From sequence record OL631481.1: a stretch of DNA of 64,000 bases; one strand, given 5' to 3'. Shown one piece after another: positions 1 through 64,000 of the stretch. The notes beneath the pieces were generated by a model. The model did not search any database. It was not told where the DNA came from and worked only from the letters and a program-made list of their open reading frames with translations. This DNA is from Escherichia phage ECML-183-2. The number at the start of each line of letters is the position of its first letter. Within the stretch, counting starts at the first letter, position 1. Position numbers and translations under genes: made by a program.

Positions 1-272
1 CCTTGTTGTAACCCCTTCATTTCTGTTTTAGTCCAGAAACTATATTGAGCCTTAGATCTGTAACCTTCAGGTAGTGCATTCAGTGTTTTACCAGATATCG
101 GTTGTAAGCTTGCCGCTTCAATAGTAAATGGTTCATATTCTACACTACTTTCTAAGTTAGCAATAACTGAACCAACTGCCTCTTTGTAGACTCGTCTACG
201 ACCTTGGTATTCAGTTAGATCAAGGAGAGTAAATTGATCTAGTAACACTTGTATCTCCTTTTTAGTATACAT
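1..272 (-). CDS. hypothetical protein, N-terminal 90 codons; gene continues beyond window start
   Basis: ATG at 272-270; frame checked open to position 3; not in ORF track because it is edge-truncated; downstream of head genes, so likely neck or tail. Confidence 0.4.
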   Translation of the reverse strand, partial: MYTKKEIQVLLDQFTLLDLTEYQGRRRVYKEAVGSVIANLESSVEYEPFTIEAASLQPISGKTLNALPEGYRSKAQYSFWTKTEMKGLQQ

Positions 273-293
273 CAAAAACAAAGTTTATGCAAG

Positions 294-782
294 TTATTTT
301 TTAGACTTGCTTTTTGTGATTTTTGTTTCGATTGCATTTATCATATATGCCGTATCTATTAAGATATGATTAGAATAGTTGCCTTTATCTTGTCGTATCT
401 TAATTGTCACAGGAGATAAAGGACGATAACGTTGCATTGCAATCGCTTGAGCTATTCCTTCTCTAGAGGCTCTCGCTATAGGCTCAAAAACAGCCAACCC
501 AACATTGTTCATTAGGTAATTTGCAAAAACCTGCTTCATCTTTTTAGCGATATTGTTCTGTGAGATAACAGCACCATCTGTTATAAAAGGGCGAGCAGGT
601 ATGTTGTTTGTTTCATTACCATATTGTTGAATAGCTGCTATTGCAGGAATAGTGAGATCTGATTCAGGATGCCTTTTGTTTGTTAAAAAACCAGCTTCGA
701 TTTGAACTTGTTCAAGGTCCATCATCTTTTTGATAATGGTTTCCCAATCTGTATCGTCACCTGGTAAGATCTCACTTTCCAT
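294..782 (-). CDS. hypothetical structural protein (head-completion/neck region)
   Basis: 162 aa ORF co-directional and tightly packed downstream of capsid genes. Confidence 0.5.
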   Translation of the reverse strand: MESEILPGDDTDWETIIKKMMDLEQVQIEAGFLTNKRHPESDLTIPAIAAIQQYGNETNNIPARPFITDGAVISQNNIAKKMKQVFANYLMNNVGLAVFEPIARASREGIAQAIAMQRYRPLSPVTIKIRQDKGNYSNHILIDTAYMINAIETKITKSKSKK

Positions 783-1330
783 TATTTGTCCCTACGATAA
801 AAAGAAACAGGTCCGTAATTTCGCAAATAATTAACGTTGCGGGTATTACGATCAACACTTGCAACATTACCAAGACCATTCACAGAGTTAGGATCGCTGT
901 TTACTCGATCAATCTCACGAGCATCCACACCGCCAATAAGAACTTTACTGGTTGCTCCTCGTCCTGCCGTGCACCCAGGAATGACCATAAGACCATTTAA
1001 ATAGTTATGATAGATATCTTCCCACGGAGACTTATAAGTTACTTGACCGTTGTTAAATTTAACTTCAACTTCGACTTCACCCATCTTTTCTCTGCGGGAC
1101 ATAGCTCCTCCTGTTTGAGTACTGTTGTTAAGAACATCGTTGTTCCATAGATACTCTAAAACAGAAATCAAGCTGTTCCACAATACTGCACACTTATCCT
1201 TATCTTCATTCCCTATGATATCAATCCAAGTTTGGATGATCTGAATCAGCATTGCATCTGGCAATACTTCTTGAGAAGGGTTATAAACAAGAATTCGGAT
1301 CAGTGGTGCCAACTCTACCGCATTCAGCAT
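782..1330 (-). CDS. hypothetical structural protein
   Basis: 182 aa ORF; stop/start abutting neighbours in the morphogenesis operon. Confidence 0.5.
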   Translation of the reverse strand: MLNAVELAPLIRILVYNPSQEVLPDAMLIQIIQTWIDIIGNEDKDKCAVLWNSLISVLEYLWNNDVLNNSTQTGGAMSRREKMGEVEVEVKFNNGQVTYKSPWEDIYHNYLNGLMVIPGCTAGRGATSKVLIGGVDAREIDRVNSDPNSVNGLGNVASVDRNTRNVNYLRNYGPVSFYRRDK

Positions 1331-1339
1331 AAGCCCACC

Positions 1340-1738
1340 TTATTTTTTACGAAGGGAACGTTTTTTAGCTGGAGTGTCTACCGCTTCTACTTTTAAAACT
1401 TCTTCTTTGATTTTTACAGGTGCATAGTCTTCGTAACTTACAAGATAGTAACCCATGTGTTCTTCACTTGCAAAAGGATGCACAAGAATACCTGTTTCTT
1501 CTCTCAAACGCGTGAGGAAGTGAATGAAGTTTCCACCTAATGCAATACGACCATCTTTCAGATAGAAAGACATTGGTGGCGCAGATACTAATGTTTTATC
1601 AGCATCGATCAGTGGTGAAAGCGATTCGAAATCACGAATCATTTCGTGATAACTAAAGTAACGTTTCAATTCTGGGTTTGACATATCAATCTCCTCGTTG
1701 TAAACTCTTATTGTAAACAGAAAAGGCTCGCCCATCAC
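1340..1738 (-). CDS. hypothetical protein
   Basis: 132 aa ORF immediately downstream of the capsid gene. Confidence 0.5.
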   Translation of the reverse strand: MMGEPFLFTIRVYNEEIDMSNPELKRYFSYHEMIRDFESLSPLIDADKTLVSAPPMSFYLKDGRIALGGNFIHFLTRLREETGILVHPFASEEHMGYYLVSYEDYAPVKIKEEVLKVEAVDTPAKKRSLRKK

Positions 1739-1768
1739 GGACGAGCCTCTAATCTTAACAGAGTTCTA

Positions 1769-2770
1769 TTAAGCCGTAGTCAGTTTAACTACCAGTTCTG
1801 GACGGGTGTTAACTGCGAGCAGCGAGAATTCAGACTGAAGCTGAATAGTGCGGTGCTGGCTGATCATGAAGGTATACAGTTCACGAGCCTGGGTGTTAGC
1901 CAGTTCTGGAGTATCCGCAGGAGCGTAGTGCGCCTGGAACATACCTTCGATACCCATAGGCAGAACATATGCTTCACCAGCAGGAATGTTACCGTGGATA
2001 TCTTCAATGTAAGTTACACCGTTCCATTCGAACACCTGAACATCCATGTTACCGCTAAGGCGGTCACGCAGAAGGTTAGGAGTTCCCTGGAAATACTGAT
2101 ACGCCTGGCGAACAAATGGAGAGTTAACCAGAGATGCGAAAAATTCACGAGAACACAGAGCTACGATACGGGTAGCGGTAGAGCCATCTTGTTTAGTATC
2201 GATGATGTAAGCACGAGCTTCTTGTTCGATAGTGGCTGCTGGAGAAACAGTGGTAGAAGCAAAGTCTACAGCAACAGATTTCTGGGTAGCACCCCATTCG
2301 GTATACCAGTTGTATGCAGAGTTAGCTGCACCACCTACGCCGTTATAGGCACGACCCATAACTGCTTCTGCAAAGATTTTCTCTTTGGTTTTTGCTACGT
2401 CACGCAGAATCTGGGACATATAACGGTTAACAACTTCAGCGTCTGTGCGCAGAGAGTCATTGATTCCTGCCATTGCAAAGCTACGGAAAGATTGAATATC
2501 TTGAGCTTTGATGTTTTTATCCAGAGGGAAGAACGGAATGCGGAACGCTTTCAGTTCTGGATTTTTCATGGTCAGGAAGTTACGCTCACCACCACGCTCA
2601 CGAGCGGAGATCAGAGCATCTTCAGCTTTTTCTTTACCGATTTCAATAGCGGTAGTTGAATGATAGTCAACACTGAACAGATTCAGGCTGGCAATCAGTG
2701 TATCAGGGGAATCCTGAAGTTCGATCATAGGGCTGAAATCTACAACCTGATCTAAAATTACTGCTGGCAT
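1769..2770 (-). CDS. major capsid protein (putative)
   Basis: 333 aa ORF directly after scaffold-like gene in terminase-portal-scaffold-capsid order; the antisense ORF 1853-2659 is rejected. Confidence 0.6.
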   Translation of the reverse strand: MPAVILDQVVDFSPMIELQDSPDTLIASLNLFSVDYHSTTAIEIGKEKAEDALISARERGGERNFLTMKNPELKAFRIPFFPLDKNIKAQDIQSFRSFAMAGINDSLRTDAEVVNRYMSQILRDVAKTKEKIFAEAVMGRAYNGVGGAANSAYNWYTEWGATQKSVAVDFASTTVSPAATIEQEARAYIIDTKQDGSTATRIVALCSREFFASLVNSPFVRQAYQYFQGTPNLLRDRLSGNMDVQVFEWNGVTYIEDIHGNIPAGEAYVLPMGIEGMFQAHYAPADTPELANTQARELYTFMISQHRTIQLQSEFSLLAVNTRPELVVKLTTA

Positions 2771-2791
2771 TATATTAATCTCCTATTAAAA

Positions 2792-3190
2792 TTAAGAAGT
2801 GAAAACGACTTTTTCGGTCAGTTTCAGATCATGTGTTTCCAGTGCTGCTACGCCAGCGTCATCTACCAGGGAGCCATCTTTGTAGTATACTGCAAAGCGG
2901 TTCAGAGTAAGATCACGTACGCCAACAACTGCGGTGAAAGTGTCACCTACTGCTACATCGTCAATACCGAACAGAGCATCAGTCCAAATCAGAACTTTAG
3001 CAGCATCGGCAGCTTCAGCTTTAGCAGCTTCAGTGTTGTCAGCTTTCAGGATAGAACCAATTTTCATGGTTGCTGTTTTAACCAGGTTAACTTCACGTAC
3101 ACAGTGTCCAAGGTCAGAGCTAAACACTCCACCCAGAACCAGGTGTCCGAATTCCTGGCGAGAGTTAGATAAAGTAATTCCTTTAGCCAT
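2792..3190 (-). CDS. hypothetical capsid-associated protein (possible decoration protein)
   Basis: 132 aa ORF between scaffold and capsid genes. Confidence 0.4.
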   Translation of the reverse strand: MAKGITLSNSRQEFGHLVLGGVFSSDLGHCVREVNLVKTATMKIGSILKADNTEAAKAEAADAAKVLIWTDALFGIDDVAVGDTFTAVVGVRDLTLNRFAVYYKDGSLVDDAGVAALETHDLKLTEKVVFTS

Positions 3191-3209
3191 TTAATTTAAT
3201 CTCCTAAGA

Positions 3210-4325
3210 TTATTGTTTCTGGGCTTTTTTAAGTTCAGCAGCTTTCTGACTAATCAGTTCAGAAGAAGATTTAGCTACAGGTTGAGTATTGATCACATCA
3301 ACACCACGTTCTGTTCCAAATTCTTTCTTAACTGCGTCCACTTCTGCACGTGCTTTTTCGAATGCTTTGACGATAGTTTCAGCGATATCTTTATTGTCTA
3401 CCAGATATTTAACGAGAGCTTCAACTTTGTCTTCTTCTACGAAAGAATAGGATTTAACAACAGTTGTATATTCTTCTTCGATACGAGCTTGTTCAGCTTT
3501 ACGAAGTTCTTCTGCTTCCTGTTCTGCCTTAGCGATTTTTTCCTGTGCTTCAAGTTCTGCGGCTGCACGTGCATCTGCGGCTGCTTTTTCTACAGCTTCA
3601 GCGATCTGTGCTTTCATCAGTTCTTGGAATTCAGCAGATTTCAGGAATTCTTCTTTGTTGATATTTTCCAAAGGGGTTTCTCCTTTATTGATTCCAGTTG
3701 TGTTTGCAGATTTATCACCTGCGGGGTTAGCCTCTGCATCCACAGAGTTTGTATTAGCTTTAGCGTGAGCTTTCACTAAATAATCTTTAACTTGACTTTG
3801 TTTCAAGGAACTCTTAACGAGATTACTCAAAGCATCGTCTAAAACGTCCTCAAAGAAATCAATGGAGATCATTACATCACCATCAACAACTTGATAATCA
3901 GTAACACGAACAACAGGTTTAGCAACCTCTTCAACTTCAACATTCAGTCCGTCAACTTTAAAGCCAACAGAGAACATACCGTTATCTGAACAGAAAATTG
4001 CAACGTTCGCATCGAAGTCAGCATCAATAACGTAAACCCAATCCCAACCAGCTTCAAATTTTTCACGCACTTTTTCAGAAATGCGATCCATCACTTGTTG
4101 AATATAGCTTTTACGTAACTCTGTAACATCTTCTCCCATTTTAGTGAGAGCTTCTAACTTTTCAAAAGTTATGTCTGGAGATCCGTCTGACTTAAATAAA
4201 AGGGGGGTATTATAACCAGATGCCGCTCCACCTTGAAAATCAAAAGTGTAAGCAATATGAGCACCTAGTGACTCTTCCGTAGCTTTTCCTGAAAAGTCTA
4301 CGTTAGTTAAATATGTATTTGCCAC
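3210..4325 (-). CDS. scaffolding protein (putative)
   Basis: 371 aa; long Ala/Glu/Lys-rich coiled-coil segment (AEAVEKAAADARAAAELEAQEKIAKAEQEAEELRKAEQARIEEE); lies between portal and capsid. Confidence 0.5.
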   Translation of the reverse strand: MANTYLTNVDFSGKATEESLGAHIAYTFDFQGGAASGYNTPLLFKSDGSPDITFEKLEALTKMGEDVTELRKSYIQQVMDRISEKVREKFEAGWDWVYVIDADFDANVAIFCSDNGMFSVGFKVDGLNVEVEEVAKPVVRVTDYQVVDGDVMISIDFFEDVLDDALSNLVKSSLKQSQVKDYLVKAHAKANTNSVDAEANPAGDKSANTTGINKGETPLENINKEEFLKSAEFQELMKAQIAEAVEKAAADARAAAELEAQEKIAKAEQEAEELRKAEQARIEEEYTTVVKSYSFVEEDKVEALVKYLVDNKDIAETIVKAFEKARAEVDAVKKEFGTERGVDVINTQPVAKSSSELISQKAAELKKAQKQ

Positions 4326-4327
4326 GA

Positions 4328-4807
4328 TTAGTCCTTCTTGACTTTAACGCCCATTGCGCCTATACTCAAACCTTTAAGAACGCCGTCTTTACGAGCTTGA
4401 TATAATTCAGGGTCGTTGAATTGGATTTTAACGAGGGGAGTTCCTTCCACAACGAGTTCGTCACCAATGTAACAATCGACTTCATTTACCCAAGCTTTAA
4501 TTGGAGAAAACTTATCGGTGTTCTTCATGTGACCAAGATTACCACTAATGTTGGTAATATTCTCATTGAAGTTGTCAACCATCTTCCTGATTTCCAAATC
4601 AGACATGCGCTCTCCGTGGAGATCGTCTTCTTCAGGTGGACAATACAAGACCTCAATAACCTGCATCTTTTCTTCATCAAATTTATTTTGTTTGACTAGA
4701 GTTTCAGGTTTTTGAGATGGTATAGAATCTTGTTGGGATTCAGAATTCTCTTTAAAACCAGCGAAGGTTTTGAAGAGTTCCCACAGTGTATCTTTATTGA
4801 GTTCCAT
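4328..4807 (-). CDS. head morphogenesis protein (possible prohead protease)
   Basis: 159 aa ORF between portal and scaffold, the usual protease position; no catalytic motif recognised. Confidence 0.35.
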   Translation of the reverse strand: MELNKDTLWELFKTFAGFKENSESQQDSIPSQKPETLVKQNKFDEEKMQVIEVLYCPPEEDDLHGERMSDLEIRKMVDNFNENITNISGNLGHMKNTDKFSPIKAWVNEVDCYIGDELVVEGTPLVKIQFNDPELYQARKDGVLKGLSIGAMGVKVKKD

Positions 4808-4843
4808 TTGAAACCTCTTAAAAACAGATATCCCATAAATCTT

Positions 4844-4872
4844 AGTCTACAGGATATTTGTTGTTTTGTCAA
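4844..4872 (-). promoter_or_regulatory. sigma70-like promoter (TTGACA-N17-TAGACT) upstream of gene 4328-4807
   Basis: minus-strand TTGACA at 4872-4867, 17 nt spacer, -10-like hexamer at 4849-4844. Confidence 0.35.
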
Positions 4873-4900
4873 TAGAAAAATTAAAAAATATTAAATATTT

Positions 4901-6466
4901 TTAATTCGACAGGTTTTGTGCTGAAGGATCTAAAGCAGAAACAGTATCAGACGTTCCAGTTCCCGCTGTAGCTAAACCATCTCCTGATCGTGAAGTTTTG
5001 TCAGGCATATAGTTATCCATGAATTCAAAGAATTTCTCTTTATTGGCAACAATATCGTCAGGGATGCGATATTCAAAACCAATTTTTTCAAGGAACTCGT
5101 TAATAACTTCTGGGGTTAAAGGTATTGCACCAGAGGCTACCAACTGCTGAATAGCTTTAGCATTTACTTCAATATCAGGATCACCCATTTCACCACTGAC
5201 AAACTTAGGCATATCTTCATCAGAAAGGAAGATATTGTTTAGTCGTAGTGTTTGAGGGATCAGTTGAGAGTTTATAGCTTCTACAACAATATCTACATCT
5301 CGCTCAATAAAATGAGACAATAGTGTTTGTTTGTTGTCAGAAAGCGCAAAACTTCCTGCATCACCATCACCCATAATCAACACACCCGCACCAAAGCGGT
5401 TATAAATATCTAGCTTGCGTTGTTTGATTAGTGCTTGAGTGTCAAACTGTTTACCCGTGCCATCAACACCTTGGAATACAAGATCGTATTGACGCATCAC
5501 TGTGCCTTCATAAACGTCTGAAGGCAATACCATGTAGGCTTGCTCACCAGAGTGCAGGTTAGCGATGTTGGCTTGGAGAACTCGAAGAGATTGTGCTTCA
5601 TCCCCAGCAGGATCTAAAGATGCCCTGTTTAGAATGTCACTTGGAACCTTAAGAACTGGCATACCGCCTAAATCTTTAGATACCCCAATAACCTCAAATT
5701 CCTGAATAAGAGATTTTTCACGCCAGCTACGATATACAGCTAAAAGCGGACTAACTCCTAGTGGGTTATTCTCTGTAATGTTACTACCAACAAATAAAAC
5801 TTTACTGAAAGGAATTTCTTTAATACCAGTTTCTAAAGTTGTATTACCTGGAGCTAACATCGTATTGGTGATATTCTGGTTAACAGATAGAATAGAACGT
5901 CCGTCTGCCGAATATGTAAAAGGTTGAGCCATGTGAAGAGTGTCTTGTGGTCTAAAAGCCAGTTTGGTCAATCGCCAATACCCAAAGTAAGGACTTTTAG
6001 GATCTTCATCCAACTCATAAACTTTCTCTGCGAATGCAAAACCATATTGCTTATATGTCAAAAGTGATCTAACATATTGACGTAGAGGGGCTTGCATATT
6101 GCGTAACATGTAATCAATAAACTTAGCAGCTTTTCTTGACTTTGCCGAGTTTACATTGTATTTTATCTTGAAATCAAAGAATGCTCTATCTACAAAGATA
6201 TATGTAGCGTCAAGAGCAGTAGCTACATCAGGGTCTTCACCCATCTCTTTAAAAGTGCGAATACATTCTGGGAAACGAGTCTCATAAGGTTGCATGAAAT
6301 TCGTAAATGCTTTGATTGAGTTTAATCCGATCGTTCCTATTTCAGGTGACAGGAGTAACGTTTTCTCTTTCTCTGCCTCTTTTGTTGGAGAGAGAGCAGC
6401 TTTATTTGCAGCACCTTTGTCCCAGTATTCTGACTTTTTAGTGTACGTTCTTTTTCCTGTTGACAC
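4901..6466 (-). CDS. portal protein (putative)
   Basis: 521 aa ORF immediately downstream of the large terminase; size and position typical of portal. Confidence 0.55.
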   Translation of the reverse strand: MSTGKRTYTKKSEYWDKGAANKAALSPTKEAEKEKTLLLSPEIGTIGLNSIKAFTNFMQPYETRFPECIRTFKEMGEDPDVATALDATYIFVDRAFFDFKIKYNVNSAKSRKAAKFIDYMLRNMQAPLRQYVRSLLTYKQYGFAFAEKVYELDEDPKSPYFGYWRLTKLAFRPQDTLHMAQPFTYSADGRSILSVNQNITNTMLAPGNTTLETGIKEIPFSKVLFVGSNITENNPLGVSPLLAVYRSWREKSLIQEFEVIGVSKDLGGMPVLKVPSDILNRASLDPAGDEAQSLRVLQANIANLHSGEQAYMVLPSDVYEGTVMRQYDLVFQGVDGTGKQFDTQALIKQRKLDIYNRFGAGVLIMGDGDAGSFALSDNKQTLLSHFIERDVDIVVEAINSQLIPQTLRLNNIFLSDEDMPKFVSGEMGDPDIEVNAKAIQQLVASGAIPLTPEVINEFLEKIGFEYRIPDDIVANKEKFFEFMDNYMPDKTSRSGDGLATAGTGTSDTVSALDPSAQNLSN

Positions 6467-6535
6467 TTGTTCCTCCAGTCAGGTATAAAATCGTTAAGGC
6501 AAGGCTGTATTATATACAACCTCACCTATCTAGTT

Positions 6536-6564
6536 ATAATACACTTTAAAGTGACTTTTGTCAA
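6536..6564 (-). promoter_or_regulatory. sigma70-like promoter (TTGACA-N17-TATTAT) upstream of portal gene
   Basis: minus-strand TTGACA 6564-6559, 17 nt spacer, TATTAT 6541-6536. Confidence 0.45.
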
Positions 6565-6567
6565 CAA

Positions 6568-8643
6568 TTATCTTTTACGGACACTATACGGTTGGTGAAA
6601 TCCGCTGTTCATTCTACTGTATCCTGTAGGAGCATTTGTTGTTGCAGGGATAGCTACTGCTTTGAAAGTATTCTCTTTTGACAGAGTATTGAAACAAGAA
6701 GCAGCAGCATCGGGAATGTCATCTTTAATAGTGGCTGTAGATCTTTCACCATTGAAAGATTCCAATTCTTTATAAAAGTGGGTTAAAGTTTCCACATTAG
6801 GGAAAGAATCTTCAACAATATAAACAAAACCGTTTTGACACGCACTACTAAAAGGCATAAAACGCTGAAGCTTTTTCTTGTTGCCTGGCATAGCATCTGG
6901 TTTAACAACAAAACCCTCTAGAATAAGTTTCTTTGCAGACTCTGTATATTCTATTGTCCCAGCCCCAGATGGGTCTTTAGGAAGAACTACTGTAACTTCT
7001 GGTCCATCAATCTTACATTGATTTAGAATCAGGTTATCCCTTTCCCCAGGTAATCTTCGAAACCTTCCGAAAATTTTACTTTTCTCATCCACAGCATCAT
7101 AATCATAGTCACCAAAGATGTAGATATTACCATCTTGGTCTTTACCCATTTTGACAGATGTTGTATAGTCTGGATAACGATAAGTTTCTGTAGGAACTGA
7201 AACAGCTTTATCCCATGCTCGCATTAGTTTAAGATTATTAGGAACATCTTTATAAGATATCTTATGCAACCATTCACGTTGGAAGAAAGACTCTTTCTGT
7301 ATACGTGCAAACCAACAGCCGTCCAAGAGTTGTGCTCTTTTGATTGCTGTTTGTGATTTAAGCTGTGCTAAATAATTAGGGTTAAGCCTAATCAATTCTG
7401 GGTTATCAAATATTGTCCCACCGATAAATACGAAAGTTTGTGGTTCAATAACAACTGTCTCCCCTGTATTAGGGTTTTCCATGAAACAGTTTTCTGGATA
7501 TTTTTCTTTCAGTTCTTCAGGTGTGTCAGCAAAAACAGGTTCATCATTAACAATGATGAAATATTTTTGTTTACCACACATATCTTCTCTAGGATAACCA
7601 CCCTCATCGAGATAAGGTAATACCCAATTCAAAACCCAACTATCTGCATCGGGGTTACATGTGCACAACATGAAGCTTGTTTCTGATTCTGAACGCATAC
7701 GTCCCAGAAGATAGAGCATTTCATATTGCGTGAAGTGGGTTAACTCGTCAAAACCTACCATTGAATACTGTGTACCCTGATGGTTTGTTTCTGCTGTTAC
7801 GTTATCATTTTCCAAATGGTCAAATTTGAGGGTTCCACCACCAGTTGCTTCAAAAATGATATCCATTGTACTTTCTTTTACGTGCGGTTGTAAAGGAAGA
7901 TACAAACGTTTTGCTTCTGTAAACAGACCACCTGGTTTACGGTGAGCAGTGGTGTTCTTACGGAAAAGTATTCCACCAAACAAAGGGTCTTTGTAGGCGT
8001 ATTTTAAAGCTTTCAGCAATAGCAGACGAGACTTGCCGCTATTCCCAGTAACGAAGCAGTGATCGCCACGTCTAAAGACAATATAGCTGCTTGGAGTCTC
8101 AAAACAATATTTCTTATCATCTGTTGAAATAACCTCGTGTATTTTTAAGTAAGTGCTCTTTTTACCAGGTATGTTAAAAGGAACACGTTTACCGAATGGA
8201 TTTTCTACATAACCTTGCAGGGGTTTTCCTATTTGCTGTAATGCAATAAGATCTCCTACAAGAATCTCGAAATGTTTCTTTGATTTCTTTTTCTTATAGA
8301 ATACAAAACGGTGTTCCATACTAAGTTCTTGGAATAATCCTACACCATTTGTTATTCTGTATAGATTATCTCCATTTAAATCGTATTCTACAAAATAAGG
8401 TGTTACCAATTCTAAACGCTTATTCTTAGGATTGTATTGGTAAATATCCTCTCCCGAATATTCACTAATCTGTCTCCAACCATCTTTTGTAAGATATTCC
8501 GTTTCAGCAGAAACACATCCAGCGGCACCACCATAAATCATAACTTCTGGCATTAAATCCATTGCAAGAGTCTGTTTACCTGGTTGAGCCTTTACTTCAA
8601 TATCTACTCCAGCTAAACTACCTGCTGCCTTTTTCTTTGCCAC
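6568..8643 (-). CDS. terL: terminase large subunit, interrupted by an in-frame mini-intein
   Basis: 691 aa; Walker B-like MVGFDELTHF; CTCNP coupling motif; C-terminal nuclease-like region; Walker A split as YGGAAG / intein / SGKSRLLL. Confidence 0.85.
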   Translation of the reverse strand: MAKKKAAGSLAGVDIEVKAQPGKQTLAMDLMPEVMIYGGAAGCVSAETEYLTKDGWRQISEYSGEDIYQYNPKNKRLELVTPYFVEYDLNGDNLYRITNGVGLFQELSMEHRFVFYKKKKSKKHFEILVGDLIALQQIGKPLQGYVENPFGKRVPFNIPGKKSTYLKIHEVISTDDKKYCFETPSSYIVFRRGDHCFVTGNSGKSRLLLLKALKYAYKDPLFGGILFRKNTTAHRKPGGLFTEAKRLYLPLQPHVKESTMDIIFEATGGGTLKFDHLENDNVTAETNHQGTQYSMVGFDELTHFTQYEMLYLLGRMRSESETSFMLCTCNPDADSWVLNWVLPYLDEGGYPREDMCGKQKYFIIVNDEPVFADTPEELKEKYPENCFMENPNTGETVVIEPQTFVFIGGTIFDNPELIRLNPNYLAQLKSQTAIKRAQLLDGCWFARIQKESFFQREWLHKISYKDVPNNLKLMRAWDKAVSVPTETYRYPDYTTSVKMGKDQDGNIYIFGDYDYDAVDEKSKIFGRFRRLPGERDNLILNQCKIDGPEVTVVLPKDPSGAGTIEYTESAKKLILEGFVVKPDAMPGNKKKLQRFMPFSSACQNGFVYIVEDSFPNVETLTHFYKELESFNGERSTATIKDDIPDAAASCFNTLSKENTFKAVAIPATTNAPTGYSRMNSGFHQPYSVRKR
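8041..8517 (-). mobile_element. mini-intein (about 159 aa) inserted in the TerL P-loop
   Basis: starts CVSAETEYLTKDG (intein block A), internal SMEHRFVF (block B-like), ends ...HCFVTGN followed by Ser; splicing would give GAAGSGKS. Confidence 0.7.
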
Positions 8644-8652
8644 ATTCCCTCC

Positions 8653-8997
8653 TTATTCAGCAATAATACCTTTTTCTTGAAGTGTTTTAATATATGCTTG
8701 TAAACCTAAAACCTTTCGTCTATCTTGCTCCCAAAGAGCATTGTTTTGAGTTTGGTTGTTGACAACTTCAGATCTACTAACCCCTTTTGCAATTTGATTT
8801 TTAGTGTATGGCACAGGTGTCGATACTTTATCCATCAAGTCCGAATCTGGACCTTTAACCTTTTCTATTGCTACGGCCTTACACTCATCAATAAGAACTG
8901 GGGAAGCTTTTGTTGATGATGAACAACCCGTCATCATTAGGGGCAAAGCAAGACATACTGCCAGAATTAGTTTTTGCATAATTCGTTGTATCCTCAT
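8653..8997 (-). CDS. o-spanin-like outer-membrane lipoprotein
   Basis: signal peptide with lipobox-like LMMTGC; start is embedded out of frame in the upstream i-spanin-like gene. Confidence 0.45.
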   Translation of the reverse strand: MRIQRIMQKLILAVCLALPLMMTGCSSSTKASPVLIDECKAVAIEKVKGPDSDLMDKVSTPVPYTKNQIAKGVSRSEVVNNQTQNNALWEQDRRKVLGLQAYIKTLQEKGIIAE

Positions 8998-9280
8998 TGA
9001 TCGTTTGTTTCTTCTTCTCTAAATCTGCTTTTAATTGTGCATTGTTTTTAGACAAATTGTTTATTTGGGTATTTAATAATGCTCTTTCTTCATCTGCTCT
9101 TTTTTGAAGAACATCAAAATCCTGTTTTGCTTTTGCTTGGGCTGCTTGATATAATTGCGTTTGATAGGCAACACCATCTTTGTAGCCAGACTCATGTATC
9201 TTGTTATAAGCAAACATTCCGGCAAGAATAAGAACAACAATTAAAACAAAACCTAATACAGTTTTAGTCTTTAGATTCAT
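8888..9280 (-). CDS. i-spanin-like protein
   Basis: 130 aa; N-terminal TM helix (VLGFVLIVVLILAGMFAY) then coiled-coil-rich periplasmic part; overlaps the lipoprotein gene. Confidence 0.45.
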   Translation of the reverse strand: MNLKTKTVLGFVLIVVLILAGMFAYNKIHESGYKDGVAYQTQLYQAAQAKAKQDFDVLQKRADEERALLNTQINNLSKNNAQLKADLEKKKQTINEDTTNYAKTNSGSMSCFAPNDDGLFIINKSFPSSY

Positions 9281-9479
9281 TATCTTCTACTTCCTCATAA
9301 AATTTTATTTTAGGAAGAGAAGGGGCGTTGTTAACTATCTTCTTCACTTCCATCGGTTGAGCCTCCGCTAGGATCTCTTCCCACGTCTTCTCTGTCATCA
9401 TAAAGTTCTTCCTCCAAGTTCCAAGCCCGTGTGTAATCATTCTTTTTATCTTTATGATAAGAAGAACGGTTAAAATCAT
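9264..9479 (-). CDS. hypothetical protein
   Basis: 71 aa ORF; true start may be an internal Met. Confidence 0.3.
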   Translation of the reverse strand: MILTVLLIIKIKRMITHGLGTWRKNFMMTEKTWEEILAEAQPMEVKKIVNNAPSLPKIKFYEEVEDNESKD

Positions 9480-9564
9480 TTTTAACTACAAAATTGCGCA
9501 TATTTTATCCTCCTCATATCTGATCTTATCACAAAAGTATATACAATTGCAAGTATTAAAAATA

Positions 9565-9595
9565 AAAAAGCCCCTAACCTTTCGGAGAGGGGTGT
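9565..9595 (-). terminator. putative intrinsic terminator
   Basis: GC hairpin (CCCC...GGGG) followed on the minus strand by a T-rich run, just downstream of gene 9642-9938. Confidence 0.45.
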
Positions 9596-9641
9596 TAAAA
9601 ATAACAAGGAGGAGGGGCAAAGCCCCAAGAGAGGAGAGGGA

Positions 9642-9938
9642 TTAGATTACGATCTTTTTAGGAACGTCATCTGTATTCTGCACGGCAGGAGTTTCTTCTT
9701 CCATAGCTTCATAATGTTCTTCTAACCATTCTTCTACTTGCTCTTTAATAGCTTTGGCTGCTTGGAAGCGGAGAGGTTTTGCTGCATCCTTATCATTAAC
9801 AAGTTCAACAATATATCGCATAGCTTCTAAATAATGCTCTGCAAATAATTCTTTTACACTTGCTTGCGCCGCATCCATTGCATAGATCTGTTGCATTTCG
9901 GCTGTTGGTCTTCCACGACCACGTTTTAGTTTAGGCAT
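9642..9938 (-). CDS. small DNA-binding protein, possible terminase small subunit
   Basis: 98 aa; basic N-terminus KRGRGRPT; located upstream of terL. Confidence 0.3.
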   Translation of the reverse strand: MPKLKRGRGRPTAEMQQIYAMDAAQASVKELFAEHYLEAMRYIVELVNDKDAAKPLRFQAAKAIKEQVEEWLEEHYEAMEEETPAVQNTDDVPKKIVI

Positions 9939-10004
9939 AATAAAATCCTCCTAAACTTTATCTTAACATATAAAAAATAATAAGTCAAGTTTTATTCAAT
10001 AGAT

Positions 10005-10030
10005 AGCAAAAAGCCTCCAATAAGGAGGCT
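10005..10030 (-). terminator. intrinsic terminator ending the tRNA transcription unit
   Basis: hairpin GCCTCC-AATAA-GGAGGC followed by TTTTT on the minus strand. Confidence 0.6.
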
Positions 10031-10145
10031 AATAAATACTGTTAATTTGAAATGCTTTATTATGATTGTGCGTTAAGGAGTCGCACCCCTCCATCTTAGA
10101 AGGAACCAGGCAAGGTCTTCAAAGATACCGCTGGCAAGCGATATT

Positions 10146-10224
10146 TGGAGGCGGGAATTGGATTTGAACCAATGATCTCCAGCATATGAAACTGGCGAGG
10201 ACGACCAGACTCCTCTATCCCGCT
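10146..10224 (-). tRNA. tRNA-Met(CAT)
   Basis: hand-folded cloverleaf: anticodon loop TTCATAT, T-arm ATTGG-TTCAAAT-CCAAT, encoded CCA; position 1-72 is an A-C mismatch. Confidence 0.6.
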
Positions 10225-10301
10225 ATTATGTATCCCGTGCTGGATTCGAACCAGCATCACAAAAATTGTGGATCTCTTATCCTGTAAGTCTAACGGGAAA
10301 C

Positions 10302-10375
10302 TGGTTGTTTCGACAAGAATCGAACTTGTGTCTCACGATTATCAGTCGTGGGTTCTACCATTGAACTACGAAACA
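10302..10375 (-). tRNA. tRNA-Ile(GAT)
   Basis: acceptor TGTTTCG/CGAAACA, anticodon stem CACGA/TCGTG with loop CTGATAA, T-loop TTCGATT, encoded CCA. Confidence 0.75.
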
Positions 10376-10438
10376 TTTAAAAGAATATCTCACGTCTGAT
10401 ACAGACTAACCTTTTGTCTGACGCATGAAATATTTAAT

Positions 10439-10515
10439 TGGTCGGAATTGCAGGATTCGAACCTGCGACCCTACGCTCCCAAAGCGTATGCTCTACCAAA
10501 CTGAGCTAAATTCCG
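10439..10515 (-). tRNA. tRNA-Pro(TGG)
   Basis: acceptor CGGAATT/AATTCCG, D-arm GCTC-AGTTTGGTA-GAGC, anticodon loop TTTGGGA, T-arm GCAGG-TTCGAAT-CCTGC, CCA. Confidence 0.8.
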
Positions 10516-10520
10516 TTATA

Positions 10521-10596
10521 TGGCTGGTCTGTCTGGATTTGAACCAAACCTACGACAGTCAAAGTGTCGTGTGCTACCGGACTACACTACAAACCA
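10521..10596 (-). tRNA. tRNA-Gln(TTG)
   Basis: acceptor TGGTTTG/CAGACCA, anticodon stem CGACA/TGTCG with loop CTTTGAC, T-loop TTCAAAT, CCA. Confidence 0.8.
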
Positions 10597-10694
10597 ATAA
10601 ATCATTTAATGAAGGGCAACCAGAAGAAGTGTGAGAGAAGGAGAAAACCATGAGTAAAAGAGAAAGTTTTCTGGCAACCCTTTATTAAATAATT

Positions 10695-10771
10695 TGGAGC
10701 GTTATATCGGATTCGAACCGATGCCACCGACTTGGAAGGACGGGATGCTGAACCGCTAACACTAATAACGC
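10695..10771 (-). tRNA. tRNA-Gly(TCC)
   Basis: acceptor GCGTTAT/ATAACGC, anticodon loop CTTCCAA (one stem mismatch), T-arm ATCGG-TTCGAAT-CCGAT, CCA. Confidence 0.65.
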
Positions 10772-10784
10772 TTTGTATATATTT

Positions 10785-10814
10785 ACTATACTACATTTTA
10801 CTATCGAATGTCAA
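10785..10814 (-). promoter_or_regulatory. sigma70-like promoter (TTGACA-N18-TATAGT) inside the tRNA cluster
   Basis: minus-strand TTGACA 10814-10809, 18 nt spacer, TATAGT 10790-10785; predicted start a few nt upstream of the tRNA-Gly 5' end. Confidence 0.5.
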
Positions 10815-11089
10815 TAGTTATTTAATAGGTGGGACAGTGACGAGTATCCCTTTGGGTGACTAGCCCTACGTTCGGTAAGCTAACTTAAAATAATACAAAA
10901 CCAAAGTCAAATATTATTCTTCGTTGCTGTCGATGGGAGAGCCGCTTCTTCTTTTGCCCCATCCAACCCTACTCCGGTCAAGTTTCAGGTAACTCTTTGT
11001 GTGATCAACACAATACTAAGAACACTGTCTTTCGAACAGACCTTGTGCACAGGATACGACGATCAATCACAGTGCCCTTAATGTTGTGT

Positions 11090-11164
11090 TGGTGCTCCCA
11101 CTCTGAATCGAACAGAGATCCACGGATTACAAAACCGTTGTAATAGCCATTATACTATAGGAGC
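11090..11164 (-). tRNA. tRNA-Thr(TGT)
   Basis: acceptor GCTCCTA/TGGGAGC, anticodon loop TTTGTAA, T-arm CTCTG-TTCGATT-CAGAG, CCA. Confidence 0.65.
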
Positions 11165-11255
11165 AAAGCTGGGACTCGGCAGGATTCGATACCTGCAATT
11201 CCAGAAGCCTCTTGGCGACTGGGGGGTTTACCTTAACTCTACAAGTCCATAATTC

Positions 11256-11341
11256 TGGCGATGAGTATAGGATTTGAACCTATATCGTTCTTTCGAACAC
11301 GGATTAACAGTCCGCCGCTTAAACCATTCAGCCAACTCATC
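11256..11341 (-). tRNA. tRNA with anticodon GTT (Asn-type) but type-II architecture
   Basis: acceptor GATGAGT/ACTCATC, anticodon stem GCGGA/TCCGT with loop CTGTTAA, extra variable hairpin GTTC-GAAA-GAAC, T-arm ATAGG-TTCAAAT-CCTAT, discriminator G, CCA. Confidence 0.5.
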
Positions 11342-11347
11342 TTAATT

Positions 11348-11435
11348 TGGTGGTGAGTGATGGAGTCGAACCACCCGAATCGCAATGATAACAGATTTAC
11401 AGTCTGCCCCGCTACCCCTACGGAATTAACTCACC
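11348..11435 (-). tRNA. tRNA-Tyr(GTA)
   Basis: acceptor GGTGAGT/ACTCACC, anticodon arm CAGA-CTGTAAA-TCTG, long variable arm, discriminator A, CCA. Confidence 0.8.
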
Positions 11436-11565
11436 TAAATGCTAATATTTAAATTCTTTTTAAAATAGCCAGTGTTCACACCACTAACTATGAGGTATCG
11501 GTAAAGTGGTTACCGCCACTTGCCGAAGATTTACTCTGCTAAAGTAAGCTATATTAAAAAGAACT

Positions 11566-11651
11566 TGGCGGTAGATGTAGGACTCGAACCTACACGCCGT
11601 TTCCGACTACAGTTTAGCAAACTGTCGTGGCTACCATTTCACCAATCTACC
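11566..11651 (-). tRNA. tRNA-Ser(GCT)
   Basis: acceptor GGTAGAT/ATCTACC, anticodon arm ACAGT-TTGCTAA-ACTGT, long variable arm, T-arm GTAGG-TTCGAGT-CCTAC, discriminator G, CCA. Confidence 0.8.
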
Positions 11652-11655
11652 AATC

Positions 11656-11746
11656 TGGCGGAAGGAGGGAGAGTCGAACTCCCAAGGCTCTTTCAAGCTC
11701 GGCGGTTTTCAAGACCGTTTTCGTCGCCACGTCGATTTGCCCTTCC
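11656..11746 (-). tRNA. tRNA-Ser(TGA)
   Basis: acceptor GGAAGGG/TCCTTCC, anticodon region ACGGTCTTGAAAACCGCC, long variable arm, T-arm GGGAG-TTCGACT-CTCCC, CCA. Confidence 0.8.
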
Positions 11747-11754
11747 ATACTTAT

Positions 11755-11784
11755 AATCTAACATAAAATAATGTTAGTTGTCAA
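11755..11784 (-). promoter_or_regulatory. sigma70-like promoter directly upstream of tRNA-Ser(TGA)
   Basis: minus-strand TTGACA 11784-11779 with a weak -10 about 17-18 nt downstream; tRNA 5' end at 11746. Confidence 0.35.
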
Positions 11785-11980
11785 TAGTTTTTTAAAACAT
11801 TTTACCATGAATGGTGACTCCACCAACCCCCGTTCTCAGCGAACGGTGCTCTTCGAGCATTTATGTCTTCTAATATAACCGTGGCCTTTGTTTATAATGT
11901 CTGACATACTTACCTCATTCTCTGCCACCATGATCAGTAGTGGGTTCAAATCACTTGAGCTAATTCATGTTAAAATGTTC

Positions 11981-12055
11981 TGGTGTCTTTACAAGGAATC
12001 GAACCTTGACTAAGAGTTTAGAAGACTCCTGTGCTATCCATTACACCATAAAGAC
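11981..12055 (-). tRNA. tRNA-Arg(TCT)
   Basis: acceptor GTCTTTA/TAAAGAC, D-arm GTGT-AATGGATA-GCAC, anticodon loop CTTCTAA, T-arm CAAGG-TTCGATT-CCTTG, CCA. Confidence 0.75.
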
Positions 12056-12057
12056 GT

Positions 12058-12132
12058 TGGTGGCCCTGGCTGGTTTCGATCCAGCTACCTATCGGTTATG
12101 AGCCGACAGCTCTCCCATTGAGCTACAGGGCC
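12058..12132 (-). tRNA. tRNA with CAT anticodon (Ile2-lysidine type or elongator Met)
   Basis: acceptor GGCCCTG/CAGGGCC, D-arm GCTC-AATGGGA-GAGC, anticodon loop CTCATAA, T-arm GCTGG-ATCGAAA-CCAGC, CCA; overall resembles bacterial tRNA-Ile2. Confidence 0.7.
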
Positions 12133-12342
12133 ATAAATGTGGTAACAGAGACGCTGACGATTGTAGAGAACCGCTACATTCTCTAAGACCAAGCCCAACT
12201 TTCAGCGTAAAAGTTCTTGAGCCGAGACTATTCCTTTTCCTCTTTGGTAGCTAACCTCTGAAGAAGTAGTCTCTAACACTATCCGCAGTGCAAGCCTCTC
12301 TTAACAAAAGTCAACGACCCTGTTACCACACTTGATGAACGT

Positions 12343-12372
12343 ATCCTAACATATGAAGGATACGTTTGTCAA
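12343..12372 (-). promoter_or_regulatory. sigma70-like promoter at the upstream end of the tRNA unit
   Basis: minus-strand TTGACA 12372-12367 with a weak -10; overlaps a 9 bp inverted repeat AACGTATCC/GGATACGTT. Confidence 0.3.
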
Positions 12373-12379
12373 TAGTTAT

Positions 12380-12628
12380 TTAAGCATATTCTGCTACTTC
12401 TTCACTATCTTTCTTTTCCAGAAGAGCAACAACCAAAGCTTCTGCGTTAAAAGTATTAATTTCAAGATCCATCTCTCGCATCAGAGCCAAGAAATCAATA
12501 ACTTTAACATCTTTAGTGATTACAATAGAAGTTGTACCATTGTTTTCAGATGTGTATTTTTCTGGATGGAAAAGAAAAACTGCATTGCCGTTACCATCTT
12601 CAAACACGTGTTTTTCTAATAGAGACAT
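12380..12628 (-). CDS. hypothetical protein
   Basis: ORF with AGGAGG RBS before the internal ATG (MSLLEKHVF...). Confidence 0.4.
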   Translation of the reverse strand: MSLLEKHVFEDGNGNAVFLFHPEKYTSENNGTTSIVITKDVKVIDFLALMREMDLEINTFNAEALVVALLEKKDSEEVAEYA

Positions 12629-12636
12629 TGTTCCTC

Positions 12637-12888
12637 CTAATCTGTTAGTTGTTCGTCCTCTACCAAGTTTGACACGAGAACGTCTGTTATACATTGATGC
12701 TGATAAACCCTTTCGGGACTATCATCAAAAGCCAAACCTGTGCAAATAGAACAGAGGTCTGATTCCTTGATGACTCCATTTTTATCACGTCTGGAGTGGT
12801 TTGTCAAATGCCTATTACAAGCACGGCACCTAAAATAAAAACTATTTTGCATATATCCTTCGAACCCCAAATGGGGAGTGATCGGCAT
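12637..12888 (-). CDS. hypothetical Cys-rich (zinc-finger-like) protein
   Basis: 83 aa with CRACNRH ... CSIC motifs. Confidence 0.4.
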   Translation of the reverse strand: MPITPHLGFEGYMQNSFYFRCRACNRHLTNHSRRDKNGVIKESDLCSICTGLAFDDSPERVYQHQCITDVLVSNLVEDEQLTD

Positions 12889-12925
12889 CTCCTCACTTCT
12901 AGTTTAGCACGAAGGATATCTTAAG

Positions 12926-13111
12926 TCAACTAGGAATAATTTTATCCTTTTTGGTTTCATAACCAGTCCAATCTAAATCCTCCCAGCCTTCATCATCGTC
13001 TAACACATTGTCATCATCATAAGATGCAATGTTATAAATAGAACGTGGATTACAAGACATACAATCTTTAATAGGCACATGATGCCATTTGCACGGATTC
13101 TCACTAATCAT
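12926..13111 (-). CDS. hypothetical protein
   Basis: 61 aa ORF at the edge of the AT-rich divergent region. Confidence 0.35.
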   Translation of the reverse strand: MISENPCKWHHVPIKDCMSCNPRSIYNIASYDDDNVLDDDEGWEDLDWTGYETKKDKIIPS

Positions 13112-13590
13112 TGCACACCTCCATTCTTGTTAAGATGTTTCGTACTGTACTTCATACTGATCTATAGATCAAGTATTATTTATAATAATTTATTATTTTA
13201 TTTTTAATTGATAGAAGTTGATCTGTACGTACCAGTTCTGATACACTGTACCTGTTTGTTAGATCTAATAATTATTTATTATTAATATTTAATAATTATT
13301 AATCTAGTACGGAGTACAGTACTTGAGTACAGAGTACTACATCAACAACCTAAAACCTTAACTCGCTGCGCTCGTTAATAGATTTCTAGGGTAGCATACT
13401 TCGAAGACAAAAGTCAAGAGTTTTATTAAAATTATTTTCTGTGTGCAAAAACCTTGCTTAAACAGGTAGCAATAGTATAGTCTATAACATAAGCTTCATA
13501 AGAAGCTCGTAGAGCAAGTTAACTTACTAGGTAAGGTGATTTACATCTTATATATAAAAAGTGCGTCAGAGACGCGTTTAGGAGGCTAGA
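13112..13590. promoter_or_regulatory. AT-rich divergent intergenic control region with palindromes and GTAC-rich repeats
   Basis: perfect 14 bp palindrome TGATCTATAGATCA; repeated AGTACAG/GTACT units; separates minus and plus transcription blocks. Confidence 0.5.
13454..13481 (+). promoter_or_regulatory. sigma70-like promoter (TTGCTT-N16-TATAGT) for the plus-strand early operon
   Basis: hexamers read directly from sequence upstream of first plus-strand gene. Confidence 0.4.
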
Positions 13591-13914
13591 ATGAGATTTA
13601 CAAGACAAGAGGTGGTTGTGCTGGACGAAGCAATGACAATGATCGTCTTTTACTACGAGGATATCTTCTGTGCAGCATATCATTTAAATGACATTCAGAT
13701 TGAATGGCAGCAGATAGCATTCTTGTTGGACAAGAGTAATCATTTAGATGGCTTTGAGTATTTGGAATGGGATGGTGCAAAGGAAGTTAAAATTGTAGGG
13801 TTAAATCACGATCAGATTGTTGACATGCAATGTAAGTTGTGTCATTATCAGTTCTCAAACAAAGTCAAACTCGAAAGGCAATTGGAGGTGGTTAAAGATG
13901 ATAGCACTAATTAG
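13591..13914 (+). CDS. hypothetical protein
   Basis: 107 aa ORF, first gene of the plus-strand block, RBS AGGAGG. Confidence 0.5.
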   Translation: MRFTRQEVVVLDEAMTMIVFYYEDIFCAAYHLNDIQIEWQQIAFLLDKSNHLDGFEYLEWDGAKEVKIVGLNHDQIVDMQCKLCHYQFSNKVKLERQLEVVKDDSTN

Positions 13915-14014
13915 TGAGAATCCAGTCCTTGCAACAATTGTTCTGATTTTTGCCTTATGTGTGGTTCACGATATTCTGGTAAGCTATTTTGACAATAAAG
14001 GAGGTAAGAAATGA
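13898..14014 (+). CDS. small membrane protein (38 aa)
   Basis: RBS GGAGGTGG before ATG; single hydrophobic helix. Confidence 0.35.
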   Translation: MIALISENPVLATIVLIFALCVVHDILVSYFDNKGGKK

Positions 14015-14205
14015 AAGACGTTATTCAAATGGTATTCCGTGTAACTCTAGATGGTATACACGTTGTTAAAGGCACACAGAACTACACAGAAGCGAAAGAA
14101 CACTTCTTAGAGTGGATTGATACACTGAAGACACAAGATGTGTCCTACAGCCGTGTTACGCTTACTGGCGACCATACCCCAATCATGGAGTACGTAAAGA
14201 AATGA
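14011..14205 (+). CDS. hypothetical protein
   Basis: ORF with ATGA stop/start overlap. Confidence 0.5.
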   Translation: MKDVIQMVFRVTLDGIHVVKGTQNYTEAKEHFLEWIDTLKTQDVSYSRVTLTGDHTPIMEYVKK

Positions 14206-14441
14206 GCAACTATCCAATTACAGGCGTAACCTATTCTTGTGTAGCAAAAGGTGGTTTATATACGGTAGTGGAATTTCCAAAACCTGCCGGAATATCTAAA
14301 GTGTTTGATCCTGTGGTTATCTATGAAGATCTTAGAACAGGTCAACGTTACTGGAGATTTGTGAATGACTTTTTAGATCGTATGGAGGTAGTAAGTGGCG
14401 AAAACACCGAAGAAGTTATCAAAGCCAAAGAACGTTACTAA
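14202..14441 (+). CDS. hypothetical protein
   Basis: ORF with ATGA overlap. Confidence 0.5.
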   Translation: MSNYPITGVTYSCVAKGGLYTVVEFPKPAGISKVFDPVVIYEDLRTGQRYWRFVNDFLDRMEVVSGENTEEVIKAKERY

Positions 14442-14748
14442 GAAACAGAAAAACGAGGTTCTCAAAGTAGCCAAATCAGTTCCTAAGAAAGATAAATTTG
14501 ATACGGAGGCATTCGTCTTTGACACACCAATCGAGAAGATTGAAGAAGCGTTGCAACGTCTTGAGGAGCAGGAGGCAGATCCAATGGCTGAACCACTCAC
14601 GGCAGACCAAATTTATTGGTGGGGAATATGGACTTTGCAACTACCAGAAGCAAAACGAAGAGGAATGACTTCAGTTCCTACTTGTGCAAAAGAAGCGGCT
14701 GTGTTAGGTTTGTATGAGAAATCTAAAAAGAGGAGCAAAAAGAAATGA
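14395..14748 (+). CDS. hypothetical lysine-rich protein
   Basis: GTG start after GGAGG; basic N- and C-termini. Confidence 0.4.
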   Translation: MAKTPKKLSKPKNVTKKQKNEVLKVAKSVPKKDKFDTEAFVFDTPIEKIEEALQRLEEQEADPMAEPLTADQIYWWGIWTLQLPEAKRRGMTSVPTCAKEAAVLGLYEKSKKRSKKK

Positions 14749-15026
14749 TCAAGACTTTCCTGAAGTGTGTAAAAGCAACAGATAATGAGTGGTACTCTGG
14801 ATTATTCACGGCTGGCAAGAAATACGAGATCCTCAACGGGACAGGCAAGAAGTTTTCTCTCGTTGTAAACGATGAAGGTACGAAGCAAATGGTATTTGCT
14901 GAAAGTTCTGTTTATGGTATTTTTGAAGTAGTGCAAGAAGGCTCTCCAATGATTCTGGAGTATCATGGCACTAATAAACCATATACTGCTATGGATGTTA
15001 TCAACAACAAGAGGAATGCAAAATGA
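14745..15026 (+). CDS. hypothetical protein
   Basis: ORF, translationally coupled. Confidence 0.5.
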   Translation: MIKTFLKCVKATDNEWYSGLFTAGKKYEILNGTGKKFSLVVNDEGTKQMVFAESSVYGIFEVVQEGSPMILEYHGTNKPYTAMDVINNKRNAK

Positions 15027-15205
15027 TTTTACTCTATTCAGGTAAGGCGAAATACATGCAAGGTGTTAAACGCGTAGAGGTTACTAAGACAGTAACAATC
15101 GGAAAATCCTTTATAGTCTATTATTTCATTATTAATGGGAAGGAGTATGTTGTAGCAAAGACCTTGGTTGATAATGGTAAAACGTGGAAAGTGGAGGCAC
15201 TATGA
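15023..15205 (+). CDS. hypothetical protein
   Basis: ORF, translationally coupled. Confidence 0.4.
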   Translation: MILLYSGKAKYMQGVKRVEVTKTVTIGKSFIVYYFIINGKEYVVAKTLVDNGKTWKVEAL

Positions 15206-15408
15206 TCCCTGTAGCTGGGTGGGTGGTATTGGCAACACTCAATGGGAATGTTACTGTGGAGACTAAAACCATCTTCAAAGCACCAGAAGATTGCTATAAC
15301 TCTTTGGTAACTTGGCCTCATGATACGGATGATAAGGCAGAGTATCAGTGTTTTTACATTGAGGGTAATCCTGTAGAATTTGAGGTTAAAGTGAAGGAGG
15401 AAAAATGA
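15184..15408 (+). CDS. hypothetical protein
   Basis: ORF in operon. Confidence 0.45.
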   Translation: MESGGTMIPVAGWVVLATLNGNVTVETKTIFKAPEDCYNSLVTWPHDTDDKAEYQCFYIEGNPVEFEVKVKEEK

Positions 15409-15875
15409 GAATTAAAGTAACTAAAGCTTACGATGATAACCCGAAGTTTATCTCTTTGAATAAGAGTTATGGTGTAGAAAACGGCGATGAGTTCGAGGTT
15501 ATCGATCTTTTTGAAGACCACGGTTATATTGTCAAAGCCCCAATCACAGAGCAGGCTATTATCATCTTACGCACAGAGGCTGTTGAGGTAGGTTCTGATG
15601 AGCCTCAATATGACAGCCCATACATGACAGAGTGGATCGTAGCTGTGGATGTTGGAGGTATGGTTTCTGTACTGAAAGCTCCTAATCTCCATCCTGGTTT
15701 TACAGAGAACGGTAAGACAGCTTTGGATTATGGGTTGCCAGAAGATGTTGAGAATACACCGCCAGGTATGTACCGTTGGATTTGCTCTTTCCATGAAGAG
15801 AAGGATTGGGAATCAGGGCTTGTAGATGATTGGCATTTTGAAGTGGAGAGTTCTTTTTTAATCATGCCAGCTTAG
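15405..15875 (+). CDS. hypothetical protein
   Basis: 156 aa ORF. Confidence 0.5.
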   Translation: MRIKVTKAYDDNPKFISLNKSYGVENGDEFEVIDLFEDHGYIVKAPITEQAIIILRTEAVEVGSDEPQYDSPYMTEWIVAVDVGGMVSVLKAPNLHPGFTENGKTALDYGLPEDVENTPPGMYRWICSFHEEKDWESGLVDDWHFEVESSFLIMPA

Positions 15876-15885
15876 AGGAGGTTAT

Positions 15886-16230
15886 ATGAAAGTTTGGATA
15901 GATGATATGCGGAACCCAGCCGACTATGGACAGGAAGATGCAATTTGGTTTAAAACGTCACAAGAAGCTATGGCTTTTCTCAATGATCCTGCTAAACTGT
16001 ATCGAAGAGTAACCGAGTGGTCTTTTGACAATGATTTAGGTATGGAGTCAGACCAAGATGGGTATGATGTTTTCCTGTACCTGGAAGAACTTCTGGCGTT
16101 TGGTAAACCTTGCTTTGGTTCACCCACCATTTTCGTGCATACTTCTAATCCCGCCGCTGGGGATAAATTCATGCTTGCAAAAGAATCCATGCTGCGTTAT
16201 GGTATTAAAATGATTCGTGTGCACTATTAA
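15886..16230 (+). CDS. hypothetical protein
   Basis: 114 aa ORF, RBS GAGGAGG. Confidence 0.5.
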   Translation: MKVWIDDMRNPADYGQEDAIWFKTSQEAMAFLNDPAKLYRRVTEWSFDNDLGMESDQDGYDVFLYLEELLAFGKPCFGSPTIFVHTSNPAAGDKFMLAKESMLRYGIKMIRVHY

Positions 16231-16239
16231 GGAGAGAAC

Positions 16240-16383
16240 ATGCATCATTCGGTTTGGTCGGAACAAGAAGAGGACGAAGGTTACTTTATCTACCGAGAAG
16301 AAGAGGATTGGCCCGACACAAGTAATGATCTTTTACTTCCAGATACTAGTTTTATCGAGGATAACTTAAGAGAGGAGGATTAG
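16240..16383 (+). CDS. small acidic protein (47 aa)
   Basis: RBS AGGAGAG before ATG; below ORF-track length cutoff. Confidence 0.3.
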   Translation: MHHSVWSEQEEDEGYFIYREEEDWPDTSNDLLLPDTSFIEDNLREED

Positions 16384-16389
16384 GAAACA

Positions 16390-16746
16390 ATGAGTGGTAT
16401 TGAAAACAATATTTGTTACCAACCTCTTACCTGGATTGGTGAGGGTCATTATGCGCAACGTGTTATCGTCTGTGCTGCGAATAAGTATATTTTGAATAAT
16501 GGTGAAGAGTTAATTATTCCTTGTGTTCGACATGCAAATCCTGTACTATATGCACAGTTAAGCGTGTTGAAAGAAGCAGGTGTAATCAACAAAACTTTGT
16601 GCACACCAGATAATCAAGGCTTTATCGATCAGTATTACAATTGGTGGAGTCGTGCGGATGCTTACGTCATCGCGGAAAATGCTGACCAGATCGACCATGA
16701 GCGTAATGGTCACGACCATGAATTATTTAGCGAGGGATTATACTAA
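16390..16746 (+). CDS. hypothetical protein
   Basis: 118 aa ORF. Confidence 0.5.
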   Translation: MSGIENNICYQPLTWIGEGHYAQRVIVCAANKYILNNGEELIIPCVRHANPVLYAQLSVLKEAGVINKTLCTPDNQGFIDQYYNWWSRADAYVIAENADQIDHERNGHDHELFSEGLY

Positions 16747-17297
16747 TGTTTATTACAAGCGATTTGCATTTTATGCATAAACGTATTCGAGAGTTTGCTC
16801 CTGAATATCGTCCGTGGGAAGATATGGACCACATGACAGAAGCCTTGATCGAAGCATGGAACAAATGTGCTACTACTCCTGGTGTTAAGATGTGGCATTT
16901 GGGCGACTTCTGTTTCGGAACTGAAGAAGATACCCGTAAAATTGCTTCCCGTCTCCAAGGAGATATCACCTACTGTGTTGGGAACCATGACTACAGCAAA
17001 CACCGAGAAGTGCTTGCAGAGTATGGAGAAGTGGTGTATTATGACGAAGTGAAATATCAGAAGCTGTTCTTCGTCTTAAGCCATTACCCTATGGCCTCCT
17101 GGAATAAACAAGGTCGTGGATCAATCATGCTACACGGGCATTCCCACGGATCTTTCCCTGATGAAGCTTATGGTAAAATGTTAGATGTGGGTTGGGATGC
17201 ACACGGAAAAATCTTGCATTTTGATGAGATAATTTCTATGATGAGTAAACGAGATATCGTGACTGTAGACCATCACAAAATAATCAAAGGAGAGTAA
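16746..17297 (+). CDS. calcineurin-like metallophosphoesterase (candidate RNA 3'-end healing phosphatase)
   Basis: motifs DLHF, GDF, GNHD, HGHSHG; directly upstream of ligase and kinase. Confidence 0.65.
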   Translation: MFITSDLHFMHKRIREFAPEYRPWEDMDHMTEALIEAWNKCATTPGVKMWHLGDFCFGTEEDTRKIASRLQGDITYCVGNHDYSKHREVLAEYGEVVYYDEVKYQKLFFVLSHYPMASWNKQGRGSIMLHGHSHGSFPDEAYGKMLDVGWDAHGKILHFDEIISMMSKRDIVTVDHHKIIKGE

Positions 17298-17298
17298 T

Positions 17299-18231
17299 GT
17301 GACTAAATTTAATTGCGACGATTTGGTTGAAAAAGGTTTAGTTCATAAGAAAACATATAAAGAAGGAGAGTATTCTGGTCTATCTGTTCTTAAGTATAAG
17401 AACAAAGTTTTCTGGGATAACTTATGGAGCATTGATTCTCGTCTTCTAGAATGTCGCGGAATCGTTGTTGATGCTGATGACAATGTTGTTATTTGGCCTT
17501 TCACTAAGATTTTTAATCGTTTTGAGAATGGCACAGATCTACCAGCGGATGAACTTGTAGATGTGGTTCGTAAAGTAAATGGTTTTATGGCCTCTGTAGG
17601 TGTATATAAAGGTCAACTTATTGTATCGACAACAGGAAGCCTTGAATCAGATTTTGCAAGTATTGCAAAGAATCATATTGTTTCAGAGTGTGATGACATA
17701 GAACATTTCATCAAATGGACAGAGAGTGCAAAAGCAACTTTCCTTTTTGAAATCTGCGATCCTTCTGATCCGCATATTGTCGAAGAAGAACCAGGTGCAT
17801 ACTTAATTGGTGCCAGAATTCAAAATCCTGATGGGACAAGTTTTATGTTACCTGAAGGTGCTCTTGATGGAATTGCTTCTGTCACCAAATTTAAGCGTCC
17901 TGAAGTTCATTCGATGGTTAAGTTTTCAGATGTTGTTGAAATGTCTAAACATTGTAAACACGAAGGGTTTGTAGTTCGTGAAACAAACTATCCGTTCAAC
18001 TTGCTTTTAAAAATTAAATCACCACACTATCTTACTAAGAAGTTTCTTATGCGTGGTGGAGATAAAAAGTGGGATCTGATTTGGGATAATCCAAAAAATG
18101 CCAAACAAATTGTTGACGAAGAATATTACGCTTTGTTAGAATGGATTCGAAATAATTTTACGAAGACTCAATGGGCTGCTTTAAATCAGCAAGAGCGACG
18201 TGAAAAAATCGAAAACTTCTTTGGGGGATAA
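17299..18231 (+). CDS. ATP-dependent RNA ligase-like nucleotidyltransferase
   Basis: motif I KVNGF, motif IV EGFVVRE, motif V LLKIKS; GTG start; flanked by phosphoesterase and kinase. Confidence 0.6.
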   Translation: MTKFNCDDLVEKGLVHKKTYKEGEYSGLSVLKYKNKVFWDNLWSIDSRLLECRGIVVDADDNVVIWPFTKIFNRFENGTDLPADELVDVVRKVNGFMASVGVYKGQLIVSTTGSLESDFASIAKNHIVSECDDIEHFIKWTESAKATFLFEICDPSDPHIVEEEPGAYLIGARIQNPDGTSFMLPEGALDGIASVTKFKRPEVHSMVKFSDVVEMSKHCKHEGFVVRETNYPFNLLLKIKSPHYLTKKFLMRGGDKKWDLIWDNPKNAKQIVDEEYYALLEWIRNNFTKTQWAALNQQERREKIENFFGG

Positions 18232-18636
18232 ATGAAACAACTTATCATTTTACGTGGCGTTTCAGGTGCTGGTAAATCTACGGTAGCAGAAATTATTTCT
18301 GAAGGTTATTGGCCTATCTGTGAGGCAGATCAATATCATTACACAGAAAGTGGTGTTTACGATTGGAAGCCAGAAAATGTAGGTAAAGCACACGCATGGT
18401 GTCAGAGTATTGTTCGTGATGCTATGAAATCTGATCTTAAAAAGATTATTGTTTCTAACACTTCAACCACAGAGAAAGAACTTAAACCTTATTTAACTCT
18501 TGCTGAAGAGTTTGGTTATCAAGTTATCTCTTTAGTTGTTGAAAATAGACACGGTAACGATTCAATTCACGAGGTTCCACAACATATTCGTGATCAACAA
18601 GAGAAACGTCTTCGTGGTTCACTTAAACTTCAATAA
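18232..18636 (+). CDS. P-loop kinase, polynucleotide 5'-kinase-like
   Basis: Walker A GVSGAGKST near N-terminus; 134 aa; ATGA-coupled to the ligase gene. Confidence 0.55.
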   Translation: MKQLIILRGVSGAGKSTVAEIISEGYWPICEADQYHYTESGVYDWKPENVGKAHAWCQSIVRDAMKSDLKKIIVSNTSTTEKELKPYLTLAEEFGYQVISLVVENRHGNDSIHEVPQHIRDQQEKRLRGSLKLQ

Positions 18637-18645
18637 GGAGAGATA

Positions 18646-18972
18646 ATGCAAATTTATACAGATGATCGTAAATATGAGACAATTTTAGACGAAGATACTG
18701 GACGAATTACCGTTCTCCGTCACGGTGAAGAGTGGCGTGATGAAACTGGGGATAACTATATCTTATCTCTGATTCATCTTATTGAACAAATGCGTGATGA
18801 TTACGCTGAACTGCATTATGAAAATGAGGCGAATAAAGTAAAATTTGAAAATGAATTAGAAGAGAAAGAATCAGAAATGGTATATCTAAAAGAAGAGATC
18901 TCCCGTTTGGAGGAAGAGATTGATGCTCTTCAGGAAGAGATTTACGAACTCAACAACGAACTGAACTCTTAA
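18646..18972 (+). CDS. hypothetical coiled-coil protein
   Basis: 108 aa, Glu/Leu-rich heptads at C-terminus. Confidence 0.45.
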   Translation: MQIYTDDRKYETILDEDTGRITVLRHGEEWRDETGDNYILSLIHLIEQMRDDYAELHYENEANKVKFENELEEKESEMVYLKEEISRLEEEIDALQEEIYELNNELNS

Positions 18973-18981
18973 GGAGAGATT

Positions 18982-19173
18982 ATGAAAAAAGATATCGTTG
19001 TTGTTGGTTGGCTGACTTGCCCTTGTGGTAGTAATGACATAACTGTAAACACAGAGGGTGATAAAAATTATTTATTCTACGGTGATAAAATCACTTGCAA
19101 TACCTGCGGACGTGTTGGTATTATAGAAACCGATGATTGCTGCGTTTTTGAATCTTGGGATGAAGATGAATGA
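18982..19173 (+). CDS. zinc-ribbon protein
   Basis: CPCG ... CNTCG pairs. Confidence 0.45.
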   Translation: MKKDIVVVGWLTCPCGSNDITVNTEGDKNYLFYGDKITCNTCGRVGIIETDDCCVFESWDEDE

Positions 19174-19391
19174 GTACTGCATTTTATGTTCGTAGCGGGG
19201 ACGAGGATTTTCTAGCTACTTTTGATGACGGTGATCTTGAAGATATGTATGAAGATATGCTTGACTATGCCAAAGGGCAAGGTTTCACAAGCATTGATTA
19301 TATGTTGGCAACATCTACAACGTTACTCGACGCAGATTTGGATGAAGTGTGTAACAGATTGAAAATTTCAGTTTTTAAATGGGAGGACTAA
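19170..19391 (+). CDS. small acidic protein
   Basis: 73 aa, Asp/Glu-rich. Confidence 0.4.
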   Translation: MSTAFYVRSGDEDFLATFDDGDLEDMYEDMLDYAKGQGFTSIDYMLATSTTLLDADLDEVCNRLKISVFKWED

Positions 19392-20506
19392 TGCAACAAA
19401 CAAATCAAACGCTGTATGGTAAAGATTCAAAAGGAAAACTTAAACAGTGGACAGTGTATACAGATGGTGCAGTTGTTACTGTAGCTCATGGAAGGGTAGG
19501 TGGAAAAATCACAGAAAAATCTTATACAGCAGAAGCAAAAAACATTGGTCGTTCCAATGAAACAACACCGGAAGAACAAGCTGAACTTGAAGCTTTTGCC
19601 AAATGGACAAAACAGTTAAAGAATGGCTATTATAAAACAAAAGAAGAAGCTGAAAACCATGTTCCTTCCACACCAATGAAATGCCAGGATTATAAAGATT
19701 ATCCTGAAAAGGTTGTGTTCCCTGGTTATGCACAATACAAACTGAACGGGTTACGTTCTATGATTAACATGAAAGGGGAGTGTTTATCAAAAGCTGGGGA
19801 AGTGTATAACCTACCACCTCATTGGAAAGGTATTCCAAACTTTATTAGTGAAGTTGTTGGTCATCCTCTTGATGGTGAAGTGTTTGCTGGGTTAGGTGTC
19901 CTTAGTCTGCAACAAATTAACAGTGCTTGGAAGAAGCATAATGCAAATACACCTTTGCTGAATTATTACGTATACGATATTCCAGTTCCAGGCCTACCGT
20001 TTGAAAAACGTGTTGATGCTCTTGCTGCTCTTAAGGCAGTAGTTGAAGATTATGGTCTTGACGAGCTTATTTGTGTAGTTCATACAGAGTATATTGAAAA
20101 CCAAGAACAGTTTGATGCTTTCTATGAAAAAGCTTTACTTGAGAAAGCTGAAGGTGTAGTATATCGTAATGCTCACGGAGTTTACGAATTTGATAAACGT
20201 TCTTATGACGTTATTAAACGTAAGCCTCGCCACACCCTTGAAGTTAAAGTAACACATTCAAAAAGTGATAAAAATGGCGATGGAGTGTTGACAGGTGAGA
20301 TGGAAAATGGTAAAGTAGTCGAATTCTTAATGCGTAAAGATGCTCATGAGACTATCAATTATCGTAAAGCAGAGAATGCTTCTACCTTGATTAATCAGTT
20401 CGTTGAAATAGAGTATGAAGAATTTTCAGATGAAGGTATTCCAACAAAACCTGTTGGTGTTCGTATTCGAGAAATGATCCCAGGCACTTGGGAACCAGCA
20501 GAATAA
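19379..20506 (+). CDS. ATP-dependent ligase (DNA or RNA), nucleotidyltransferase superfamily
   Basis: motif I YKLNGLR (KxNG), motif IV EGVVYR, motif V VIKRK; 375 aa. Confidence 0.55.
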   Translation: MGGLMQQTNQTLYGKDSKGKLKQWTVYTDGAVVTVAHGRVGGKITEKSYTAEAKNIGRSNETTPEEQAELEAFAKWTKQLKNGYYKTKEEAENHVPSTPMKCQDYKDYPEKVVFPGYAQYKLNGLRSMINMKGECLSKAGEVYNLPPHWKGIPNFISEVVGHPLDGEVFAGLGVLSLQQINSAWKKHNANTPLLNYYVYDIPVPGLPFEKRVDALAALKAVVEDYGLDELICVVHTEYIENQEQFDAFYEKALLEKAEGVVYRNAHGVYEFDKRSYDVIKRKPRHTLEVKVTHSKSDKNGDGVLTGEMENGKVVEFLMRKDAHETINYRKAENASTLINQFVEIEYEEFSDEGIPTKPVGVRIREMIPGTWEPAE

Positions 20507-20515
20507 GGAGGAAAA

Positions 20516-20710
20516 ATGTTCTTAGCCATTTTAATCGTTTTCAGTGTGCTTTCTTTTTATTGTATGAATGCTTCTGAAAACTTTCCTAAGAATTCAAAGA
20601 AAAGAACCGTATGTGTTGCGATTGATTCATGTATGTCTGGAGTTGGGTATGCGGTAGTTTCTTGTTTCTTAGCTTATCATTGTGCAAAATACCTGGAGGC
20701 ATTTTTATGA
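20516..20710 (+). CDS. small membrane protein
   Basis: 64 aa, hydrophobic. Confidence 0.4.
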   Translation: MFLAILIVFSVLSFYCMNASENFPKNSKKRTVCVAIDSCMSGVGYAVVSCFLAYHCAKYLEAFL

Positions 20711-20889
20711 TAATTTTAGCAACAATTCTTATGATGTTGATAGCAATTGCTATTATAATTCTGGCATCTTTTCCGGCGGATAAATGGTATTTCAATATTC
20801 CACGTATGCTTGTTTTCGGTTTCGCAGGGATTTACATGGGTGAGTCTGTAGCAAATATTAGCAACTTTCTAGAAAGCTATTTTAAATAA
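20707..20889 (+). CDS. small membrane protein
   Basis: ATGA overlap; two hydrophobic helices. Confidence 0.4.
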   Translation: MIILATILMMLIAIAIIILASFPADKWYFNIPRMLVFGFAGIYMGESVANISNFLESYFK

Positions 20890-20898
20890 GGAGTTATA

Positions 20899-21624
20899 AT
20901 GATCGAGAATTTTTTTAAAGATATTAAATTCGATACTGAATTTTTCAAAAATGCAGCAAAGCACGTGATTGATTGGAATGCCAAAGCACGAGGTGGTGAA
21001 CAACCGGAATTCACTCAAGAGCTATTTATGTCCCAAATCGGGTTCGTTCGTGAAGAGCTTAAAGAGTATGAAACAGCCGCGAAAGTAAACGATCATGTAG
21101 AACTCTTGGATGCAGCAGCGGATATTTTTGTAGTATCCAGTTATCTGACCTACATGTTCTTTGGTGAAGAACATACGATGAATTTCTTGGACTATGCTGT
21201 AGGCGATGTTTTTACTCCAACTGTGTATACTGATTTTGATGCTTTGGAACAAACATTTACAGAGCCAGTTCAAATGGCACTAATGGCTGCTGGTATTATG
21301 CGTATGTCTCGTGACACTCTAATCCGTTCAAAATATCCAGAAAAGAAAGTTATTAAAGAGGTATTGAAAAGTAATGATTCCAAGTATCCAACTAAACAAC
21401 AGTTGCTGAAAACTTGGAAAACTTCGGATATCGATTCAGCCATTGCACAAGAATGCGCTGCAATTGAAGAACGAAATGCCAATCGTCCAGAAGGGGCATA
21501 CACTGGTGTTCATGCTGTTTATAATGAAAAACAGAAAGTGTATGTGTTCTTTGATGATAAAGGTAAGATCATGAAACCATCGACCTTTGTCAAACCTAAT
21601 ATTGCAGGTATTATTAATAAGTAA
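20899..21624 (+). CDS. MazG-like nucleoside triphosphate pyrophosphohydrolase (putative)
   Basis: all-alpha NTP-PPase-like EExxE...ELLDAAADIFVV motif. Confidence 0.4.
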   Translation: MIENFFKDIKFDTEFFKNAAKHVIDWNAKARGGEQPEFTQELFMSQIGFVREELKEYETAAKVNDHVELLDAAADIFVVSSYLTYMFFGEEHTMNFLDYAVGDVFTPTVYTDFDALEQTFTEPVQMALMAAGIMRMSRDTLIRSKYPEKKVIKEVLKSNDSKYPTKQQLLKTWKTSDIDSAIAQECAAIEERNANRPEGAYTGVHAVYNEKQKVYVFFDDKGKIMKPSTFVKPNIAGIINK

Positions 21625-21680
21625 TGTTGTAAGCCGCCCTTTATGGGCGGTAATGTGAGATGTATTAAATAGGAGGAAAC

Positions 21681-22559
21681 ATGTTTGTAAAATCTTTTAA
21701 ATCCGCTCTGCCTATGGTTGTTGGTGACAATGCTTCTGTAGCATCCCTTAACAGCATTACAGATATTCCTCTGGAATTTGTAACAGCAGAAGGCTCCCAG
21801 TCACACACTATCGGTCTTGTTCGTTTCGAAGATGACTCTAAATTTGTAAAAGAGTTTTCAGATCTTGAACTGCTTAATGTAGGTCAATCTGTGAAGAAGG
21901 TAGATAAAAAGAAAGTTAAACGTATTCTGAATGAACGTCTAGAAGAAATGCGTCAGGACATGGAGAGCGAAGGTAAAGAGTTTTATGTCGATAAAGAAGT
22001 AGTCAAAGCAATGAAAGAAGATATTGAATTTGCACTATTGCCTGAAACAGAACCTGAAGATTTCTTTAACTATGTTGTCTTGGATAAAACTACGAATCTT
22101 CTTTATGTTCTTAATGGAAGTAAAAAGGTTGCAGAAGAGATTACTTCTTTCCTCCGTTCCGTCCTGGGGACTTTCCCTTCGGTAGGTTTTAGTGTGCACG
22201 AAGAAGCTATTGTAAAAGGTTTTGGTGAATTGCTGGAGAATCACGAAGCAGATCGTATTACTCTCGGAAATTATATCAAAATGGAGGATAGCGAGGGCGT
22301 TGTTGTTTGGAGTAAAGAATCTCTATACGAGTCTAAAGCTGTAGAACTAAAAGAAGATGGTAAAGATGTTGTTGCAATCGGTCTTGAATATGACGGTGTT
22401 GTAGATTTTGTAGTGGATAAAGAGTTTAAACTTTCTAAACTACGTTTTCCGAAATATTTTGCAGACGAAGAAGGTAGTATTGAAGCTTCAGTCCTTCTGT
22501 GCTTCAATGAGATTCGAGGTCTGATGGAAGATTTAACCAAAGCAACAATCCTTAAATAA
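21681..22559 (+). CDS. RdgC-like recombination-associated protein (putative)
   Basis: 292 aa; N-terminus and FLRSVLGTFPSVGF segment resemble bacterial RdgC (from memory, not aligned). Confidence 0.4.
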   Translation: MFVKSFKSALPMVVGDNASVASLNSITDIPLEFVTAEGSQSHTIGLVRFEDDSKFVKEFSDLELLNVGQSVKKVDKKKVKRILNERLEEMRQDMESEGKEFYVDKEVVKAMKEDIEFALLPETEPEDFFNYVVLDKTTNLLYVLNGSKKVAEEITSFLRSVLGTFPSVGFSVHEEAIVKGFGELLENHEADRITLGNYIKMEDSEGVVVWSKESLYESKAVELKEDGKDVVAIGLEYDGVVDFVVDKEFKLSKLRFPKYFADEEGSIEASVLLCFNEIRGLMEDLTKATILK

Positions 22560-22563
22560 GTTC

Positions 22564-22592
22564 TTGACTTGCGGGATTAGTTATGATATTAT
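22564..22592 (+). promoter_or_regulatory. sigma70-like promoter (TTGACT-N17-TATTAT)
   Basis: hexamers read directly; followed by hairpin GCCTACC...GGTAGGC plus T-run at 22593-22621. Confidence 0.5.
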
Positions 22593-22631
22593 GCCTACCT
22601 ACTTAATGAGGTAGGCTTTTTAGGAGGCGTT

Positions 22632-22841
22632 ATGAAAAAGATTCTGACAGTCGTTCTTTTAGCTTTTAGTTTCACAGTAGCAGCAGGTCAAATTACTTTA
22701 ATCTTGTCTGATTCTGAAGTTAATGGCAACACAAAATATTGCTACTATTCTAACGCTAACCAAGATGAAGTTATAGCAATCCCGAAAAGTCGTCAATGTC
22801 CGTATACTAAAACATTCTCAACAGAGGATGACGATGAATAA
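22632..22841 (+). CDS. small secreted protein
   Basis: N-terminal signal-peptide-like segment, 69 aa. Confidence 0.45.
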   Translation: MKKILTVVLLAFSFTVAAGQITLILSDSEVNGNTKYCYYSNANQDEVIAIPKSRQCPYTKTFSTEDDDE

Positions 22842-22853
22842 TTAGGGGGAAAT

Positions 22854-23972
22854 ATTAGCGGTTATATTTTAATTAAACCTGAAGATCTTCATTTATATGT
22901 CAACGAAGAAACAGTAGCTGCAATTGATTATGATCAGATCGCTTTCCAAGCAGCGTCTGCATTAGAGAAAAGAACAATCATTGCCAAGCACATCCCTTCA
23001 GGTGCTCAAAAGGAATTTAAAAATAAGACAGAGTTTTGGGGTAAAAGTAAGACTAAAATTGGAGGTTGGCTAGGAGATACAAATGCAGAAAGAGCCTCCA
23101 AAAACAAACGTCCCTTCACAAAGGAAGAGTTCGAAATTATTGATAAGCAATACCCGCCAGAAGATATCGGACACACCTTCCAAGCAGCTAAAACAAAAGT
23201 CTTAGGTATTCTAAAACATCTACGTTTAGAAAAATATTGCGGAGTTATTGGCGTAGGAAAAACTTTCAGACACGCCTTCAAAATGCCTGTAGAATATAAG
23301 TCTGAACGATTAGATATCAAACCACTTCAGCTTTCAGAAACCAAAGATTATCTTGTGGAGTTCCACAATGGTGATGTTGTTACTGTAATAGAGGCTGACG
23401 ATGAGTTAGAGAAGTATGGTTTCCAAGGTTATAAAGATTATAAAAGGACGGGTAAATTTTCTTATATTGTAGTGTCTATAGATAAAGATAGTTTACATAC
23501 TCCTAGTATCCTTTTTAATTTCTACAAAGAGGATGGAGTATTTAAAAATCCAGATATAATTCTTATTGACGAGTCTATTGGCGACATATGGATCGTAGAT
23601 AAAGGTAAAAAGAAAGAAGTTAAAGGTTGGGGAAGTTATTGGTTAGCCTATCAGATGCTAATGGGAGATAAAACAGATAGTATCCGACCTTATCAAGATT
23701 TTGATATTAAGTTTGGAGATATTACTTGTTTTAATCTTCTCTCAGCTTGTAAAACTCAAGCAGAGCTTTTCCAAACAGTTAAAGATACTTACTACTCGTG
23801 GTTCCCAGATGGTGTTAATTTTACTTCTTGGGATGGAGAAGAAGTCCATATGACAACAGACGAATGGATAGAAACAATTTTCCAGTTGGTATACATGAAA
23901 CGCTGGGATAATGACGATACAACATTTGAGAGTATGCTTCAGTCATACATCTCACAACAGGAGGCAGAGTGA
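22854..23972 (+). CDS. 5'-3' exonuclease / flap endonuclease (RNase H-like FEN family); start codon uncertain
   Basis: IDYDQIAF N-terminal motif, EADD, LMGDKTDSI (H3TH-like); conserved N-terminal domain lies in open frame 22842-23282 with no ATG/GTG/TTG. Confidence 0.5.
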   Translation: MSGYILIKPEDLHLYVNEETVAAIDYDQIAFQAASALEKRTIIAKHIPSGAQKEFKNKTEFWGKSKTKIGGWLGDTNAERASKNKRPFTKEEFEIIDKQYPPEDIGHTFQAAKTKVLGILKHLRLEKYCGVIGVGKTFRHAFKMPVEYKSERLDIKPLQLSETKDYLVEFHNGDVVTVIEADDELEKYGFQGYKDYKRTGKFSYIVVSIDKDSLHTPSILFNFYKEDGVFKNPDIILIDESIGDIWIVDKGKKKEVKGWGSYWLAYQMLMGDKTDSIRPYQDFDIKFGDITCFNLLSACKTQAELFQTVKDTYYSWFPDGVNFTSWDGEEVHMTTDEWIETIFQLVYMKRWDNDDTTFESMLQSYISQQEAE

Positions 23973-24928
23973 GCAGATTAACAGAAGAGCAGAAAGCAGA
24001 TATCCTTAGTATGAGTGCAGAGGGTATGTCTTCTCGCAATATTGCAGCAATTGTTTTAGGTAGTCCAACAAGAAAAAGCACAGTAAATGATTTCCTTGCA
24101 CGTTTCGGTGCAAGTAAACAAGAGCCAGTTAAAAAGAAACAACCAGTTATTAAAATTATTGATGTTGAAACTGCACCAGAGATTGCATATACTTTCCGTC
24201 GATTCAAAGCCTTCATTTCTCCAGACCAGGTAATTCGTAGGGGTTATTTGTTATCTTACTCTTCTGCTGATTTGTATACTGGTGAAGTGGAAGGTAAGAA
24301 CTTGTCTTCTTATCCTCTTTTTGATATTGATCATACAGATGATTGGGAGCTTTGCCAAGATCTTTGGAACCTTCTGAATGAGGCAGATGTAGTTGTGGCA
24401 CACAACGGGTATAAGTTTGACCGTGCATACATTAACCAACGATTTGCATATCACGATATGGCTCCTCCTTCTAATTATGTAGTTGTTGATACATTGAAGG
24501 CAGCTAAGAAACAATTTGCACTTCCTTCCAACTCCCTTAAAGAAATGGGAGCATATTTCGAAACAGAAAGTGAAAAACTGGATAACGAGGGGTTCCCTTT
24601 ATGGAAAGCATGTTGTGAAGGTGATCGTGATGCTTTTGAACGTATGCAGATTTACAATGATGGCGATGTTGTTTCACTCCGTGATTTGTATATGAAAATC
24701 CTTCCGTGGATTCCACAGCATCCTAACTTATCCGCTTATTACCCAGATGAGAAAGTCCGTTGTTCTCGTTGCGGCAGTGATCATGTTCACGTTGTTACTG
24801 GTAAGCAATACCACACTGCGGTAAGTTCTTTCGATATCATTCGTTGTGAATCTTGTGGAGGTTTGTCACGTAGTAGAGCAAACACCAGATCCAAAGATAA
24901 ACGAGCAGCAACTATTATTGGAATCTAA
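23969..24928 (+). CDS. DEDDy-type 3'-5' exonuclease with N-terminal HTH-like and C-terminal zinc-finger-like regions
   Basis: Exo I IIDVETAPE, Exo II VVAHNGYKFDRAY, Exo III YNDGD; CSRCG...CESCGG. Confidence 0.5.
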   Translation: MSRLTEEQKADILSMSAEGMSSRNIAAIVLGSPTRKSTVNDFLARFGASKQEPVKKKQPVIKIIDVETAPEIAYTFRRFKAFISPDQVIRRGYLLSYSSADLYTGEVEGKNLSSYPLFDIDHTDDWELCQDLWNLLNEADVVVAHNGYKFDRAYINQRFAYHDMAPPSNYVVVDTLKAAKKQFALPSNSLKEMGAYFETESEKLDNEGFPLWKACCEGDRDAFERMQIYNDGDVVSLRDLYMKILPWIPQHPNLSAYYPDEKVRCSRCGSDHVHVVTGKQYHTAVSSFDIIRCESCGGLSRSRANTRSKDKRAATIIGI

Positions 24929-24934
24929 TAATCA

Positions 24935-24958
24935 GGGAGCTTATTGCTCCCTTTTTTA
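24935..24958 (+). terminator. intrinsic terminator
   Basis: GGGAGC-TTATT-GCTCCC hairpin followed by TTTTTT. Confidence 0.65.
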
Positions 24959-24987
24959 TTGACAAAAATTTGATATTAGTGTATACT
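24959..24987 (+). promoter_or_regulatory. strong sigma70-like promoter (TTGACA-N17-TATACT)
   Basis: consensus -35 and near-consensus -10 with 17 nt spacing, immediately after the terminator. Confidence 0.6.
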
Positions 24988-25014
24988 CTGCTAACCACAA
25001 TAAAAGGAGGAAAT

Positions 25015-25242
25015 ATGAGCATTACATTAACAGGTAACGAAATTTTCGAACTGTTTGAAATGTTAGGTTTGAACTATACCATCGAGAAAGACCCAGATTT
25101 ACTTGACGTTAAAATAACAATTCAAGAAGATACAGCAATCTACAATGATGATGGTGATGTTATCTATCAAGGTAGGGTAGCTTATTATACAGATTACCCA
25201 GAAGAAGGCGCAGTAGGAATTCAGGAGGAAAATTATGTCTAA
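25015..25242 (+). CDS. hypothetical protein
   Basis: start moved to the ATG after RBS AAGGAGG, because the ORF-track start precedes the predicted transcription start. Confidence 0.5.
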   Translation: MSITLTGNEIFELFEMLGLNYTIEKDPDLLDVKITIQEDTAIYNDDGDVIYQGRVAYYTDYPEEGAVGIQEENYV

Positions 25243-25636
25243 TGCTTTTGATAATCAGGTTGACGGTGATCACTACACAAAAATGGCAATGCAACCTATC
25301 GAACTAACTTATTTGGTTGGTGGCACACCTTGTTTTTGCAAATTGGCAAAATACGCAACACGTATTAAAGGTGAACGTCAGATTAACCTAGATAAAGCTA
25401 TTCATTGTATTGAACTAGAAAGAACCCTTATGCAAAATAACACGTATATGGTTCGTGAAAATTATCCATCTATGACAAATGCAGCTAAACATGATCAAGC
25501 TATGCTTCTTATTGATTTCTTCACAAAAGATCCTTTAATCCGAGTGGCACTGAAACACATGTATAACTCTTCTTATGTAGATGCAGTTGAAGCTATTAAA
25601 CAACTTAAGGAACGTATTAGTGGCGAGCAATACTAA
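25235..25636 (+). CDS. hypothetical protein
   Basis: 133 aa ORF. Confidence 0.5.
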   Translation: MSNAFDNQVDGDHYTKMAMQPIELTYLVGGTPCFCKLAKYATRIKGERQINLDKAIHCIELERTLMQNNTYMVRENYPSMTNAAKHDQAMLLIDFFTKDPLIRVALKHMYNSSYVDAVEAIKQLKERISGEQY

Positions 25637-25814
25637 ACAATATGGAGCAGGAGAAGTTTATAAAATATTCAACCGAAAAGGTGATAAACTTTTACTAACT
25701 TTGACTATTCCAGAAACAATGTGCAAGGCGGGGTTAGACCGCCTTTTGTTTTTTAAACACAATATCCCACCAGGGGAATATACAGCTAAAAAGGTGAGCA
25801 ATATTGGCAGGTGA
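25581..25814 (+). CDS. hypothetical protein (uncertain)
   Basis: 77 aa ORF overlapping the upstream gene by 56 nt. Confidence 0.25.
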   Translation: MQLKLLNNLRNVLVASNTKQYGAGEVYKIFNRKGDKLLLTLTIPETMCKAGLDRLLFFKHNIPPGEYTAKKVSNIGR

Positions 25815-26379
25815 ACCAAAAATAATGTGGGGTGAAGGAACACCCTGGAAAACACAAGCGGAATTTTATACTTATCTTAGGGGATGTTTTAGAAAAGCAT
25901 GGATGAGACACCCTAATAAAATTAAGGTTATCAATGCAAGGCGTTTTAAAGTTGATCGCGTAGATAAAGACGGCAATGTAATGCTAGATAAGAAAACTGG
26001 AAAACCAAAACAAGTTTGGAATTGTGAGTGCGAAATATGTGGACATAGAGGAGGAATGAAAGACTTCCAAGTGGATCATATTCACGCAGCAAAACAACTT
26101 CAATGTTTTGATGATATTCCTCTTTTTGTTTTCCGTTTGATCTATGTGAAAGAAGAAGATTTGCGAATGGTTTGTAAATTGTGCAACTCTATTCTTGCTT
26201 ATGCAGACAAGCAAGGCATATCTTTTGAAGAAGCAAAAGCTGAAAAAGAAGCGATAGCTTTGTGTAGAGCTAAGAAAGATAAAGCATGGCTGAAGAAGCG
26301 TAAAATAGAACCTGAAAGCACAGTAGCAAAACGCCGTAAACAAATAGTCAAAATCCTATTGCAGGAAATTGAAAGTTAG
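25804..26379 (+). CDS. HNH-family endonuclease (putative)
   Basis: CECEICGHRGG ... VDHIHA ... CKLCN pattern typical of HNH zinc-finger nucleases. Confidence 0.45.
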   Translation: MAGEPKIMWGEGTPWKTQAEFYTYLRGCFRKAWMRHPNKIKVINARRFKVDRVDKDGNVMLDKKTGKPKQVWNCECEICGHRGGMKDFQVDHIHAAKQLQCFDDIPLFVFRLIYVKEEDLRMVCKLCNSILAYADKQGISFEEAKAEKEAIALCRAKKDKAWLKKRKIEPESTVAKRRKQIVKILLQEIES

Positions 26380-26415
26380 TATAAGATAACTATACTAAAA
26401 GAGAGAGGAGGTTTT

Positions 26416-27024
26416 ATGCAGATAGTATGTGATTGGGATTTAGTTGTGGCTCCGTTAGATGTTGCTTGGTTAGAATGGTTGAATAAGATTAGTGGCCTTG
26501 GTGTTAAAATCGACACATTCACAAAAAATGCAGATTATGATCTTACCAACTATTTTCCTGGTTTCAGGGAAGAGTTCAACATAGATCCTTACGGATTTCT
26601 GGATAATCCTCATCTCTACGATACTATGGGTTTTGTTCCAGGTATGCCAGATTTCTTAAAGTATGTTTCAAGGAAAGGTAGCAATCTTTTGATCGCGAGT
26701 GTGACAAAAGGTGGTCACTTAAGTTCTAAACATAAACATGTTTTAAGAACATTAGATACGATTGATTTTAGCAAAGGGTCTGGTAACGGCTTTTTTGCTA
26801 CGAAAGAAAAATACTTATTACCTTGTGATATAGCAATAGATGACAGGGCTGATAACCTATTATATTTTCCAGATGAAGTAGTTAAAATATATTTTAATAC
26901 ACCTTATAAAGATAACCATCTAGAAGAACTAAAGAAAAAACCAAATGTTGTGATCACAGGTTTAGAAGATCAGTGGCTAACATGTTTGGATGTTTTTAAC
27001 ACTTTGAACAATTTTAAAAACTAA
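26416..27024 (+). CDS. HAD-superfamily 5'(3')-deoxyribonucleotidase-like protein
   Basis: N-terminal DxD motif (VCDWDLVVAP) typical of HAD phosphatases. Confidence 0.45.
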   Translation: MQIVCDWDLVVAPLDVAWLEWLNKISGLGVKIDTFTKNADYDLTNYFPGFREEFNIDPYGFLDNPHLYDTMGFVPGMPDFLKYVSRKGSNLLIASVTKGGHLSSKHKHVLRTLDTIDFSKGSGNGFFATKEKYLLPCDIAIDDRADNLLYFPDEVVKIYFNTPYKDNHLEELKKKPNVVITGLEDQWLTCLDVFNTLNNFKN

Positions 27025-27033
27025 GGAGAAAAA

Positions 27034-28032
27034 ATGACAAAACAGATTTCGGCTAGTATTATTGCACATTCCATCACTGAAGACGGAAAAGAGATTGTAA
27101 CTTTCGAACTTGAATATCCACGTATTATTCATTCAGAACTGATGACTCACCGCCTGTTCAGTCGTAACGCTGCTTCTAGCCGTGCTATACCTGTTAAAAC
27201 ACTGATCGAAATGGTGCGAAATCAGCCTGCTCGTCCTTATCGTTTTGGGGCTAACCAACCTGGTATGCAGGATAAAGGTGTTGATCATGACGCGCTTATT
27301 GATGCAGGTTATACTGCTCAAGAGTGGTGGGATCTTGCCGCGCTTAGTGCAGCACGTTTCGCAGAAGAATTCTCTTTGGCAGGGTACCACAAACAAGTTG
27401 CAAACCGTCTTCTGGAACCTTTCCAACGAATTAAAACAGTTCTGACAGCAACAGAATATGAAAATTTCTGGTGGCTACGTGATGACAAAGAAGCCGATCC
27501 TACTATCGAAGCTTTGGCTAAAGAGATGCACAGAGAGTATGAAGGATCTACACCAGAAGTGCTGAAACCAGGGCAATGGCACACACCTTATGTAGACCAT
27601 TTCTATGATAATATTGGCACAGAAGGTGACGATCATTTTGTTTTTGGTGGATACTACGTTCAAGATGAATCTGGAGAAGTTGTTGTGCTTACTTTGGAAG
27701 AAGCCAAAGCTATTTCAGCTTCGTGTTGTGCACAGGTTAGCTATCGTCGTTTAAATGCAACTAAAGATAAAGCTTTAGATATCTATGGTCGTTTGCTAAC
27801 TGGGCGCAAGGTTCATGCTTCTCCGTTTGAACATCAAGCCACCCCAATGCAAGAAACATGCGAACAATATGGAGAGAACTGTTTTGAAGATTTGTTTATC
27901 AATGCTCCTTGGGATTTTAACTCTTGGGAACCAGGTATTACCCATGTAGATCGTAATGGTAAGTTTTGGTCTGGCAATTTCAAAGGTTGGATTCAACATC
28001 GTCAACTTTTAACAAATCATACTAAATGGTGA
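27034..28032 (+). CDS. thyX: FAD-dependent thymidylate synthase ThyX-like
   Basis: ThyX-like signature HRLFSRNAASSR (RHR-x7-S type); 332 aa. Confidence 0.55.
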   Translation: MTKQISASIIAHSITEDGKEIVTFELEYPRIIHSELMTHRLFSRNAASSRAIPVKTLIEMVRNQPARPYRFGANQPGMQDKGVDHDALIDAGYTAQEWWDLAALSAARFAEEFSLAGYHKQVANRLLEPFQRIKTVLTATEYENFWWLRDDKEADPTIEALAKEMHREYEGSTPEVLKPGQWHTPYVDHFYDNIGTEGDDHFVFGGYYVQDESGEVVVLTLEEAKAISASCCAQVSYRRLNATKDKALDIYGRLLTGRKVHASPFEHQATPMQETCEQYGENCFEDLFINAPWDFNSWEPGITHVDRNGKFWSGNFKGWIQHRQLLTNHTKW

Positions 28033-28130
28033 TCTGTTTAAATAGTTATTGACTTTAGTATTAGTTTTAGTATAATATAGCACAATACTGGGAGGAGGTG
28101 AGTCCTCCCATTCAAAATGAAGGAGAAAAT

Positions 28131-28541
28131 ATGTCATTAGTAAATACTACAACTTGGGCTACCGTAAGCATGTCTACTGTAATGTCTACCCCTATCTGGA
28201 AACTAGAATCAAATAAACACAATGGTAATATCCCACACGAGAAACAAAATGCTGTTATTAGAGCATCGCTTGTAATGCTGGGTATGGCTGAAGATTCACA
28301 CTATTCTGTTGAGCGTAATGTGAATATCCGAAGCAATAACGATAAGCGAGTAGTGTTTGCAAATACAACGCTTTTCACTTTCCCTGTTTCACCTAATTGT
28401 GGTTTTAAACGAATCTACCAAGAAAATGATATTTTTCATTTTGGTGATGAAGAATTTACAGGTTGGGGTGCGTCACATATTAAGATGGATGATTTCGGTA
28501 ACTCTTATGATCCTGCGAAAGCAGATGATACTAATCAATGA
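28131..28541 (+). CDS. hypothetical protein
   Basis: start at ATG after AAGGAG; the ORF-track GTG start sits too close to the GGAGG. Confidence 0.45.
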   Translation: MSLVNTTTWATVSMSTVMSTPIWKLESNKHNGNIPHEKQNAVIRASLVMLGMAEDSHYSVERNVNIRSNNDKRVVFANTTLFTFPVSPNCGFKRIYQENDIFHFGDEEFTGWGASHIKMDDFGNSYDPAKADDTNQ

Positions 28542-28792
28542 GAGGGACAATGACTGATAATAAATATGAAGGCTGTGAAATCGAAGTCTATTTTGATGAA
28601 ACTGTTGGTTGTAATGTAACTGTAATTCTAGACACTTCAAAACGTTTATCTCCTAAAAGACAAGAAGCAGACCGTCGAGCAAAAGCAAAAGGGTTTGATG
28701 ACATAACTCATTTTGAAGGTTTTCTATATGCTAATGGACTTTTTAATGAAATGAAGTTCGGTTATGATGTAGATGTTTTGAATATGCATTAA
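28538..28792 (+). CDS. hypothetical protein
   Basis: 84 aa, ATGA-coupled. Confidence 0.45.
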   Translation: MRGTMTDNKYEGCEIEVYFDETVGCNVTVILDTSKRLSPKRQEADRRAKAKGFDDITHFEGFLYANGLFNEMKFGYDVDVLNMH

Positions 28793-28808
28793 TAATAGGG
28801 AGGAGAAG

Positions 28809-31052
28809 TTGATTCGTTTTGTAACTAAATCTAACGGTAAGACAGAGGAGTTTAATCCAGAAAAACTTCGCAAGTGGTCTGAATTTGCAGCAGGTAAACT
28901 AAACTGGTCTGAAATTGAATTAGAAGCTGTGAAGCGGTGTTATGACGGTGTGTCTACACGTGATCTGCATAAAGCAATGATTGCAGCGTGTATTGACAAG
29001 AAAACACAAGCTTACAGTGATATGGCAGGAAGGCTTCTTCTGGGTATGATTTACAAACAGGCTCATGGGGGATACCACAGTATCCCTTCACTGAATACCT
29101 TTTATCATGATATGGTAGAACGTGGACATTGGGCTAAAATGGATTATACTGATGAAGAGATCAAAGAAATCGGTAAGATTGTAAAACATAATAAAAACCT
29201 AACTTATGGTTATTCTGTTTTACGCCAAATGGTAGATAAATATCTTATTCGAGATGCGGTGAACGATGTAGTACATGAGTCGCCACAGTTTCTTTTCATT
29301 GGTATTGCAATGAAGGTTATGGAGATCCAACCAAAAGAACGCCGTATAGAAGATATTAAAAAACTTTATACTTATGTTAGTGATCTTAAGATTAATCTGC
29401 CATCACCATATCTGACAACTCTACGAACTCCAATCAAAGGAAGTGCGTCTTGTTGTTTATTCCGTGCGGATGATACGGCAGAATCTTTAGCTATTGCTAA
29501 TTACTTAGCTCACGAATATACGTTGAATAACGCAGGTATTGGTGTTAATCTTCAAACTCGTGCCACAGGTCAAGGTGTTAAGAACAATCGTATTATTCAT
29601 GGTGGTCTTCTTCCGTATCTGAAATGGATGGAAGATAGTGTTGGAGCTTCGAAGCAAGCAAGCCGTGGAGGTAGTGCTACAGTTACCTTTACCATACTTG
29701 AACCAGACTTCGACGATCTGATTCGACTGAAGAATCCAACAACACCTATAGATAAACGAGTAGACAAACTAGATTATTCTATTGTTGTTAACCGTTCGTT
29801 CTTGCGTCGAGCAGCAAAAAACGAAGATTGGATGTTAGTTAGTTGTGATGATGCTCCTGAACTTTATGAAGCTTTGTATAAAAGTGAAGAAGAGTTTGAT
29901 GCAGTTTATGACAAAGTAAGCCGTCGTCGCATTAAGAAAAAATTTGTTAAGGCTCGTGATCTTCTGACAGAGATTATTGTTCAACGTGCAGAAACAGGAC
30001 GTATTTACATGTTCTTTGCTGACAACGTTAACAACCATACACCTTTCCTGGATACGGTGTATCAATCAAACCTGTGTCAAGAGATCTTCTTACCAACTAA
30101 AGCTTTCCACAGTATGCCGGATCTCTTTACTGGTGAGAATACAGAAGATCAAGAATTGGCTTTATGCTTCTTATCTTCTATTGTTGCTGGTCGTGTCTTA
30201 CCTGAAGAATATGAGGATGTTGCATACTACACTGTATTGACAATTGACAACGTTATTGAAACAATGGATTATCCATTTAAACATAACGAAATAACTGCTA
30301 AAGCACGTAGATCTATTGGTGTAGGCATTACAAACTTAGCGCATTACTTGGCAAGTAATTTTGTAAATTATTCAGATGCTTATGCTAAAAAATTAATGCA
30401 TGAACTTGCAGAACGTCATTACTTTTGGTTGGCAAAAGCCTCTCTGCGTCTGGCTAAGGAAAAAGGTAATGCGGAATGGATCGATAAAACCAAATGGCCT
30501 CAAGGTTGGCTACCAATTGACACTTATGCTAAAACAGTAGATAGTATCGGTAATTTTGATCTTAAAATGGACTGGGAAGGCTTACGTGCTGAAATCATTG
30601 AACAAGGTGGTATCCGTAACAGTGTCTTGGCTGCTATTGCACCTAATGAGTCCAGCAGTTTGGTAAGCAATACTACTAACTCTCTGTACCCTGTTCGTGA
30701 TACTATTATGTATAAACAAAGTCAGAAAGGTAGCGTATTATTTATTGTTCCAGACTACGAAAAACTGAAAATGTTCTACCAATCCGCCTGGGATACTCCG
30801 GCTAAAGACCTTGCAGAAATGTATGGTATCTTTACCAAGTTTACAGACCAAGGAATTTCTTGTGATTCTTGGTTAGATTATTCTAAATTGGTAGGGGGAC
30901 GTTTATCAGTTAAAGAAGAGATGAAATTTATTTTGAACTTTGCTAGACTGGGTGGTAAGTCATTGTATTACCTTAATAGTAGAACAAAATCAGCAGATTC
31001 TTTAGCACAAGAAGATTCTGAAGACGAAGGGTGTAGTGCCTGTAAAATGTAG
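28809..31052 (+). CDS. nrdA: ribonucleotide reductase large subunit (class I, NrdA)
   Basis: 747 aa; ATP-cone-like N-terminus; NLCQEI active-site motif; TTG start after GGGAGGAG. Confidence 0.85.
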   Translation: MIRFVTKSNGKTEEFNPEKLRKWSEFAAGKLNWSEIELEAVKRCYDGVSTRDLHKAMIAACIDKKTQAYSDMAGRLLLGMIYKQAHGGYHSIPSLNTFYHDMVERGHWAKMDYTDEEIKEIGKIVKHNKNLTYGYSVLRQMVDKYLIRDAVNDVVHESPQFLFIGIAMKVMEIQPKERRIEDIKKLYTYVSDLKINLPSPYLTTLRTPIKGSASCCLFRADDTAESLAIANYLAHEYTLNNAGIGVNLQTRATGQGVKNNRIIHGGLLPYLKWMEDSVGASKQASRGGSATVTFTILEPDFDDLIRLKNPTTPIDKRVDKLDYSIVVNRSFLRRAAKNEDWMLVSCDDAPELYEALYKSEEEFDAVYDKVSRRRIKKKFVKARDLLTEIIVQRAETGRIYMFFADNVNNHTPFLDTVYQSNLCQEIFLPTKAFHSMPDLFTGENTEDQELALCFLSSIVAGRVLPEEYEDVAYYTVLTIDNVIETMDYPFKHNEITAKARRSIGVGITNLAHYLASNFVNYSDAYAKKLMHELAERHYFWLAKASLRLAKEKGNAEWIDKTKWPQGWLPIDTYAKTVDSIGNFDLKMDWEGLRAEIIEQGGIRNSVLAAIAPNESSSLVSNTTNSLYPVRDTIMYKQSQKGSVLFIVPDYEKLKMFYQSAWDTPAKDLAEMYGIFTKFTDQGISCDSWLDYSKLVGGRLSVKEEMKFILNFARLGGKSLYYLNSRTKSADSLAQEDSEDEGCSACKM

Positions 31053-31063
31053 TAGGAGAACAG

Positions 31064-31720
31064 ATGAAGAAGGGTAAACGTAAAGTTACCGTTCTCACAG
31101 AGAGGGGAGAAATCCCCTTGATTGTGGATGTTGAACGTAGATTGTGGGAAGGTGGTGTTATCAATGGAAAAAGGGTTAATACATTCATAGATCCTTCCTA
31201 TGCAGCTTGGAAAGGCATGTTTAATCGTGCATATAGTATGGAAAACATTAGACCAGGTTATAAAGATGTTACCGTGTGTGATGCTTGGTTCACCTTTTCA
31301 AACTTTGATAACTGGTATCAAGAACATAACGTGGAAGGCTTTGTTTTAGATAAAGATCTTGTTCTTGAAGGAAATACTGTTTACTGTCCTGAATATTGTA
31401 GGTTTGTTCCTCCTTACATAAATACACTCTTAAGTTATGCTAAGAGGTATGAAAGAAAATACTTACTAGGAGCACATGTTAGGAAAGATGGTAAGATTTA
31501 TGCCAAAGCTTCTGGGAGCAAAGGTAAGCATTTAGGTTACTTCGCTACAGAGGAAGAGGCACACTTCGCTTGGCTAAAGGATAAAGCTAAGTCAATCAGG
31601 GAAACAGCGGATCGTTACAAAGAGGAAGAACATTTTTATCCAGAGGTGTACAACACTCTTGTAAACAAGGCGGATTTCTATTGGCACCTGGCGGAAACAA
31701 AAACAGTATTTCGAGGCTAA
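31064..31720 (+). CDS. AP2-domain DNA-binding protein, probable free-standing homing endonuclease
   Basis: C-terminal GKHLGYFATEEEAHFAW AP2-like segment; inserted between nrdA and nrdB. Confidence 0.45.
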   Translation: MKKGKRKVTVLTERGEIPLIVDVERRLWEGGVINGKRVNTFIDPSYAAWKGMFNRAYSMENIRPGYKDVTVCDAWFTFSNFDNWYQEHNVEGFVLDKDLVLEGNTVYCPEYCRFVPPYINTLLSYAKRYERKYLLGAHVRKDGKIYAKASGSKGKHLGYFATEEEAHFAWLKDKAKSIRETADRYKEEEHFYPEVYNTLVNKADFYWHLAETKTVFRG

Positions 31721-31727
31721 ATATAAA

Positions 31728-31748
31728 GGGGCTTCGGCCCCTTTTTTA
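31728..31748 (+). terminator. hairpin GGGGCTTCGGCCCC plus T-run (copy 1 of 3)
   Basis: perfect 5 bp GC stem with TTCG tetraloop followed by TTTTTT. Confidence 0.55.
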
Positions 31749-31761
31749 TTGAGGAGAGATT

Positions 31762-32100
31762 ATGAGCACACTTATAGTTTTACCTGGAGTAACCCCAATC
31801 TACCGTCCTGGGTTTAAGCCTTTGTTGATTCCCCCTGAAGATTTTACCCCTGTTTGGTGTCACCATTATCTCGGCGGACTTCAAATAGCTAATATCCAGA
31901 TTTGGGAATCTTTTTATCCAGAAGCTACGGCTTACGCAATAACAAGGGCAAGAAGTGAAGAAACAGTGACTGTTATACTCGGTAGAAGCGTATGGCAAGC
32001 ATTAGAAGGTTTCTACCGGACTAATGGTGTTGAGGAACATGATATTTTAAACTTAAAAGGTTTTTGTGAAATAGTGGAGGATTTAAATGGCAGCAATTAA
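31762..32100 (+). CDS. hypothetical protein
   Basis: 112 aa ORF between the endonuclease gene and nrdB. Confidence 0.45.
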   Translation: MSTLIVLPGVTPIYRPGFKPLLIPPEDFTPVWCHHYLGGLQIANIQIWESFYPEATAYAITRARSEETVTVILGRSVWQALEGFYRTNGVEEHDILNLKGFCEIVEDLNGSN

Positions 32101-33175
32101 TTTACATAACGAAGTTTACAAAACAGGAAAATATCCAGTATTTTTAGGGGAACAATTAGGGATTTTTGATTCTGTTAACGTAACTTATCCAGAAATGCAT
32201 AAACTCTACAAACTTCAAAAAGCACAAGATTGGGATGAGAATGAAGTTAATCTGGATCAGACACGTAAAGATTTCGTAGCTTGTTCTAAAAACAACTATG
32301 ATGTTATGATTAAAAACTTATCGTTCCAATGGGAAAATGATTCTCTTGCAAAATCAATCATCACTTTGTTCTCTCCATTCTTGAGTAACAATGAAGCCTG
32401 TGCTATGATGATGAAGCAGAGTGAAATGGAAGTTCTCCATGCGTTAACGTATTCTGAAATAATCCGTCAATGTACTCCAGATCCAATTGAAGTCATCAAT
32501 CAGATTATGATTAATGATAAAATTTTCAATCGTATGGGTATCATTGCTGATATCATGGGTCAGTTGGAAGAAGCTGGTCATAAGTATGCTCTAGGATTGA
32601 TTGAAGCTAACGATGAACTTCGCTTGCTGATTCTTAAAGGGATGGTAGCCCTGATTGGATTAGAAGGTATTCAGTTTATATCTTCCTTCTCTGCTACTTT
32701 TGCTATGGCAGAACAACAACTGTTTGTTGGGGCTTGTAAACTGATCCAGAAAATTATGCTAGATGAAATCTTGCATGTTAAGATGGACTATGCTGTAATT
32801 GATGCATTGATGCATGACCCAATTTGGCGTAAAATTTACGAAGATAATATTGAAGAGTTGACTTTGATCCTCGACACTGTTGTTGAACAAGAGGAACAGT
32901 GGTGTGACTACCTGTTTAGTGAAGGTCGTTTTATTGTAGGTCTTAACGCCGAATTGTCTAAACAGTGGGTTTATTTCAATGCTGCTCCTATTTATCGTCG
33001 ATTGAAAATGAAAGCCAAGTTTAAAGCACCTAAACATAGTCCTTTAGCTTGGATGGAAAAATGGTTGAATCCTGATTTGATTCAGTCAGCAGCCCAAGAG
33101 ATTCAGTTAACTAATTACAAATTGAATTCAGCTAACAAAGATCTCTCTGATGATGAGGAGCTTGACTTCGAATGA
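32087..33175 (+). CDS. nrdB: ribonucleotide reductase small subunit (NrdB)
   Basis: 362 aa; two ExxH ferritin-like motifs (EVLH, EILH); adjacent to nrdA. Confidence 0.75.
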   Translation: MAAINLHNEVYKTGKYPVFLGEQLGIFDSVNVTYPEMHKLYKLQKAQDWDENEVNLDQTRKDFVACSKNNYDVMIKNLSFQWENDSLAKSIITLFSPFLSNNEACAMMMKQSEMEVLHALTYSEIIRQCTPDPIEVINQIMINDKIFNRMGIIADIMGQLEEAGHKYALGLIEANDELRLLILKGMVALIGLEGIQFISSFSATFAMAEQQLFVGACKLIQKIMLDEILHVKMDYAVIDALMHDPIWRKIYEDNIEELTLILDTVVEQEEQWCDYLFSEGRFIVGLNAELSKQWVYFNAAPIYRRLKMKAKFKAPKHSPLAWMEKWLNPDLIQSAAQEIQLTNYKLNSANKDLSDDEELDFE

Positions 33176-33381
33176 TTTTGAAATGTGTTGGTATAATCGA
33201 CACATTCAAAGACGTTTTTGATAAAGGGGCTTCTTATGAAGCCTCTGAAATGAAGAATGGTTTTTGTGATGTATTCGGTAAACGCCTGAAGAAAAATGGC
33301 GATCCTTGGCTAGGAGTTATGTCTTGTGGTCATATTATTGTAAATGGTGTTGCCAAATTTGAAATAATTAAGGAGGAATAG
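33172..33381 (+). CDS. hypothetical protein
   Basis: 69 aa, ATGA-coupled to nrdB. Confidence 0.4.
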   Translation: MILKCVGIIDTFKDVFDKGASYEASEMKNGFCDVFGKRLKKNGDPWLGVMSCGHIIVNGVAKFEIIKEE

Positions 33382-33533
33382 TGGCTGAAAAACTTATTTT
33401 TTGTCCTGTGTGCGGTGGGACGGGACAGATGGAAGTGGAAATTATGGTAACATTTCCTTGCCTGAATTGTCATGGTGAGGGACGAGTAGTAGTCTTTGAA
33501 AAAGAAGGGTTGGAGGTAGAAGATGGAGAGTGA
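33381..33533 (+). CDS. small zinc-ribbon protein (50 aa)
   Basis: GTG after AGGAGG; CPVCGGTG ... CLNCHGEG. Confidence 0.35.
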   Translation: MAEKLIFCPVCGGTGQMEVEIMVTFPCLNCHGEGRVVVFEKEGLEVEDGE

Positions 33534-33687
33534 AAAAGAGTATGTTCGCATTCCACGAGAATTAACAGATCACATTGCAGAAGCAATAGCTTTCGAAGCT
33601 AGATGTTGTGGAGGCATTGCTTACGATATTTATGAAGCAATTATTAAAGCTGCTCAAGAAGAGGAGGAGATGAAAAATGGGTATTGA
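33523..33687 (+). CDS. small hypothetical protein (54 aa)
   Basis: ATG with upstream GGAGG; below ORF-track cutoff. Confidence 0.3.
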   Translation: MESEKEYVRIPRELTDHIAEAIAFEARCCGGIAYDIYEAIIKAAQEEEEMKNGY

Positions 33688-34003
33688 TATCGAATGGCGT
33701 ATGTTACAGGGTGCACCTTTTAATAAGTGGGAAGAGGCTGTAGGAGAAGATCCTAGAATTGAAGAAGAATTTGATGGAGATTTTAACTGGTTCTTACAAG
33801 AAGGTCTTGACTTAAGTCGAATCTCTCCTTTCTACGATGCTGATGAGTCTTATTGCATATATGGTATTTATTTAGAAGGCGGAGAAGGAAGCGTAGCTGT
33901 AGATCTTGAGCAAGTAAATGAGAATGCAAAAGAAGCCTATGCAGAGCTACTTGAAAAATATAACATTAAAACGGAAACTATTATTTCTCAACATGTCTGG
34001 TAA
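33677..34003 (+). CDS. hypothetical protein
   Basis: 108 aa, acidic. Confidence 0.45.
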   Translation: MGIDIEWRMLQGAPFNKWEEAVGEDPRIEEEFDGDFNWFLQEGLDLSRISPFYDADESYCIYGIYLEGGEGSVAVDLEQVNENAKEAYAELLEKYNIKTETIISQHVW

Positions 34004-34012
34004 GGAGAGAAA

Positions 34013-34579
34013 ATGAAAGTAGAAAAAACAAAAATTGAAGGTGCGGTAATTATCAAACCAGACGTTTATAAAGATGACCGTGGTTTCTTTTTAGAAACAT
34101 ATAATGAACAAAAATACGAAGATATCATTGGTAGACAAACTTTCGTTCAAGATAACATGTCTAAATCAAACTTCGGTGTTTTGCGAGGAATGCACTTTCA
34201 AACAAATAATCCGCAAGGTAAGCTTGTTCGTTGTGTAAGTGGTGAAGTATTGGATTTCGCTGTAGACTTACGTAAAGATAGTCCTACTTACGGTGCTTGG
34301 GACGGTGTTGTTCTTCGTGCACGACACCATACGCAGTTTTGGCTTCCACCTGGTTTGGCACATGGTTTTATAGTTTTGAGTATGGATGCTATCTTTGAAT
34401 ACAAATGCACAACTCCATACGACCCTTCTAGTGAAGAAAGTTTACGTTGGGATGATCCTGATATAGGGATCGATTGGGGCTTCGATATGATTTTTGATGA
34501 AGGTTTTAAACCTATCCTATCAACAAAAGATGCAATGGCTAAATCTTTTCAACAGTTACGTAGCGAGGGTGTATGCTAA
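34013..34579 (+). CDS. rmlC: dTDP-4-dehydrorhamnose 3,5-epimerase (RmlC-like cupin)
   Basis: DDRGFF, VLRGMHFQ, GKLVRCVSGEV, LPPGLAHGF segments match the RmlC family. Confidence 0.75.
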   Translation: MKVEKTKIEGAVIIKPDVYKDDRGFFLETYNEQKYEDIIGRQTFVQDNMSKSNFGVLRGMHFQTNNPQGKLVRCVSGEVLDFAVDLRKDSPTYGAWDGVVLRARHHTQFWLPPGLAHGFIVLSMDAIFEYKCTTPYDPSSEESLRWDDPDIGIDWGFDMIFDEGFKPILSTKDAMAKSFQQLRSEGVC

Positions 34580-35415
34580 CATATCTGGTATTGGGTGGTA
34601 ATGGACAACTGGGACAAGCTTTACGTAAAGTTGCCCCTGCAAATGTATCTTTAATTTATCCTAAAGAACGTGTAGATATTACAAATTTTGAAGCTGTGCG
34701 AAACGCTATTGTTGAAGATTATGTAGATGGTGTTATTAATTGCGCCGCTTATACGGCTGTAGATAAAGCCGAACAAGATTTTGCTACTGCTTTGGCTGTT
34801 AATGCTTATGGCCCTGCAAATATTGCGGCAGTGTGCAGCAAACTTAAAATTGATTTTGTGCATATTTCCACAGACTATATTTTTAATTATTCTCATCCTA
34901 TTTTTGAAGACACTGCACCTAACCCAATAAACAATTATGGGTATACGAAAGAACTTGGTGAAAAAATGGTGCGAGGAGTTAACCCAAATGCATATATTAT
35001 TCGAACAGCCTCGGTATATAGCGAATTTGGAAATAACTTTCTAAAAACCATGTTGTCTCGCTATAATGATGGACAACGTGATTTTATTATTGTTGCTGAT
35101 CAGTTCTCTTGTCCAACATATGCTCCAGATTTAGCAGAAGCTATTTTTGAAGTATTAAAAACAGGTTGGTCAAGGTCTGTTAAGACTTACCATTTTGCAG
35201 GAAGCCATCTTATTTCTTGGGCGGAGTTTGCGGAAAAGATCTTGACACAGATGCCAGAACCTGTTAAGATATCGGCGGTATCAGCTTCAACCTATAATGC
35301 TCCAGCAGCACGTCCGGTGAAGTCACAACTAATAACCAGTCACTATCTTACAAAATCAGATTTAAATAAAGGTATTGAACAGTCTTTAGCAGTATTACTT
35401 AATAAGGAGAGGTAA
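34573..35415 (+). CDS. rmlD: dTDP-4-dehydrorhamnose reductase (RmlD-like)
   Basis: N-terminal Rossmann GGNGQLG; 280 aa; overlaps rmlC by 7 nt. Confidence 0.65.
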   Translation: MLTYLVLGGNGQLGQALRKVAPANVSLIYPKERVDITNFEAVRNAIVEDYVDGVINCAAYTAVDKAEQDFATALAVNAYGPANIAAVCSKLKIDFVHISTDYIFNYSHPIFEDTAPNPINNYGYTKELGEKMVRGVNPNAYIIRTASVYSEFGNNFLKTMLSRYNDGQRDFIIVADQFSCPTYAPDLAEAIFEVLKTGWSRSVKTYHFAGSHLISWAEFAEKILTQMPEPVKISAVSASTYNAPAARPVKSQLITSHYLTKSDLNKGIEQSLAVLLNKER

Positions 35416-35675
35416 TGGAATTTGTAATTTTTGGTAAACCTAACTGTCAATTTTGCGAAATGTCAAAACAACTATTAACCATGCGCAATAAACAGTTTGA
35501 ATATTTAAGTCTTGATCAAGACTATGATTTAGAATCAATGACTAAAACAGTTGTTGATCTTACCGGAGTTCCTCCACGCACATTTCCACAAATTCTGTCT
35601 GAAGTGAACGGGGAGGTAACATACGTAGGCGGTTTTACCGAACTGCGTGATCTCATGGCTCAAATTGCGGAGTAA
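35415..35675 (+). CDS. glutaredoxin-like protein (NrdH/NrdC-type redoxin)
   Basis: 86 aa with CQFC active-site motif near N-terminus. Confidence 0.6.
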   Translation: MEFVIFGKPNCQFCEMSKQLLTMRNKQFEYLSLDQDYDLESMTKTVVDLTGVPPRTFPQILSEVNGEVTYVGGFTELRDLMAQIAE

Positions 35676-35680
35676 CAATT

Positions 35681-35830
35681 ATGAAAAGTAAACAGAAACG
35701 TAAGATCTTTTCTCGTGCTTTGGCAAATGAGCTGAAGTCCAACATAAAGAAAACGAAACCAAAACGTGAAACTTCTCCAGAACATCTGTTGTTTAATGAG
35801 TTGGATCACGGAGTAGGAGACGACGAATAG
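35681..35830 (+). CDS. small basic protein (49 aa)
   Basis: below ORF-track cutoff; weak RBS. Confidence 0.25.
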   Translation: MKSKQKRKIFSRALANELKSNIKKTKPKRETSPEHLLFNELDHGVGDDE

Positions 35831-35837
35831 GAAGTAA

Positions 35838-36338
35838 ATGGCTAAAGTAGTAGATGAGTTTGATATGCTACGAGTCGATGAAGGACTGAAGCTTACTGTT
35901 TATCAAGATCATCTTGGTTATTGGACAGTTGGCATAGGACACCTTCTGACTAAAATAAAAGATAAAGCAAAGGCTATTCAAATCTTAGATAATCTCCTTG
36001 GTCGTAAGACCAATGGAGTTATCACAGAAAAAGAAGCCCGTCAAATCTTTGCTGACGATGTTGCAAAAGTGAAGAGAGACATAAAAAACAGTGCTATCTT
36101 ATCACCAATCTATGATAAGGTGAGTGATACTCGTAAATTGGGAATAATCAACATGGTTTTCCAGTTGGGGTTAAAAGGTGCTGAAGGGTTTAAAAATAGC
36201 TTGACTTTAATCAGCAATGCATATTATACTCAAGCAGGTAAAAACATGCGTAAAAGCCGATGGTATAGCCAGACGCCAAACCGTGCTGAACGAGTAATTA
36301 AAGTTCTGACTTCTGGAACTTTAGATGCTTACAACTAA
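35838..36338 (+). CDS. T4-type lysozyme (GH24 muramidase)
   Basis: EGLKLTVYQD ... GYWTVGIGHL matches the T4 lysozyme catalytic region. Confidence 0.75.
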   Translation: MAKVVDEFDMLRVDEGLKLTVYQDHLGYWTVGIGHLLTKIKDKAKAIQILDNLLGRKTNGVITEKEARQIFADDVAKVKRDIKNSAILSPIYDKVSDTRKLGIINMVFQLGLKGAEGFKNSLTLISNAYYTQAGKNMRKSRWYSQTPNRAERVIKVLTSGTLDAYN

Positions 36339-36342
36339 TAAA

Positions 36343-36360
36343 GGGGCTTCGGCCCCTTCT
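36343..36360 (+). terminator. hairpin GGGGCTTCGGCCCC (copy 2 of 3)
   Basis: identical stem-loop; weak T-tract, so may be an attenuator or processing site. Confidence 0.4.
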
Positions 36361-36375
36361 AAAAGGAGTGCTACT

Positions 36376-37134
36376 ATGGGAAATAAAACCGCAGCTAAAA
36401 CACAACGGCAGAAACTGGCTAATTCAGCAAAGATTGAAAGCCGTTATGCAGCAAAAGCGGTAGGTAATGACGATTACCGTTTAGATGAATTTATGCCTGA
36501 AGGGGACCAAAATAAGATTGTTCAAAGCATGATTTGGAATGATCTGACTGTTGTAAATGCTCCGGCAGGGACTGGTAAAACCTCTGTTGCTTTATGGAAA
36601 GCTTTGCAGATGCTTCGTTCAGGAGACTTCCGTAAACTACTTTTTATCAAGAACCCTACTGAAGTCGGAGATGACCAGATTGGTTTCTTGTCTGGGGATA
36701 AAACAGATAAACTAGCAGCACACTATGAATCTACAAAACGTATTTTCCAGCAATTCATGACAGCCAACAAATTGGAAAACGATATTGGATCAGGTAAGAT
36801 CGAATTGAATATTCCTAACTATTTGTTGGGGGCTACCCTGGATAATACAATCGTCATTATTGACGAAGCACAACTTATGTCAACAGAAACACTTAAACTT
36901 CTTATTGAACGTGCAGGTATTAATACGCATGTTATTGTATTAGGCGATGTTCGCCAGACATATGCAATTAAAAAACGTAGCAATGGTCTGCATCAAATTT
37001 TGGAACTTTTATATCCAGAAAATGAAGAAGGTGTTCGTGAGCCAATTGTAGATTTTATTGGATACGTTGAACTGACAACGGACGATAATAAACGTGGACG
37101 TTTGTCTAAACTGATTACTGAAGTGTTTATTTAA
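36376..37134 (+). CDS. phoH: PhoH-like ATPase
   Basis: Walker A APAGTGKTS; start moved to ATG after AAAAGGAG. Confidence 0.7.
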   Translation: MGNKTAAKTQRQKLANSAKIESRYAAKAVGNDDYRLDEFMPEGDQNKIVQSMIWNDLTVVNAPAGTGKTSVALWKALQMLRSGDFRKLLFIKNPTEVGDDQIGFLSGDKTDKLAAHYESTKRIFQQFMTANKLENDIGSGKIELNIPNYLLGATLDNTIVIIDEAQLMSTETLKLLIERAGINTHVIVLGDVRQTYAIKKRSNGLHQILELLYPENEEGVREPIVDFIGYVELTTDDNKRGRLSKLITEVFI

Positions 37135-37166
37135 TAATGTGGCAGGGAAGCCATTTATAAGGAGGA

Positions 37167-37670
37167 TTGATGGGTGTAGCAACAATAGCTATCGGAAGAA
37201 GCGGTATAGATGAGTGCTATCAAACGGGACTCGTAAAACCTAACGAATTTCGTCAAATTTGTGTAAACCATATTGAAAAAGAGATTGCTCTTACTTTAGA
37301 GAATATGACCCTCCGAGATAAACTGGAAATGTTTAAATGTTGGTGTCTAGGAGAAGATTGGCTTTTAAACCATTTTCAAGAACTTTCTGATAGTAAAGAA
37401 AGCTTGTTTGATTGTATAATAGGAATAGCTGGCTCCGATCCTAGCCTTCTGCACATAACAGAAGAAGAGGCGAAGTTACTGTTCTTAAGTAATTTGTTTA
37501 ATAAGAAAGCACTGCTTGTTCGTGATTGCAGTGATCTTCTTAATAACCCGCTCGCAACGTCTGATCAAATTTTTGTTGACAAAGAGACACTACGTGCGAT
37601 AGAATACATCTGCAAATATGTGAATGGCGGGAAAGCGGTTCTTAAAACATTAACAGAGGAGGAAGAATAG
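37167..37670 (+). CDS. hypothetical protein
   Basis: 167 aa ORF immediately upstream of the HslV-like gene. Confidence 0.45.
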   Translation: MMGVATIAIGRSGIDECYQTGLVKPNEFRQICVNHIEKEIALTLENMTLRDKLEMFKCWCLGEDWLLNHFQELSDSKESLFDCIIGIAGSDPSLLHITEEEAKLLFLSNLFNKKALLVRDCSDLLNNPLATSDQIFVDKETLRAIEYICKYVNGGKAVLKTLTEEEE

Positions 37671-38362
37671 TGACGACAATTATTGCAACCAAAAATAAGA
37701 TTTTGAGTGACGGTAAGGTAACTTTTGGTGGACGTGTAGATTCTATTAATTTCAAAAAGGTCCGAAAAATTGGAGATTACCTTGTAGGTGGTGCTGGTCG
37801 TCTGACCTCCGTGCTTTCTTTCTTTCAATGGTTTGAACAAAATCTACAGTGCGAAGCAGCACGTGATGCTGTCCCTGGTTTGATGATTCACTCTGATCCA
37901 GATAAAGAAGATGAAGAGTTTATTGCACTTGTTGTTCATCCAGACGGACGTATTTTCCTGCACGAAGGTAACAACCCAACACGTGCATATCCGATTGATG
38001 AAGAATATTATGCAGTAGGAAGTGGGTCAGACTTTGCTTTAGCTGCTCTTGATGCAGGGGCAACACCAGAACAGGCTATGGAAGTAGCTAAAAAGCGAGA
38101 TGCTTTTTCTGGTGGTGAAACATTTATTGAAGAACAAGACGAGATTATTGAATTAACAGATGATGATTTAGAAAACTTCTCCAAAGAAGAATTGATCAAT
38201 CTTTTGAAATTCGGTAATCCCTACGGTGAAGAAGAACCTCGTAACGTGGCAGGTAACGAGGCGGATACTGAAGAAAAATCTGTTGCAGAAAACAACTTGA
38301 CTTCTAAATCTGAAAATATTAATCTCGTAAATGTGGCGGATTTCGAAGGAACCGCTATTTAA
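37670..38362 (+). CDS. HslV-like Ntn-hydrolase peptidase with acidic C-terminal extension
   Basis: MTTIIATKN N-terminus (Thr after Met), KVRK, GGAG, AVGSGSDFALAALDAG core similar to HslV; about 80 aa acidic tail. Confidence 0.55.
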   Translation: MTTIIATKNKILSDGKVTFGGRVDSINFKKVRKIGDYLVGGAGRLTSVLSFFQWFEQNLQCEAARDAVPGLMIHSDPDKEDEEFIALVVHPDGRIFLHEGNNPTRAYPIDEEYYAVGSGSDFALAALDAGATPEQAMEVAKKRDAFSGGETFIEEQDEIIELTDDDLENFSKEELINLLKFGNPYGEEEPRNVAGNEADTEEKSVAENNLTSKSENINLVNVADFEGTAI

Positions 38363-38367
38363 CAAAC

Positions 38368-38390
38368 TGCCCCTTCGGGGGCATTTCTTA
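38368..38390 (+). terminator. hairpin TGCCCC-TTCG-GGGGCA followed by a U-rich tail
   Basis: read directly. Confidence 0.45.
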
Positions 38391-38407
38391 AACATAGGAG
38401 ATTAATA

Positions 38408-38842
38408 ATGTTACAAGTTCCTGCTAAGTTTGTTGAAGGCGCTATCCACTCTTACCGTCAAACATGTAAGAGGGCAAGAAACTGTTTAGATGGTCTGGTG
38501 GCAAAAACCTATACTGTTGAAAAGAAGAAACGTTGGTTTGGCAAAGATGTTTACGAAGTTAATATTTTTGGTGAACATAAACTAAACCACGATACTCCTG
38601 AAAACATGTTAGAAATATTTCTAAGAGATGACAAAATATCTCCTATGGATTACCAACTTTTAAAATTTTATGATTCTTCTTTGGCTATTGATAAGTTTGT
38701 TGAAGATATTCTGTCTAGAAAAACAGATAAAAACACTTATCCTCTAGAGGCTGATCAAATAGGATTATTAAACGAGATTTCATCCTTTAAAGAGTTGGAT
38801 AATATTACAAAAGAGGAGATTTTAGATGGCATTAGATTATGA
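38408..38842 (+). CDS. hypothetical protein
   Basis: 144 aa. Confidence 0.5.
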   Translation: MLQVPAKFVEGAIHSYRQTCKRARNCLDGLVAKTYTVEKKKRWFGKDVYEVNIFGEHKLNHDTPENMLEIFLRDDKISPMDYQLLKFYDSSLAIDKFVEDILSRKTDKNTYPLEADQIGLLNEISSFKELDNITKEEILDGIRL

Positions 38843-39335
38843 TCGCCCAACGAGCGATTATTATCCGACACCGCAAAAAGCAATCAATAGTTTGTTTAGT
38901 GTTATAGATTTCAAAAATCTAAAGGAAGAAGGTTGGGTTTTTGCAGAACCTTGCAGAGGTGAAGCTGAAGCGATTTATCGCCATTTTCCTGAAGGTTCAG
39001 AATATTGCGAACTTGAAGAAGGTAAAGATTATTTTAGTCACGAATGGGAAAATCGTCCCGACATTATAATCACAAATCCTCCATTTAAGTTAGCAATGGA
39101 GTTCTTGGAAAAGAGCTTAAAAGAGGCGGATGTTTGTATTTATCTTCTTCGGTTGGGCTTCTTGGAGTCAAAGAAACGACGAGAGTTCCATCAAAAGAAT
39201 CCACCAACAAACCTTATAGTCCTTTCAGAACGGCCTTCGTTTGTTGCAGGTGGAACAGATAAGACAGCATACGCTTGGTATGTATACGACCCAAAGAATC
39301 GTTTGGGCCTCTCTCAACCATTTTATTTTGTTTAA
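38826..39335 (+). CDS. phage Dam-type N6-adenine DNA methyltransferase
   Basis: DYYPTP and IIITNPPF (motif IV) in a 169 aa protein. Confidence 0.55.
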   Translation: MALDYDRPTSDYYPTPQKAINSLFSVIDFKNLKEEGWVFAEPCRGEAEAIYRHFPEGSEYCELEEGKDYFSHEWENRPDIIITNPPFKLAMEFLEKSLKEADVCIYLLRLGFLESKKRREFHQKNPPTNLIVLSERPSFVAGGTDKTAYAWYVYDPKNRLGLSQPFYFV

Positions 39336-39347
39336 GGAGTGTGAACT

Positions 39348-39584
39348 ATGGGTAAACTAATTATGACAGTGGCTATTGATTTTGATGAAGTAGATGAAAG
39401 CCTCAACCTTTCACTTTCTACTGACGTAGATGGCGAAATGGATAATATTGAAGCAGCTACTGCTCTTTTCTTCAAAAAAGCCATTGAAGTTTATGCCGAA
39501 CATGCTGCAAATCAGGCAGTAGATTACGGTGGTATCGTGCGAGCTTTAGTTCACTCTACCGAGGGCAATGACTGGGAAGATTAA
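39348..39584 (+). CDS. hypothetical protein
   Basis: 78 aa. Confidence 0.45.
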   Translation: MGKLIMTVAIDFDEVDESLNLSLSTDVDGEMDNIEAATALFFKKAIEVYAEHAANQAVDYGGIVRALVHSTEGNDWED

Positions 39585-39787
39585 TGGCTTACAATTATTA
39601 CTGCATTTATGCACATGAGAAGAAAAAAGGTGACACTGGGACTAACGTTTATGCGGAGTCCGAATCTCATGCAAAAGAGATTGGTGCTATCCTTTTATCA
39701 CGCTGGACTGGAAATAATTACAGTGCAGAAGATATGTTTGCAGAAGTGGATTCTAGTATCCAAGAAGGCAACATAACAACTACGTGA
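39584..39787 (+). CDS. hypothetical protein
   Basis: 67 aa. Confidence 0.4.
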   Translation: MAYNYYCIYAHEKKKGDTGTNVYAESESHAKEIGAILLSRWTGNNYSAEDMFAEVDSSIQEGNITTT

Positions 39788-39792
39788 TATAC

Positions 39793-39820
39793 TTATACTC
39801 CCTTTTCGGAGGGAGTATTT
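39793..39820 (+). terminator. hairpin ACTCCC-TTTTCGG-AGGGAGT plus T-run
   Basis: read directly. Confidence 0.45.
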
Positions 39821-39832
39821 TAAGGAGGGATT

Positions 39833-40027
39833 ATGCAGAGCGGAGAAGAACTTTTAGAGAAACAATTCTCAACGCGTCAACAAGCTTTAAGTTATATGGT
39901 TTTTCTAAGCAATCTTGATGTGAATGAGATACTTTTACGGCGCGAAGGTAATTTCTGGAGCGTTAAATATCATGCAACAAGGTCTGTAATCTACCTGGAA
40001 GAGGCGGAATTCTCTTTGGTAGAATGA
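39833..40027 (+). CDS. hypothetical protein
   Basis: 64 aa. Confidence 0.4.
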   Translation: MQSGEELLEKQFSTRQQALSYMVFLSNLDVNEILLRREGNFWSVKYHATRSVIYLEEAEFSLVE

Positions 40028-40041
40028 TCCGAGGAGTAGTT

Positions 40042-40614
40042 ATGCGTTCAACTTTCACTGGCAAAATAAATGCTGGTTTGATTTTTACAGCAGTAAGCAT
40101 TCTTAGCAAAAAGTTTAAAGTTGTTAACTTACCTGTGTGTGTCGATTTCGATCATGTTTTTGATCCTTCGAACCCCACTCGTTGCATAGTAAGGAGCAAT
40201 GTTGAAAACCCAACAGAAAATCTTTTTTATGTAACAAAACCATCTCAAAGCATACTTAACCAGGTTGAGGCGAAATTGATACCTAACGGTAAATATTACT
40301 CCTTTTTACCTTGTAAGTCGGTTGAAGTAGAGAATAGCAATACTTTCGCTAATAACTTGTCTGTATTCGTTTTCTTTGTTTCACAGGAAGACGAAACAGA
40401 TGAAATGGTAGCAACAGTGAGATCACTTTATGACTCTTTAGGGGTTGTTTATAGTCAACAAGTGTGCGAAAATAATAAAGCCTGTGTAGATTTCATTATC
40501 AACGGTATTTGTGTTTGTAGAGTAGAATCTTTTTGGCTGCACGATACATATGTGACTGTAGCAGAGGTTATATCTGAACCAAGATTTAGTCATGCGGTTT
40601 CGTTAATAATTTGA
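40042..40614 (+). CDS. hypothetical protein
   Basis: start moved to ATG after GAGGAG. Confidence 0.45.
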   Translation: MRSTFTGKINAGLIFTAVSILSKKFKVVNLPVCVDFDHVFDPSNPTRCIVRSNVENPTENLFYVTKPSQSILNQVEAKLIPNGKYYSFLPCKSVEVENSNTFANNLSVFVFFVSQEDETDEMVATVRSLYDSLGVVYSQQVCENNKACVDFIINGICVCRVESFWLHDTYVTVAEVISEPRFSHAVSLII

Positions 40615-40624
40615 GGAGGAAGGA

Positions 40625-40954
40625 ATGGAAATTACTACAGAACAAGCCCTTATCGACGAGGGTCGTAAAATCTTAGAAAAGTATTTAGGGGAGATTCATA
40701 AAACCCCTGGCTATTTGGGTTGGAGAATTGTTGAAGCTGTAGATTTCCTTCCTCGTAACAGTAAAAACGTCGAAATGCGATCTCTTTTCTTATTAGTAAA
40801 GGTGGATGGGGATACGCCTTTTAAAGATGCCGCAGAACATATTGAAAAAGTTGAAGAGAAAGCTTATGCAGAATTTGCCGATCTTGTTTTAGAACAAGAG
40901 ATTGAAGGAAAGGTGAATATTTTTATTTTCTTAGATTTTGAGGAGGATAAGTGA
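40625..40954 (+). CDS. hypothetical protein
   Basis: 109 aa. Confidence 0.45.
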   Translation: MEITTEQALIDEGRKILEKYLGEIHKTPGYLGWRIVEAVDFLPRNSKNVEMRSLFLLVKVDGDTPFKDAAEHIEKVEEKAYAEFADLVLEQEIEGKVNIFIFLDFEEDK

Positions 40955-41694
40955 TCATACACAGAGAAATTACTGTTAAAAGCGATCAAGATCTTTTTAT
41001 AATTGGAGATCTACACGGTTGTTATAATTTGTATGAAAAAGGAAAGGCAAAGTTAGGTATCCGAGATACAGATGTGGTTGTATCTCTAGGAGATCTTACT
41101 GACCGTGGAAAGCAAAACTTTCGTTGTGTTTTAGAATTTACTCGTAAACACAATCGCTACGCTATTCGTGGCAATCATGAAGACATGATGATTAAAGGTA
41201 TGCTGGAAGGAGATCGTAGCTACTACGAGTGTTGGTATCAAAATGGAGGATATACGGTCTTTGAAGAATGTGGTGAAGAAGGAGCTACAGCCTTAGCAAT
41301 GATGACAGAAGATTTACCTGTTGTTCTCATTGTTAACTACAGAGGCATGAAACTTGCGTTTATTCATGGTGGGTATCCATCTTCTTTGGAATATCTCCCT
41401 GTAACAGATATTCCAGAATACATTTCGAAGATGACAAAAACACAGGAAAACCGTTTTGCTGAAGCACTTATGTGGGACAGAGATATGGTAGACTGTGCTA
41501 AAGAGGGAATGAAACTTCCTGTTGTGATGGGTGTGGATTATGTGTTTCATGGACACTCTTATGTAAAAACACCTATTATCAATGCGAATCGTGTTTATAT
41601 GGATACTGGATCTGTGTTCAATAATAACTTAACATTTGCTTATTTCGATATGGACGGTGGTCTTCAATTTTATTCAACTCTTGAGGAGGATTAA
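40951..41694 (+). CDS. Ser/Thr protein phosphatase (lambda-PPase-like metallophosphatase)
   Basis: GDLHGCY, GDLTDRG, GNHED motifs. Confidence 0.7.
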   Translation: MIIHREITVKSDQDLFIIGDLHGCYNLYEKGKAKLGIRDTDVVVSLGDLTDRGKQNFRCVLEFTRKHNRYAIRGNHEDMMIKGMLEGDRSYYECWYQNGGYTVFEECGEEGATALAMMTEDLPVVLIVNYRGMKLAFIHGGYPSSLEYLPVTDIPEYISKMTKTQENRFAEALMWDRDMVDCAKEGMKLPVVMGVDYVFHGHSYVKTPIINANRVYMDTGSVFNNNLTFAYFDMDGGLQFYSTLEED

Positions 41695-42002
41695 TGTATA
41701 AGATTACAATTATTCAAAGTGTAGGTAATATCCGTAAAGAAGTTATCTTAGAAACAGAAGATGTTAATCTTGTTCGTGAGATTGTTTTTAAGGAAGATAA
41801 CCTGCAAACTGTAGAATCGGATGCACCGAATCTTATGGTGGATCAAGAATATTCTGAACTTCGTCGTATTTTTGAAGAGATTCAGAAGAAAGAAACACAA
41901 CCTACCATAAAACCTTTTGGTCCTTATGATCCGAGCAATCCTAGCAGTCCTTGGATCATGAGAAATACGGAACCCTATACACCTTTTGAAATTACTTGTT
42001 GA
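41694..42002 (+). CDS. hypothetical protein
   Basis: 102 aa. Confidence 0.45.
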   Translation: MYKITIIQSVGNIRKEVILETEDVNLVREIVFKEDNLQTVESDAPNLMVDQEYSELRRIFEEIQKKETQPTIKPFGPYDPSNPSSPWIMRNTEPYTPFEITC

Positions 42003-42009
42003 GGTGATT

Positions 42010-42591
42010 ATGGCAGAACTGTTCTATACGGGAGTTGGAAGTAGAGACATATCTGAAGAAGAGTGGGCTTTGATGGTAGGCATAGGGAAATGGCTTTCAA
42101 ACCTTGGGTTTAAATTAAGGTCTGGGAAGGCAGAGGGTAGTGATTCTGCTTTTGAAACAGGTGTCCAAGAGTCTGAAAATCCTACTAACAAGGAGATTTA
42201 TGTTCCTTGGGAAAATTTCAAAGGTAATCAGATTCCAGGTGATGTTATTGTTCTTGCAAAACCAGATACAATGAACTATGCTATCTCTGTGCAATGGATC
42301 AAAGATGTTCACCCAGCTTATGAAAAGCTTAAGCAGGGTGCTAGAAAATTGCACCAACGTAATGTGCATCAAGTGTTAGGCAGAGATTTGGAGAATCCTG
42401 CTCCATCATGTTTCTTGTTGGCTTGTGCTAATACTGATAAACATGGAGATGCAAAAGGTGGAACAGCTACGGCTTGGAAGATAGCTAAAGCCAATAATGT
42501 TCCTTGTTTAAACATTCGTGGGAAAACAAAACAAGAGATTTACGATTTTCTACGACCTTTGGTAATGAGGGCAATAACAAGTGATTCCTAG
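42010..42591 (+). CDS. DprA/SLOG-like Rossmann-fold protein (putative)
   Basis: GVGSRD ... RSGKAEGSDSAFETG resembles the DprA/LOG-type GxAxGxD motif; start moved to ATG after GAGGTGA. Confidence 0.35.
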   Translation: MAELFYTGVGSRDISEEEWALMVGIGKWLSNLGFKLRSGKAEGSDSAFETGVQESENPTNKEIYVPWENFKGNQIPGDVIVLAKPDTMNYAISVQWIKDVHPAYEKLKQGARKLHQRNVHQVLGRDLENPAPSCFLLACANTDKHGDAKGGTATAWKIAKANNVPCLNIRGKTKQEIYDFLRPLVMRAITSDS

Positions 42592-43093
42592 ACGTAAACG
42601 TGGTGAACAAAGAACAAACTTGGCAGAAATCTTAGATTACAACATGGTTAATGATGTGACAAAAGAAATTCTCCCTGTTGTAGAAGATATTCTTCGTAGA
42701 GGGTTACGATTCTGCTCTGATCGGGTGCATTTCATGTGGACACATAAAAGTGACTCCGCTTTGAATTTCTATCCTTTGGACTATACTCTGAACAATACGG
42801 AGATGAAAGATATCAACAAATACTTAATGGGATATAAAGATATAACAGAAACTGTTCTTGGAGAATTGGCAGAAATCTTGGCTAACGATATCCTTAGAAA
42901 TATTAATAAGGCTCTTGACAGAAGCCCAGCAGGAGTAGTAGTATCTTTTGCTGTGCCAGATATGGTTAAATATGAGTCTACAATACCTAATAAAGCTTAT
43001 GCCTTTCTTCGGAGAGACGTTCGTGGAAATGTGTTGGAGATGGAGTCAAACTACAAGATTGAGGAGGTTTTATGGCAGAGTTCGGATCAGTAA
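42581..43093 (+). CDS. hypothetical protein
   Basis: 170 aa. Confidence 0.45.
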   Translation: MIPRRKRGEQRTNLAEILDYNMVNDVTKEILPVVEDILRRGLRFCSDRVHFMWTHKSDSALNFYPLDYTLNNTEMKDINKYLMGYKDITETVLGELAEILANDILRNINKALDRSPAGVVVSFAVPDMVKYESTIPNKAYAFLRRDVRGNVLEMESNYKIEEVLWQSSDQ

Positions 43094-43362
43094 CAAGTTT
43101 TGAAAGTAACTTCGTTACCGCTTGGGAAGCTTGGGATGAAATGGGTGTTGGGGAACTTTATTTTTACAATGTAACACTACGTCCAGAGTATGCTTACCTG
43201 GTACCAGAAGGAACAGTTCAAATTGGCATGTATTTGTCTTCTCAAGACGGTGTTGTTCAATTTGAGTTTTATTCTAACACAACGGACAACGAATTTACAT
43301 ACCGCGCATTTCATGTCAACATGTCTTTAGGAGAGGAGAAATTTTATGACGACCAAGTTTAA
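43072..43362 (+). CDS. hypothetical protein
   Basis: 96 aa. Confidence 0.4.
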   Translation: MAEFGSVTSFESNFVTAWEAWDEMGVGELYFYNVTLRPEYAYLVPEGTVQIGMYLSSQDGVVQFEFYSNTTDNEFTYRAFHVNMSLGEEKFYDDQV

Positions 43363-43543
43363 AACAGTAGAAGAAGCCGTAAAAGCAGCTTATGAGGCTT
43401 TAGCGGAAGCAGAGCAGTTAGCAGATGAGACTGGTAAAGGTTTCCGTTTCTCCCCTGAATATGGGATGGGTGGTTATTATGATCCAGAAGACGAAAATGA
43501 GAACACTGGAACAAATTGGCATCCATCTTCTTTAAGTTGTTAA
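43346..43543 (+). CDS. small protein with C-terminal W-x-SS-x-C tail (family member 1)
   Basis: ends NWHPSSLSC. Confidence 0.4.
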   Translation: MTTKFKTVEEAVKAAYEALAEAEQLADETGKGFRFSPEYGMGGYYDPEDENENTGTNWHPSSLSC

Positions 43544-43554
43544 TAGGAGGTAAA

Positions 43555-43824
43555 GTGGGAATCGAAGATATCAAAGGTTATAAACCGCATACCGATGACA
43601 AAATTGGTAAAGTGAATGCTATTAAAGATGCTGAAGTTCGATTAGGATTAATCTTTGATGCTCTAATGTCTGAATTGTGGGCTGAACTGGACGATTGTGA
43701 AGATTTGGAAGAGTCTACCAATATATCCACCCGCCTTGACCAAATTTCAATAGCAAAGACTAAGTTGAAAGAAGCTTCTATGTGGGCCTGTCGTTCCGTT
43801 TTCCAACCAGAGGAGAAATACTAA
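43555..43824 (+). CDS. hypothetical protein
   Basis: GTG after TAGGAGG. Confidence 0.4.
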   Translation: MGIEDIKGYKPHTDDKIGKVNAIKDAEVRLGLIFDALMSELWAELDDCEDLEESTNISTRLDQISIAKTKLKEASMWACRSVFQPEEKY

Positions 43825-44042
43825 TGAGTTATCGTAATGTTGAAGAATTAACTGAAAAAGCCCAAGCTATTATGGCTTTAGTGGACGAACTTACAAAAGA
43901 AGCTGAAGATGCTGGTTTTGGTCTTAGTTTGGAAGATGACGCAATCTGTTTTGAAGATTGGCAATCCTCTTCTTGTTATGGTGAAGGTGATGATGGTTTC
44001 GTCGTTAATTCTCAAGGCGTTTGGCACAGTAGTAGCTGTTAA
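43824..44042 (+). CDS. small protein with C-terminal W-x-SS-x-C tail (family member 2)
   Basis: ends GVWHSSSC. Confidence 0.4.
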   Translation: MSYRNVEELTEKAQAIMALVDELTKEAEDAGFGLSLEDDAICFEDWQSSSCYGEGDDGFVVNSQGVWHSSSC

Positions 44043-44051
44043 GGAGAGATT

Positions 44052-44324
44052 GTGGAGTCTGAAGGCGAACTGCTGATAAAAAAGAAAGTTAAAGAGATGG
44101 AACAAGCACAAAGAAAGTTTCGTAAGGAAATTGAAGAACTTTGTGAACAGTTTCAGGAACAAGCTTGGATAGGTGACTACGGTAACGGAGAAACTTATTA
44201 CCCTACAGGAACACCAGCCGCAGATCACTATATTGATTTCATTTGTGAAGATTATGGTGTAGAGTTGGATGAAAATGGTTTAACCACAAGAGGTGTTTGG
44301 ATCTCTTCTTCCTCAATGTGTTAG
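44052..44324 (+). CDS. small protein with C-terminal W-x-SS-x-C tail (family member 3)
   Basis: ends GVWISSSSMC; GTG start. Confidence 0.4.
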   Translation: MESEGELLIKKKVKEMEQAQRKFRKEIEELCEQFQEQAWIGDYGNGETYYPTGTPAADHYIDFICEDYGVELDENGLTTRGVWISSSSMC

Positions 44325-44333
44325 TAAATAATA

Positions 44334-44356
44334 ACCCGCTTCGGCGGGTTTTTTAT
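44334..44356 (+). terminator. intrinsic terminator
   Basis: ACCCGC-TTCG-GCGGGT followed by TTTTTT. Confidence 0.65.
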
Positions 44357-44384
44357 TGACAGGAATCTGGAAGCTTGATAAACT
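44356..44384 (+). promoter_or_regulatory. sigma70-like promoter (TTGACA-N17-TAAACT)
   Basis: read directly after the terminator. Confidence 0.45.
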
Positions 44385-44414
44385 TAACCTATCAACCAAT
44401 AGAGGAGAAATATT

Positions 44415-45356
44415 ATGGTGTTAATTGGTAGCCGTGCATTACAAATTCATGCTATGGACATGGGAAAAGACTTGTATCGCCCTTGTGTAGATTTAGATTA
44501 CCTGTGTACAGAACAAGAGTGGGAAGAATTATCAAAAATGTTCTCTCAAGATGAGTTTGTTGAACTTGTAGAACGTAAAGGGAACAAGGGCCATGTCAAA
44601 ATGATAGCTGGTGCACATTTGGAATACGATATTGCTTCTCAAGGAGATAGCACAGAAGCTTTGATTAGTTATTGTGAAGATTCTGATGATGTTCGTCGAA
44701 CTTACGCTGGACACGTTGTTGCTCCTTTAGATGTGCTCTACCTTCTTAAAATGAGTCATCGTTTTAAAAAGGATAGTCCTCACTTCTTTAAAACTATGAA
44801 AGATATTCATTTCATGCGATCACTAGGCGCAAAGATCCCAGAAAATCTTAAGAGTGTTTACGAGTTGCGTGAGAAAGAAACATACACTTACTCTCATCCA
44901 AACTTAAACGTGAGAAGTAAAGATTTCTTTAAAGGTGATGAGGTTCCGTATGTTTATGATCATGATTCTATCCATGAAGCAATCGCGGTAATGGATGCTC
45001 CGGCATATAAATCTTATATGAAAGATGGAAGTGAAGTTATGACCAGCAAAGAAAAGTTTTTTGCTCAACCAAAACATGTGCGCCTGTTAGGTGTTTATGA
45101 AGAAGCGTGTGTTTTGGCTTTGGAACGTTCACAAATTCCTTTCGGTGGAGAGATCGGAGGTCCAACCCCTAAGCAAAGTTTTATAATGGCTTTATCTAAA
45201 GTCTGCACATCCATCACTAGTGGTTGGTTTAGGGAATATGCTTGGGAAAACTTTTATGTTGTTATTAAGCTATATGAAAACATGGGCGAAAACGACTATG
45301 TTGAACGTTTTAAAGCTAATCAACATGTAGTAAAGCCTTTTGAAGGAGGTTATTAA
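44415..45356 (+). CDS. hypothetical protein (possible nucleotidyltransferase fold)
   Basis: N-terminal GS ... DLD arrangement loosely resembling Pol-beta-type NTases; spacing is atypical. Confidence 0.25.
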   Translation: MVLIGSRALQIHAMDMGKDLYRPCVDLDYLCTEQEWEELSKMFSQDEFVELVERKGNKGHVKMIAGAHLEYDIASQGDSTEALISYCEDSDDVRRTYAGHVVAPLDVLYLLKMSHRFKKDSPHFFKTMKDIHFMRSLGAKIPENLKSVYELREKETYTYSHPNLNVRSKDFFKGDEVPYVYDHDSIHEAIAVMDAPAYKSYMKDGSEVMTSKEKFFAQPKHVRLLGVYEEACVLALERSQIPFGGEIGGPTPKQSFIMALSKVCTSITSGWFREYAWENFYVVIKLYENMGENDYVERFKANQHVVKPFEGGY

Positions 45357-45357
45357 T

Positions 45358-45753
45358 ATGTGTGGATATCTTTCAGAAAGTTATTTCAAAGTGACGCATG
45401 AGGATTTAGAAAAAGCACGATTGAAACTGACAGCTATTATTGAATACTCTAATACTGTTGATCACAGATTAAAGACTACTAAAGTATCTGTTCCTTGTTG
45501 GTTAGGTTTACGGCATAAAATAATGTCTCAACATGACCATGTTGTTCGAGAGATGCATGGTTGGTGTTGGTTTCACGATGTGGCTCTGCATTTTGGTTAT
45601 ATTACAGAAGAAGAGCATAGATTCTGTGAACTAACATATCGTATTCCAACCCTTCACGATTTAGATTTGTGGAAGAAAGCAAACGAGATTTTTCTTACAG
45701 AAAGTGATTGGCGTAAAGTTATGGCTTGTCTTGAATGGAGGGGTAATGAGTAA
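45358..45753 (+). CDS. hypothetical protein
   Basis: start at ATG after GGAGG. Confidence 0.45.
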   Translation: MCGYLSESYFKVTHEDLEKARLKLTAIIEYSNTVDHRLKTTKVSVPCWLGLRHKIMSQHDHVVREMHGWCWFHDVALHFGYITEEEHRFCELTYRIPTLHDLDLWKKANEIFLTESDWRKVMACLEWRGNE

Positions 45754-46429
45754 AACAGTTTTGTCTATGTTTGACGGATCTGGGATCATGGTGTTACGTT
45801 ATGCCGAAGCAGGTCACAAGTGTTTTTGTGTAAACGCTGATGAAGGGGATCACGGTAAATACGAGGTTAGGATGGAGCACCCAAACATAACCTATGTGAA
45901 TGCCTGGATAGATTCTACATTCAACCCTGAAGATCATGGGATACCTAAACCCGATATTATTTTTGGATTTCCACCTTGCACTATGTTAGCAGGTAGTGGT
46001 AGCAAACACGAACGCAGCACAGAGGAATTGGATGAAGCTTTAGCTAATATTCGTGTAGTGGAAGCTTTGGGTAACAAATATAATGTTCCTTGGATGATTG
46101 AGAACCCAGTAGGTAAACTTTCAACCTTATGGCGTAAACCCGATTTTTACTTTGATCCTTATGAGTATGGTGGGTATTTGTTTGAAGAGGAAGGAAGCTT
46201 TCATCCTAAAATGCCTACCCGTGATGGGTATACAAAGAAAACTTGTATTTGGCACGGCAATGGTTTTGTTCAACCAGTGAAGAAACCAGTAGATCATATA
46301 GGCTGCTTCTGGGGTTGGAAAAGCTTAGGCGGAGCTAGTGCAAAAACAAAACAACTTAGATCCCTAACCGCACGTGGTTTTGCTCGTGCCGTGTTTTTGT
46401 CTAACAATCTTCTAGATAAGGAGAAATAA
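45746..46429 (+). CDS. C5-cytosine DNA methyltransferase-like protein (small)
   Basis: motif I-like FDGSG, motif IV-like FPPC, motif VI-like IENPVG; only about 227 aa. Confidence 0.4.
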   Translation: MSKTVLSMFDGSGIMVLRYAEAGHKCFCVNADEGDHGKYEVRMEHPNITYVNAWIDSTFNPEDHGIPKPDIIFGFPPCTMLAGSGSKHERSTEELDEALANIRVVEALGNKYNVPWMIENPVGKLSTLWRKPDFYFDPYEYGGYLFEEEGSFHPKMPTRDGYTKKTCIWHGNGFVQPVKKPVDHIGCFWGWKSLGGASAKTKQLRSLTARGFARAVFLSNNLLDKEK

Positions 46430-47046
46430 TGTCAAATTCAAAACCAGTAGTTGCTTATCAAGTAGATCGTAATGATGGTGAAGGTAGTGTTGTAGTTTTT
46501 GATACACATGGTCTTGCAGCAAGACGCAAAGGTGCTTGTCTACTGGACATTGGTGGTGAAGATGAATACTGCACTGTACGTAGAGTAAAAGAATTTGATC
46601 AATATGCTGAAAAAGGTTTTGTACCCGTGAAAGCACTATTAGAAGCTGGATGGTGGATACCTAGTGCACATGATTATGATATTTTGGAAGATACAGATGA
46701 ATTCAACAGTGAAGATTTTGTTTTTTCTCTGGATGAAAAATGCGTTTGGAAGGACTGGGATGAAATGGAACGCCATGCTTATTTTATAAACGAAGCATTA
46801 GATCGTAAAACTTGGTTTGAGAATACAGTTAAAGCAGCGTATCCTCAATTTACTTTTACACAGTTTTGGGGTGGCCCACATCATATTACTCATACAGCAT
46901 ATTTCGAGTTCCCAGGCTCACGTTATAAAGGTACTGTTTATTGGGATTGGGACGAGGACAAAGAACCTTCTGCTCAAGACTTCCGTTGCTATGTTTGTCA
47001 AGGTGATCAAGAAGCCCTTGACAAATACCTACAAAGTCTGGTATAG
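46429..47046 (+). CDS. hypothetical protein
   Basis: 205 aa. Confidence 0.45.
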   Translation: MSNSKPVVAYQVDRNDGEGSVVVFDTHGLAARRKGACLLDIGGEDEYCTVRRVKEFDQYAEKGFVPVKALLEAGWWIPSAHDYDILEDTDEFNSEDFVFSLDEKCVWKDWDEMERHAYFINEALDRKTWFENTVKAAYPQFTFTQFWGGPHHITHTAYFEFPGSRYKGTVYWDWDEDKEPSAQDFRCYVCQGDQEALDKYLQSLV

Positions 47047-47064
47047 TGCCAACATCTGAACAAA

Positions 47065-47092
47065 GCCTCCTGTTTCAGGGGGCTTTTCTTTT
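47065..47092 (+). terminator. hairpin plus T-run
   Basis: GCCTCC...GGGGGC stem followed by TTTTCTTTT. Confidence 0.45.
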
Positions 47093-47104
47093 ATAGGAGG
47101 GAAT

Positions 47105-47584
47105 ATGTTTCAAGTAAATGTCAATGTGCATAATAGTTACTCTGATTGTGAAACGTGTGGCTATAATTCATCTAATGTTGTTCGTATTAGTGGCGATTTA
47201 GGAGAAGCTTCTTTTGGAGAAGAAGCAAGTTGCTTTAGTGGTATGGATGCAGAATGGAATGATATTGCACATTGGTTGGTGAGCAAACTAAAAGAAAAAG
47301 AGAAACCATTTCCTACTCTGCTTGATCGTTCTCTTGTGGAAGACGCAGGTAAAGCATATGCAGACTATGCGTATGCAGACGGTAAATATTTGGAAGATGA
47401 TAAGGCTAACCATTTGCTTTATGTTTACTATGAAGCTGAATCTGCCTACGATAATTATTACAGCATGTCTAACATCCTACGTCTGTTTGCAGAGTTTGAT
47501 ATTTATTTCGAAGTAGAATTTTCAGAAGATGATGTTTATGAATATGATTCTTATGATCCATTTGAGGAGGAAGAGGGTGAATGA
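47105..47584 (+). CDS. highly acidic protein (possible DNA mimic)
   Basis: 159 aa, Asp/Glu/Tyr-rich C-terminus (EDDVYEYDSYDPFEEEEGE). Confidence 0.4.
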   Translation: MFQVNVNVHNSYSDCETCGYNSSNVVRISGDLGEASFGEEASCFSGMDAEWNDIAHWLVSKLKEKEKPFPTLLDRSLVEDAGKAYADYAYADGKYLEDDKANHLLYVYYEAESAYDNYYSMSNILRLFAEFDIYFEVEFSEDDVYEYDSYDPFEEEEGE

Positions 47585-48168
47585 TAGAACGAAAACCCTT
47601 ACCAGATAGAGACTACTTGTTATCAAGGTTTAGTGTGGAGAATGGTCGTCTTGTTTGGAAACCTAAACCTTCTACAACAAAAGAGAACAAAAGATGGAAT
47701 AGCAGATACGCAGGGAAGATTGCAGGGACTATTGATAAAGCTGGTTACTCTCATGTCAAAATAGACGGTATTGTATACTTGGAGCACAGAGTTTGTTTTA
47801 AAATGTACCATAATTACTGTCCAGATGTTATAGATCATGATGACGGCAATAAGCTTAATAATGCGGAAAGTAATTTATTGGATAGTAACTATTTATTAAA
47901 TAATAACAATAGACATGTGGATGGGTTAGAAGGTATTTATGAAAAGGATGGTGTTTTTCTTTGGGTTATAAACTACAACCAAGAAACTTTCTCTGTTTCA
48001 GGTTTCAAAACTAAAGAGGAAGCTACTGTAGCTAGAGCTTTAGCAAAACAAGAAATTTTGAAAGGATCTTATATCAAAAAAGAAAAGAAGCGTATAGATA
48101 ACACTTCAGGATTAAGTTGTGTGTTTGTGGCAACAAGAGAGAACATTCTTTTTCAAGTTTGTGTTTGA
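47581..48168 (+). CDS. HNH homing endonuclease (HNH_3-like)
   Basis: LEHRV ... IDHDDGNKLNNAESNL signature. Confidence 0.6.
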   Translation: MIERKPLPDRDYLLSRFSVENGRLVWKPKPSTTKENKRWNSRYAGKIAGTIDKAGYSHVKIDGIVYLEHRVCFKMYHNYCPDVIDHDDGNKLNNAESNLLDSNYLLNNNNRHVDGLEGIYEKDGVFLWVINYNQETFSVSGFKTKEEATVARALAKQEILKGSYIKKEKKRIDNTSGLSCVFVATRENILFQVCV

Positions 48169-48308
48169 CAAGACCACGTATTGCAAATATGGTTTCAACG
48201 ATCCAGAGAGATGTGCTATAGCTCTGGAGAAGCTAAGGTTGAAGGTGATGAAAGAAAAATATAAACCTGCAAATAAAAGCATTTGCGAAAAACATAAGGA
48301 GGAGATTT

Positions 48309-49124
48309 ATGCCGCGTAGAGTCATATTCATAACTGGCGCAGGACTATCTGTGGATAGCGGTATCCCAGCTTTTAGAACAGATACTTCTTCAGGGGAGGC
48401 GTTATGGTCTTCTTATAATCTTTCTGAAGTCTGTGACATTTTCAACTTCCGTGACGGTTATCAGCAAGAACAAGGTATTCTGGATGCTATGGGCGGTTTA
48501 GATGCGGAAGGATATAACCTCTACCGTAAAACTCACGACTTTTACAATAAACGTCGCGCGGAATTAGAGAAAGTTGACCCGAATCCGGCACATCTTCAGA
48601 TTGGGGAATGGTTCAAAAAACATGGTGCAGAAAAGATTATTAACATCACTACTAACGTTGATGACCTCCTTGAACGAGCAGGAGTAGATAGGGAAGAAGT
48701 GCTACATGTGCATGGTTTTCTTCCTGAAATTACTTTTCAAAGAAAAGCTGGACAACCTACAATTGTAAAAGATGTTGGTTATCAAGCCATAGATGTAGAT
48801 GACTACCATTATGTAAAACCTAATGTAATCTTCTTTGGGGAAGCTGCTCCACTTTACACAGATATGTATCATATTTTTGATACACTGACGGCTCAAGATA
48901 TGGTTATCGTTGTAGGCTGCTCTAACCAAGTAATCAACTTCAACTGGGAACTCTTCCCTGCCCTGAATATTGGGGTTAAGATGGTTGTAGTTAACCCAGG
49001 TTTGAATTTTGTAGAACAAACTCTCTACGAAGAACGTGGAGTGCTTGTCTACCGAGAGAAAGCAGGAACAGTCTTCAGTGATGAAGGCTTTATCAAAATG
49101 GTTGAAGACCATTTAAACAAATAA
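48309..49124 (+). CDS. Sir2-family (sirtuin-like) NAD-dependent protein lacking the zinc ribbon
   Basis: ITGAGLSVDSGIPAFR, LHVHGF, PNVIFFGE, VIVVGCS; no CxxC pairs. Confidence 0.65.
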   Translation: MPRRVIFITGAGLSVDSGIPAFRTDTSSGEALWSSYNLSEVCDIFNFRDGYQQEQGILDAMGGLDAEGYNLYRKTHDFYNKRRAELEKVDPNPAHLQIGEWFKKHGAEKIINITTNVDDLLERAGVDREEVLHVHGFLPEITFQRKAGQPTIVKDVGYQAIDVDDYHYVKPNVIFFGEAAPLYTDMYHIFDTLTAQDMVIVVGCSNQVINFNWELFPALNIGVKMVVVNPGLNFVEQTLYEERGVLVYREKAGTVFSDEGFIKMVEDHLNK

Positions 49125-49133
49125 ACCACTCAA

Positions 49134-49152
49134 GGGGCTTCGGCCCCTTTCT
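49134..49152 (+). terminator. hairpin GGGGCTTCGGCCCC (copy 3 of 3)
   Basis: identical 14-mer followed by TTTCTT. Confidence 0.4.
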
Positions 49153-49167
49153 TATTAGGAGAATAAA

Positions 49168-49440
49168 ATGACTGAAGAAATCCGTGATTACTACCTTGCA
49201 CATTACGTTTACTACTTTGCCAATGCTACACAAAAAGGGGAAGGTAATCTTTACTTGGCAACAGGACATGGAACAGGCGTTAGGAAATCCAATATTGATA
49301 ATGCCTTGGCTCAAGTGGCTGCGGGGCTAGAAGATAAACTTCAAACACCTGTAGTTGTAGTGATGCAAAATATAAGTTACCTAGCAAGTTGTACTGAAAC
49401 CGAATTTAACGCGTCTGAGACGCAATCTAACGAAGAATAA
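49168..49440 (+). CDS. hypothetical protein
   Basis: 90 aa; last plus-strand gene. Confidence 0.45.
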   Translation: MTEEIRDYYLAHYVYYFANATQKGEGNLYLATGHGTGVRKSNIDNALAQVAAGLEDKLQTPVVVVMQNISYLASCTETEFNASETQSNEE

Positions 49441-49446
49441 AACAAA

Positions 49447-49475
49447 GGCACCCAAGTGGGTGCCTTTTCTATTTT
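49447..49475 (+). terminator. intrinsic terminator closing the plus-strand block
   Basis: GGCACCC-AAGT-GGGTGCC followed by TTTTCTATTTT. Confidence 0.65.
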
Positions 49476-49509
49476 AGAGCGTCTCTGTTCGATTTAGGTG
49501 GGTTCTAGC

Positions 49510-49740
49510 TTACTTGTGTAGTGCTCTCTCGTATAACTCAATAATTAATTCATCTTCTACTGTAATACGCGCCATTTGATCCGTCTTAAGGATTGTTGGT
49601 TGGTAGTGGTGCATTTCACTATTGATACTACAATCCCATTCGTCATAACCTAAATACTCTCCTACATGGACCTTAACCATAAAGGGAAACGGGTTATCTA
49701 CCAAAAATGCCATACAACCTTCTTCGATTTTATTTAACAC
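49510..49740 (-). CDS. hypothetical protein
   Basis: 76 aa; GTG start after AGGAGG; lies between convergent terminators. Confidence 0.35.
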   Translation of the reverse strand: MLNKIEEGCMAFLVDNPFPFMVKVHVGEYLGYDEWDCSINSEMHHYQPTILKTDQMARITVEDELIIELYERALHK

Positions 49741-49764
49741 ACGACCTCCTATTGCTACAGATAT

Positions 49765-49788
49765 GAAAAAACCCGCCGAAGCGGGTTC
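49765..49788 (-). terminator. intrinsic terminator for the minus-strand block
   Basis: ACCCGC-TTCG-GCGGGT followed by TTTTTT on the minus strand. Confidence 0.6.
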
Positions 49789-49831
49789 TATTGCTACGAT
49801 AGGATCACTATCCTATAGTATTGTTTCTGTG

Positions 49832-50113
49832 TCAAGCCTTAGCGTAGAAAAACTTCTCATATTCAGATTTTGTTACGATTGTGGGGCAATCTTTTGTTCC
49901 ATCCTCGATAACAGGGGCTTCTACCATTCTGGTGTTGAATAAGCAATAAGTTCCACGCATGTAAATACCCAGTTTTGTTTCTACGATGTGCTCTTTACTT
50001 ACGCTTGAAAACTTAATCTCACCATCGGAGTCTCTTATAGCAATAAGCGCATGTTCGGGCCAATCTTTTCCTTTTGCTCCTAAAGCATTATACAATTCTT
50101 GAACGAGTTCCAT
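49832..50113 (-). CDS. hypothetical protein
   Basis: 93 aa. Confidence 0.45.
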   Translation of the reverse strand: MELVQELYNALGAKGKDWPEHALIAIRDSDGEIKFSSVSKEHIVETKLGIYMRGTYCLFNTRMVEAPVIEDGTKDCPTIVTKSEYEKFFYAKA

Positions 50114-50125
50114 ATGACCTCCTTA

Positions 50126-50326
50126 TTAAATAACAAATTTTTCTTCTTCTGGCTTATCATAATCTGGAGAATAAACATGTGCGGGATTAAAACCTTTAAA
50201 ATTTCCGCGACCTTTACGTGGACAGTTGAATGTGCGAGCTTGATGATCCCCAAAAGATTTCCCACAATGCATACATTTAAAATCAGTGCGTTTAGTCATG
50301 CCATATCTCCTTTTAAAAGGCTGCAC
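50126..50326 (-). CDS. small zinc-finger protein
   Basis: CMHCGKSF ... FNCPRKGRG. Confidence 0.4.
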   Translation of the reverse strand: MQPFKRRYGMTKRTDFKCMHCGKSFGDHQARTFNCPRKGRGNFKGFNPAHVYSPDYDKPEEEKFVI

Positions 50327-50462
50327 CTGTTGAAGATGCAGCTTTGATAGATTATTTAGATGAGTCTAAAATGTCTTTTACTTTTGCCGTGATAACGTCT
50401 TGATATTTGTTAATAAGATAGCCTACAACTACACCTACGATAAATGAAACCATTATTTCTCC

Positions 50463-51071
50463 TTATTTAAGTGGTGAGAGAACAATCTCTCGGTTTTTTA
50501 AGAACCAAAGCACGTCATCTTGATCATAGTCTGATCCCTCTGTAGTAGAATTTTTGATAGAATCAAAAAACCAACGAGGTATACCAAAACAACTTCCAGA
50601 TGACTGCATGTCTTTCTGCGACATTTTAAATGTGATTGGAAAATCACAATTATCAATCTCTCGGATATCTGCTGAAGATAAGATTGTAACTTCAACCAGT
50701 TCGTCGTTAGATGTAGTATCGTTGTCTTCCTGAATAATGTCAAATGCTTTTTGCACATCTTTTGCATCTAATGTTAAACCTGTGGCTTTCTGAAAAGCCG
50801 AAACAAAAATTAGAGCTTCTTCAGAGCAAGGGGCTTCCAGCAAATGAGCCATAATAGGTGACAAGCAAATGTTAAGATCTTTGTCATACCAACGAACAAT
50901 CCACACAGGCGTTGCTCCGTTTTGTTTGTCACGAGCCAAAATTGTAACGTGCTGACCTTCTTCTGGTATATGATACAAACCAGAAAAACCAGGACCTGTA
51001 GTAGATTTTTTGACACGTGCTACGTGTCCAACTTCTAAAGGATCTTTACCATCCCAAATCTTCTCTTCCAT
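50463..51071 (-). CDS. hypothetical protein
   Basis: 202 aa. Confidence 0.5.
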   Translation of the reverse strand: MEEKIWDGKDPLEVGHVARVKKSTTGPGFSGLYHIPEEGQHVTILARDKQNGATPVWIVRWYDKDLNICLSPIMAHLLEAPCSEEALIFVSAFQKATGLTLDAKDVQKAFDIIQEDNDTTSNDELVEVTILSSADIREIDNCDFPITFKMSQKDMQSSGSCFGIPRWFFDSIKNSTTEGSDYDQDDVLWFLKNREIVLSPLK

Positions 51072-51079
51072 ATAACCTC

Positions 51080-51343
51080 CTAAATAACATCTTTGAAATA
51101 GTGAATCACTTCAATATTATGGTACAAAGTGCTTCGCTCTTTTGTGTACTCTGTTTTAGTAACAAACACTTTTGCAATACCGTACTTATGTGCTGGTAGG
51201 TTTGGATTGGTTTGCATAATTTCTTTCACTACATTTATAGTTTCGTGCTCGGATTCCCAATAAGTGAAGTAACCCTCACTATCAACGATTAAAGACTCGT
51301 TTTCAAGATCTACAAAACAGAAAAATATTGACGGATGGCTCAT
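51080..51343 (-). CDS. hypothetical protein
   Basis: 87 aa. Confidence 0.45.
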   Translation of the reverse strand: MSHPSIFFCFVDLENESLIVDSEGYFTYWESEHETINVVKEIMQTNPNLPAHKYGIAKVFVTKTEYTKERSTLYHNIEVIHYFKDVI

Positions 51344-51507
51344 TCTTTTTCTTCAACCTTCCTCAAAGCTTTTTGATCGAATATGGCGTGTTGCAATTCC
51401 CCGTTTTCATCGAACCAAGTTACTTTACAAGATTCACCATAACTTTCTATTACTGTCATTCGTTTGTTTGCACCTTTAAGGCAAACCACATCACCTACTT
51501 GCATCAT
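51340..51507 (-). CDS. small protein (55 aa), DUF2158-like
   Basis: ATGA-coupled at both ends; MMQVGDVVCLKGANKRMTVIES...; below ORF-track cutoff. Confidence 0.4.
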   Translation of the reverse strand: MMQVGDVVCLKGANKRMTVIESYGESCKVTWFDENGELQHAIFDQKALRKVEEKE

Positions 51508-51953
51508 GATTGAGTTCCTTTTTGTTTTTCAATAGCTGCACGAATTTCTGCTAAAGGTTCTGCTACCAAGTCTTCAACTTCTTGGATTTGTTCATTCATC
51601 ACATCACGAACCATTTGAATACGCTCTTCAAGGGAAACAGCAAGTTCATCTGCATAAGCCATATTAAGAACGTGGTAGAAATTTTCTTGTGCACTTAAAG
51701 CACCAGATAACAAATAATCCTGATCTTCCTCTGGTAAAAGCATGTGTTGCTCATATTCAGCAAAAGTGTTTTTGTTAATCTCAAGCAAAGCACCCATCAT
51801 AACATCATACTGATAATTTTTATGACCAGGATTGTTTAAAATAATATCTTCAAAGATATTAAGAAGAATCTTAGTAACAAAAGCATTGTTTTCGGCACCT
51901 TCCATCTGACGGATTACCGTGATTACTTCTTTTTCTTTAGCGTTTTGGCTCAT
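51504..51953 (-). CDS. hypothetical protein
   Basis: 149 aa. Confidence 0.5.
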   Translation of the reverse strand: MSQNAKEKEVITVIRQMEGAENNAFVTKILLNIFEDIILNNPGHKNYQYDVMMGALLEINKNTFAEYEQHMLLPEEDQDYLLSGALSAQENFYHVLNMAYADELAVSLEERIQMVRDVMNEQIQEVEDLVAEPLAEIRAAIEKQKGTQS

Positions 51954-52143
51954 AGTGTTTCTCCTCTGATTCTATTTCGATATAGCCTGTGGTTTTGCAC
52001 GGGTTACACTCGTAAATTTGACCTACATCCGCCATAACATATCCTTCACCACCACAATAGGGGCAAGGCATAGGAGGACAAGGTATGGACGTAATGATTG
52101 TTACGACATTATCAATTTTCAACATTTTCGCCATTATTACCAT
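51937..52143 (-). CDS. small zinc-ribbon protein
   Basis: CPYCGGEG ... CNPC. Confidence 0.4.
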   Translation of the reverse strand: MVIMAKMLKIDNVVTIITSIPCPPMPCPYCGGEGYVMADVGQIYECNPCKTTGYIEIESEEKHYEPKR

Positions 52144-52385
52144 TCCGCTATTAACGTCAAACCAAGTGCATCGTTAAAACGCTCAACATTTGAGTATAGG
52201 TATGGAGGGGTTATTTGCTCTAAAATCTGTGCTGCTTCCACTTGGTGCTCTATGTTTTGAGAAGTTCGGGCATAAACTAAGACACCCATTTTATTCAAAA
52301 TAAAAACAGAATCAGACCCATCCAGCTTATCAACGGCTGCATACATTTTAGTCATATCTTCTCCTGGATTACCATTCAGCAACAA
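52137..52385 (-). CDS. hypothetical protein
   Basis: 82 aa. Confidence 0.4.
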   Translation of the reverse strand: MLLNGNPGEDMTKMYAAVDKLDGSDSVFILNKMGVLVYARTSQNIEHQVEAAQILEQITPPYLYSNVERFNDALGLTLIAEW

Positions 52386-52584
52386 GACTAGGATTCATAG
52401 CAAAAGCTTTGAAAGTTGTTATGTCATGACTAACATTAAAACTAACACCTTTTACTTTCTCTAATATTTGAACTTTCGTCTCTCCGTCCCACGGTAGGAT
52501 GATAACACCATCTTCTGTGATCAACCACCAATGGTTCTCTCCATCTCGTGAATCTTTTGCTTTGTATAGAAAATTGGAACTCAT
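52369..52584 (-). CDS. hypothetical protein
   Basis: 71 aa. Confidence 0.4.
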   Translation of the reverse strand: MSSNFLYKAKDSRDGENHWWLITEDGVIILPWDGETKVQILEKVKGVSFNVSHDITTFKAFAMNPSLVAEW

Positions 52585-52945
52585 TCTTCCTCCTGTTCGG
52601 TATTATTCACCTGTGAGACACAATGTAACACAAGCTTTGTGAGTTTGTCAAGGATCTAATTACATTCTACACAAGAAGAGGGGTTAATAACTATAGGAAT
52701 AGTCTCACTATAGGTGCAATACTAGTTAAGAGTTAGATTGATAGGTAAGACTTATCTTAAACAGATAATTGATAGGTGAGTCACCATTGACTTTTTCAAA
52801 AAAGTATGGTACCCTAAACATATGTTTACGAGCGATAGCGAGTAGTAGATTTCTATATAATAATGTTTCATGTTACTCACGACAGTGAGGTATGAAACGT
52901 AAGTTAAGGTAGATAAACTATGATCATCTATCTACCATCTATTAA
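52585..52945. promoter_or_regulatory. non-coding region with direct repeats and a long hairpin
   Basis: direct repeats ATTGATAGGT(A/G)AG x2; imperfect hairpin GTTTCAT...ACTCAC/GTGAG...ATGAAAC; 11-mer CTCACTATAGG. Confidence 0.4.
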
Positions 52946-53155
52946 TCAATATAGATCTAATGTTAGACTAACAGTTATCCAACAAACAATAGCAGTCCAT
53001 ATAACAAGTAATGATCTACAAACTACATCCCATTCAAATACATTGTATGTTAACCATTCTCCCATCACAACAGAAGAACCTAACCAACATCCAACAATAA
53101 CTATAATCCAATAAAAGAATCCTACAGTAGAGTATACAGCAAAAGCTTTTAACAT
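52946..53155 (-). CDS. small membrane protein
   Basis: 69 aa, two hydrophobic helices. Confidence 0.35.
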   Translation of the reverse strand: MLKAFAVYSTVGFFYWIIVIVGCWLGSSVVMGEWLTYNVFEWDVVCRSLLVIWTAIVCWITVSLTLDLY

Positions 53156-53568
53156 CTTTCCTCCAAAAGTTGTTCAACAGTTTGACGAGTATGATTGTCC
53201 CAGTAAACCTTAGTGAAGTCAAGAGTTCCTTGTTCGTTTCTCTTAGTTTCGAAGAAGTATCCGCCTTCTCTTTCTACTCTGTCTCTAATGTGCTCTATGA
53301 GGTGCTTTTTACAAGATGCTGATAAACAGTGGTCATATTCCCCACGAAGCAATGCTATAGCTGCAAGCCTGTTATCACCAACTTGAGATATTGTCCAAGA
53401 AAGCATACTACCTTTTATACCTAAAGGTGTTTGTCGAATGGAATATCCACCATGCCTACTGATAGAAATTATGGCAAGTGGTTCTCCTGTTAGGGATCTT
53501 CCTAATGCACCTTCTGTTGGACTTCCTTCAATAACACGTTTGAAAAAGGCTTTGATCTTACCTAACAT
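53149..53568 (-). CDS. hypothetical protein
   Basis: 139 aa. Confidence 0.45.
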   Translation of the reverse strand: MLGKIKAFFKRVIEGSPTEGALGRSLTGEPLAIISISRHGGYSIRQTPLGIKGSMLSWTISQVGDNRLAAIALLRGEYDHCLSASCKKHLIEHIRDRVEREGGYFFETKRNEQGTLDFTKVYWDNHTRQTVEQLLEERC

Positions 53569-53585
53569 AAGTCCCCCTTAAAAAT

Positions 53586-53720
53586 TTACTTGTTTAAAGT
53601 ATCTCTTACTTGTTCTGCTTGACGTTTAGTAATAAAAGTCCCAACCGAAACGTTAAACTCATTGACTACAGAGAACGATCCATCACGGTTCTCACGAATA
53701 TTAAACAATTTCTTACTCAT
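53586..53720 (-). CDS. small protein (44 aa)
   Basis: strong RBS AAGGAGGTAGA before ATG; below ORF-track cutoff. Confidence 0.35.
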   Translation of the reverse strand: MSKKLFNIRENRDGSFSVVNEFNVSVGTFITKRQAEQVRDTLNK

Positions 53721-54288
53721 TTCTACCTCCTTCAATGCTTTGTGCCGTACCATCCCAAGCCATTAGAATGTTTTCCAATAGTTCACGAGGCTCTTTAAAC
53801 CAAACTTCCATTTCATCAAGGATCTCGTCCGTGTCGTAAGTATAACCTGGAACACCAAGTTCACATTTCTTAAGATAGCTTTCTAACCAGCGGTGATAAT
53901 TCTTAACCCATTCATACTGTGCTACCTTTTCTTTTACCCAATCTACACGATCTTTATCATAATGTTGAGTGCCAAGGAAAAAACCATTGTGGAAACTTTC
54001 CTCACCGAAAGGATAAATTGGATCTAAACCATCTTCTTCAAATAACATTTTTAATCTGTTTGATGTAGATTTCTTAGTTTCTGAATTGTAGTTTGTGGTT
54101 ATAAGCCAATCTTCCAAACAACGACACAAACCTTGACGAGAATCCCAAGGAAAAACACAATCTCCGACAGGAGCTTGTTTCGCCCATTTCAACCAGCCTT
54201 TAAAAAAGTTATACAGTATGTAGTCTTCAGTGTAATACATTATCTCCTCCTTTACGTATACAATAACACCCCGAAGAACGGGGTGCAA
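53713..54288 (-). CDS. paralog family member (WL...GLC...PF...R-x-WVK signature), long form
   Basis: shares the conserved motif set with 55180-55578, 58065-58391, 58824-59150, 62097-62411. Confidence 0.5.
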   Translation of the reverse strand: MHPVLRGVIVYVKEEIMYYTEDYILYNFFKGWLKWAKQAPVGDCVFPWDSRQGLCRCLEDWLITTNYNSETKKSTSNRLKMLFEEDGLDPIYPFGEESFHNGFFLGTQHYDKDRVDWVKEKVAQYEWVKNYHRWLESYLKKCELGVPGYTYDTDEILDEMEVWFKEPRELLENILMAWDGTAQSIEGGRNE

Positions 54289-54291
54289 CTG

Positions 54292-54903
54292 TTATTTAAT
54301 CTGTTTGAAAATTTCGTTTGGAACGGTACCGTTTAAAATACCTTCTACGATCTCTTGTGCAGATGTGTAAGAGAGTCCAAAAGAAGCTACGCCTAAAATT
54401 GCCTCCTTCAAAGGATCTGGCAGGGGTTCAAAATTACCTGCAACAAAGCCACCTGCACAAGCAGCGCCTTCATCATCCCAGAAAACAACTGCTACATCGT
54501 TACCATGCGAAGTTGTGCGATGTGCAATAACTTCAACTTCGGTGCCTTCTTTAGGAACAGAATAAGAACTGTCCCAAGAATATCTTTCCAAGTCAGGAAC
54601 AAAGATAACCTTTTCACCTACTGGCGGCAGTTCACAACGATAATACCAAGAATTTTTTTCGTTCATTGCTTTATTTTCCTCCACGTCTTCAAAAGTAACG
54701 ATCCAATCGTAGCCGTAAGAAAACGGATATTTTAGATCTAAAGAATAAGTTTGACCTAGATCGTCCTCAACAAGAACCATCCTGTCAAAGTTTGCGATGT
54801 TAGGATTATGTTTAATGACAGGGTATGTTTCCCCTACAGTAAATTGTCCTAAATGGTAAAGTTCATCTCTCCAAGTAATTTGGACATAAGTGCATTGAAT
54901 CAT
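54292..54903 (-). CDS. hypothetical protein
   Basis: 203 aa. Confidence 0.5.
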   Translation of the reverse strand: MIQCTYVQITWRDELYHLGQFTVGETYPVIKHNPNIANFDRMVLVEDDLGQTYSLDLKYPFSYGYDWIVTFEDVEENKAMNEKNSWYYRCELPPVGEKVIFVPDLERYSWDSSYSVPKEGTEVEVIAHRTTSHGNDVAVVFWDDEGAACAGGFVAGNFEPLPDPLKEAILGVASFGLSYTSAQEIVEGILNGTVPNEIFKQIK

Positions 54904-54907
54904 AAAA

Positions 54908-55180
54908 TCACCCCCAAGAAATATTTATATATCTTACAATGTTTGCACTGTCTAAAGCCATGTTTGCACCACACCCACGCTCGCGCCAGTAACTAACAAT
55001 ACCTTCACAGATACTCTCTTGTATCTTCTTATCACTTGGCATTTCTAGTATAAGACTTGGGTTGTGGATGTTTATGTTATAATATCCTTCCTCTGCGGCT
55101 TGAGCTACCAATTTACTTACTTTTTCAAAGTACGGGGAATTAGTGGCATCTGCTATTGTTTTTAAGGTTTGTCTATCCAT
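54908..55180 (-). CDS. hypothetical protein
   Basis: 90 aa. Confidence 0.45.
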   Translation of the reverse strand: MDRQTLKTIADATNSPYFEKVSKLVAQAAEEGYYNINIHNPSLILEMPSDKKIQESICEGIVSYWRERGCGANMALDSANIVRYINISWG

Positions 55181-55578
55181 TATTCTGCCTCATCATAGAA
55201 GAAATCCAACTCTTGTTCCAGTTGTTTAACTTGATCCTTAACCCACTGTACACGTTTTTCATTAAACATGCAACGTTTTTCCTTACACTCTTGCTCAAAA
55301 GATTTTGCTGTGTTAAACGGGAAAGTTGTATCTAAACCAGCATTTTCAAAACTGGCTAATTGCATACCATAAACAGAATATGCTAAAGAATGATCGGCTC
55401 GAAATTCATCACTTATATACATACGTAGACCTCGGCATAAGCCAACATCAGCGTAACCACTTTCTCTTGGAAAGAGACGGAGGTGTTCTAACCAATTATT
55501 ATAGAAATCTAAAAGAATCCTCTTACACTTCAAATCGATTGTCATAAAAAGTTTCTCCTTCATCGAACAAGTTGGCAA
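55180..55578 (-). CDS. paralog family member (WL...GLC...PF...R-x-WVK signature)
   Basis: FYNNWLEHL ... GLCRGL ... FPFN ... KRVQWVKDQ. Confidence 0.5.
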   Translation of the reverse strand: MPTCSMKEKLFMTIDLKCKRILLDFYNNWLEHLRLFPRESGYADVGLCRGLRMYISDEFRADHSLAYSVYGMQLASFENAGLDTTFPFNTAKSFEQECKEKRCMFNEKRVQWVKDQVKQLEQELDFFYDEAE

Positions 55579-55945
55579 GATTGTTCACGGCAATCTGGGT
55601 GGAAAGAAGACAACTGTTTGCAGACACATAAGCACGAGCTATTTTGTAAACATAGGCTTTCGTATTACAATTGTCTAGGATCGGAAGACTTTCGTCGATA
55701 GCATCTATAACACTAAACATCACATCTAAAACTTTAATTGTAAGTATTGTATCTATATCTTCGTAACCTTTTTCAATCCGACCTGAATAGAAAGCATAGT
55801 CCTCAACAGTTCGTCGTTTAAACTGGCGCATAAAATCGGAACCATCTGTAGTAGAATTGAACAAATTTTCAAAAAATACCTCCCATCCGGCAAAAAGGGC
55901 TGACAGCATGATTAAGTGATCTACAGATTCATTTTCTTGTTTCAT
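55523..55945 (-). CDS. hypothetical protein
   Basis: 140 aa; start may be an internal Met. Confidence 0.4.
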   Translation of the reverse strand: MKQENESVDHLIMLSALFAGWEVFFENLFNSTTDGSDFMRQFKRRTVEDYAFYSGRIEKGYEDIDTILTIKVLDVMFSVIDAIDESLPILDNCNTKAYVYKIARAYVSANSCLLSTQIAVNNLANLFDEGETFYDNRFEV

Positions 55946-55953
55946 ATCCTCTC

Positions 55954-56631
55954 CTATTTAATGTTCAATCTAGCACACAAGCGAGAAACAGTTTTAGCAT
56001 CCCACTTACCACCACGTGCTGTTGCGATTTTCTTACTATTGAATTTTTCAGCAATAGTTTTGTAAGGTGTATTTAAATCTCTAAGGATCTCCAAGCGTTC
56101 ACGAAATGTCTCTGCAAAAGCGTCTGCTTTAACAGAATTGTATTCCATTTTTCCTTTTCTACGTGCAGCGGCAGTTTTAGGATTAGCACTGCCTAACAAA
56201 ACACCTTTGCTTTTTGCTACAGCAAGACCCTTTTTAATACGATCAGCAATACCTCTAACTTCTTGTTCAGCCAGAACAGACAGAAGCTGTATAACCATTT
56301 TATCTGCGTCTGGCATGATGGCTATCTTAACATCGATCATTTCTAGAAGAGTTGCTACGGAGGCGTTGTTACGACCCAAGCGGTCAACTTTAGCTACCAA
56401 TAAAGTTGCTCCGGTAGCTTTACACATTTCAACCGCTTTAACCAGTTCCTTACGTTGCTTCCAATCGCCCTTACCAGAATAGTATTCAGAAAATTGACCA
56501 ATAACTTCAGCATCAGGCACAGAGTCTAAGAAGTAACGGATATCGTTCTCTTGGCTCTCCATACCATATTGTGCCTCACCTTTTTTCTGTTTAGAAAGAC
56601 GACTGTAAACAACAAACTTTTTCATAACCAC
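55954..56631 (-). CDS. small serine recombinase (resolvase/invertase family)
   Basis: N-terminal VVYSRLS (catalytic Ser context), VAKVDRLGRN, GIADRIKKG; C-terminal HTH-like region. Confidence 0.65.
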   Translation of the reverse strand: MVMKKFVVYSRLSKQKKGEAQYGMESQENDIRYFLDSVPDAEVIGQFSEYYSGKGDWKQRKELVKAVEMCKATGATLLVAKVDRLGRNNASVATLLEMIDVKIAIMPDADKMVIQLLSVLAEQEVRGIADRIKKGLAVAKSKGVLLGSANPKTAAARRKGKMEYNSVKADAFAETFRERLEILRDLNTPYKTIAEKFNSKKIATARGGKWDAKTVSRLCARLNIK

Positions 56632-56695
56632 TCCTAAACCATTGCTGTATTCTCACTTTACAAAACGAATAAACACTTGTCAAGGTATTTATTAT

Positions 56696-56908
56696 TTACA
56701 GCCATTCTACTTTTAAGCAGTATTCTTCGACATGTTGTTTACGCTTGTTTTTGTCTATGTAAGTGTATTCAACAAATGTCCCAAGATAATCCTTGTCCAC
56801 ATTGTGTTGGCTATTAATTGGACATTTAGTACGACAAACCCGTTGCCACTGACGAAGAATTACGGCTTTGTTTTTAGGATCAAAGGGATGAGGGTAATGT
56901 GCCTTCAT
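56696..56908 (-). CDS. hypothetical protein
   Basis: 70 aa. Confidence 0.4.
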   Translation of the reverse strand: MKAHYPHPFDPKNKAVILRQWQRVCRTKCPINSQHNVDKDYLGTFVEYTYIDKNKRKQHVEEYCLKVEWL

Positions 56909-57232
56909 TCACGCCTCCTGTTTTAGTCGAAAAATATTTTGAATAACGAGAGATGTATAGTTATCACTTAGTCCCATAAGTTCTACTTCCAAGTTTCGAA
57001 TATCTTCCACCGTAGGAGGATATGTTGGTAAAAATGCTTGAGCATTGCCAGATCCAACCTCATTGCTGTAAGCAGTTGTAAAATTGTAAGATACAAAACA
57101 TGAAACACCTTTTTGTCGGTACCCGATTAATCGACGAATACACCAGATAAGAGCCAAACCTATGAGAACACCTCCTAAACCAGCTAACAAGAAGGATAAG
57201 TTCATAATAGCTTCGTTAACAACTGCTTGCAT
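56909..57232 (-). CDS. membrane protein
   Basis: 107 aa, N-terminal TM helix. Confidence 0.45.
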   Translation of the reverse strand: MQAVVNEAIMNLSFLLAGLGGVLIGLALIWCIRRLIGYRQKGVSCFVSYNFTTAYSNEVGSGNAQAFLPTYPPTVEDIRNLEVELMGLSDNYTSLVIQNIFRLKQEA

Positions 57233-57242
57233 TCTTTTCTCC

Positions 57243-57542
57243 TTAGTTATGTAAACCCAAATGTGCTACAACTTCTCTACGATAAGATAACTGCATAGCG
57301 ATTTTATAGCCAGGATGAAAACCATTTACATCAATGTCATCAAACCAAACCTCAAACGAACCGTGCTTAAGAGTCATTAAGTTGATATACCATTCGATAA
57401 TATAATGATCGTCAGCAATACCTTCGATGTAAAATTCTCGGCAACAGTGAGATAGGTCTTCACTTGTTTCACGTTTCCAGTCTTTGATAGCACCCTTCTC
57501 TTTGGCTTTATTCAGAATCTTGATCAGGTCTTCAACTTGCAT
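57243..57542 (-). CDS. hypothetical protein
   Basis: 99 aa. Confidence 0.45.
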   Translation of the reverse strand: MQVEDLIKILNKAKEKGAIKDWKRETSEDLSHCCREFYIEGIADDHYIIEWYINLMTLKHGSFEVWFDDIDVNGFHPGYKIAMQLSYRREVVAHLGLHN

Positions 57543-57596
57543 GTTTCTCTCCTTTTGTGGTTAATCTTTATATTTTAAATATTGTACCGTCTTCTG

Positions 57597-58010
57597 TCAA
57601 ATAGCCTCTTTCTCTAAAACAACTCTTTGGATCACAACATCTTCAATGTTTGCCAAACAATGACCCAAAGTCAATCCTGCCTTGAAAGGTGCTTGTAGTT
57701 TGGATTCGGCTTCTACGCGAACAGAATGTTCCGCTCCGCACATGGTGTAATCTACACGGTAAACATTTAAACCTAAGAACATAGATTCTTCTTCTTCACA
57801 ACAAGGATTGAGTTCAGCCCATTCCCAAGCATCTCCTTCTAAAGCAAATGGAGTGTTGTAATTGAAGAAAGTGCAGCGCGGATATTCCCCGTTGAAAGAA
57901 TCTTTCAACAGGATATATTTCTTACCATTTGCATGGAAGAGTTCTCCTTTGATAACCTTACCTACAAGGATATCACTGTTAGTGGAACGGGTGCAAATAA
58001 ATTTTTTCAT
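57597..58010 (-). CDS. hypothetical protein
   Basis: 137 aa. Confidence 0.45.
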   Translation of the reverse strand: MKKFICTRSTNSDILVGKVIKGELFHANGKKYILLKDSFNGEYPRCTFFNYNTPFALEGDAWEWAELNPCCEEEESMFLGLNVYRVDYTMCGAEHSVRVEAESKLQAPFKAGLTLGHCLANIEDVVIQRVVLEKEAI

Positions 58011-58064
58011 GATTTTCTCCTCTCTGTTTCGATGAGATGATTATGACAAAGACAGATCCTTCTG

Positions 58065-58391
58065 TCAACCAATTATTTCTTCTGCTACACGTTCTTTTAC
58101 CCAGTTCACACGATCCACATTCAAATGACAACGGCTTTTTTCCGCTTCTAAGGTGTACTTTCCAAAATTACTGTTGAAAGGCAACACCATAACCAAACCT
58201 TTGAGGTAGAACTGCTCATGCATTTCATCCAGTACAGGTTCGTATCGTTCGCTTTCTCCTATGTCGTAAAAATCATAGAGGTTCGTGCACAAACCTGTGC
58301 AACGGGTGAACGGTTCACCTTCAGGAGCACCAGCTTCCAACCATGCCAAATACGTGCGGTAAAATGTTAATAGTTCTTCGCTCATTTCCAC
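58065..58391 (-). CDS. paralog family member (WL...GLC...PF...R-x-WVK signature)
   Basis: YRTYLAWLEAGAPEGEPF ... GLCTNL ... HLNVDRVNWVKER. Confidence 0.5.
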   Translation of the reverse strand: MEMSEELLTFYRTYLAWLEAGAPEGEPFTRCTGLCTNLYDFYDIGESERYEPVLDEMHEQFYLKGLVMVLPFNSNFGKYTLEAEKSRCHLNVDRVNWVKERVAEEIIG

Positions 58392-58594
58392 TCTCCTTCG
58401 TGATAGTAAACCTCAAAAGAATAGTAAGTGAACATGCTCATTGTAACACCTGCCATTTCTGGATCAAAGGGGGTGTTGTTATACATGTCAACTACTGCCT
58501 GACCCGCTGCTTTGGCATGTGCTGCTGAATCACAGGCACAAACATCTTTCTCCCACGGAAACTTGCCATCATACTTAAGACGGACAATCCACAT
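58382..58594 (-). CDS. hypothetical protein
   Basis: 70 aa. Confidence 0.4.
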   Translation of the reverse strand: MWIVRLKYDGKFPWEKDVCACDSAAHAKAAGQAVVDMYNNTPFDPEMAGVTMSMFTYYSFEVYYHEGEWK

Positions 58595-58596
58595 GC

Positions 58597-58824
58597 TTAT
58601 TCCTCCATCTCAAACCATTCAGGGAACACTTTATGGAAGACACGGGTTGTTTCCAAAAGGAATTCCAATTCTTTTTCCAGATCTGCGTTCCAATCGTGCA
58701 CTTTAACATTGATTGCCAATGCACTTGCACGGCGACTTAATTCTTGACAGATTGGATCACGCAGAACTATTGAGTCGTAAAACTGACAAACAGCTTCAAG
58801 TTCATACCAGTTATAATCCGACAT
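58597..58824 (-). CDS. hypothetical protein
   Basis: 75 aa. Confidence 0.4.
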   Translation of the reverse strand: MSDYNWYELEAVCQFYDSIVLRDPICQELSRRASALAINVKVHDWNADLEKELEFLLETTRVFHKVFPEWFEMEE

Positions 58825-59150
58825 TATTCATCCTCCTCTGCAATACGATCTCTTACCCAATTAATTCTGTCCACGTTCAGGTGACAGGCATCTGCATCTG
58901 ACTCTAAGACATATGCATCGTAGTTCTCATTGAAAGGGAGTTCTTGATTCAACACTTTATGGTAAAACTGTGCGTGCATTTCATCTGACAAGGTTGTTAT
59001 AATGGGGTTGTAATTACCTCTGTGCACATAATCGAACAAGTTGGCACACAAACCACAATCCCGCCGAAAAGGTTTACCATCAGGAGCACCAACATCAATC
59101 CATGCTAGATAAATTTTATAAAACTCCATCAACCTTGCGCTTGTTTTCAT
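58824..59150 (-). CDS. paralog family member (WL...GLC...PF...R-x-WVK signature)
   Basis: YKIYLAWIDVGAPDGKPF ... GLCANL ... HLNVDRINWVRDR. Confidence 0.5.
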   Translation of the reverse strand: MKTSARLMEFYKIYLAWIDVGAPDGKPFRRDCGLCANLFDYVHRGNYNPIITTLSDEMHAQFYHKVLNQELPFNENYDAYVLESDADACHLNVDRINWVRDRIAEEDE

Positions 59151-59388
59151 TTAGCCACCTCGTTAGTTTTTCTTGCTCTTTGTTTGCGCGTTCTAAGCTT
59201 CTGAACTTTAAACAGAGGGAACGAGAATCCCTACCCATGCACAAGCTTTCATCTAAGCTGTGCTCCCCAACCAACCAAAGAGAGTATGTTTGAACATCTA
59301 ACCCATAGTTTCTGTCTTTCCATAATCTCACCCCAAGAACATCAAAAGGAGCTTCCGCGACTAAAGAAAGGAACCGATCTTTATTCAT
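59116..59388 (-). CDS. hypothetical protein
   Basis: 90 aa. Confidence 0.4.
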   Translation of the reverse strand: MNKDRFLSLVAEAPFDVLGVRLWKDRNYGLDVQTYSLWLVGEHSLDESLCMGRDSRSLCLKFRSLERANKEQEKLTRWLNENKRKVDGVL

Positions 59389-59450
59389 ATTACACCACCT
59401 TACTCACGTTGATAATGTATGTATACCATACATAAAATAAATGTCAAGGC

Positions 59451-59651
59451 TTATCGACACAGATAGTTGTAACGATCTGCTTTATCCTCTGCTTCAGCAA
59501 AGTCAGCAATCAAGGAAGTTTTAAGTTCTTCCAACTCTTTCACCCAAGAGTCGTAATCGTTCTGTGTTTCTCCAATAGTTTGGAGAAAACAATCGTCGTA
59601 GCCAATAGACATGGCTAACTCGATAATACGTTCCAGTTTTTCTTCCATCAC
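59451..59651 (-). CDS. hypothetical protein
   Basis: 66 aa. Confidence 0.4.
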   Translation of the reverse strand: MMEEKLERIIELAMSIGYDDCFLQTIGETQNDYDSWVKELEELKTSLIADFAEAEDKADRYNYLCR

Positions 59652-60010
59652 TTCTCTCCTTCTACAGACTTCTGTTTAACATAGAAGTAAGCACCACGAG
59701 CAAGATACAAATCATGTTCAATATCGCTCACAGGAAAACCATTTGGATTTTTAAAACCATCTTCTACAGCCAAAATGAGAGATCGTAAACTGATAGCTAA
59801 CAACTCCATTTGATCTTGTAGTTTTCTATTTTCTGCGTAAAGGTTTTTGCATTTTTGTTCTGCATTTTTCCATTGTTCTAATGCATGATCATAGCGGTGC
59901 ATAAGAATAGCTTTTTCTTGTTCACGCTTAAAAGTTTCTTCACAAATGAAACCTGTGCCTAAACCAGTTTCTTCGTCTTTGACAAACACTTCAACAAAAT
60001 CTTTAGACAT
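59648..60010 (-). CDS. hypothetical protein
   Basis: start moved to internal ATG with AGGAG RBS, which removes overlap with the upstream gene. Confidence 0.45.
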   Translation of the reverse strand: MSKDFVEVFVKDEETGLGTGFICEETFKREQEKAILMHRYDHALEQWKNAEQKCKNLYAENRKLQDQMELLAISLRSLILAVEDGFKNPNGFPVSDIEHDLYLARGAYFYVKQKSVEGEK

Positions 60011-60011
60011 A

Positions 60012-60302
60012 TTATCTCCTATTTGCTTTCGGATACTCCCAACCCTCTGGGAGATCTTCTTTACACATCCACTCAAAAGGCCAGCGACAATAACTGTGCC
60101 ACTTTCCATCGAGATACAAACAATCTTCATCTACTGGTCCACAAGGGTTGATAACTACAACACACCCTTTCGCTCGCCAATATTGAACTATTTCAGGGTA
60201 AAAACAAGAAACGTCGGTCCACTCCCAAATACGTTCATCATTCAGACGGTAGGCTGCTGGTAATGTTTCTTTCATAGTATTAAACCTGAGCCAAGGAGTC
60301 AC
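60012..60302 (-). CDS. hypothetical Cys/Trp-rich protein
   Basis: 96 aa. Confidence 0.45.
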   Translation of the reverse strand: MTPWLRFNTMKETLPAAYRLNDERIWEWTDVSCFYPEIVQYWRAKGCVVVINPCGPVDEDCLYLDGKWHSYCRWPFEWMCKEDLPEGWEYPKANRR

Positions 60303-60516
60303 GCCAATTACGGCTATCTCCTTCTCCTAAATACCAGTAATCCGCAGCATTAAAAACTTGATAAGGAATACGCCACGCATAAGCGAAATCTGGAATCTCC
60401 GGTTTATGACTGTAACCATAACGCTCGCCACTCGAATCTGTTGCAATATAATTAACAAATTCAGGAACCTCTAAAATTTCACCTTGATACTCTACACGCT
60501 TGAAGCCATCTTCCAC
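60280..60516 (-). CDS. hypothetical protein
   Basis: 78 aa. Confidence 0.4.
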   Translation of the reverse strand: MEDGFKRVEYQGEILEVPEFVNYIATDSSGERYGYSHKPEIPDFAYAWRIPYQVFNAADYWYLGEGDSRNWRDSLAQV

Positions 60517-60736
60517 TTGTTCCTCCCCCTTCTACCAGAAGGGCAAGAAGTTTGATGTGAGGGCAAGTGAAATCTTGTCCTGGATAACGTGAACGGATAT
60601 CAGTTAACAATGCGATCACAGCATCCGATAACTCTTTATAATCCTCATATCTTACAAATGTGCCTTCTGTCGGATCATCAGGACACAAACGCCAAACATC
60701 GTTGCAGTTTACAGCATAATGTCGCACTTTAGTCAT
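60479..60736 (-). CDS. hypothetical protein
   Basis: 85 aa. Confidence 0.4.
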   Translation of the reverse strand: MTKVRHYAVNCNDVWRLCPDDPTEGTFVRYEDYKELSDAVIALLTDIRSRYPGQDFTCPHIKLLALLVEGGGTSGRWLQACRVSR

Positions 60737-60745
60737 AAATACCCC

Positions 60746-61144
60746 TTATCGTTGCGTACAATCAGCTTCTAGAGTAAGAACATTCGTTATTGTTTTATCA
60801 TTTTTTAGAAATGCAAACCAAGCCAAAGTGTCTCGATACTCTGTGCGCATCATTACTACTTCAGTAGTGCCAATAAATTGTTGTGAACCGTACATAGCAC
60901 TACCATCTTTACTTTTTTCTCCTGTGTATTGCAGAATGCCACTCATCAAAGCACCGCCTGAATTTTTAAGGATAAAGGAGTTATCTTTATTAATGACAAC
61001 AGAAGCCATTTTCTTAGGACCAGAAATCACTTCACCTTTCAGATTTTTAACAACCACATCTGACACACACTCATAAACTTGAGACGCACTTGCTGTTCCA
61101 AGTGATGCAATGAGTAACAACAAACCTACGATGATCTTTTTCAT
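60746..61144 (-). CDS. secreted protein
   Basis: N-terminal signal peptide MKKIIVGLLLLIASLGTASAS. Confidence 0.5.
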   Translation of the reverse strand: MKKIIVGLLLLIASLGTASASQVYECVSDVVVKNLKGEVISGPKKMASVVINKDNSFILKNSGGALMSGILQYTGEKSKDGSAMYGSQQFIGTTEVVMMRTEYRDTLAWFAFLKNDKTITNVLTLEADCTQR

Positions 61145-61240
61145 ATAAACTCTCCTCTTTGTTTACCCGATGCGCCCCCTGTTGGGCGGAAAGGGTTGTA
61201 CGCAAAATTTTTAGCTCCAATCGTCGGGTGTCCCGACTCC

Positions 61241-61447
61241 TTACGCTTTTAATGTTTTAACAGAATGACAAGCTTTGCAAACAATAACCGGAACAAGTTC
61301 ATCTCCATTATCCGCATAAATCACTGTTTTCTTCATTCTGCCACCACATGAACAATACTCTGTATGATCCGCTGGAATATTAAATATTCCGTAATCACTT
61401 TCATACTGTTTCTTACATATGGACACTGCTTTCGTAAAACAAGACAT
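61241..61447 (-). CDS. small zinc-ribbon protein
   Basis: CSCGG ... CKAC. Confidence 0.4.
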   Translation of the reverse strand: MSCFTKAVSICKKQYESDYGIFNIPADHTEYCSCGGRMKKTVIYADNGDELVPVIVCKACHSVKTLKA

Positions 61448-61449
61448 GC

Positions 61450-61671
61450 CTACTCCGCAAGAACCTTCACTTCGTCAGAGAAGAATACGTAATCACAACC
61501 TTCCCAAACATCTTCTTCAAACCACTCCCATCCCTCGACTTTGGACATTTCTTCTATCGTAACAAAGAATGTTGTCATATCCTCACTAACAAGATGTGCT
61601 TCAACAACAAAAGGAATCTGAACATTCTCAAAACCAACATAACCCAATACATCACAAACTCTAATTTTCAT
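61450..61671 (-). CDS. hypothetical protein
   Basis: 73 aa. Confidence 0.4.
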   Translation of the reverse strand: MKIRVCDVLGYVGFENVQIPFVVEAHLVSEDMTTFFVTIEEMSKVEGWEWFEEDVWEGCDYVFFSDEVKVLAE

Positions 61672-61672
61672 A

Positions 61673-61873
61673 TTATGCTCCTCTGTAGATTATGTTGGTG
61701 CGTTCACACTCTGCTACCAGCAAGCGATTAGCAATGTTATCCATAGGAACATCAATCTCTACACTCCAGGCATTGATACACACTTCTTCAATCTTTGCTC
61801 CCAACGTTTGTGCGATCAGAGCAACAGCCCCAGCATATTCAAGTTTAATCTCAATTACCATTTTGCACCTCAA
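61673..61873 (-). CDS. hypothetical protein
   Basis: 66 aa. Confidence 0.4.
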   Translation of the reverse strand: MRCKMVIEIKLEYAGAVALIAQTLGAKIEEVCINAWSVEIDVPMDNIANRLLVAECERTNIIYRGA

Positions 61874-61875
61874 GG

Positions 61876-62142
61876 TTATTTGTCTTGCTTGTATCTTACA
61901 AGGCGATCACACTCCAGGTCAAGAAATTTCTCCGCATTTCGTTCATGTTTGAGCACAATACATTGTTCTTTCCAGTCTGTAGCTCTTTGCTGCGCTGCTC
62001 CTGGGTCAAAATCCCAAAGCCATGCCGCGAAAAGAACAACTACCCAAAGCCATACCGCGAAAAGAACAACTATAACAATTACTAAGAAACTAAACACTAT
62101 TGGCATTGCACATCCTCCTGTGTAGCATGATCTTTTACCCAT
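61876..62142 (-). CDS. membrane protein
   Basis: 88 aa with hydrophobic stretch IVFSFLVIVIVVLFAVWLWVVVLFAAWLW. Confidence 0.4.
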   Translation of the reverse strand: MGKRSCYTGGCAMPIVFSFLVIVIVVLFAVWLWVVVLFAAWLWDFDPGAAQQRATDWKEQCIVLKHERNAEKFLDLECDRLVRYKQDK

Positions 62143-62411
62143 TTTATACGGGCAGCATTCAAATGCAATAGCCCGTTTCTTTGTGCAAAATCATATTTAA
62201 ACCAGTCTCCGTCATCAAACGGGTATTCTTCAGACAACCCTGCTTCTCGAAATTGCATTTGCATTTCATAATTTAGATCATCGTAACCACCAGTCCAAAG
62301 GTAGAGGCAACTGCACAAACCTTTATCGTGCCAGAAAGGATTATTATCTGGAGCACCAGCTAACAGCCAATTATGATAGGCTTGATAAAATTCTTTAAGT
62401 TCTTCTGACAT
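62097..62411 (-). CDS. paralog family member (WL...GLC...PF...R-x-WVK signature)
   Basis: YQAYHNWLLAGAPDNNPF ... GLCSCL ... HLNAARIKWVKDH. Confidence 0.5.
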   Translation of the reverse strand: MSEELKEFYQAYHNWLLAGAPDNNPFWHDKGLCSCLYLWTGGYDDLNYEMQMQFREAGLSEEYPFDDGDWFKYDFAQRNGLLHLNAARIKWVKDHATQEDVQCQ

Positions 62412-62609
62412 TTAACCCCCTGTGTACAGTGTTGAAAGATACACAGCAAAAGCATTCTCGGCTGTTTTAACCTCCTCTTCAAGATCTTCACGCTCTGTTG
62501 GCGTTAGCGCATTTCGCACAGCAGCGTCTGCTTCTCGGATTTTTCTTACTAAACGTGAAACATCTTTCAGTTGTTGAAAAGTAGCCATAATCTTCCTCCT
62601 TTTAGTCAA
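62412..62609 (-). CDS. hypothetical protein
   Basis: 65 aa. Confidence 0.4.
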   Translation of the reverse strand: MTKRRKIMATFQQLKDVSRLVRKIREADAAVRNALTPTEREDLEEEVKTAENAFAVYLSTLYTGG

Positions 62610-62901
62610 ACCAGTTGTATTCGGAAGGGTAACGAGCGTAGTTTGGCTTGTACCCCAGTCTTTTCATCTTAACAGACATACGAGTGAAGCCAAAGGTTGT
62701 TTTGCCCTTAGACATAAACTTCTTCCCACTCTTCATTGGCTTCTTAGGGTTTTTGATCGTCTGGTGTAACGCTCGCGCAAGCCACAGAGTGTATGCGCTC
62801 GGCACTTGATTAACTTTCATCTTGTTACCTTTCATCGAAACCTCCTTAGTGAACTTCGTGCCAAGTGCCAAACTCTTCTGCTGATACTTTAGGAACGGCA
62901 T
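62602..62901 (-). CDS. hypothetical basic protein
   Basis: 99 aa, Lys-rich. Confidence 0.4.
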   Translation of the reverse strand: MPFLKYQQKSLALGTKFTKEVSMKGNKMKVNQVPSAYTLWLARALHQTIKNPKKPMKSGKKFMSKGKTTFGFTRMSVKMKRLGYKPNYARYPSEYNWFD

Positions 62902-63073
62902 GAGTTTCTCGATATTTGTTTAAAGCTTTCTCAATGGCTGTAGCAAAAACATCTTGTGATTTATAAGGCATATAATAAGAGCGTCCCATGTATGCCACTG
63001 CATCACGTAATTCTTCTGCTTGCTCTTGTGTAACTGTCAATGTGATAGTAACCATTATTTCACCTCCGACCAA
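62846..63073 (-). CDS. hypothetical protein
   Basis: 75 aa. Confidence 0.4.
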   Translation of the reverse strand: MVGGEIMVTITLTVTQEQAEELRDAVAYMGRSYYMPYKSQDVFATAIEKALNKYRETHAVPKVSAEEFGTWHEVH

Positions 63074-63354
63074 TCAATAGTGATCCACTCGTATGCCCCG
63101 TTCAGATCCATTTCTTTATAAACAATAAGCCCACGCTCACGAAGAATTGCTACTGCTTCATCCATCCACTTCACCTGATTGTAGATCGCCCCTGGGTGGG
63201 TAGGGGAATTATCTAGACCAAAATCAGATGGCGTGAAATTTCTTGAAGAGTTTCCCGCTCGTGCTTCAGCAAAACATGTCTCGATCACTTCTTCAACAGG
63301 GAAGTTGAAGGAAGCTTCTTTTGCAATACGGCGTAACTGTTCAGTCAGATTCAT
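63055..63354 (-). CDS. hypothetical protein
   Basis: 99 aa. Confidence 0.45.
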   Translation of the reverse strand: MNLTEQLRRIAKEASFNFPVEEVIETCFAEARAGNSSRNFTPSDFGLDNSPTHPGAIYNQVKWMDEAVAILRERGLIVYKEMDLNGAYEWITIDWSEVK

Positions 63355-63381
63355 CTTATTCTCCTTTCGTTGTGTGAAACA

Positions 63382-63819
63382 TTACAGCAGATCTAATGCT
63401 TTCAACTCTTCTTTCAATGATTCAGGCAGGTCACATTCAATGTCAATCAGAGATAACAAGTGACCAACAATGCCTTCCAGATGTTGATACTCACTATAAC
63501 TTATAAATTCAGAATTGTAAACAGAAACATCCTTAGTTTCTTTCACAACTTCCCCCGCAGACACACACATAAAAAAGTTACGCTCTCCGCGAGCTAACAA
63601 TATCTCCCAACTCCTGAACGGATACTGTCCAGCTTCAATAATATCTCCGCTGTCCAATAAAGTCAATGAGCAAACAGACCCTGATTCACTAACATCTTCG
63701 ACGCGGAAACAAGACCCTTCAATCAAAGCTGCCATTTTGAAATTTTCATCAGAAATCATAGAGAAAGCTTCACATGCAGCTTTGCTTTTGAAACAGTAAA
63801 CAGCATTAACTTTGAACAT
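63382..63819 (-). CDS. hypothetical protein
   Basis: 145 aa; RBS AAGGAG. Confidence 0.5.
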   Translation of the reverse strand: MFKVNAVYCFKSKAACEAFSMISDENFKMAALIEGSCFRVEDVSESGSVCSLTLLDSGDIIEAGQYPFRSWEILLARGERNFFMCVSAGEVVKETKDVSVYNSEFISYSEYQHLEGIVGHLLSLIDIECDLPESLKEELKALDLL

Positions 63820-63828
63820 AATAGCTCC

Positions 63829-64000
63829 TTATTTTATTACCGCAGTAGGCTCAATACTAACAACACCAATACGCTCATAGATCTCAACAGTAGAAATTGG
63901 ATATTCTTCCTTCATCTTTTTTGCTTCCGTGGCGATCTCTTCATAAGAATGTGACACCAATTGGACATTCATGCCTTTAACAATAGCATAGTGTTTAAAA
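63829..64000 (-). CDS. hypothetical protein, C-terminal part (gene begins beyond window end)
   Basis: frame checked open from 63999 down to tandem stops at 63839-63834. Confidence 0.35.
   Translation of the reverse strand, partial: FKHYAIVKGMNVQLVSHSYEEIATEAKKMKEEYPISTVEIYERIGVVSIEPTAVIK

Follow-up and report, generated by a model that had tools for sequence, protein, structure and literature searches.

Where does translation begin in a phage gene whose reading frame extends far upstream of its first canonical start codon? The question is raised by a 5'-3' exonuclease gene of Escherichia phage ECML-183-2, located in the 64,000-nucleotide stretch of record OL631481.1 (hereafter, the window). 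For this locus, the initial annotation had considered initiation at an AUU codon, a sequencing error or the N-terminal truncation of the gene. What we find is a conserved, full-length gene without a canonical start, in which a near-cognate codon behind a strong Shine-Dalgarno (SD) sequence is kept throughout a clade of related phages. Very probably, positions 22854-23972 constitute one intact gene for a 372-aa exonuclease, with translation starting at ATT 22854 behind AGGGGG.

The open frame and its surroundings

The frame proves to be as open as the initial annotation had claimed. It begins at position 22842, directly after the TAA at 22839-22841, and runs to the TGA at 23970-23972; the 441 nt of its 5' part, the 147 codons from 22842 to 23282, were said to contain no in-frame ATG, GTG or TTG and indeed contain none, the first such codon being the ATG at 23283. 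In four neighbouring genes, 5.4% of the codons are canonical start triplets, and in the 3' part of the exonuclease gene 3.9%; at such frequencies, a run of 147 codons would lack them with a probability of about 3e-4 to 3e-3. The window contains 49 stop-to-stop frames of 150 codons or more, of which the exonuclease frame is the outlier with its 147 start-less codons. The next frames in this ranking, with 57 and 55 start-less codons (1682-2659 and 61643-62125), were discarded as antisense shadows of minus-strand genes. The lack of canonical triplets in codons 1-143 was also considered as a selected trait in itself, and this idea was rejected: GTG or TTG is found at codons 7-33 of relatives, so that the lack of such triplets in the genus is probably due to chance.

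The 5' part of the frame is coding. In comparisons with seven relatives, codons 1-143 display a pN of 0.16-0.34 for a pS of 0.64-0.91, and the 3' part of the gene follows the same pattern: the first 143 codons are under purifying selection. The other two reading frames of the 5' stretch are interrupted by 9 and 13 stops, and the exonuclease frame is open in all relatives down to 50% identity.

At the upstream end of the frame, the GGGGGA element that had been noticed before two ATT codons is present (GGGGG at 22845-22849 and A at 22850, followed by ATT at 22854 and 22866), and a third in-frame ATT codon occurs nearby at 22872. The predicted energy of the SD duplex is -9.3 kcal/mol for ATT 22854, -2.4 kcal/mol for ATT 22866 and ATT 22872, and +0.4 kcal/mol for ATG 23283. 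Both ATT codons first put forward as candidates therefore do not fare equally: 22854 is retained, and 22866, at 16 nt from the SD and -2.4 kcal/mol, is not. Relatives have TAGGAGG or TAGGGGG at the same place, and the record of phage ESCO13 bears an RBS feature at the equivalent of 22848-22850. The spacing of 4 nt between the SD and ATT 22854 is close to the lower limit of what is usual.

The window belongs to a Phapecoctavirus, a phAPEC8/ESCO13-like E. coli myophage of the subfamily Stephanstirmvirinae. Over the 1.7 kb around the exonuclease gene, ESCO13 is 99.5% identical to the window, and 64 phage records, nearly all labelled Phapecoctavirus, are at least 95% identical. The gene belongs to a replication and recombination module with the order MazG-like pyrophosphohydrolase, RdgC-like gene, 69-aa ORF with a signal peptide, exonuclease and DnaQ-like gene (Table 1). 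A promoter-like site abuts a terminator hairpin and both lie 5' of the small ORF, an arrangement that makes the exonuclease probably a second cistron; the promoter-like site may drive the small ORF, the exonuclease and the DnaQ-like gene as one unit. The window also encodes 10 phage tRNAs, with no suppressor tRNA among them. The phage's own tRNA-Met(CAU) is odd in having position 1:72 unpaired and an anticodon stem without the G-C triplet.

Table 1. Features of the exonuclease locus, in window coordinates
Feature	Position	Strand	Basis and remarks
Sigma-70-like promoter (predicted)	22564-22592	+	TTGACT, 17-nt spacer, TATTAT, TG extension; 10/12 consensus matches; pattern match alone
Terminator-like hairpin	22593-22616	+	GCCTACCT...AGGTAGGC then TTTTT; closes the upstream RdgC-like gene; adjoins the promoter; scan
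69-aa ORF, signal peptide and acidic tail (...TEDDDE)	22632-22841	+	ORF list; TAA stop 12 nt 5' of ATT
Shine-Dalgarno AGGGGGA	22844-22850	+	Duplex with the 16S rRNA 3' end; counterparts in relatives
ATT, inferred initiation codon	22854-22856	+	4 nt 3' of the SD; clade codon pattern; ESCO13 CDS start
Full-length gene, 372-aa FEN-superfamily 5'-3' exonuclease, T7 gene 6 type (predicted)	22854-23972	+	Open frame, conservation
D25-Y-D27, first acidic motif	22926-22934	+	D25 invariant and D27 nearly so in 65 homologues
ATG (M144), start in most automatic annotations	23283-23285	+	Judged an internal Met; no SD
E180-A-D182-D183, acidic motif	23391-23402	+	E180, D182 and D183 invariant
D210-K-D212, acidic motif	23481-23489	+	Invariant
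G271-D272-K-T-D275, putative helix-3-turn-helix type motif GDxxD	23664-23678	+	D272 and D275 invariant
DnaQ-like 'DNA polymerase exonuclease subunit'	23969-24928	+	ORF list, RefSeq annotation; GTG start overlaps the exonuclease stop (GTGA)

A predicted nuclease of the FEN superfamily

The three FEN motifs reported in the initial annotation can all be located in the 372-aa protein: AIDYDQIAF at residues 23-31, EADD at 180-183 and LMGDKTDSI at 269-277, when numbering from ATT 22854. Across 65 homologues, the invariant carboxylates are D25, E180, D182, D183, D210, D212, D272 and D275, and in a 12-sequence alignment (A1) D25 and D27 are both invariant. The first acidic motif is encoded 350 nt 5' of the first canonical start codon. 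From the sequence, these carboxylates appear to cluster as they do for catalytic-metal binding in the FEN superfamily. The AlphaFold2 model of the 372 residues (mean pLDDT 96.3, pTM 0.90) adopts a predicted PIN-like alpha/beta nuclease fold, with which Foldseek agrees.

The PHROG 107 family 'exonuclease' matches the window protein with E = 9e-56, and exonucleases annotated in phages of 44-45 kb, which were taken as T7-like, gave weak tblastn matches. A Pfam search returned no relevant match for the window protein, and PF02739 is matched by 15 of the 65 homologues (best E = 1.7e-6), so that membership is to be understood at the level of the superfamily or of a distant branch; a single homologue of the 65 matches PF01367. 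With the 12-sequence profile, the sequences of solved structures yielded marginal matches alone (E = 0.055), which made a fold comparison necessary. In one such weak match, at this same E value, LMGDKTDSIRPY is aligned to LSGDKADNIPG of the plastid 5'-3' exonuclease 9l56.

The T7 gene 6 exonuclease, T5 D15 and T4 RNase H resemble the window protein below the detection level of PF02739. With 372 aa, against 239-317 in the solved FENs matched, the window protein is about 80-120 residues longer, and additional elements are predicted between its first two core strands. We place the exonuclease, whose activity is predicted, in a distant branch of the FEN superfamily, of the T7 gene 6 type. The FEN-family assignment of the initial annotation is upheld at the superfamily level and fails with Pfam, which misses the window protein. 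The genes of the FEN-type nucleases of T7, T5 and T4 start with AUG.

Start codons across the clade and rival readings

The start site was compared at 137 loci, from phage records, IMG/VR and metagenomes, where a match reached the N-terminal part of the protein. From the upstream stop to the D25 position, all in-frame ATG, GTG, TTG, ATT, ATC, ATA and CTG codons were ranked by SD strength, each distinct 5' region counting as one scoring unit, and the clade was delimited by a protein identity of at least 49.6% to the window protein (n = 22). The codon with the best SD is near-cognate and homologous to 22854 in all 22 clade regions: ATT in 7, ATC in 10, ATA in 4 and CTG in 1. No canonical start precedes D25 in 17 of the 22, and the remaining five have one 6-20 codons downstream, without an SD. 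SD energies range from -9.3 to -12.9 kcal/mol in 21 of these regions, locus L133 being the weak exception with -4.2 kcal/mol.

Stop codons bracket the start site closely in several lineages. Four loci (L014, L105, L106 and L109) read aggagg(ag/at)TAA ATC, with an in-frame TAA immediately 5' of the near-cognate codon, so that their frame opens exactly at the ATC. In phage ETEC-TG, six G instead of five in the SD run bring a TAG three codons 5' of the ATT, and the downstream sequence is unchanged. The upstream ORF is another constant of the clade. Its length, counted from its first in-frame canonical start, is 66-83 aa in 21 of the 21 tabulated loci; it has a hydrophobic, signal-peptide-like N-terminus in every one of them and an acidic tail in most, and its stop is 8-16 nt from the near-cognate start in all 21. 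In the ATC subclade, this stop is the TAG of TAGGAGG itself, and in phi92 the corresponding protein, gp086, has an annotated signal peptide. The 69-aa upstream ORF is the probable partner of the exonuclease in translational coupling.

The near-cognate clade forms a monophyletic group in a neighbour-joining tree, reaching down to about 50% identity, and within it several switches occurred among ATT, ATC, ATA and CTG, with none to a canonical codon. More distant 5' regions, in Vequintavirinae and beyond, nearly all have ATG, GTG or TTG behind an SD at the homologous N-terminus; at four distant loci (L176, L142, L163 and L069) the scorer chose a near-cognate codon, yet an ATG or TTG is found within 1-7 codons. 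The Vequintavirinae orthologues (rV5-like, SSE121-like and KaOmega-like) share 37-43% full-length identity with the window protein, as well as the same N-terminus and motifs, but start with ATG (17), GTG (9) or TTG (11) in 38 distinct 5' regions. The canonical-start sister clades have different upstream genes, such as an HNH endonuclease gene in Vequintavirinae, in place of the small signal-peptide ORF.

A conserved internal Ile or Leu would produce the same pattern of ATT, ATC, ATA and CTG, so codon turnover alone is not proof of initiation. The case for the start site rests jointly on the bracketing stops, the SD, the homology to the M1 of distant orthologues and the lack of an alternative start. 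With a strong SD 4 nt upstream, homology to the distant M1 and one of the four near-cognate codons clade-wide, the AUU initiation proposed at the outset is strongly supported; ATT 22854 would be the exact first codon and the product would begin with fMet.

Other readings of the locus were weighed against translation from ATT 22854. The one most often adopted in databases is a 229-aa protein starting at ATG 23283, the upstream 441 nt being decayed or non-coding. This ATG is the first canonical start codon, and 229-aa calls make up 12 of the 15 listed members of a 22-member cluster at 90% identity, one of them present on 385 contigs; the records of anhysbys, UP17 and iGC_PHA_EC001 use this start. 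We nevertheless hold this reading to be very improbable: the ATG lacks an SD, the residue aligned to M144 is not Met in several relatives, and the upstream part, which is under selection and open in relatives to 50% identity, holds D25 and D27. In addition, the strands predicted by AlphaFold2 at residues 16-25, 93-100 and 127-137 all precede M144, and a 229-aa product would therefore be deprived of all three strands and of the first acidic motif. The N-terminal truncation envisaged in the initial annotation is contradicted on the same grounds, with pN far below pS, D25 and D27 in place, a confident FEN-fold model and an ATG 23283 devoid of SD; moreover, an orthologue comparison revealed no orthologue starting at the equivalent of 23283. 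A start at a downstream non-canonical codon (ATT 22866, 22872 or 22923), or a codon-independent re-initiation after the upstream ORF, is somewhat easier to entertain but still distinctly unlikely. In-frame ATT codons do occur at codons 5, 7 and 24, before D25, the Ile at residues 5 and 7 being conserved as well, and coupled genes are known to be translated by re-initiation after a nearby stop. None of these codons has a usable SD, however (-2.4 kcal/mol, at 16-22 nt from the G-run), and the first codon alone is both homologous to the distant M1 and directly 3' of the SD across the clade.

That a normal start codon is hidden by a sequencing or assembly error, as had also been suggested, has a negligible probability. 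Nothing but the anomaly itself speaks for it, and it is excluded by 53 independently sequenced phage records that are 100% identical over 22826-22885 and by the same arrangement in every diverged relative. Another 11 records are 95-99% identical over this interval, both of the two that were inspected keeping the ATT, and the canonical start is likewise missing in relatives of 50-83% protein identity. The exonuclease might also be fused to the 69-aa ORF by read-through of the TAA at 22839-22841 or by frameshifting, since in the window both ORFs are in one frame with a single TAA between them. Clade members, however, differ in the frame offset between the ORFs (0, 1 or 2; 2 in phi92), two in-frame stops (TAG ... 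TAA) separate the ORFs in four lineages, and ETEC-TG has a 1-nt insertion between them; a signal-peptide-like upstream product would also be poorly suited to a DNA nuclease, and the window offers zero suppressor tRNA. This leaves the fusion a very slim chance, slimmer than that of the 229-aa protein. Transcriptional slippage on the G5A3 run was rejected because relatives read AGGAGGT at this place, without a homopolymer. A structured regulatory RNA element was dropped as well: RNAalifold predicted zero conserved pairs at the start in 13 diverse clade sequences (-45 to +44), the single-sequence fold was mildly better than shuffles (z = -2.15), and no Rfam family matched over 22400-23400.

Expression, annotation and significance

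In the mechanism that we propose for translation from ATT 22854, this codon would be read by the initiator tRNA, with AGGGGG positioning it. As the stop of the 69-aa ORF is 12 nt upstream, ribosomes terminating there would land on or near the SD, where they would be released and able to re-initiate. The synthesis of the exonuclease may then depend on upstream translation and on IF3.

The codons of the clade are exactly the four that initiate best among the non-canonical codons measured in E. coli. In the survey of all 64 codons by Hecht et al., AUA, AUC, AUU and CUG formed a distinct group, with 1-2% of the AUG level and above the other 57 codons (10.1101/063800). Confirmed non-canonical starts in E. 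coli are limited to infC and pcnB, both AUU, and GUG plus UUG starts account for about 17% of its genes (10.1101/063800). The infC gene, which encodes IF3, and pcnB, which encodes poly(A) polymerase I, likewise have a phylogenetically conserved near-cognate AUU behind an SD, and this start is thought to set or regulate their output through discrimination by IF3 (10.1101/063800; PMC5499595). The AUU or AUC of infC is the target of IF3 autoregulation, as reviewed by He et al. (PMC5499595). The phage locus differs on several aspects: it is a nuclease gene, probably a second cistron, with a start 8-16 nt 3' of an upstream stop, and its clade uses AUU, AUC, AUA and CUG whereas infC homologues use AUU or AUC.

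With such codons at about 1-2% of AUG and discriminated by IF3, a low level of nuclease is probable, and the weak start codon probably keeps low an enzyme that is potentially harmful to the cell or to the phage DNA. However, rare start codons are not always associated with a low output, IF3 being present at about 5,500 molecules per cell (PMC5499595), and infC itself is fairly highly expressed with its AUU, so that a near-cognate start alone does not imply low output. From the sequence features gathered here, we infer that the exonuclease is weakly expressed, coupled to the upstream ORF and sensitive to IF3. Of the 38 distinct starts in the sister clades, 20 are TTG or GTG, against about 17% of E. 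coli genes, which hints at a preference for weak initiation in the family at large. We regard it as rather unlikely that the near-cognate start is a regulatory device maintained by selection in the clade, gated by termination on the small ORF (70S re-initiation at an SD overlapping or adjoining the stop of this ORF) and tuned by the state of initiation in the host, such as the IF3-to-ribosome ratio or ppGpp; if this were true, the regulatory start would time or dose a dangerous nuclease as infection proceeds. As a still more speculative extension of this reading, the phage tRNA-Met(CAU) might contribute to a relaxed selection of the start codon.

Public annotations of this gene are disparate. 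The GenBank record of ESCO13 (KX552041.2, protein AQM50955.1) and its RefSeq copy place the CDS start exactly at the ATT, with an RBS feature, and the ESCO13 genome announcement does not mention the ATT start. The 372-aa form from ATT is one member of the 22-member protein cluster, 15 members of which are listed. The 229-aa form is also that of phAPEC8 (AFU62693.1) and of the Klebsiella Stephanstirmvirinae phage phi1_175008. The phi92 record uses an internal GTG start with the note 'No RBS identified', the phiWec179 record a TTG 11 codons 3' of the inferred start, and in the vB_Eco_PATM record the gene is split and accompanied by a spurious antisense CDS. Our search of the literature on ESCO13, phAPEC8 and non-canonical phage starts found no paper on the ATT start or its conservation; an 'AUU' in a paper on SPP1 turned out to be an entry of a codon-usage table, not a start codon. 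The locus is a new and unusually well-conserved case of a known phenomenon, near-cognate initiation, with one prior database annotation, that of ESCO13.

The practical value of this finding lies in annotation. In nearly all the public entries that we sampled, the product is a truncated 229-aa 'exonuclease/RNaseH', and Stephanstirmvirinae are phages whose isolation for therapy and biocontrol is widespread. The records could be corrected with a simple rule, placing the start at the Ile or Leu codon 4-5 nt 3' of TAGGAGG.

For biology, the value is moderate. These E. coli phage genes would provide a tractable system for coupling-dependent non-AUG initiation. They are also one of the rare natural examples of a near-cognate start that persists down to about 50% protein identity, with the codon itself drifting among AUU, AUC, AUA and CUG. 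As these are the four strongest non-canonical initiators in E. coli, the clade would offer a ready evolutionary test of whether weak or IF3-sensitive initiation is selected for.

Start codons in related phages

Among 38 distinct 5' regions from the sister clades, the more distant orthologues of the FEN-superfamily exonuclease, the start codon is ATG in 17, TTG in 11 and GTG in 9. The count covers Vequintavirinae-type orthologues, including the homologous loci L008, L029, L034, L039 and L120-L125 together with others. In these genes, TTG or GTG is about as frequent as ATG, well over the usual share of weak canonical codons. Phage ETEC-TG (L185) carries a Shine-Dalgarno run of six G residues versus five at the equivalent of 22845-22849, a 1-nt indel that falls after the stop of the upstream ORF and before the ATT codon.

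Flanking genes and the two tRNA-Met genes

Every tabulated member of the clade with near-cognate starts (ATT, ATC, ATA or CTG) carries a small ORF immediately 5' of the exonuclease, called at 66-83 aa across its loci. Its product begins with a hydrophobic stretch resembling a signal peptide and, in the majority of loci, ends in an acidic tail (...DEDDE); no such signal-peptide-like ORF is present upstream of the exonuclease in the sister clades. Further 5', a terminator-like hairpin with a T-run directly follows a promoter-like site, and any RNA made from this site would have its 5' end within the hairpin. On the other side, the DnaQ-like exonuclease gene overlaps the FEN stop codon through the motif GTGA, and the Cys-rich C-terminus of its protein (CSRCG...CESCGG) suggests a zinc ribbon.

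In the ARAGORN cloverleaf of the 79-nt tRNA-Met(CAT), the acceptor stem ends in an unpaired A1 and C72, an initiator-like trait; three G-C pairs that bacterial initiators typically have in the anticodon stem are missing from it. The second tRNA-Met(CAT) looks like an elongator or, presumably, an Ile2-type tRNA.

Features of the window and of two related loci
Feature	Sequence	Position	Strand	Remarks
tRNA-Met(CAT) gene, 79 nt	Window	10146-10224	-	ARAGORN cloverleaf; one of two phage copies
Second tRNA-Met(CAT) gene	Window	12058-12132		
TG-extended promoter-like site, then terminator-like hairpin and T-run	Window	22564-22616	+	TTGACT, 17 nt, TATTAT
Small ORF directly 5' of exonuclease	Window	22632-22841	+	Equivalents in L004-L016 and L104-L117
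DnaQ-like exonuclease gene, 3' of FEN gene	Window	23969-24928	+	GTG start
CDS named 'putative exonuclease'	vB_Eco_PATM (L183)	1322-1546	-	Antisense; covers exonuclease 5' part
gp085 start	phi92 (L004)	685		Internal GTG; record note 'No RBS identified'

Host labels and gene calls in public records

Three matching records are named 'Campylobacter phage' B15, A145 and A110a (MG065650.1, MG065645.1 and MG065689.1; H2, H36 and H132). The region matches as for Phapecoctavirus genomes in B15 (99.5% DNA identity) and as for Justusliebigvirus genomes in A145 (77% protein identity) and A110a (83% over a 53-nt segment), and Campylobacter is doubtful as their host. The exonuclease itself is misannotated in PATM and phi92 because the canonical start is missing, the GTG chosen for gp085 lying 3' of the D-x-D motif.

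Follow-up and report, generated by a model that had tools for sequence, protein, structure and literature searches.

Predicted RmlC and RmlD of a phAPEC8-like coliphage as the retained half of an ancestral four-gene dTDP-rhamnose cassette

Bacterial genes for dTDP-L-rhamnose synthesis are located in O-antigen and capsule loci, whereas the phage pair described here lies among the nrd and grx genes of a virulent phage. A four-gene rml cassette is present in the Stephanstirmvirinae phages, and Olsen et al. 2020 reported it as a complete dTDP-rhamnose pathway. For one phage, ESCO37, Nicolas et al. 2023 remarked that rmlA and rmlB are lacking. Both the genes and the two-gene variant are therefore already known and annotated in public genomes. 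The rhamnose genes of these phages have been termed 'peculiar' in the literature and are loosely assumed to modify DNA. The Phapecoctaviruses and phi92-like phages that carry them are broad-host-range candidates for phage therapy.

The window, which is the whole 64,000-nucleotide stretch of DNA that was analysed, belongs to a Phapecoctavirus, a phAPEC8-like coliphage. It is 98–99% identical to many sequenced coliphages, which are its best matches, and no record identical to the window was found. The features of the rml locus are as follows:

31745..38367, plus strand: tightly packed co-directional gene block that includes rmlC and rmlD (ORF layout, terminator scan)
32087..33175, plus strand: nrdB, class Ia ribonucleotide reductase small subunit, upstream of rmlC (PF00268, E 6e-33)
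33172..34003, plus strand: four small conserved ORFs (69, 50, 54, and 108 aa) in the gap between nrdB and rmlC (ORF list)
34004..34012, plus strand: deletion junction with its ribosome-binding site, GGAGAGAAA (compared with ESCO13 and phAPEC8-type sequences)
34013..34579, plus strand: rmlC, predicted dTDP-4-dehydrorhamnose 3,5-epimerase, 188 aa (ORF list, TIGR01221, PF00908, PDB 1dzr)
34573..35415, plus strand: rmlD, predicted dTDP-4-dehydrorhamnose reductase, 280 aa (ORF list, TIGR01214, PF04321, PDB 3sc6)
35415..35675, plus strand: glutaredoxin-like gene, grx (PF00462, 38 bits against a cut-off of 22.9)

The gene block comprises a 112-aa ORF, nrdB, the small ORFs, rmlC, rmlD, grx, and the genes for lysozyme, phoH, and an HslV-like peptidase. 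It is flanked by terminator-like hairpins at positions 31725–31744 and 38368–38383, and no terminator-like site was found within it on the plus strand. A scan for sigma-70 promoters identified 45 sites, compared with 36.8 ± 7 expected from shuffled sequences, and no promoter is claimed. As read from the sequence, the start of rmlD overlaps the stop of rmlC by 7 nucleotides, and the ATG of the glutaredoxin gene overlaps the stop of rmlD by one nucleotide (TAATG). The two ORFs are at the coordinates given by the original prediction, on the plus strand. It was also right about the enzyme identities, the virulent character of the phage, and the position of the pair among genes of nucleotide metabolism, and the motifs DDRGFF, VLRGMHFQ, GKLVRCV, and GLAHGF that it had listed are all present in the 188-aa product. 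It had positioned the pair between nrdB and the glutaredoxin gene; the flanking genes are as it stated, but the pair does not directly follow nrdB, as the four small ORFs intervene. These ORFs match PHROG families of unknown function and are annotated in relatives too. The 50-aa product contains a CxxC...CxxC zinc-ribbon-like motif, with a weak match to DnaJ_CXXCXGXG.

The 188-aa product aligns with the equivalog model TIGR01221 over its residues 2–181, with a score of 224.3 bits (cut-off 155.75), and with PF00908 at 223.7 bits (cut-off 27, E 1.4e-66). It also matches the full length of RmlC from S. enterica (PDB: 1dzr, E 4e-56), in the alignment with which residues His61, Lys70, His117, Tyr130, and Asp173 are conserved and correspond to the catalytic His63, Lys73, His120, Tyr133, and Asp170. 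The 280-aa product is above the equivalog cut-off of TIGR01214 by a narrow margin of 14 bits (238.1 against 224.05), matches PF04321 with 247 bits (cut-off 27, E 2.6e-73), and aligns over its full length with the B. anthracis enzyme (PDB: 3sc6, E 4e-44). It contains the dinucleotide-binding motif G8xxG11xxG14 and the SDR catalytic residues Thr100 and Tyr122xxxLys126. This RmlD is of the short type, with about 280 residues, and is nearest to Firmicute enzymes; it scores below the cut-off of the enterobacterial RfbD sub-model PRK09987 (120 vs 308 bits). Profile searches had been named in advance as a possible refutation of the assignment, and they instead place both products above the equivalog cut-offs. 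At the level of sequence, the two products are confirmed as genuine and intact RmlC and RmlD, which are predicted to be active. The bacterial enzymes, including RmlD from S. enterica (PDB: 1kbz), belong to the same families and share full-length alignments and catalytic residues with the phage proteins, and the chemistry is expected to be alike, namely 3,5-epimerisation followed by NAD(P)H-dependent 4-reduction to dTDP-L-rhamnose.

Identity to the host enzymes RfbC and RfbD of E. coli K-12 is only 47% for RmlC and 33% for RmlD, so the phage proteins are not recent captures from the host. They share 100% and 99.3% identity with the proteins of ESCO13, and 62% and 55% with those of phi92. The distance of RmlD from E. 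coli RfbD, its low score on the enterobacterial RfbD model, and its 14-bit margin over the equivalog cut-off would agree with a different product: hydride delivered to the opposite face would yield dTDP-6-deoxy-L-talose, or the pair might use another nucleotide-linked 4-keto-6-deoxy sugar. The 6-deoxytalose synthases are homologues of RmlD. However, the best family and solved-structure matches of the phage RmlD are all annotated as dTDP-4-dehydrorhamnose reductases, RmlC exceeds its cut-off by nearly 70 bits at 47% identity to RfbC, and in relatives RmlA and RmlB are encoded alongside the pair, which completes the standard dTDP-rhamnose set. A product other than dTDP-L-rhamnose is thus hardly to be expected.

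In ESCO13 and 42 of the 63 Phapecoctavirus records, rmlB and rmlA are located upstream of rmlC. Phage phi92, from the sister genus, has the same rml order at the same site, with 55–71% amino-acid identity in all four proteins, and both ESCO13 and phi92 are syntenic with the window at the rml locus between nrdB and grx. Relative to the four-gene phages, the window lacks 1,876 bp containing rmlB and rmlA, and the alignment of the four-gene records ends at window position 34004. At the junction, the ribosome-binding site that precedes rmlB in four-gene relatives is fused to that preceding rmlC, with a 5-bp GGAGA microhomology positioned within the two Shine-Dalgarno sequences. The deletion is in-register, as it keeps the ribosome-binding site at the right spacing and preserves the translational coupling of rmlC and rmlD. 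That rmlA and rmlB are missing from the window, as originally predicted, was borne out by a tblastn search of the 64 kb with phage RmlA and RmlB, whose sole match reflects the generic SDR resemblance of RmlB to RmlD. Nor were the two genes found in iGC_PHA_EC001, a two-gene relative with a complete genome of 148,445 bp; a complete phage-encoded rmlABCD pathway is present in neither. By these alignments, the pair in the window is the retained downstream half of an rmlB-rmlA-rmlC-rmlD cassette from which the first two genes were cleanly deleted. The original prediction missed that the pair is a deletion derivative of a conserved and annotated cassette, and not an unusual stand-alone pair.

The four-gene state is considered ancestral: phi92 and phiWec179 both have the full set at this site, and divergence is comparable across the four phi92 proteins. 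For the same reason, the opposite order of events, in which the two-gene state came first and rmlBA was inserted later, was rejected as the primary direction. The junction is identical in ten of ten sampled two-gene genomes (the window and nine others), and 21 records align across it without gaps. They represent 17 distinct genomes, from several continents, out of about 51 that are public. The two-gene phages include ESCO37, Mt1B1_P17, ZCKP1, nepoznato, anhysbys, iGC_PHA_EC001, 536P1, SF1-1, WPEC1, and others. No link between the two-gene or four-gene state and the isolation host is apparent, and both forms have been isolated on K-12 MG1655. A scan of IMG/VR with RmlC returned two loci, which added nothing. 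Elsewhere, rmlB of KKP 3954, with a 2-bp insertion, and rmlA of AV125 may have been damaged independently.

The rmlCD sequence of the window differs from that of the four-gene phage ESCO13 at 8 of 1,663 sites, and from those of other two-gene phages at 29–39 sites. The haplotype is thus of the ESCO13 type, unlike that of other two-gene phages, and the two-gene type is seen in the 200 bp upstream of the junction. The two-gene allele occurs on at least two upstream and several downstream haplotypes, where the upstream comparison is based on a distance summary and the upstream region of WPEC1 is unrelated. Because the same junction sits on several flanking haplotypes, the allele either spread by recombination or recurred at GGAGA. 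A single deletion event spread by recombination fits the data; the alternative is repeated deletion at the same 5-bp microhomology. In phiWec179, a module swap is positioned precisely at the ribosome-binding site between rmlA and rmlC. Re-acquisition of rmlBA by recombination does happen, as in phage REC, a recombinant of a two-gene and a four-gene phage that arose in the laboratory (Nicolas et al. 2023).

The rmlC and rmlD ORFs are intact in 19 of 19 sampled genomes, with pN/pS ratios of 0.024 and 0.145, respectively, across the sample. The ratios are 0.018 and 0.10 among four-gene genomes and 0.033 and 0.18 among two-gene genomes, the latter being a weak test of constraint after the loss since many of the rmlCD polymorphisms are probably older than the deletion. 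Ratios of 0.02–0.18 indicate that the retained rmlC and rmlD are under strong purifying selection. Purifying selection also acts on rmlA and rmlB where they are present (pN/pS 0.10–0.12), so these genes are not just dispensable under all circumstances. The slightly higher ratios in two-gene genomes, together with the incomplete phage pathway and the possible damage in KKP 3954 and AV125, might indicate that rmlC and rmlD lost their role with rmlA and rmlB and have not yet decayed. We consider such non-functional leftovers very unlikely: the ratios are far below one, full-length rmlC and rmlD with catalytic residues are present in all ten sampled two-gene genomes, the deletion retained ribosome-binding-site spacing and coupled translation, the allele is found in 17 distinct genomes from several continents, and the missing substrate is supplied by the host in 98% of E. 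coli genomes.

This supply comes from rffG-rffH, found in 5,306 of the 5,426 complete E. coli genomes (98%). In comparison, rfbC was detected in at least 2,348 of them (43%), which is a lower bound as blastn misses alleles below about 65% identity. Since rffG-rffH are near-universal and rfbC was detected in only 43% of the genomes, the phage keeps the half of the pathway that the host often lacks. The loss of rmlB and rmlA is probably due to nearly all E. coli hosts already performing those steps. The original idea that the phage relies on host dTDP-4-keto-6-deoxyglucose gains support from the near-universal host genes and from the complete two-gene relative without rmlA and rmlB. The cassette can be viewed as two exchangeable modules, the first of which is dispensable since nearly all hosts provide its steps, while the second is kept.

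Reliance on the host substrate would also be expected if the pair served to manipulate host sugar-nucleotide flux. The enzymes might drain dTDP-4-keto-6-deoxyglucose from the synthesis of enterobacterial common antigen (ECA) or O-antigen, inhibit RmlA or RffH through feedback by dTDP-L-rhamnose and so spare dTTP, or change the surface glycans of the host, for example to rhamnose-containing LPS core glycoforms. dTDP-L-rhamnose is an established inhibitor of RmlA. The substrate is a branch point common to ECA synthesis, its user wecE adjoins rffG-rffH in the host, and the rml genes share one gene block with nrdAB, thyX, and grx. Furthermore, K-12 is reported to be able to add rhamnose to its LPS core. 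However, RmlA and RmlB belong to the majority and ancestral form of the cassette, where they are under purifying selection and would raise dTTP use and pathway flux, the opposite of sparing dTTP. The alteration of the dTTP pool that had been suggested for the pair fits poorly with this dTTP-consuming RmlA. Remodelling of host surface polysaccharide, which the original prediction had also suggested, is a possible use. Flux manipulation also leaves the co-inheritance of four phage glycosyltransferases with the rml genes unexplained, and a rhamnosyltransferase aimed at host lipid-linked acceptors was not identified. We regard it as improbable.

The four glycosyltransferases are the likely consumers of dTDP-L-rhamnose. 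Their genes are adjacent in iGC_PHA_EC001, beside the primase/helicase and DNA polymerase genes, in a part of the genome outside the window. The original prediction had proposed a search for rmlA, rmlB, and glycosyltransferase genes in the rest of the genome; in this relative it gave the four glycosyltransferase genes and no rmlA or rmlB. The phage of the window presumably has the cluster as well, given its occurrence in all 64 Phapecoctavirus records. GT3 and GT1 share the phage set of RmlC, with 64 records each at 95% identity or more plus phi92-like phages, and no rV5-like phages among the matches listed for the three proteins; this co-occurrence is within one phage subfamily, where shared ancestry alone could yield the same pattern. 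The predicted structure of GT3 (pLDDT 88.8) has a GT-A fold with an invariant DDD motif, and the closest solved structures, which include Listeria rhamnosyltransferase RmlT, dTDP-bound SpsA, and PBCV-1 A064R, act on glycans or proteins, although donor specificity cannot be read from the sequence or fold. Searches of PDB sequences with GT1, GT3, and GT4 gave nothing meaningful, and only the fold search with GT3 was informative. Co-occurrence of the cluster with the rml genes makes the earlier suggestion of a sugar donor for glycosylation of virions or other non-DNA targets plausible.

DNA as the acceptor was put forward by Olsen 2020, repeated by Vitt 2024, and also offered by the original prediction. 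The glycosyltransferases would then attach the sugar from dTDP-L-rhamnose to modified bases, as in T4, and the phage would evade host nucleases. The position of the rml genes among nucleotide-metabolism genes, and of the glycosyltransferase cluster beside replication genes, is consistent with such a function. GT3 is weakly similar to the beta-glucosyl-HMC alpha-glucosyltransferase PHROG (E 8e-6) and, with a score under the cut-off, to the TET-associated glycosyltransferase family (PF20691, E 1e-3). However, both similarities span only residues 32–70, the generic nucleotide-binding region of GT-A enzymes, and the best structural matches are directed at glycans or proteins. The sole thymidylate-synthase-like gene in the window encodes ThyX (PF02511) and not a ThyA-type hydroxymethylase, and the annotation of the complete relative, where many genes remain hypothetical, contains neither a hydroxymethylase nor a TET/JBP gene. 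Moreover, HincII cut the DNA of all Phapecoctavirus isolates (four-gene ESCO5, ESCO13, and ESCO25; two-gene ESCO37) and of all phi92-like isolates, and resistance to it was found only in the three Tevenvirinae (Nicolas 2023). According to the literature, HincII cuts Justusliebigvirus DNA too. The phi92-like phages, which have the same rml genes, are exceptionally sensitive to restriction-modification systems (Maffei 2021). DNA glycosylation as the purpose of the genes is disfavoured by the HincII cleavage, the restriction sensitivity, and ThyX, and we judge DNA modification by these phages to be quite unlikely.

Our preferred reading, to which we assign a probability of about 0.6, is that functional RmlC and RmlD, left by the deletion of rmlBA from the ancestral cassette, turn a host-made precursor into dTDP-L-rhamnose for phage glycosyltransferases acting on a non-DNA acceptor. 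The common ancestor of Phapecoctavirus and phi92-like phages would have carried rmlB-rmlA-rmlC-rmlD between nrdB and grx. The 1,876-bp deletion between the two Shine-Dalgarno sequences, at GGAGA, would have removed exactly rmlB and rmlA, leaving rmlC at the translation start position once used by rmlB, and the allele, now in about one third of sequenced phapecoctaviruses, may have passed between co-infecting phages by recombination or have arisen again at that microhomology. The deletion would be tolerated because the steps of rmlB and rmlA duplicate a near-universal host function, and purifying selection on rmlC and rmlD would persist because the last two steps do not. The host would supply dTDP-4-keto-6-deoxy-D-glucose through RffH and RffG of the ECA pathway, plus RmlA and RmlB in rhamnose-containing serotypes. 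Phage RmlC would epimerise it at C3 and C5, and RmlD would then reduce C4 with NAD(P)H. The weakest step is the use of the product: dTDP-L-rhamnose may serve as the donor for the four glycosyltransferases, and the acceptor may be, most plausibly, virion proteins.

A more specific and doubtful proposal, though one worth considering, is that Stephanstirmvirinae coliphages build a rhamnose-containing glycan on virion proteins with the four co-inherited glycosyltransferases, and that the two-gene variants do so from the host ECA precursor. If true, well-studied E. coli therapy phages would have a glycan coat, and the natural two-gene and four-gene variants would provide a ready-made test of dependence on the host sugar-nucleotide supply. 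A sugar on the virion could affect the immune recognition, stability, and adsorption of therapeutic phages.

Among known systems, the four-gene cassette of phAPEC8, ESCO13, and phi92 (gp064–067) is at the same locus, with the same neighbours, rmlC, and rmlD, and differs from the window in possessing rmlB and rmlA. The other two-gene phapecoctaviruses have a junction and gene content identical to those of the window, but a different rmlCD haplotype, that of the window being ESCO13-like. The glycosyltransferases of Che8-type mycobacteriophages are reported to glycosylate virions, whereas for the Stephanstirmvirinae virion glycosylation is a prediction from genes. Virus-encoded glycosyltransferases, four in number and located outside the window, are here co-inherited with sugar-nucleotide genes. 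Chlorovirus PBCV-1, which encodes A064R, also has virus-encoded sugar-nucleotide synthesis, and A064R resembles GT3 in its general GT-A fold. In T-even phages, which glucosylate hydroxymethylcytosine, phage glycosyltransferases are likewise encoded among genes for replication and nucleotide metabolism. T4 draws on UDP-glucose from the host and has no sugar-nucleotide pathway of its own. Unlike the T-even phages, the phages described here have ThyX instead of a hydroxymethylase, their DNA is cut by HincII, and their phi92-like sister genus is sensitive to restriction-modification.

The rml genes of ECML-183-2 and the features around them are arranged in the window as follows.

26416-27024, plus strand: NT5C-like deoxynucleotidase, upstream of nrdA
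27034-28032, plus strand: ThyX, upstream of nrdA
31064-31720, plus strand: HNH endonuclease ORF of 218 aa (phrog_953, E 3e-57), between nrdA and nrdB
31725-31744: terminator-like hairpin, just after the HNH endonuclease ORF
32087-33175: nrdB, upstream of rmlC
33172-34003: four small ORFs of unknown function, separating nrdB from rmlC
34013-34579, plus strand: rmlC, 188 aa
34573-35415, plus strand: rmlD, 280 aa
35415-35675: glutaredoxin gene (grx), downstream of rmlD

The original prediction placed rmlC and rmlD at exactly these positions, and its identification of both products is borne out. The 188-aa product matches PF00908 (Pfam, E 1.4e-66) and the NCBIfam rmlC equivalog TIGR01221 (224.3 bits, cut-off 155.75), and the 280-aa product matches PF04321 (E 2.6e-73) and the rmlD equivalog TIGR01214 (238.1 bits, cut-off 224.05). 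The PHROGs classes are dTDP-4-dehydrorhamnose 3,5-epimerase and nucleotide-sugar epimerase, respectively. Phage RmlC matches the Salmonella enterica enzyme (PDB: 1dzr, E 4e-56), and its His61, Lys70, His117, Tyr130, and Asp173 align with His63, Lys73, His120, Tyr133, and Asp170 of that structure. The top structure match of phage RmlD is PDB: 3sc6 (E 4e-44), and the motifs G8xxG11xxG14, Thr100, and Tyr122xxxLys126 are retained in its alignment with solved structures. The two assignments are as secure as sequence analysis permits. RmlC and RmlD of the phage share only 47% and 33% identity, respectively, with the K-12 proteins, which argues that they are encoded by old phage genes and not by recent captures.

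The predicted neighbours, nrdB and the glutaredoxin gene, are correct, but the four small ORFs preclude immediate adjacency to nrdB. At the stop-start overlaps, rmlC shares 7 nt with rmlD and rmlD shares 1 nt with grx, and no terminator-like hairpin was found on the plus strand between 31745 and 38367. The HNH endonuclease ORF, which has no Pfam match, resembles a mobile homing-endonuclease insertion equipped with a strong terminator of its own; it is missing in the relative ESCO13 (668-bp indel) and found in iGC_PHA_EC001 and phi92 (gp074). A 50-aa ORF (33381-33533, plus strand), conserved in relatives, contains a CxxC...CxxC zinc-ribbon-like motif with sub-threshold DnaJ_CXXCXGXG and Anti-TRAP matches, and its phi92 counterpart is labelled "putative DnaJ chaperone". 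The 332-aa ThyX, adjoined by the deoxynucleotidase, is unusually long and divergent (Thy1 match of 33.5 bits, profile positions 59-190 only). Ten tRNA genes (Met twice, Ile, Pro, Gln, Gly, Thr, Asn, Ser, and Arg) are clustered on the minus strand at 10146-12132.

The rml region is 98-99% identical to those of dozens of Phapecoctavirus genomes (phAPEC8-like, Stephanstirmvirinae), with no exact match among database records. In most relatives it aligns as two pieces because of an additional 1,876 bp; the gene order in ESCO13 is 108-aa ORF, rmlB, rmlA, rmlC, rmlD, grx. As originally predicted, the window lacks RmlA and RmlB: tblastn with the phage proteins gave no match in the 64 kb. The same two-gene arrangement occurs in other phages, such as Mt1B1_P17. 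Phi92, from the sister genus Justusliebigvirus, has the order nrdA, HNH endonuclease, nrdB, small ORFs, rmlB-rmlA-rmlC-rmlD, grx, lysozyme, phoH, and its Rml proteins diverge comparably from those of Phapecoctavirus (63, 71, 62, and 55% identity). The synteny and comparable divergence indicate that the subfamily ancestrally had all four genes at this site and that the deletion in the window is derived. In WPEC1 (locus 1-1360), unrelated small genes replace nrdB and its neighbours upstream of the 108-aa ORF, which is a rearrangement or replacement adjoining the rml locus. Host labels look doubtful for the records named Campylobacter phage B15, A110a, A145, and A150 and for Acinetobacter phage vB_AbaM_ABPW7; these show about 98% identity to, or synteny with, Escherichia coli Stephanstirmvirinae.

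The deletion junction at 34001-34015 reads TAA-GGAGA-GAAA-ATG. In four-gene genomes, rmlB is preceded by TAAGGAGAACTGATG and rmlC by GCGGAG(A/G)GAAAATG; comparison with the window places the breakpoint inside a 5-bp GGAGA microhomology of the two Shine-Dalgarno sequences. Exactly rmlB and rmlA are removed, and rmlC now begins where rmlB once did. When 151 bp across the junction were compared with 63 records, 21 (17 distinct genomes without RefSeq duplicates) aligned gap-free; in the other 42 (about 34 distinct genomes) the alignment ends at 34004. The junction is identical in the window and nine other two-gene genomes of the sampled set. The absence of rmlB and rmlA from ESCO37, and their presence in REC, a laboratory recombinant of ESCO37 and ESCO5, were already remarked (Nicolas et al. 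2023).

The window's rmlC-rmlD-grx haplotype differs at 8 of 1,663 sites from four-gene ESCO13 and at 29-39 from other two-gene phages, whereas the 200 bp upstream of the junction show the reverse (1-3 differences from several two-gene phages, 10 from ESCO13). In Mt1B1_P17 and 536P1, the deletion lies on an ESCO13-like upstream haplotype. The differing flanks imply that the deletion allele exists on several backgrounds, and either recombination has spread it or the deletion has happened repeatedly at this microhomology. In phiWec179 (locus 2125-5400), identity to ESCO13 drops from 94% (RmlB) and 97% (RmlA) to 64% (RmlC) and 66% (RmlD) exactly at the ribosome-binding site between rmlA and rmlC, the boundary of the window's deletion. 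This site is a module boundary in phiWec179 as well.

The complete two-gene relative iGC_PHA_EC001 (148,445 bp) contains no detectable RmlA or RmlB homologue, so dTDP-4-keto-6-deoxy-D-glucose must be host-derived, as the original prediction proposed. K-12 has two routes to it, rfbA/rfbB (O-antigen cluster) and rffH/rffG (enterobacterial common antigen cluster). As rffG-rffH is present at ≥95% identity in 5,306 of 5,426 complete E. coli genomes (98%), the deleted genes rmlB and rmlA duplicate a function that nearly every host has. The steps encoded by the retained genes seem to be missing from many hosts: rfbC is detectable by blastn in 2,348 of the 5,426 (43%, a lower bound). We infer that host redundancy accounts for both the tolerance of the deletion and the ongoing constraint on rmlC and rmlD.

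The 19 rmlC and rmlD ORFs of the sample are all full-length, with no sign of decay. The pN/pS values of rmlC and rmlD are 0.024 and 0.145 overall, 0.033 and 0.18 among two-gene genomes, and 0.018 and 0.10 among four-gene genomes, a weak test of constraint since much of the polymorphism is probably older than the deletion. Where present, rmlA (0.12) and rmlB (0.10) are also constrained. In KKP 3954, rmlB is frameshifted by a 2-bp insertion (about position 115 of the locus) and appears in the annotation as two CDS, and RmlA of AV125 is split between two tblastn alignments; either sequencing errors or independent inactivation of the first-half genes may explain these cases.

Outside the window region, iGC_PHA_EC001 carries four consecutive glycosyltransferase genes (record 87,378-90,522) adjoining primase/helicase and DNA polymerase genes. 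Two of the products, GT1 and GT2, are GT-B-like paralogues, GT3 is GT-A-like with a confidently predicted GT-A fold, and GT4 represents a fourth phage glycosyltransferase family. GT1 and GT3 share the phage set of RmlC, with 64 records at ≥95% identity for each of the three proteins and, in addition, phi92-like and related phages; no rV5-like phages are among the matches listed. The co-inherited cluster is the likely user of phage dTDP-L-rhamnose.

The pathway's location was called "peculiar", and rhamnosylation of hydroxymethylated nucleotides was suggested (Olsen et al. 2020) and repeated in later papers; DNA glycosylation was also among the originally predicted roles. However, phi92-like phages are exceptionally sensitive to restriction-modification systems (Maffei et al. 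2021), and HincII cut all phages, among them four-gene and two-gene phapecoctaviruses, except three Tevenvirinae (Nicolas et al. 2023). Furthermore, the thymidylate synthase of the window is ThyX and not a ThyA-type hydroxymethylase, and the weak resemblance of GT3 to DNA glycosyltransferases spans only a generic nucleotide-binding segment. Modification of phage DNA is therefore unlikely.

Public genomes already carry annotations of these genes and of the two-gene variant, the literature mentions them too, and the finding is not new. This work contributes an exact description of the deletion, the behaviour of the cassette as two modules, the host-redundancy argument, the co-inheritance of the glycosyltransferase cluster with the rml genes, and the case against DNA modification.

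Follow-up and report, generated by a model that had tools for sequence, protein, structure and literature searches.

A putative free-standing threonine peptidase of the phage proteasome-homologue family with an acidic C-terminal tail in an Escherichia phage

Escherichia phage ECML-183-2 carries, in the 64-kb stretch of DNA analysed here (sequence record OL631481.1; hereafter the window), a gene for an HslV-like peptidase with an acidic C-terminal tail. The locus raises the question of which kind of proteasome-like enzyme is encoded, and whether it would act with an unfoldase of the host, with a partner from the phage itself, or alone. The window is 99.8% identical to Escherichia phage phAPEC8, in which the counterpart of the gene (G377_gp175, YP_007348462.1; 99.6% protein identity) is named 'peptidase HslV family' in RefSeq. 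The gene had thus been correctly annotated in databases before, its family has been published, and an orphan HslV-like peptidase in a phage is not new. We found no biochemical or genetic data in the searchable literature on any member of this phage proteasome-homologue family (PPH); what is written on phAPEC8 or on PPH function consists of genome annotations and a 2021 bioinformatics paper.

The product is a proteasome-type Ntn hydrolase, as the earlier note on this DNA had proposed from the letters and their translations, and its similarity to such enzymes exceeds chance by far. It matches PHROG 1040 ('peptidase HslV family') over its full length (E=1.6e-63) and scores above the gathering threshold of the Pfam family Proteasome (PF00227; 25.6 bits versus 22.4). 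Its best solved relative is HslV of T. maritima (1m4y), with E=4.9e-9 for the single sequence and 2.1e-14 for the family profile. Structure prediction, a check that the earlier note had named, gave an AlphaFold2 monomer model (pLDDT 85, pTM 0.70) whose fold fits the Ntn family, with Foldseek matches to HslV, BPH and 20S beta subunits at E of about 1e-10 and probability 1.0. At the level of sequence, the protein is not an HslV orthologue, because it falls far below the cut-offs of the curated HslV equivalog models NF003964 and TIGR03692 (32.2 versus 137 bits and 31.4 versus 157.75 bits). We assign it to PPH, the family described by Fuchs, Alva and Lupas in 2021, following the published description of that family. 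The features of the gene and its neighbours are collected in Table 1.

Table 1. Features of the peptidase gene and of the genes upstream of it, with positions in the window
Feature	Positions	Strand	Details and basis
PhoH-like P-loop ATPase, first gene of the PhoH-gp174-PPH run	36325..37134	+	Pfam PF02562, E=1.2e-36
Upstream ORF gp174 (phAPEC8), PHROG 14834	37167..37670	+	about 164-167 aa; its stop shares 1 nt with the PPH start
Shine-Dalgarno-like GAGGAGGAAG	37656..37665	+	direct reading; GAGGAGG, 7 nt 5' of GTG
CDS, PPH-family proteasome-like Thr peptidase	37670..38362	+	230 aa, GTG start
Ntn-hydrolase core, residues 2-155	37673..38134	+	alignments, model pLDDT >90, Foldseek
Acidic loop VPGLMIHSDPDKEDEEF, residues 68-84	37871..37921	+	model, conservation, composition
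Conserved tail motif LTDDDLENFSKEELINLLKF, residues 164-181	38159..38212	+	two short helices predicted
Poorly conserved C-terminal tail, residues 182-230	38213..38359	+	pLDDT <50 for most of 190-212
Intrinsic-terminator-like hairpin TGCCCCTTCGGGGGCA, then TTTCTT	38368..38390	+	6 nt 3' of the PPH stop

The active site is complete. Counting from the start codon, the equivalents of the catalytic and structural residues of HslV and the proteasome are T2 (Thr1), D14 (Asp17), K30 (Lys33) and G43 (Gly47), with S118 (Ser129), D144 (Asp166) and S147 (Ser169) further on in the core. S118 is also the equivalent of HslV Ser124, so that the HslV set of Thr, Asp17, Lys33 and Ser124 is present. Across 47 sequences with identities down to 26%, no variation is seen at T2, T3, D14, K30, G117-S118-G119 or D144, and conservation at G43 and S147 is at least 90%. 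The three segments singled out in the earlier note, KVRK (within KKVRK), GGAG and AVGSGSDFALAALDAG, are all there; in alignments with HslV and proteasome beta subunits they fall on Lys33, on the Gly45/47 oxyanion region and on Ser124/129. The N-terminus reads V(M)TTIIATKN, and since the ORF begins with (M)TT a propeptide is absent; 167 of the 233 relatives start with MTTI. Methionine aminopeptidase acts on proteins with Thr as the second residue, and removal of the initiator Met would expose this Thr as the nucleophile, as the earlier note had read it. That the whole set of proteolytic residues is invariant speaks for an enzyme that has kept its hydrolytic chemistry.

The part of the fold that bears most on a host partner is the region of helix H2. 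In the model, a single long helix (residues 45-67) is followed by the 17-residue acidic loop, and the next helix in its DSSP assignment begins only at residue 120. In HslV this site holds helix H2 and the pore loop, so that H2 is predicted to be missing here; D81, E82 and F84 of the loop are nearly invariant. The PPH and RPC groups have been described as being without H2 (PMC8665760). In HslV, the pocket for the HslU C-terminus is formed by Phe54 and Phe57 of H1, Ala79 and Lys80 of H2, and Gln114 (PMC6429459). By alignment, the H1 half of this pocket is kept in kind in the phage protein (Phe57 to Phe52, Phe54 to Leu49), Gln114 aligns to Thr, and the H2 half has no counterpart in the model. HslV Lys28, which we take to touch the carboxylate at the C-terminus of HslU, aligns to a Ser/Asp position that varies in the family. 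Because H2 carries part of the pocket for the HslU tail, the model makes canonical HslU docking unlikely. The suggestion in the earlier note that the phage may recruit host HslU or ClpX/ClpY-type unfoldases gained no positive evidence, and the low scores with the HslV models and the predicted absence of H2 speak against it.

Beyond the core that can be aligned with HslV, the protein continues for about 70-75 residues (156-230), with 20 Asp/Glu versus 5 Lys/Arg and a net charge of -15. The Asp/Glu-rich extension of the earlier note therefore exists and is acidic, with a length nearer to 70-75 than to the 80 or so residues given there. It is not uniformly unstructured. The tail opens with a conserved motif of two helices, LTxExLxxΦ[ST]KEELΦxLL, that is confidently predicted as helical (helices at 164-169 and 172-181; block pLDDT 90-93), and disorder is predicted from about residue 190. 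The motif is found in 81 of the 233 family sequences, at identities down to about 32%, and its E173 and L175 are invariant in one of our alignments. Of 147 tails in the family that have at least 30 aa, 138 carry a net negative charge. We rejected the idea of a docking motif common to other phage proteins, since a six-frame regex scan of the whole phAPEC8 genome returned PPH itself and one loose match. Longer relatives carry extra C-terminal modules on the tail. Reading their endings and the tail motif as HeH/SAP (Rho_N-like) was also set aside; the Pfam Rho_N match was weak (E=0.057), and a profile of 13 such endings found nothing relevant among PDB sequences. The protein studied here is without the HeH/SAP-like ending of these relatives.

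Comparison with known systems places the protein closest to PPH. It shares with this family a phage-borne proteasome-like Ntn core, the lack of a propeptide and of H2, and the Thr1/Asp17/Lys33/Gly47 set. Its full core is significantly similar to phage proteins of 130-160 aa that fit the family description, and over its whole length this core is 34% identical to a tail-less relative of 142 aa. PPH was described at about 140 residues (Fuchs et al. 2021) and many relatives have 130-160 aa, whereas here a core of about 155 residues is followed by a tail of about 75, with its conserved two-helix motif and acidic disordered end. A core of this type without H2, joined to a C-terminal extension with no match among known structures, also fits the description of RPC; however, RPC has been reported only from Proteobacteria and not from phages (PMC8665760), and the tailed clade here is found in phages and not in bacterial species genomes. 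BPH of Thiobacillus denitrificans (PDB 5ovs) gives a Foldseek match as strong as that of HslV (E of about 6e-10) and also has an acidic segment at the position of the pore loop, but it keeps both H1 and H2 and is tail-less. It is reportedly a heptameric double ring. With bacterial HslV (ClpQ) the protein shares the MTTI start, Thr1 after Met removal and the equivalents of Asp17, Lys33 and Ser124; it differs in the missing H2, the incomplete pocket for the HslU tail, the lack of an hslU neighbour and the extra C-terminal tail. It also retains RDxxSGG, a motif of 20S beta subunits; the corresponding stretch of E. coli HslV reads DICIYTN. The likeness to 20S beta subunits extends to the Pfam score and to all seven classical residues, Asp166 and Ser169 of RDxxSGG among them, but the phage protein has no alpha-type partner, propeptide or H2, and its core is much shorter.

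We searched the surroundings of the gene for an unfoldase. In the window, tblastn with an approximate E. coli HslU query gave only matches with E>7. The ORFs of at least 100 aa with a Walker A motif, judged at the level of the motif, are PhoH, a 134-aa ORF (18232-18633) and two ORFs (15390-15872 and 22842-23969) in which the GK[ST] match lies at least 100 residues in, in a non-P-loop context. The absence of an HslU partner from the window, as stated in the earlier note, was upheld by this search, with no such gene among the Walker A ORFs characterised. The annotation of the phAPEC8 genome likewise has no HslU or ClpX gene, and none of 73 viral loci (IMG/VR) has an AAA+ gene adjoining PPH. The PhoH-like ATPase is no AAA+ unfoldase. 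The sole classical AAA protein (PF00004) annotated in phAPEC8 is gp014, which is outside the window and about 100 kb away. Its C-terminus (...LGSVF) has no HbYX motif, and its relatives are mostly in phages of Enterococcus, Bacillus and Staphylococcus, a distribution that differs from that of PPH. We therefore rejected gp014 as a specific unfoldase partner, since it does not co-vary with PPH, has no HbYX motif and lies outside the window. In the PADLOC defence catalogue there was no match for PPH, gp174 or the downstream gene.

The protein encoded immediately upstream is all-alpha and shows neither a recognisable fold nor a motif, in agreement with the earlier view that it is not an AAA+ ATPase. 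A gp174-like protein lies directly upstream of PPH in all 21 of the gp174-carrying loci of a Stephanstirmvirinae-like clade, with PPH identities down to 47%. These proteins are strongly conserved (29 invariant columns) and are confined to that one clade (41 matches). gp174 may be a partner of PPH. In the Aeromonas clade, the upstream neighbour of PPH is a second Ntn paralogue, to which gp174 has no similarity (BLASTP E=7), and the annotation of phAPEC8 lists no further proteasome-like gene. Every tailed PPH examined, whether from the E. coli, the Aeromonas or the Vibrio clade, has PhoH upstream, and the module of glutaredoxin, lysozyme, PhoH, PPH and DprA is syntenic as a whole. In other PPH clades the neighbours are unrelated, for example HDAC-like and AdoMet-decarboxylase-like (motifs by eye).

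In keeping with PPH as a family of tailed phages or their prophages, relatives of the protein occur in 233 GenBank phage records; there are also 2334 representative clusters, and BFVD has 45 structure clusters. All hosts named in the GenBank records are Proteobacteria. Since Proteobacteria generally possess HslUV, this distribution gives no ground against the use of host HslU. A scan of 185,579 bacterial species genomes did not find the close tailed subfamily, apart from one contaminant contig of 425 bp. Other matches in these genomes are at most 37% identical, mostly in Synergistota and Thermotogota, and are presumably the HslV-type genes of those genomes themselves. With only these two kinds of match, bacterial host copies of the tailed clade were rejected. 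A natural deletion bears on the need for the gene. In phage VEcB, an in-frame deletion fuses the N-terminus of PhoH to PPH from about residue 66, and this removes gp174 and the PPH equivalents of Thr1, Asp17 and Lys33. Because VEcB is viable without the catalytic half of PPH, we regard PPH as dispensable.

Taken jointly, these data lead us to favour, with a probability of about 0.6, a compact HslV/BPH-related Ntn threonine peptidase of the PPH family that acts as a free-standing accessory enzyme. We suggest that it would assemble into proteasome-like rings and work independently of canonical docking to host HslU, comparable to BPH, which has no known unfoldase (PMC8665760). The helices and acidic arms at the C-terminus would point away from the ring and could help to dock or select substrates or a partner. 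Its substrates would most plausibly be unfolded or basic proteins of the host or the phage, and the enzyme may raise fitness under some conditions while not being essential for growth. Without HslU, HslV by itself shows only weak activity (PMC6429459), so a free-standing PPH might need an unrecognised activator.

Two alternatives would give the peptidase a partner. HslV is a dodecamer of two hexameric rings that HslU activates. Similar hexameric rings of the phage peptidase could dock to host HslU (ClpY) or another AAA+ unfoldase of the host and turn it against host or defence proteins. Both sequence and fold make HslV the nearest solved relative, no phage unfoldase accompanies PPH, the hydrophobic H1 positions of the pocket are kept in kind, and the named hosts are Proteobacteria. 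We nevertheless find this doubtful, since the HslV equivalog models are missed by more than 100 bits, H2 is absent together with the pocket residues Ala79 and Lys80, the position of Lys28 is not conserved, and the acidic loop that replaces H2 and the pore loop resembles that of BPH. Alternatively, gp174 could be a regulator, cap, adaptor or inhibitor of PPH, and PhoH or gp014 may supply the ATPase. The one-base overlap between the TAG stop of gp174 and the GTG start of PPH (translational coupling), the constant position of gp174 in its clade with its invariant columns, and the PhoH gene found upstream in three clades would all agree with this, as would the VEcB deletion, which took parts or all of PhoH, gp174 and PPH in one event. 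The second Ntn paralogue of the Aeromonas clade also implies that a two-component arrangement may be general. However, synteny of the whole module means that adjacency can reflect shared ancestry and not function, gp174 is restricted to one clade and has no recognisable fold or motif, and other PPH clades have unrelated neighbours. PhoH is not an ATPase of the unfoldase type, and gp014 is remote on the phAPEC8 map and distributed unlike PPH. We consider a phage-encoded partner unlikely.

Other readings concern the chemistry and the role of the protein. One possibility is a dedicated processing enzyme or a ligase, given that the protein ligase connectase belongs to the proteasome-like superfamily (PMC8665760), or a catalytically idle scaffold with a functional tail, for which the conserved tail motif and the added modules of longer relatives could speak. 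We give this little chance, because the complete proteolytic residue set is invariant and the two-helix insertion of connectase between strands S3 and S4 is not seen in the secondary structure of the model. A role as prohead (capsid maturation) protease is very improbable. Nothing beyond its being a phage-encoded peptidase recommends it, and the gene lies in the early/middle nucleotide-metabolism and auxiliary arm, not in the head module, on the strand opposite to the structural genes. A prohead protease of the S78_2/XkdF type adjoins the portal and scaffold genes (window positions 4328-4807), and VEcB lives without the catalytic half of PPH. Finally, the tail helices, LTDDDLENFSKEELINLL, could replace H2 or fill the inter-subunit groove as a built-in activator, which would make a self-sufficient viral mini-proteasome. 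The HslU C-terminus, EDLSRFIL, uses this groove in HslV (PMC4106860), and the tail resembles it in the pattern [DE]-D-L-x-x-F, a likeness that is short and could easily be due to chance. We consider this improbable. If true, the acidic pore loop and arms would capture host proteins that are basic and bind nucleic acids, for example nucleoid or defence factors, and their cleavage would be ATP-independent.

Proteasome-like peptidases are widespread in phage genomes, and their functions are so far putative. A coliphage that grows on K-12 and has PPH in a three-gene unit is a tractable system for asking which substrates a viral proteasome homologue has, whether it needs an unfoldase and what the tail motif binds. 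Our additions are modest: a structural argument against canonical HslU docking, a definition of the tail motif, and the natural VEcB deletion as evidence for dispensability.

A sigma-70-like promoter candidate within gp174 (37576-37605, 11/12 matches) was rejected; the region has just as many such sites as shuffled sequence would lead one to expect, and therefore it is not counted as evidence. PPH closes the PhoH-gp174-PPH run and is followed by the terminator-like hairpin, which is probably the end of the transcription unit; in MZ726793 a terminator is annotated at this place.

The earlier note had described the product of the ORF, which we call PPH (phage proteasome homologue), as an HslV-like N-terminal-nucleophile peptidase. 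Our analysis confirms this observation, and the family call is right. By several independent measures, PPH is an Ntn hydrolase of the proteasome/HslV type. It scores 25.6 bits against Pfam Proteasome PF00227 (gathering score 22.4) and matches PHROG 1040 over its full length (E=1.6e-63). Among solved structures it comes closest to HslVs (E=4.9e-9 from the single sequence, 2.1e-14 from a profile of 47 sequences), with 20S beta5 subunits ranking after them (E=1.7e-11). The structure prediction suggested in that note agrees: the AlphaFold2 model (mean pLDDT 85, pTM 0.70, core blocks >90) matches HslV (6kui, 3ty6, 1m4y), BPH (5ovs) and archaeal and eukaryotic beta subunits in Foldseek (E ~1e-10, probability 1.0, target-normalised TM ~0.65). 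RefSeq and PHROGs already annotate the gene in this way, and the family has been in the literature since 2021; this instance is no discovery. The function of phage proteasome homologues is a real question, and it is testable in this coliphage.

The active-site residues are kept. T2, T3, D14, K30, G117-S118-G119 and D144 are invariant in family alignments reaching down to 26% identity, and conservation of G43 and S147 there is 90% or higher. In proteasome beta subunits, the residues corresponding to S118, D144 and S147 are Ser129, Asp166 and Ser169. The initiator Met is removed where Thr occupies position 2. Of the 233 retrieved relatives 167 start MTTI, so Met removal alone exposes the nucleophile, as had been proposed, and no propeptide is present. 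T2, D14, K30 and G43 are the equivalents of Thr1, Asp17, Lys33 and Gly47, the proteasome-type triad and glycine as named in PMC8665760.

PPH is not an HslV orthologue: on the two curated NCBIfam HslV equivalogs it scores 32.2 and 31.4 bits, where 137 and 157.75 are required. In the model, a single long helix (45-67) leads into an acidic loop of 17 residues, VPGLMIHSDPDKEDEEF (68-84), in which D81, E82 and F84 are nearly invariant; the corresponding part of HslV is helix H2 plus a short pore loop. H2 is absent in two groups described by Fuchs, Alva and Lupas 2021 (PMC8665760), and one helix plus an acidic loop is the signature given for them. We file the protein under PPH by the published group descriptions; it may possibly belong instead to RPC or to a PPH-with-tail subgroup. 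An exhaustive HMMER search at E<=1e-3 gave 2334 representative clusters, of which many are 130-160 aa long, and a 142-aa relative is 34% identical across the whole PPH core; at the same threshold, 45 viral structure clusters match in BFVD. The close, tailed clade comprises 233 GenBank phage records and 73 IMG/VR loci and is phage-only within the sampling done here. Among bacteria (one genome per species) it was represented just by a 425-bp contaminant contig; the other matches are at most 37% identical, come mostly from Synergistota and Thermotogota, and presumably represent HslV-type genes native to those genomes. The contig (JAPMLR010000072.1, 'Lysobacteraceae bacterium JHOS43') carries residues 68-208 of PPH at 100% identity and is almost certainly coliphage contamination of the bacterial assembly.

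The phage is a phAPEC8-type coliphage (Phapecoctavirus, Stephanstirmvirinae), and the 1.7-kb stretch round the gene is 99.8% identical to JX561091/NC_020079 and some 60 further isolates. The start codon shares one base with the TAG of the upstream ORF, whose product is gp174, and lies 7 nt downstream of a Shine-Dalgarno GAGGAGG. A sigma-70-like site inside gp174 (TTGACA, 18 nt, TAGAAT; 11/12 matches), ~65 nt 5' of the start, may be a chance match because the regional count of such sites equals the shuffle expectation. RefSeq lists the gene as G377_gp175/YP_007348462.1, 'peptidase HslV family'; other depositors use 'ATP-dependent protease subunit HslV', 'putative 20S proteasome' or 'hypothetical protein'. 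In the record of phage Ro121c4YLVW, PPH (P0023) is annotated from internal Met72 as a 159-aa 'hypothetical protein'. This is an annotation artefact missing the GTG start and catalytic N-terminus, not a truncation.

Coordinates of the features discussed (window positions unless stated)
Feature	Position	Strand	Remarks
PPH ORF	37670-38362	+	230 codons; GTG start
Terminator-like hairpin	38368-38383, then TTTCTT		6 nt past PPH stop
Sigma-70-like site	37576-37605	+	
Ro121c4YLVW PPH as annotated	37883-38362	+	
S78_2/XkdF protease ORF (phAPEC8 gp117)	4328-4807	-	Pfam Peptidase_S78_2, E=1.4e-11
196-aa ORF	40024-40614	+	
gp014, PHROG 2376	L003:39005-41404 = phAPEC8 139005-141404		outside window
VEcB fusion ORF (P0066)	L083:3001-3804		
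2L372D paralogue	L004:3432-3983		
2L372D tailed PPH	L004:4001-4885		

The claim that the window encodes no HslU partner stands: no gene resembling HslU or ClpX occurs in these 64 kb. Four ORFs of 100 aa or more have a Walker-A match: PhoH, a 134-aa ORF and two in which the match is loose and not P-loop-like; of these, PhoH alone was scanned. The complete phAPEC8 annotation has one classical AAA protein, gp014 (PF00004, 29.9 bits), ~100 kb from PPH on the map. Its relatives are mainly in Enterococcus, Bacillus, Staphylococcus and Lactococcus phages and PPH is found in Escherichia, Vibrio, Caulobacter, Aeromonas and Rhizobium phages; these distributions show no co-variation outside this subfamily. 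The gp014 gene adjoins an endonuclease with four CapR-homology repeats, and AAA proteins of the gp014 type occur widely in Herelleviridae-type phages that infect Gram-positive bacteria.

An AAA+ gene adjoins PPH in none of the 73 viral loci, where its neighbours vary between clades. In Stephanstirmvirinae-like loci (21 carry gp174), gp174 is the direct upstream neighbour, down to 47% PPH identity, and overlaps PPH by 1-4 nt. It is strongly conserved, confined to this clade (41 matches) and all-alpha without a fold match; it is no ATPase, and is a candidate partner. PhoH precedes gp174. This synteny may simply be inherited, because the whole order glutaredoxin, lysozyme, PhoH, PPH, DprA also occurs in Aeromonas and Vibrio phages.

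Recruitment of host HslU had also been proposed. The C-terminal ends of HslU (EDLSRFIL for the E. coli protein, PMC4106860) activate HslV by entering pockets between its subunits, lined by Phe54, Phe57, Ala79, Lys80 and Gln114 (PMC6429459). The H1 positions are kept in kind in PPH (Leu49, Phe52), but Ala79 and Lys80 belong to H2, which is missing, and the residue aligned with Gln114 is a Thr. As judged from alignment and model, this argues against canonical docking; an unconventional interaction is possible. Because isolated HslV is a poor enzyme (PMC6429459), a need for some activator stays, by analogy, a real possibility. 'HslV without HslU' in phages has been remarked earlier (PMC7823757), and an HslV-family protein of a jumbo phage localises to the phage nucleus (bioRxiv 2023.02.24.529968).

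The reported acidic extension is indeed acidic (20 Asp/Glu and 5 Lys/Arg in residues 156-230), and it also has internal structure. Residues 164-181 (LTDDDLENFSKEELINLLKF) form two short predicted helices (block pLDDT 90-93) and fit the motif ~[LI]-T-x-E-x-[LM]-x-x-Φ-[ST]-K-E-[EQ]-L-Φ-x-[LM]-Φ, present in 81 of 233 relatives, some just ~32% identical in the core. Beyond it, conservation is poor and pLDDT is <50 for most of 190-212. Acidity of the tail is typical of the family: of 147 tails with 30 aa or more, 138 carry a net negative charge, and D/E make up 25% on average. According to Fuchs et al. (PMC8665760), C-termini in this superfamily generally extend outward from the presumed rings, where they might mediate interactions. 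Longer relatives (260-380 aa; P0061-P0063, P0068, P0075-P0079, P0092-P0138) carry extra C-terminal modules past the acidic linker, some Cys- and Trp-rich, one with CxH...CxxC spacing and Trp-rich ends. Many end in Lxx(L/I)xxxLG(I/V)x(Y/H)xxxxxxKxxLxxK, which looks HeH/SAP-like from a sole weak Pfam Rho_N match (E=0.057); a profile of 13 such endings had no relevant match among PDB sequences.

Escherichia phage VEcB (MT932211.1, Justusliebigvirus) has one 267-aa ORF between lysozyme and a gp176-like gene, an in-frame fusion of PhoH residues 1 to ~114 with PPH from ~residue 66. The remaining PhoH, the whole of gp174 and the Thr1/Asp17/Lys33 equivalents are lost. In effect, this viable isolate is a natural knockout of the three-gene unit. 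Provided that the assembly is correct, the unit is dispensable for propagation on a laboratory host, which fits an accessory role. We suggest that PPH is most likely a ring-forming, propeptide-free threonine peptidase that would act without canonical HslU docking, with acidic arms facing outward and a conserved helical docking motif, and would be expressed from an accessory PhoH-gp174-PPH unit. The fold, the active-site residues, the lack of H2, the tail motif, the missing unfoldase and, on the above condition, the dispensability are shown here; we infer ring assembly, HslU independence, what the tail does and what is cleaved.

A capsid protease role was rejected for PPH: an S78_2/XkdF protease already lies beside the portal gene. 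RefSeq labels this protein, gp117, 'DNA methyltransferase'; its Peptidase_S78_2 match suggests that it is probably a mis-annotated head maturation protease. Defence catalogues gave no link to PPH. The phAPEC8 counterpart of a 196-aa ORF is labelled 'histidyl tRNA synthetase', as is a second gene elsewhere in that genome; the label looks doubtful because 196 aa is far too small for HisRS. Aeromonas phage 2L372D, like L028-L033 among the comparison loci, has two adjacent proteasome-like genes. The first encodes a 183-aa paralogue that begins (M)TCIIAL and has GCG instead of GSG (hhalign against the PPH family: probability 81%, E=1.2e-5); the second, directly behind it, encodes a 294-aa tailed PPH, and the pair could form a two-subunit phage proteasome-like particle.
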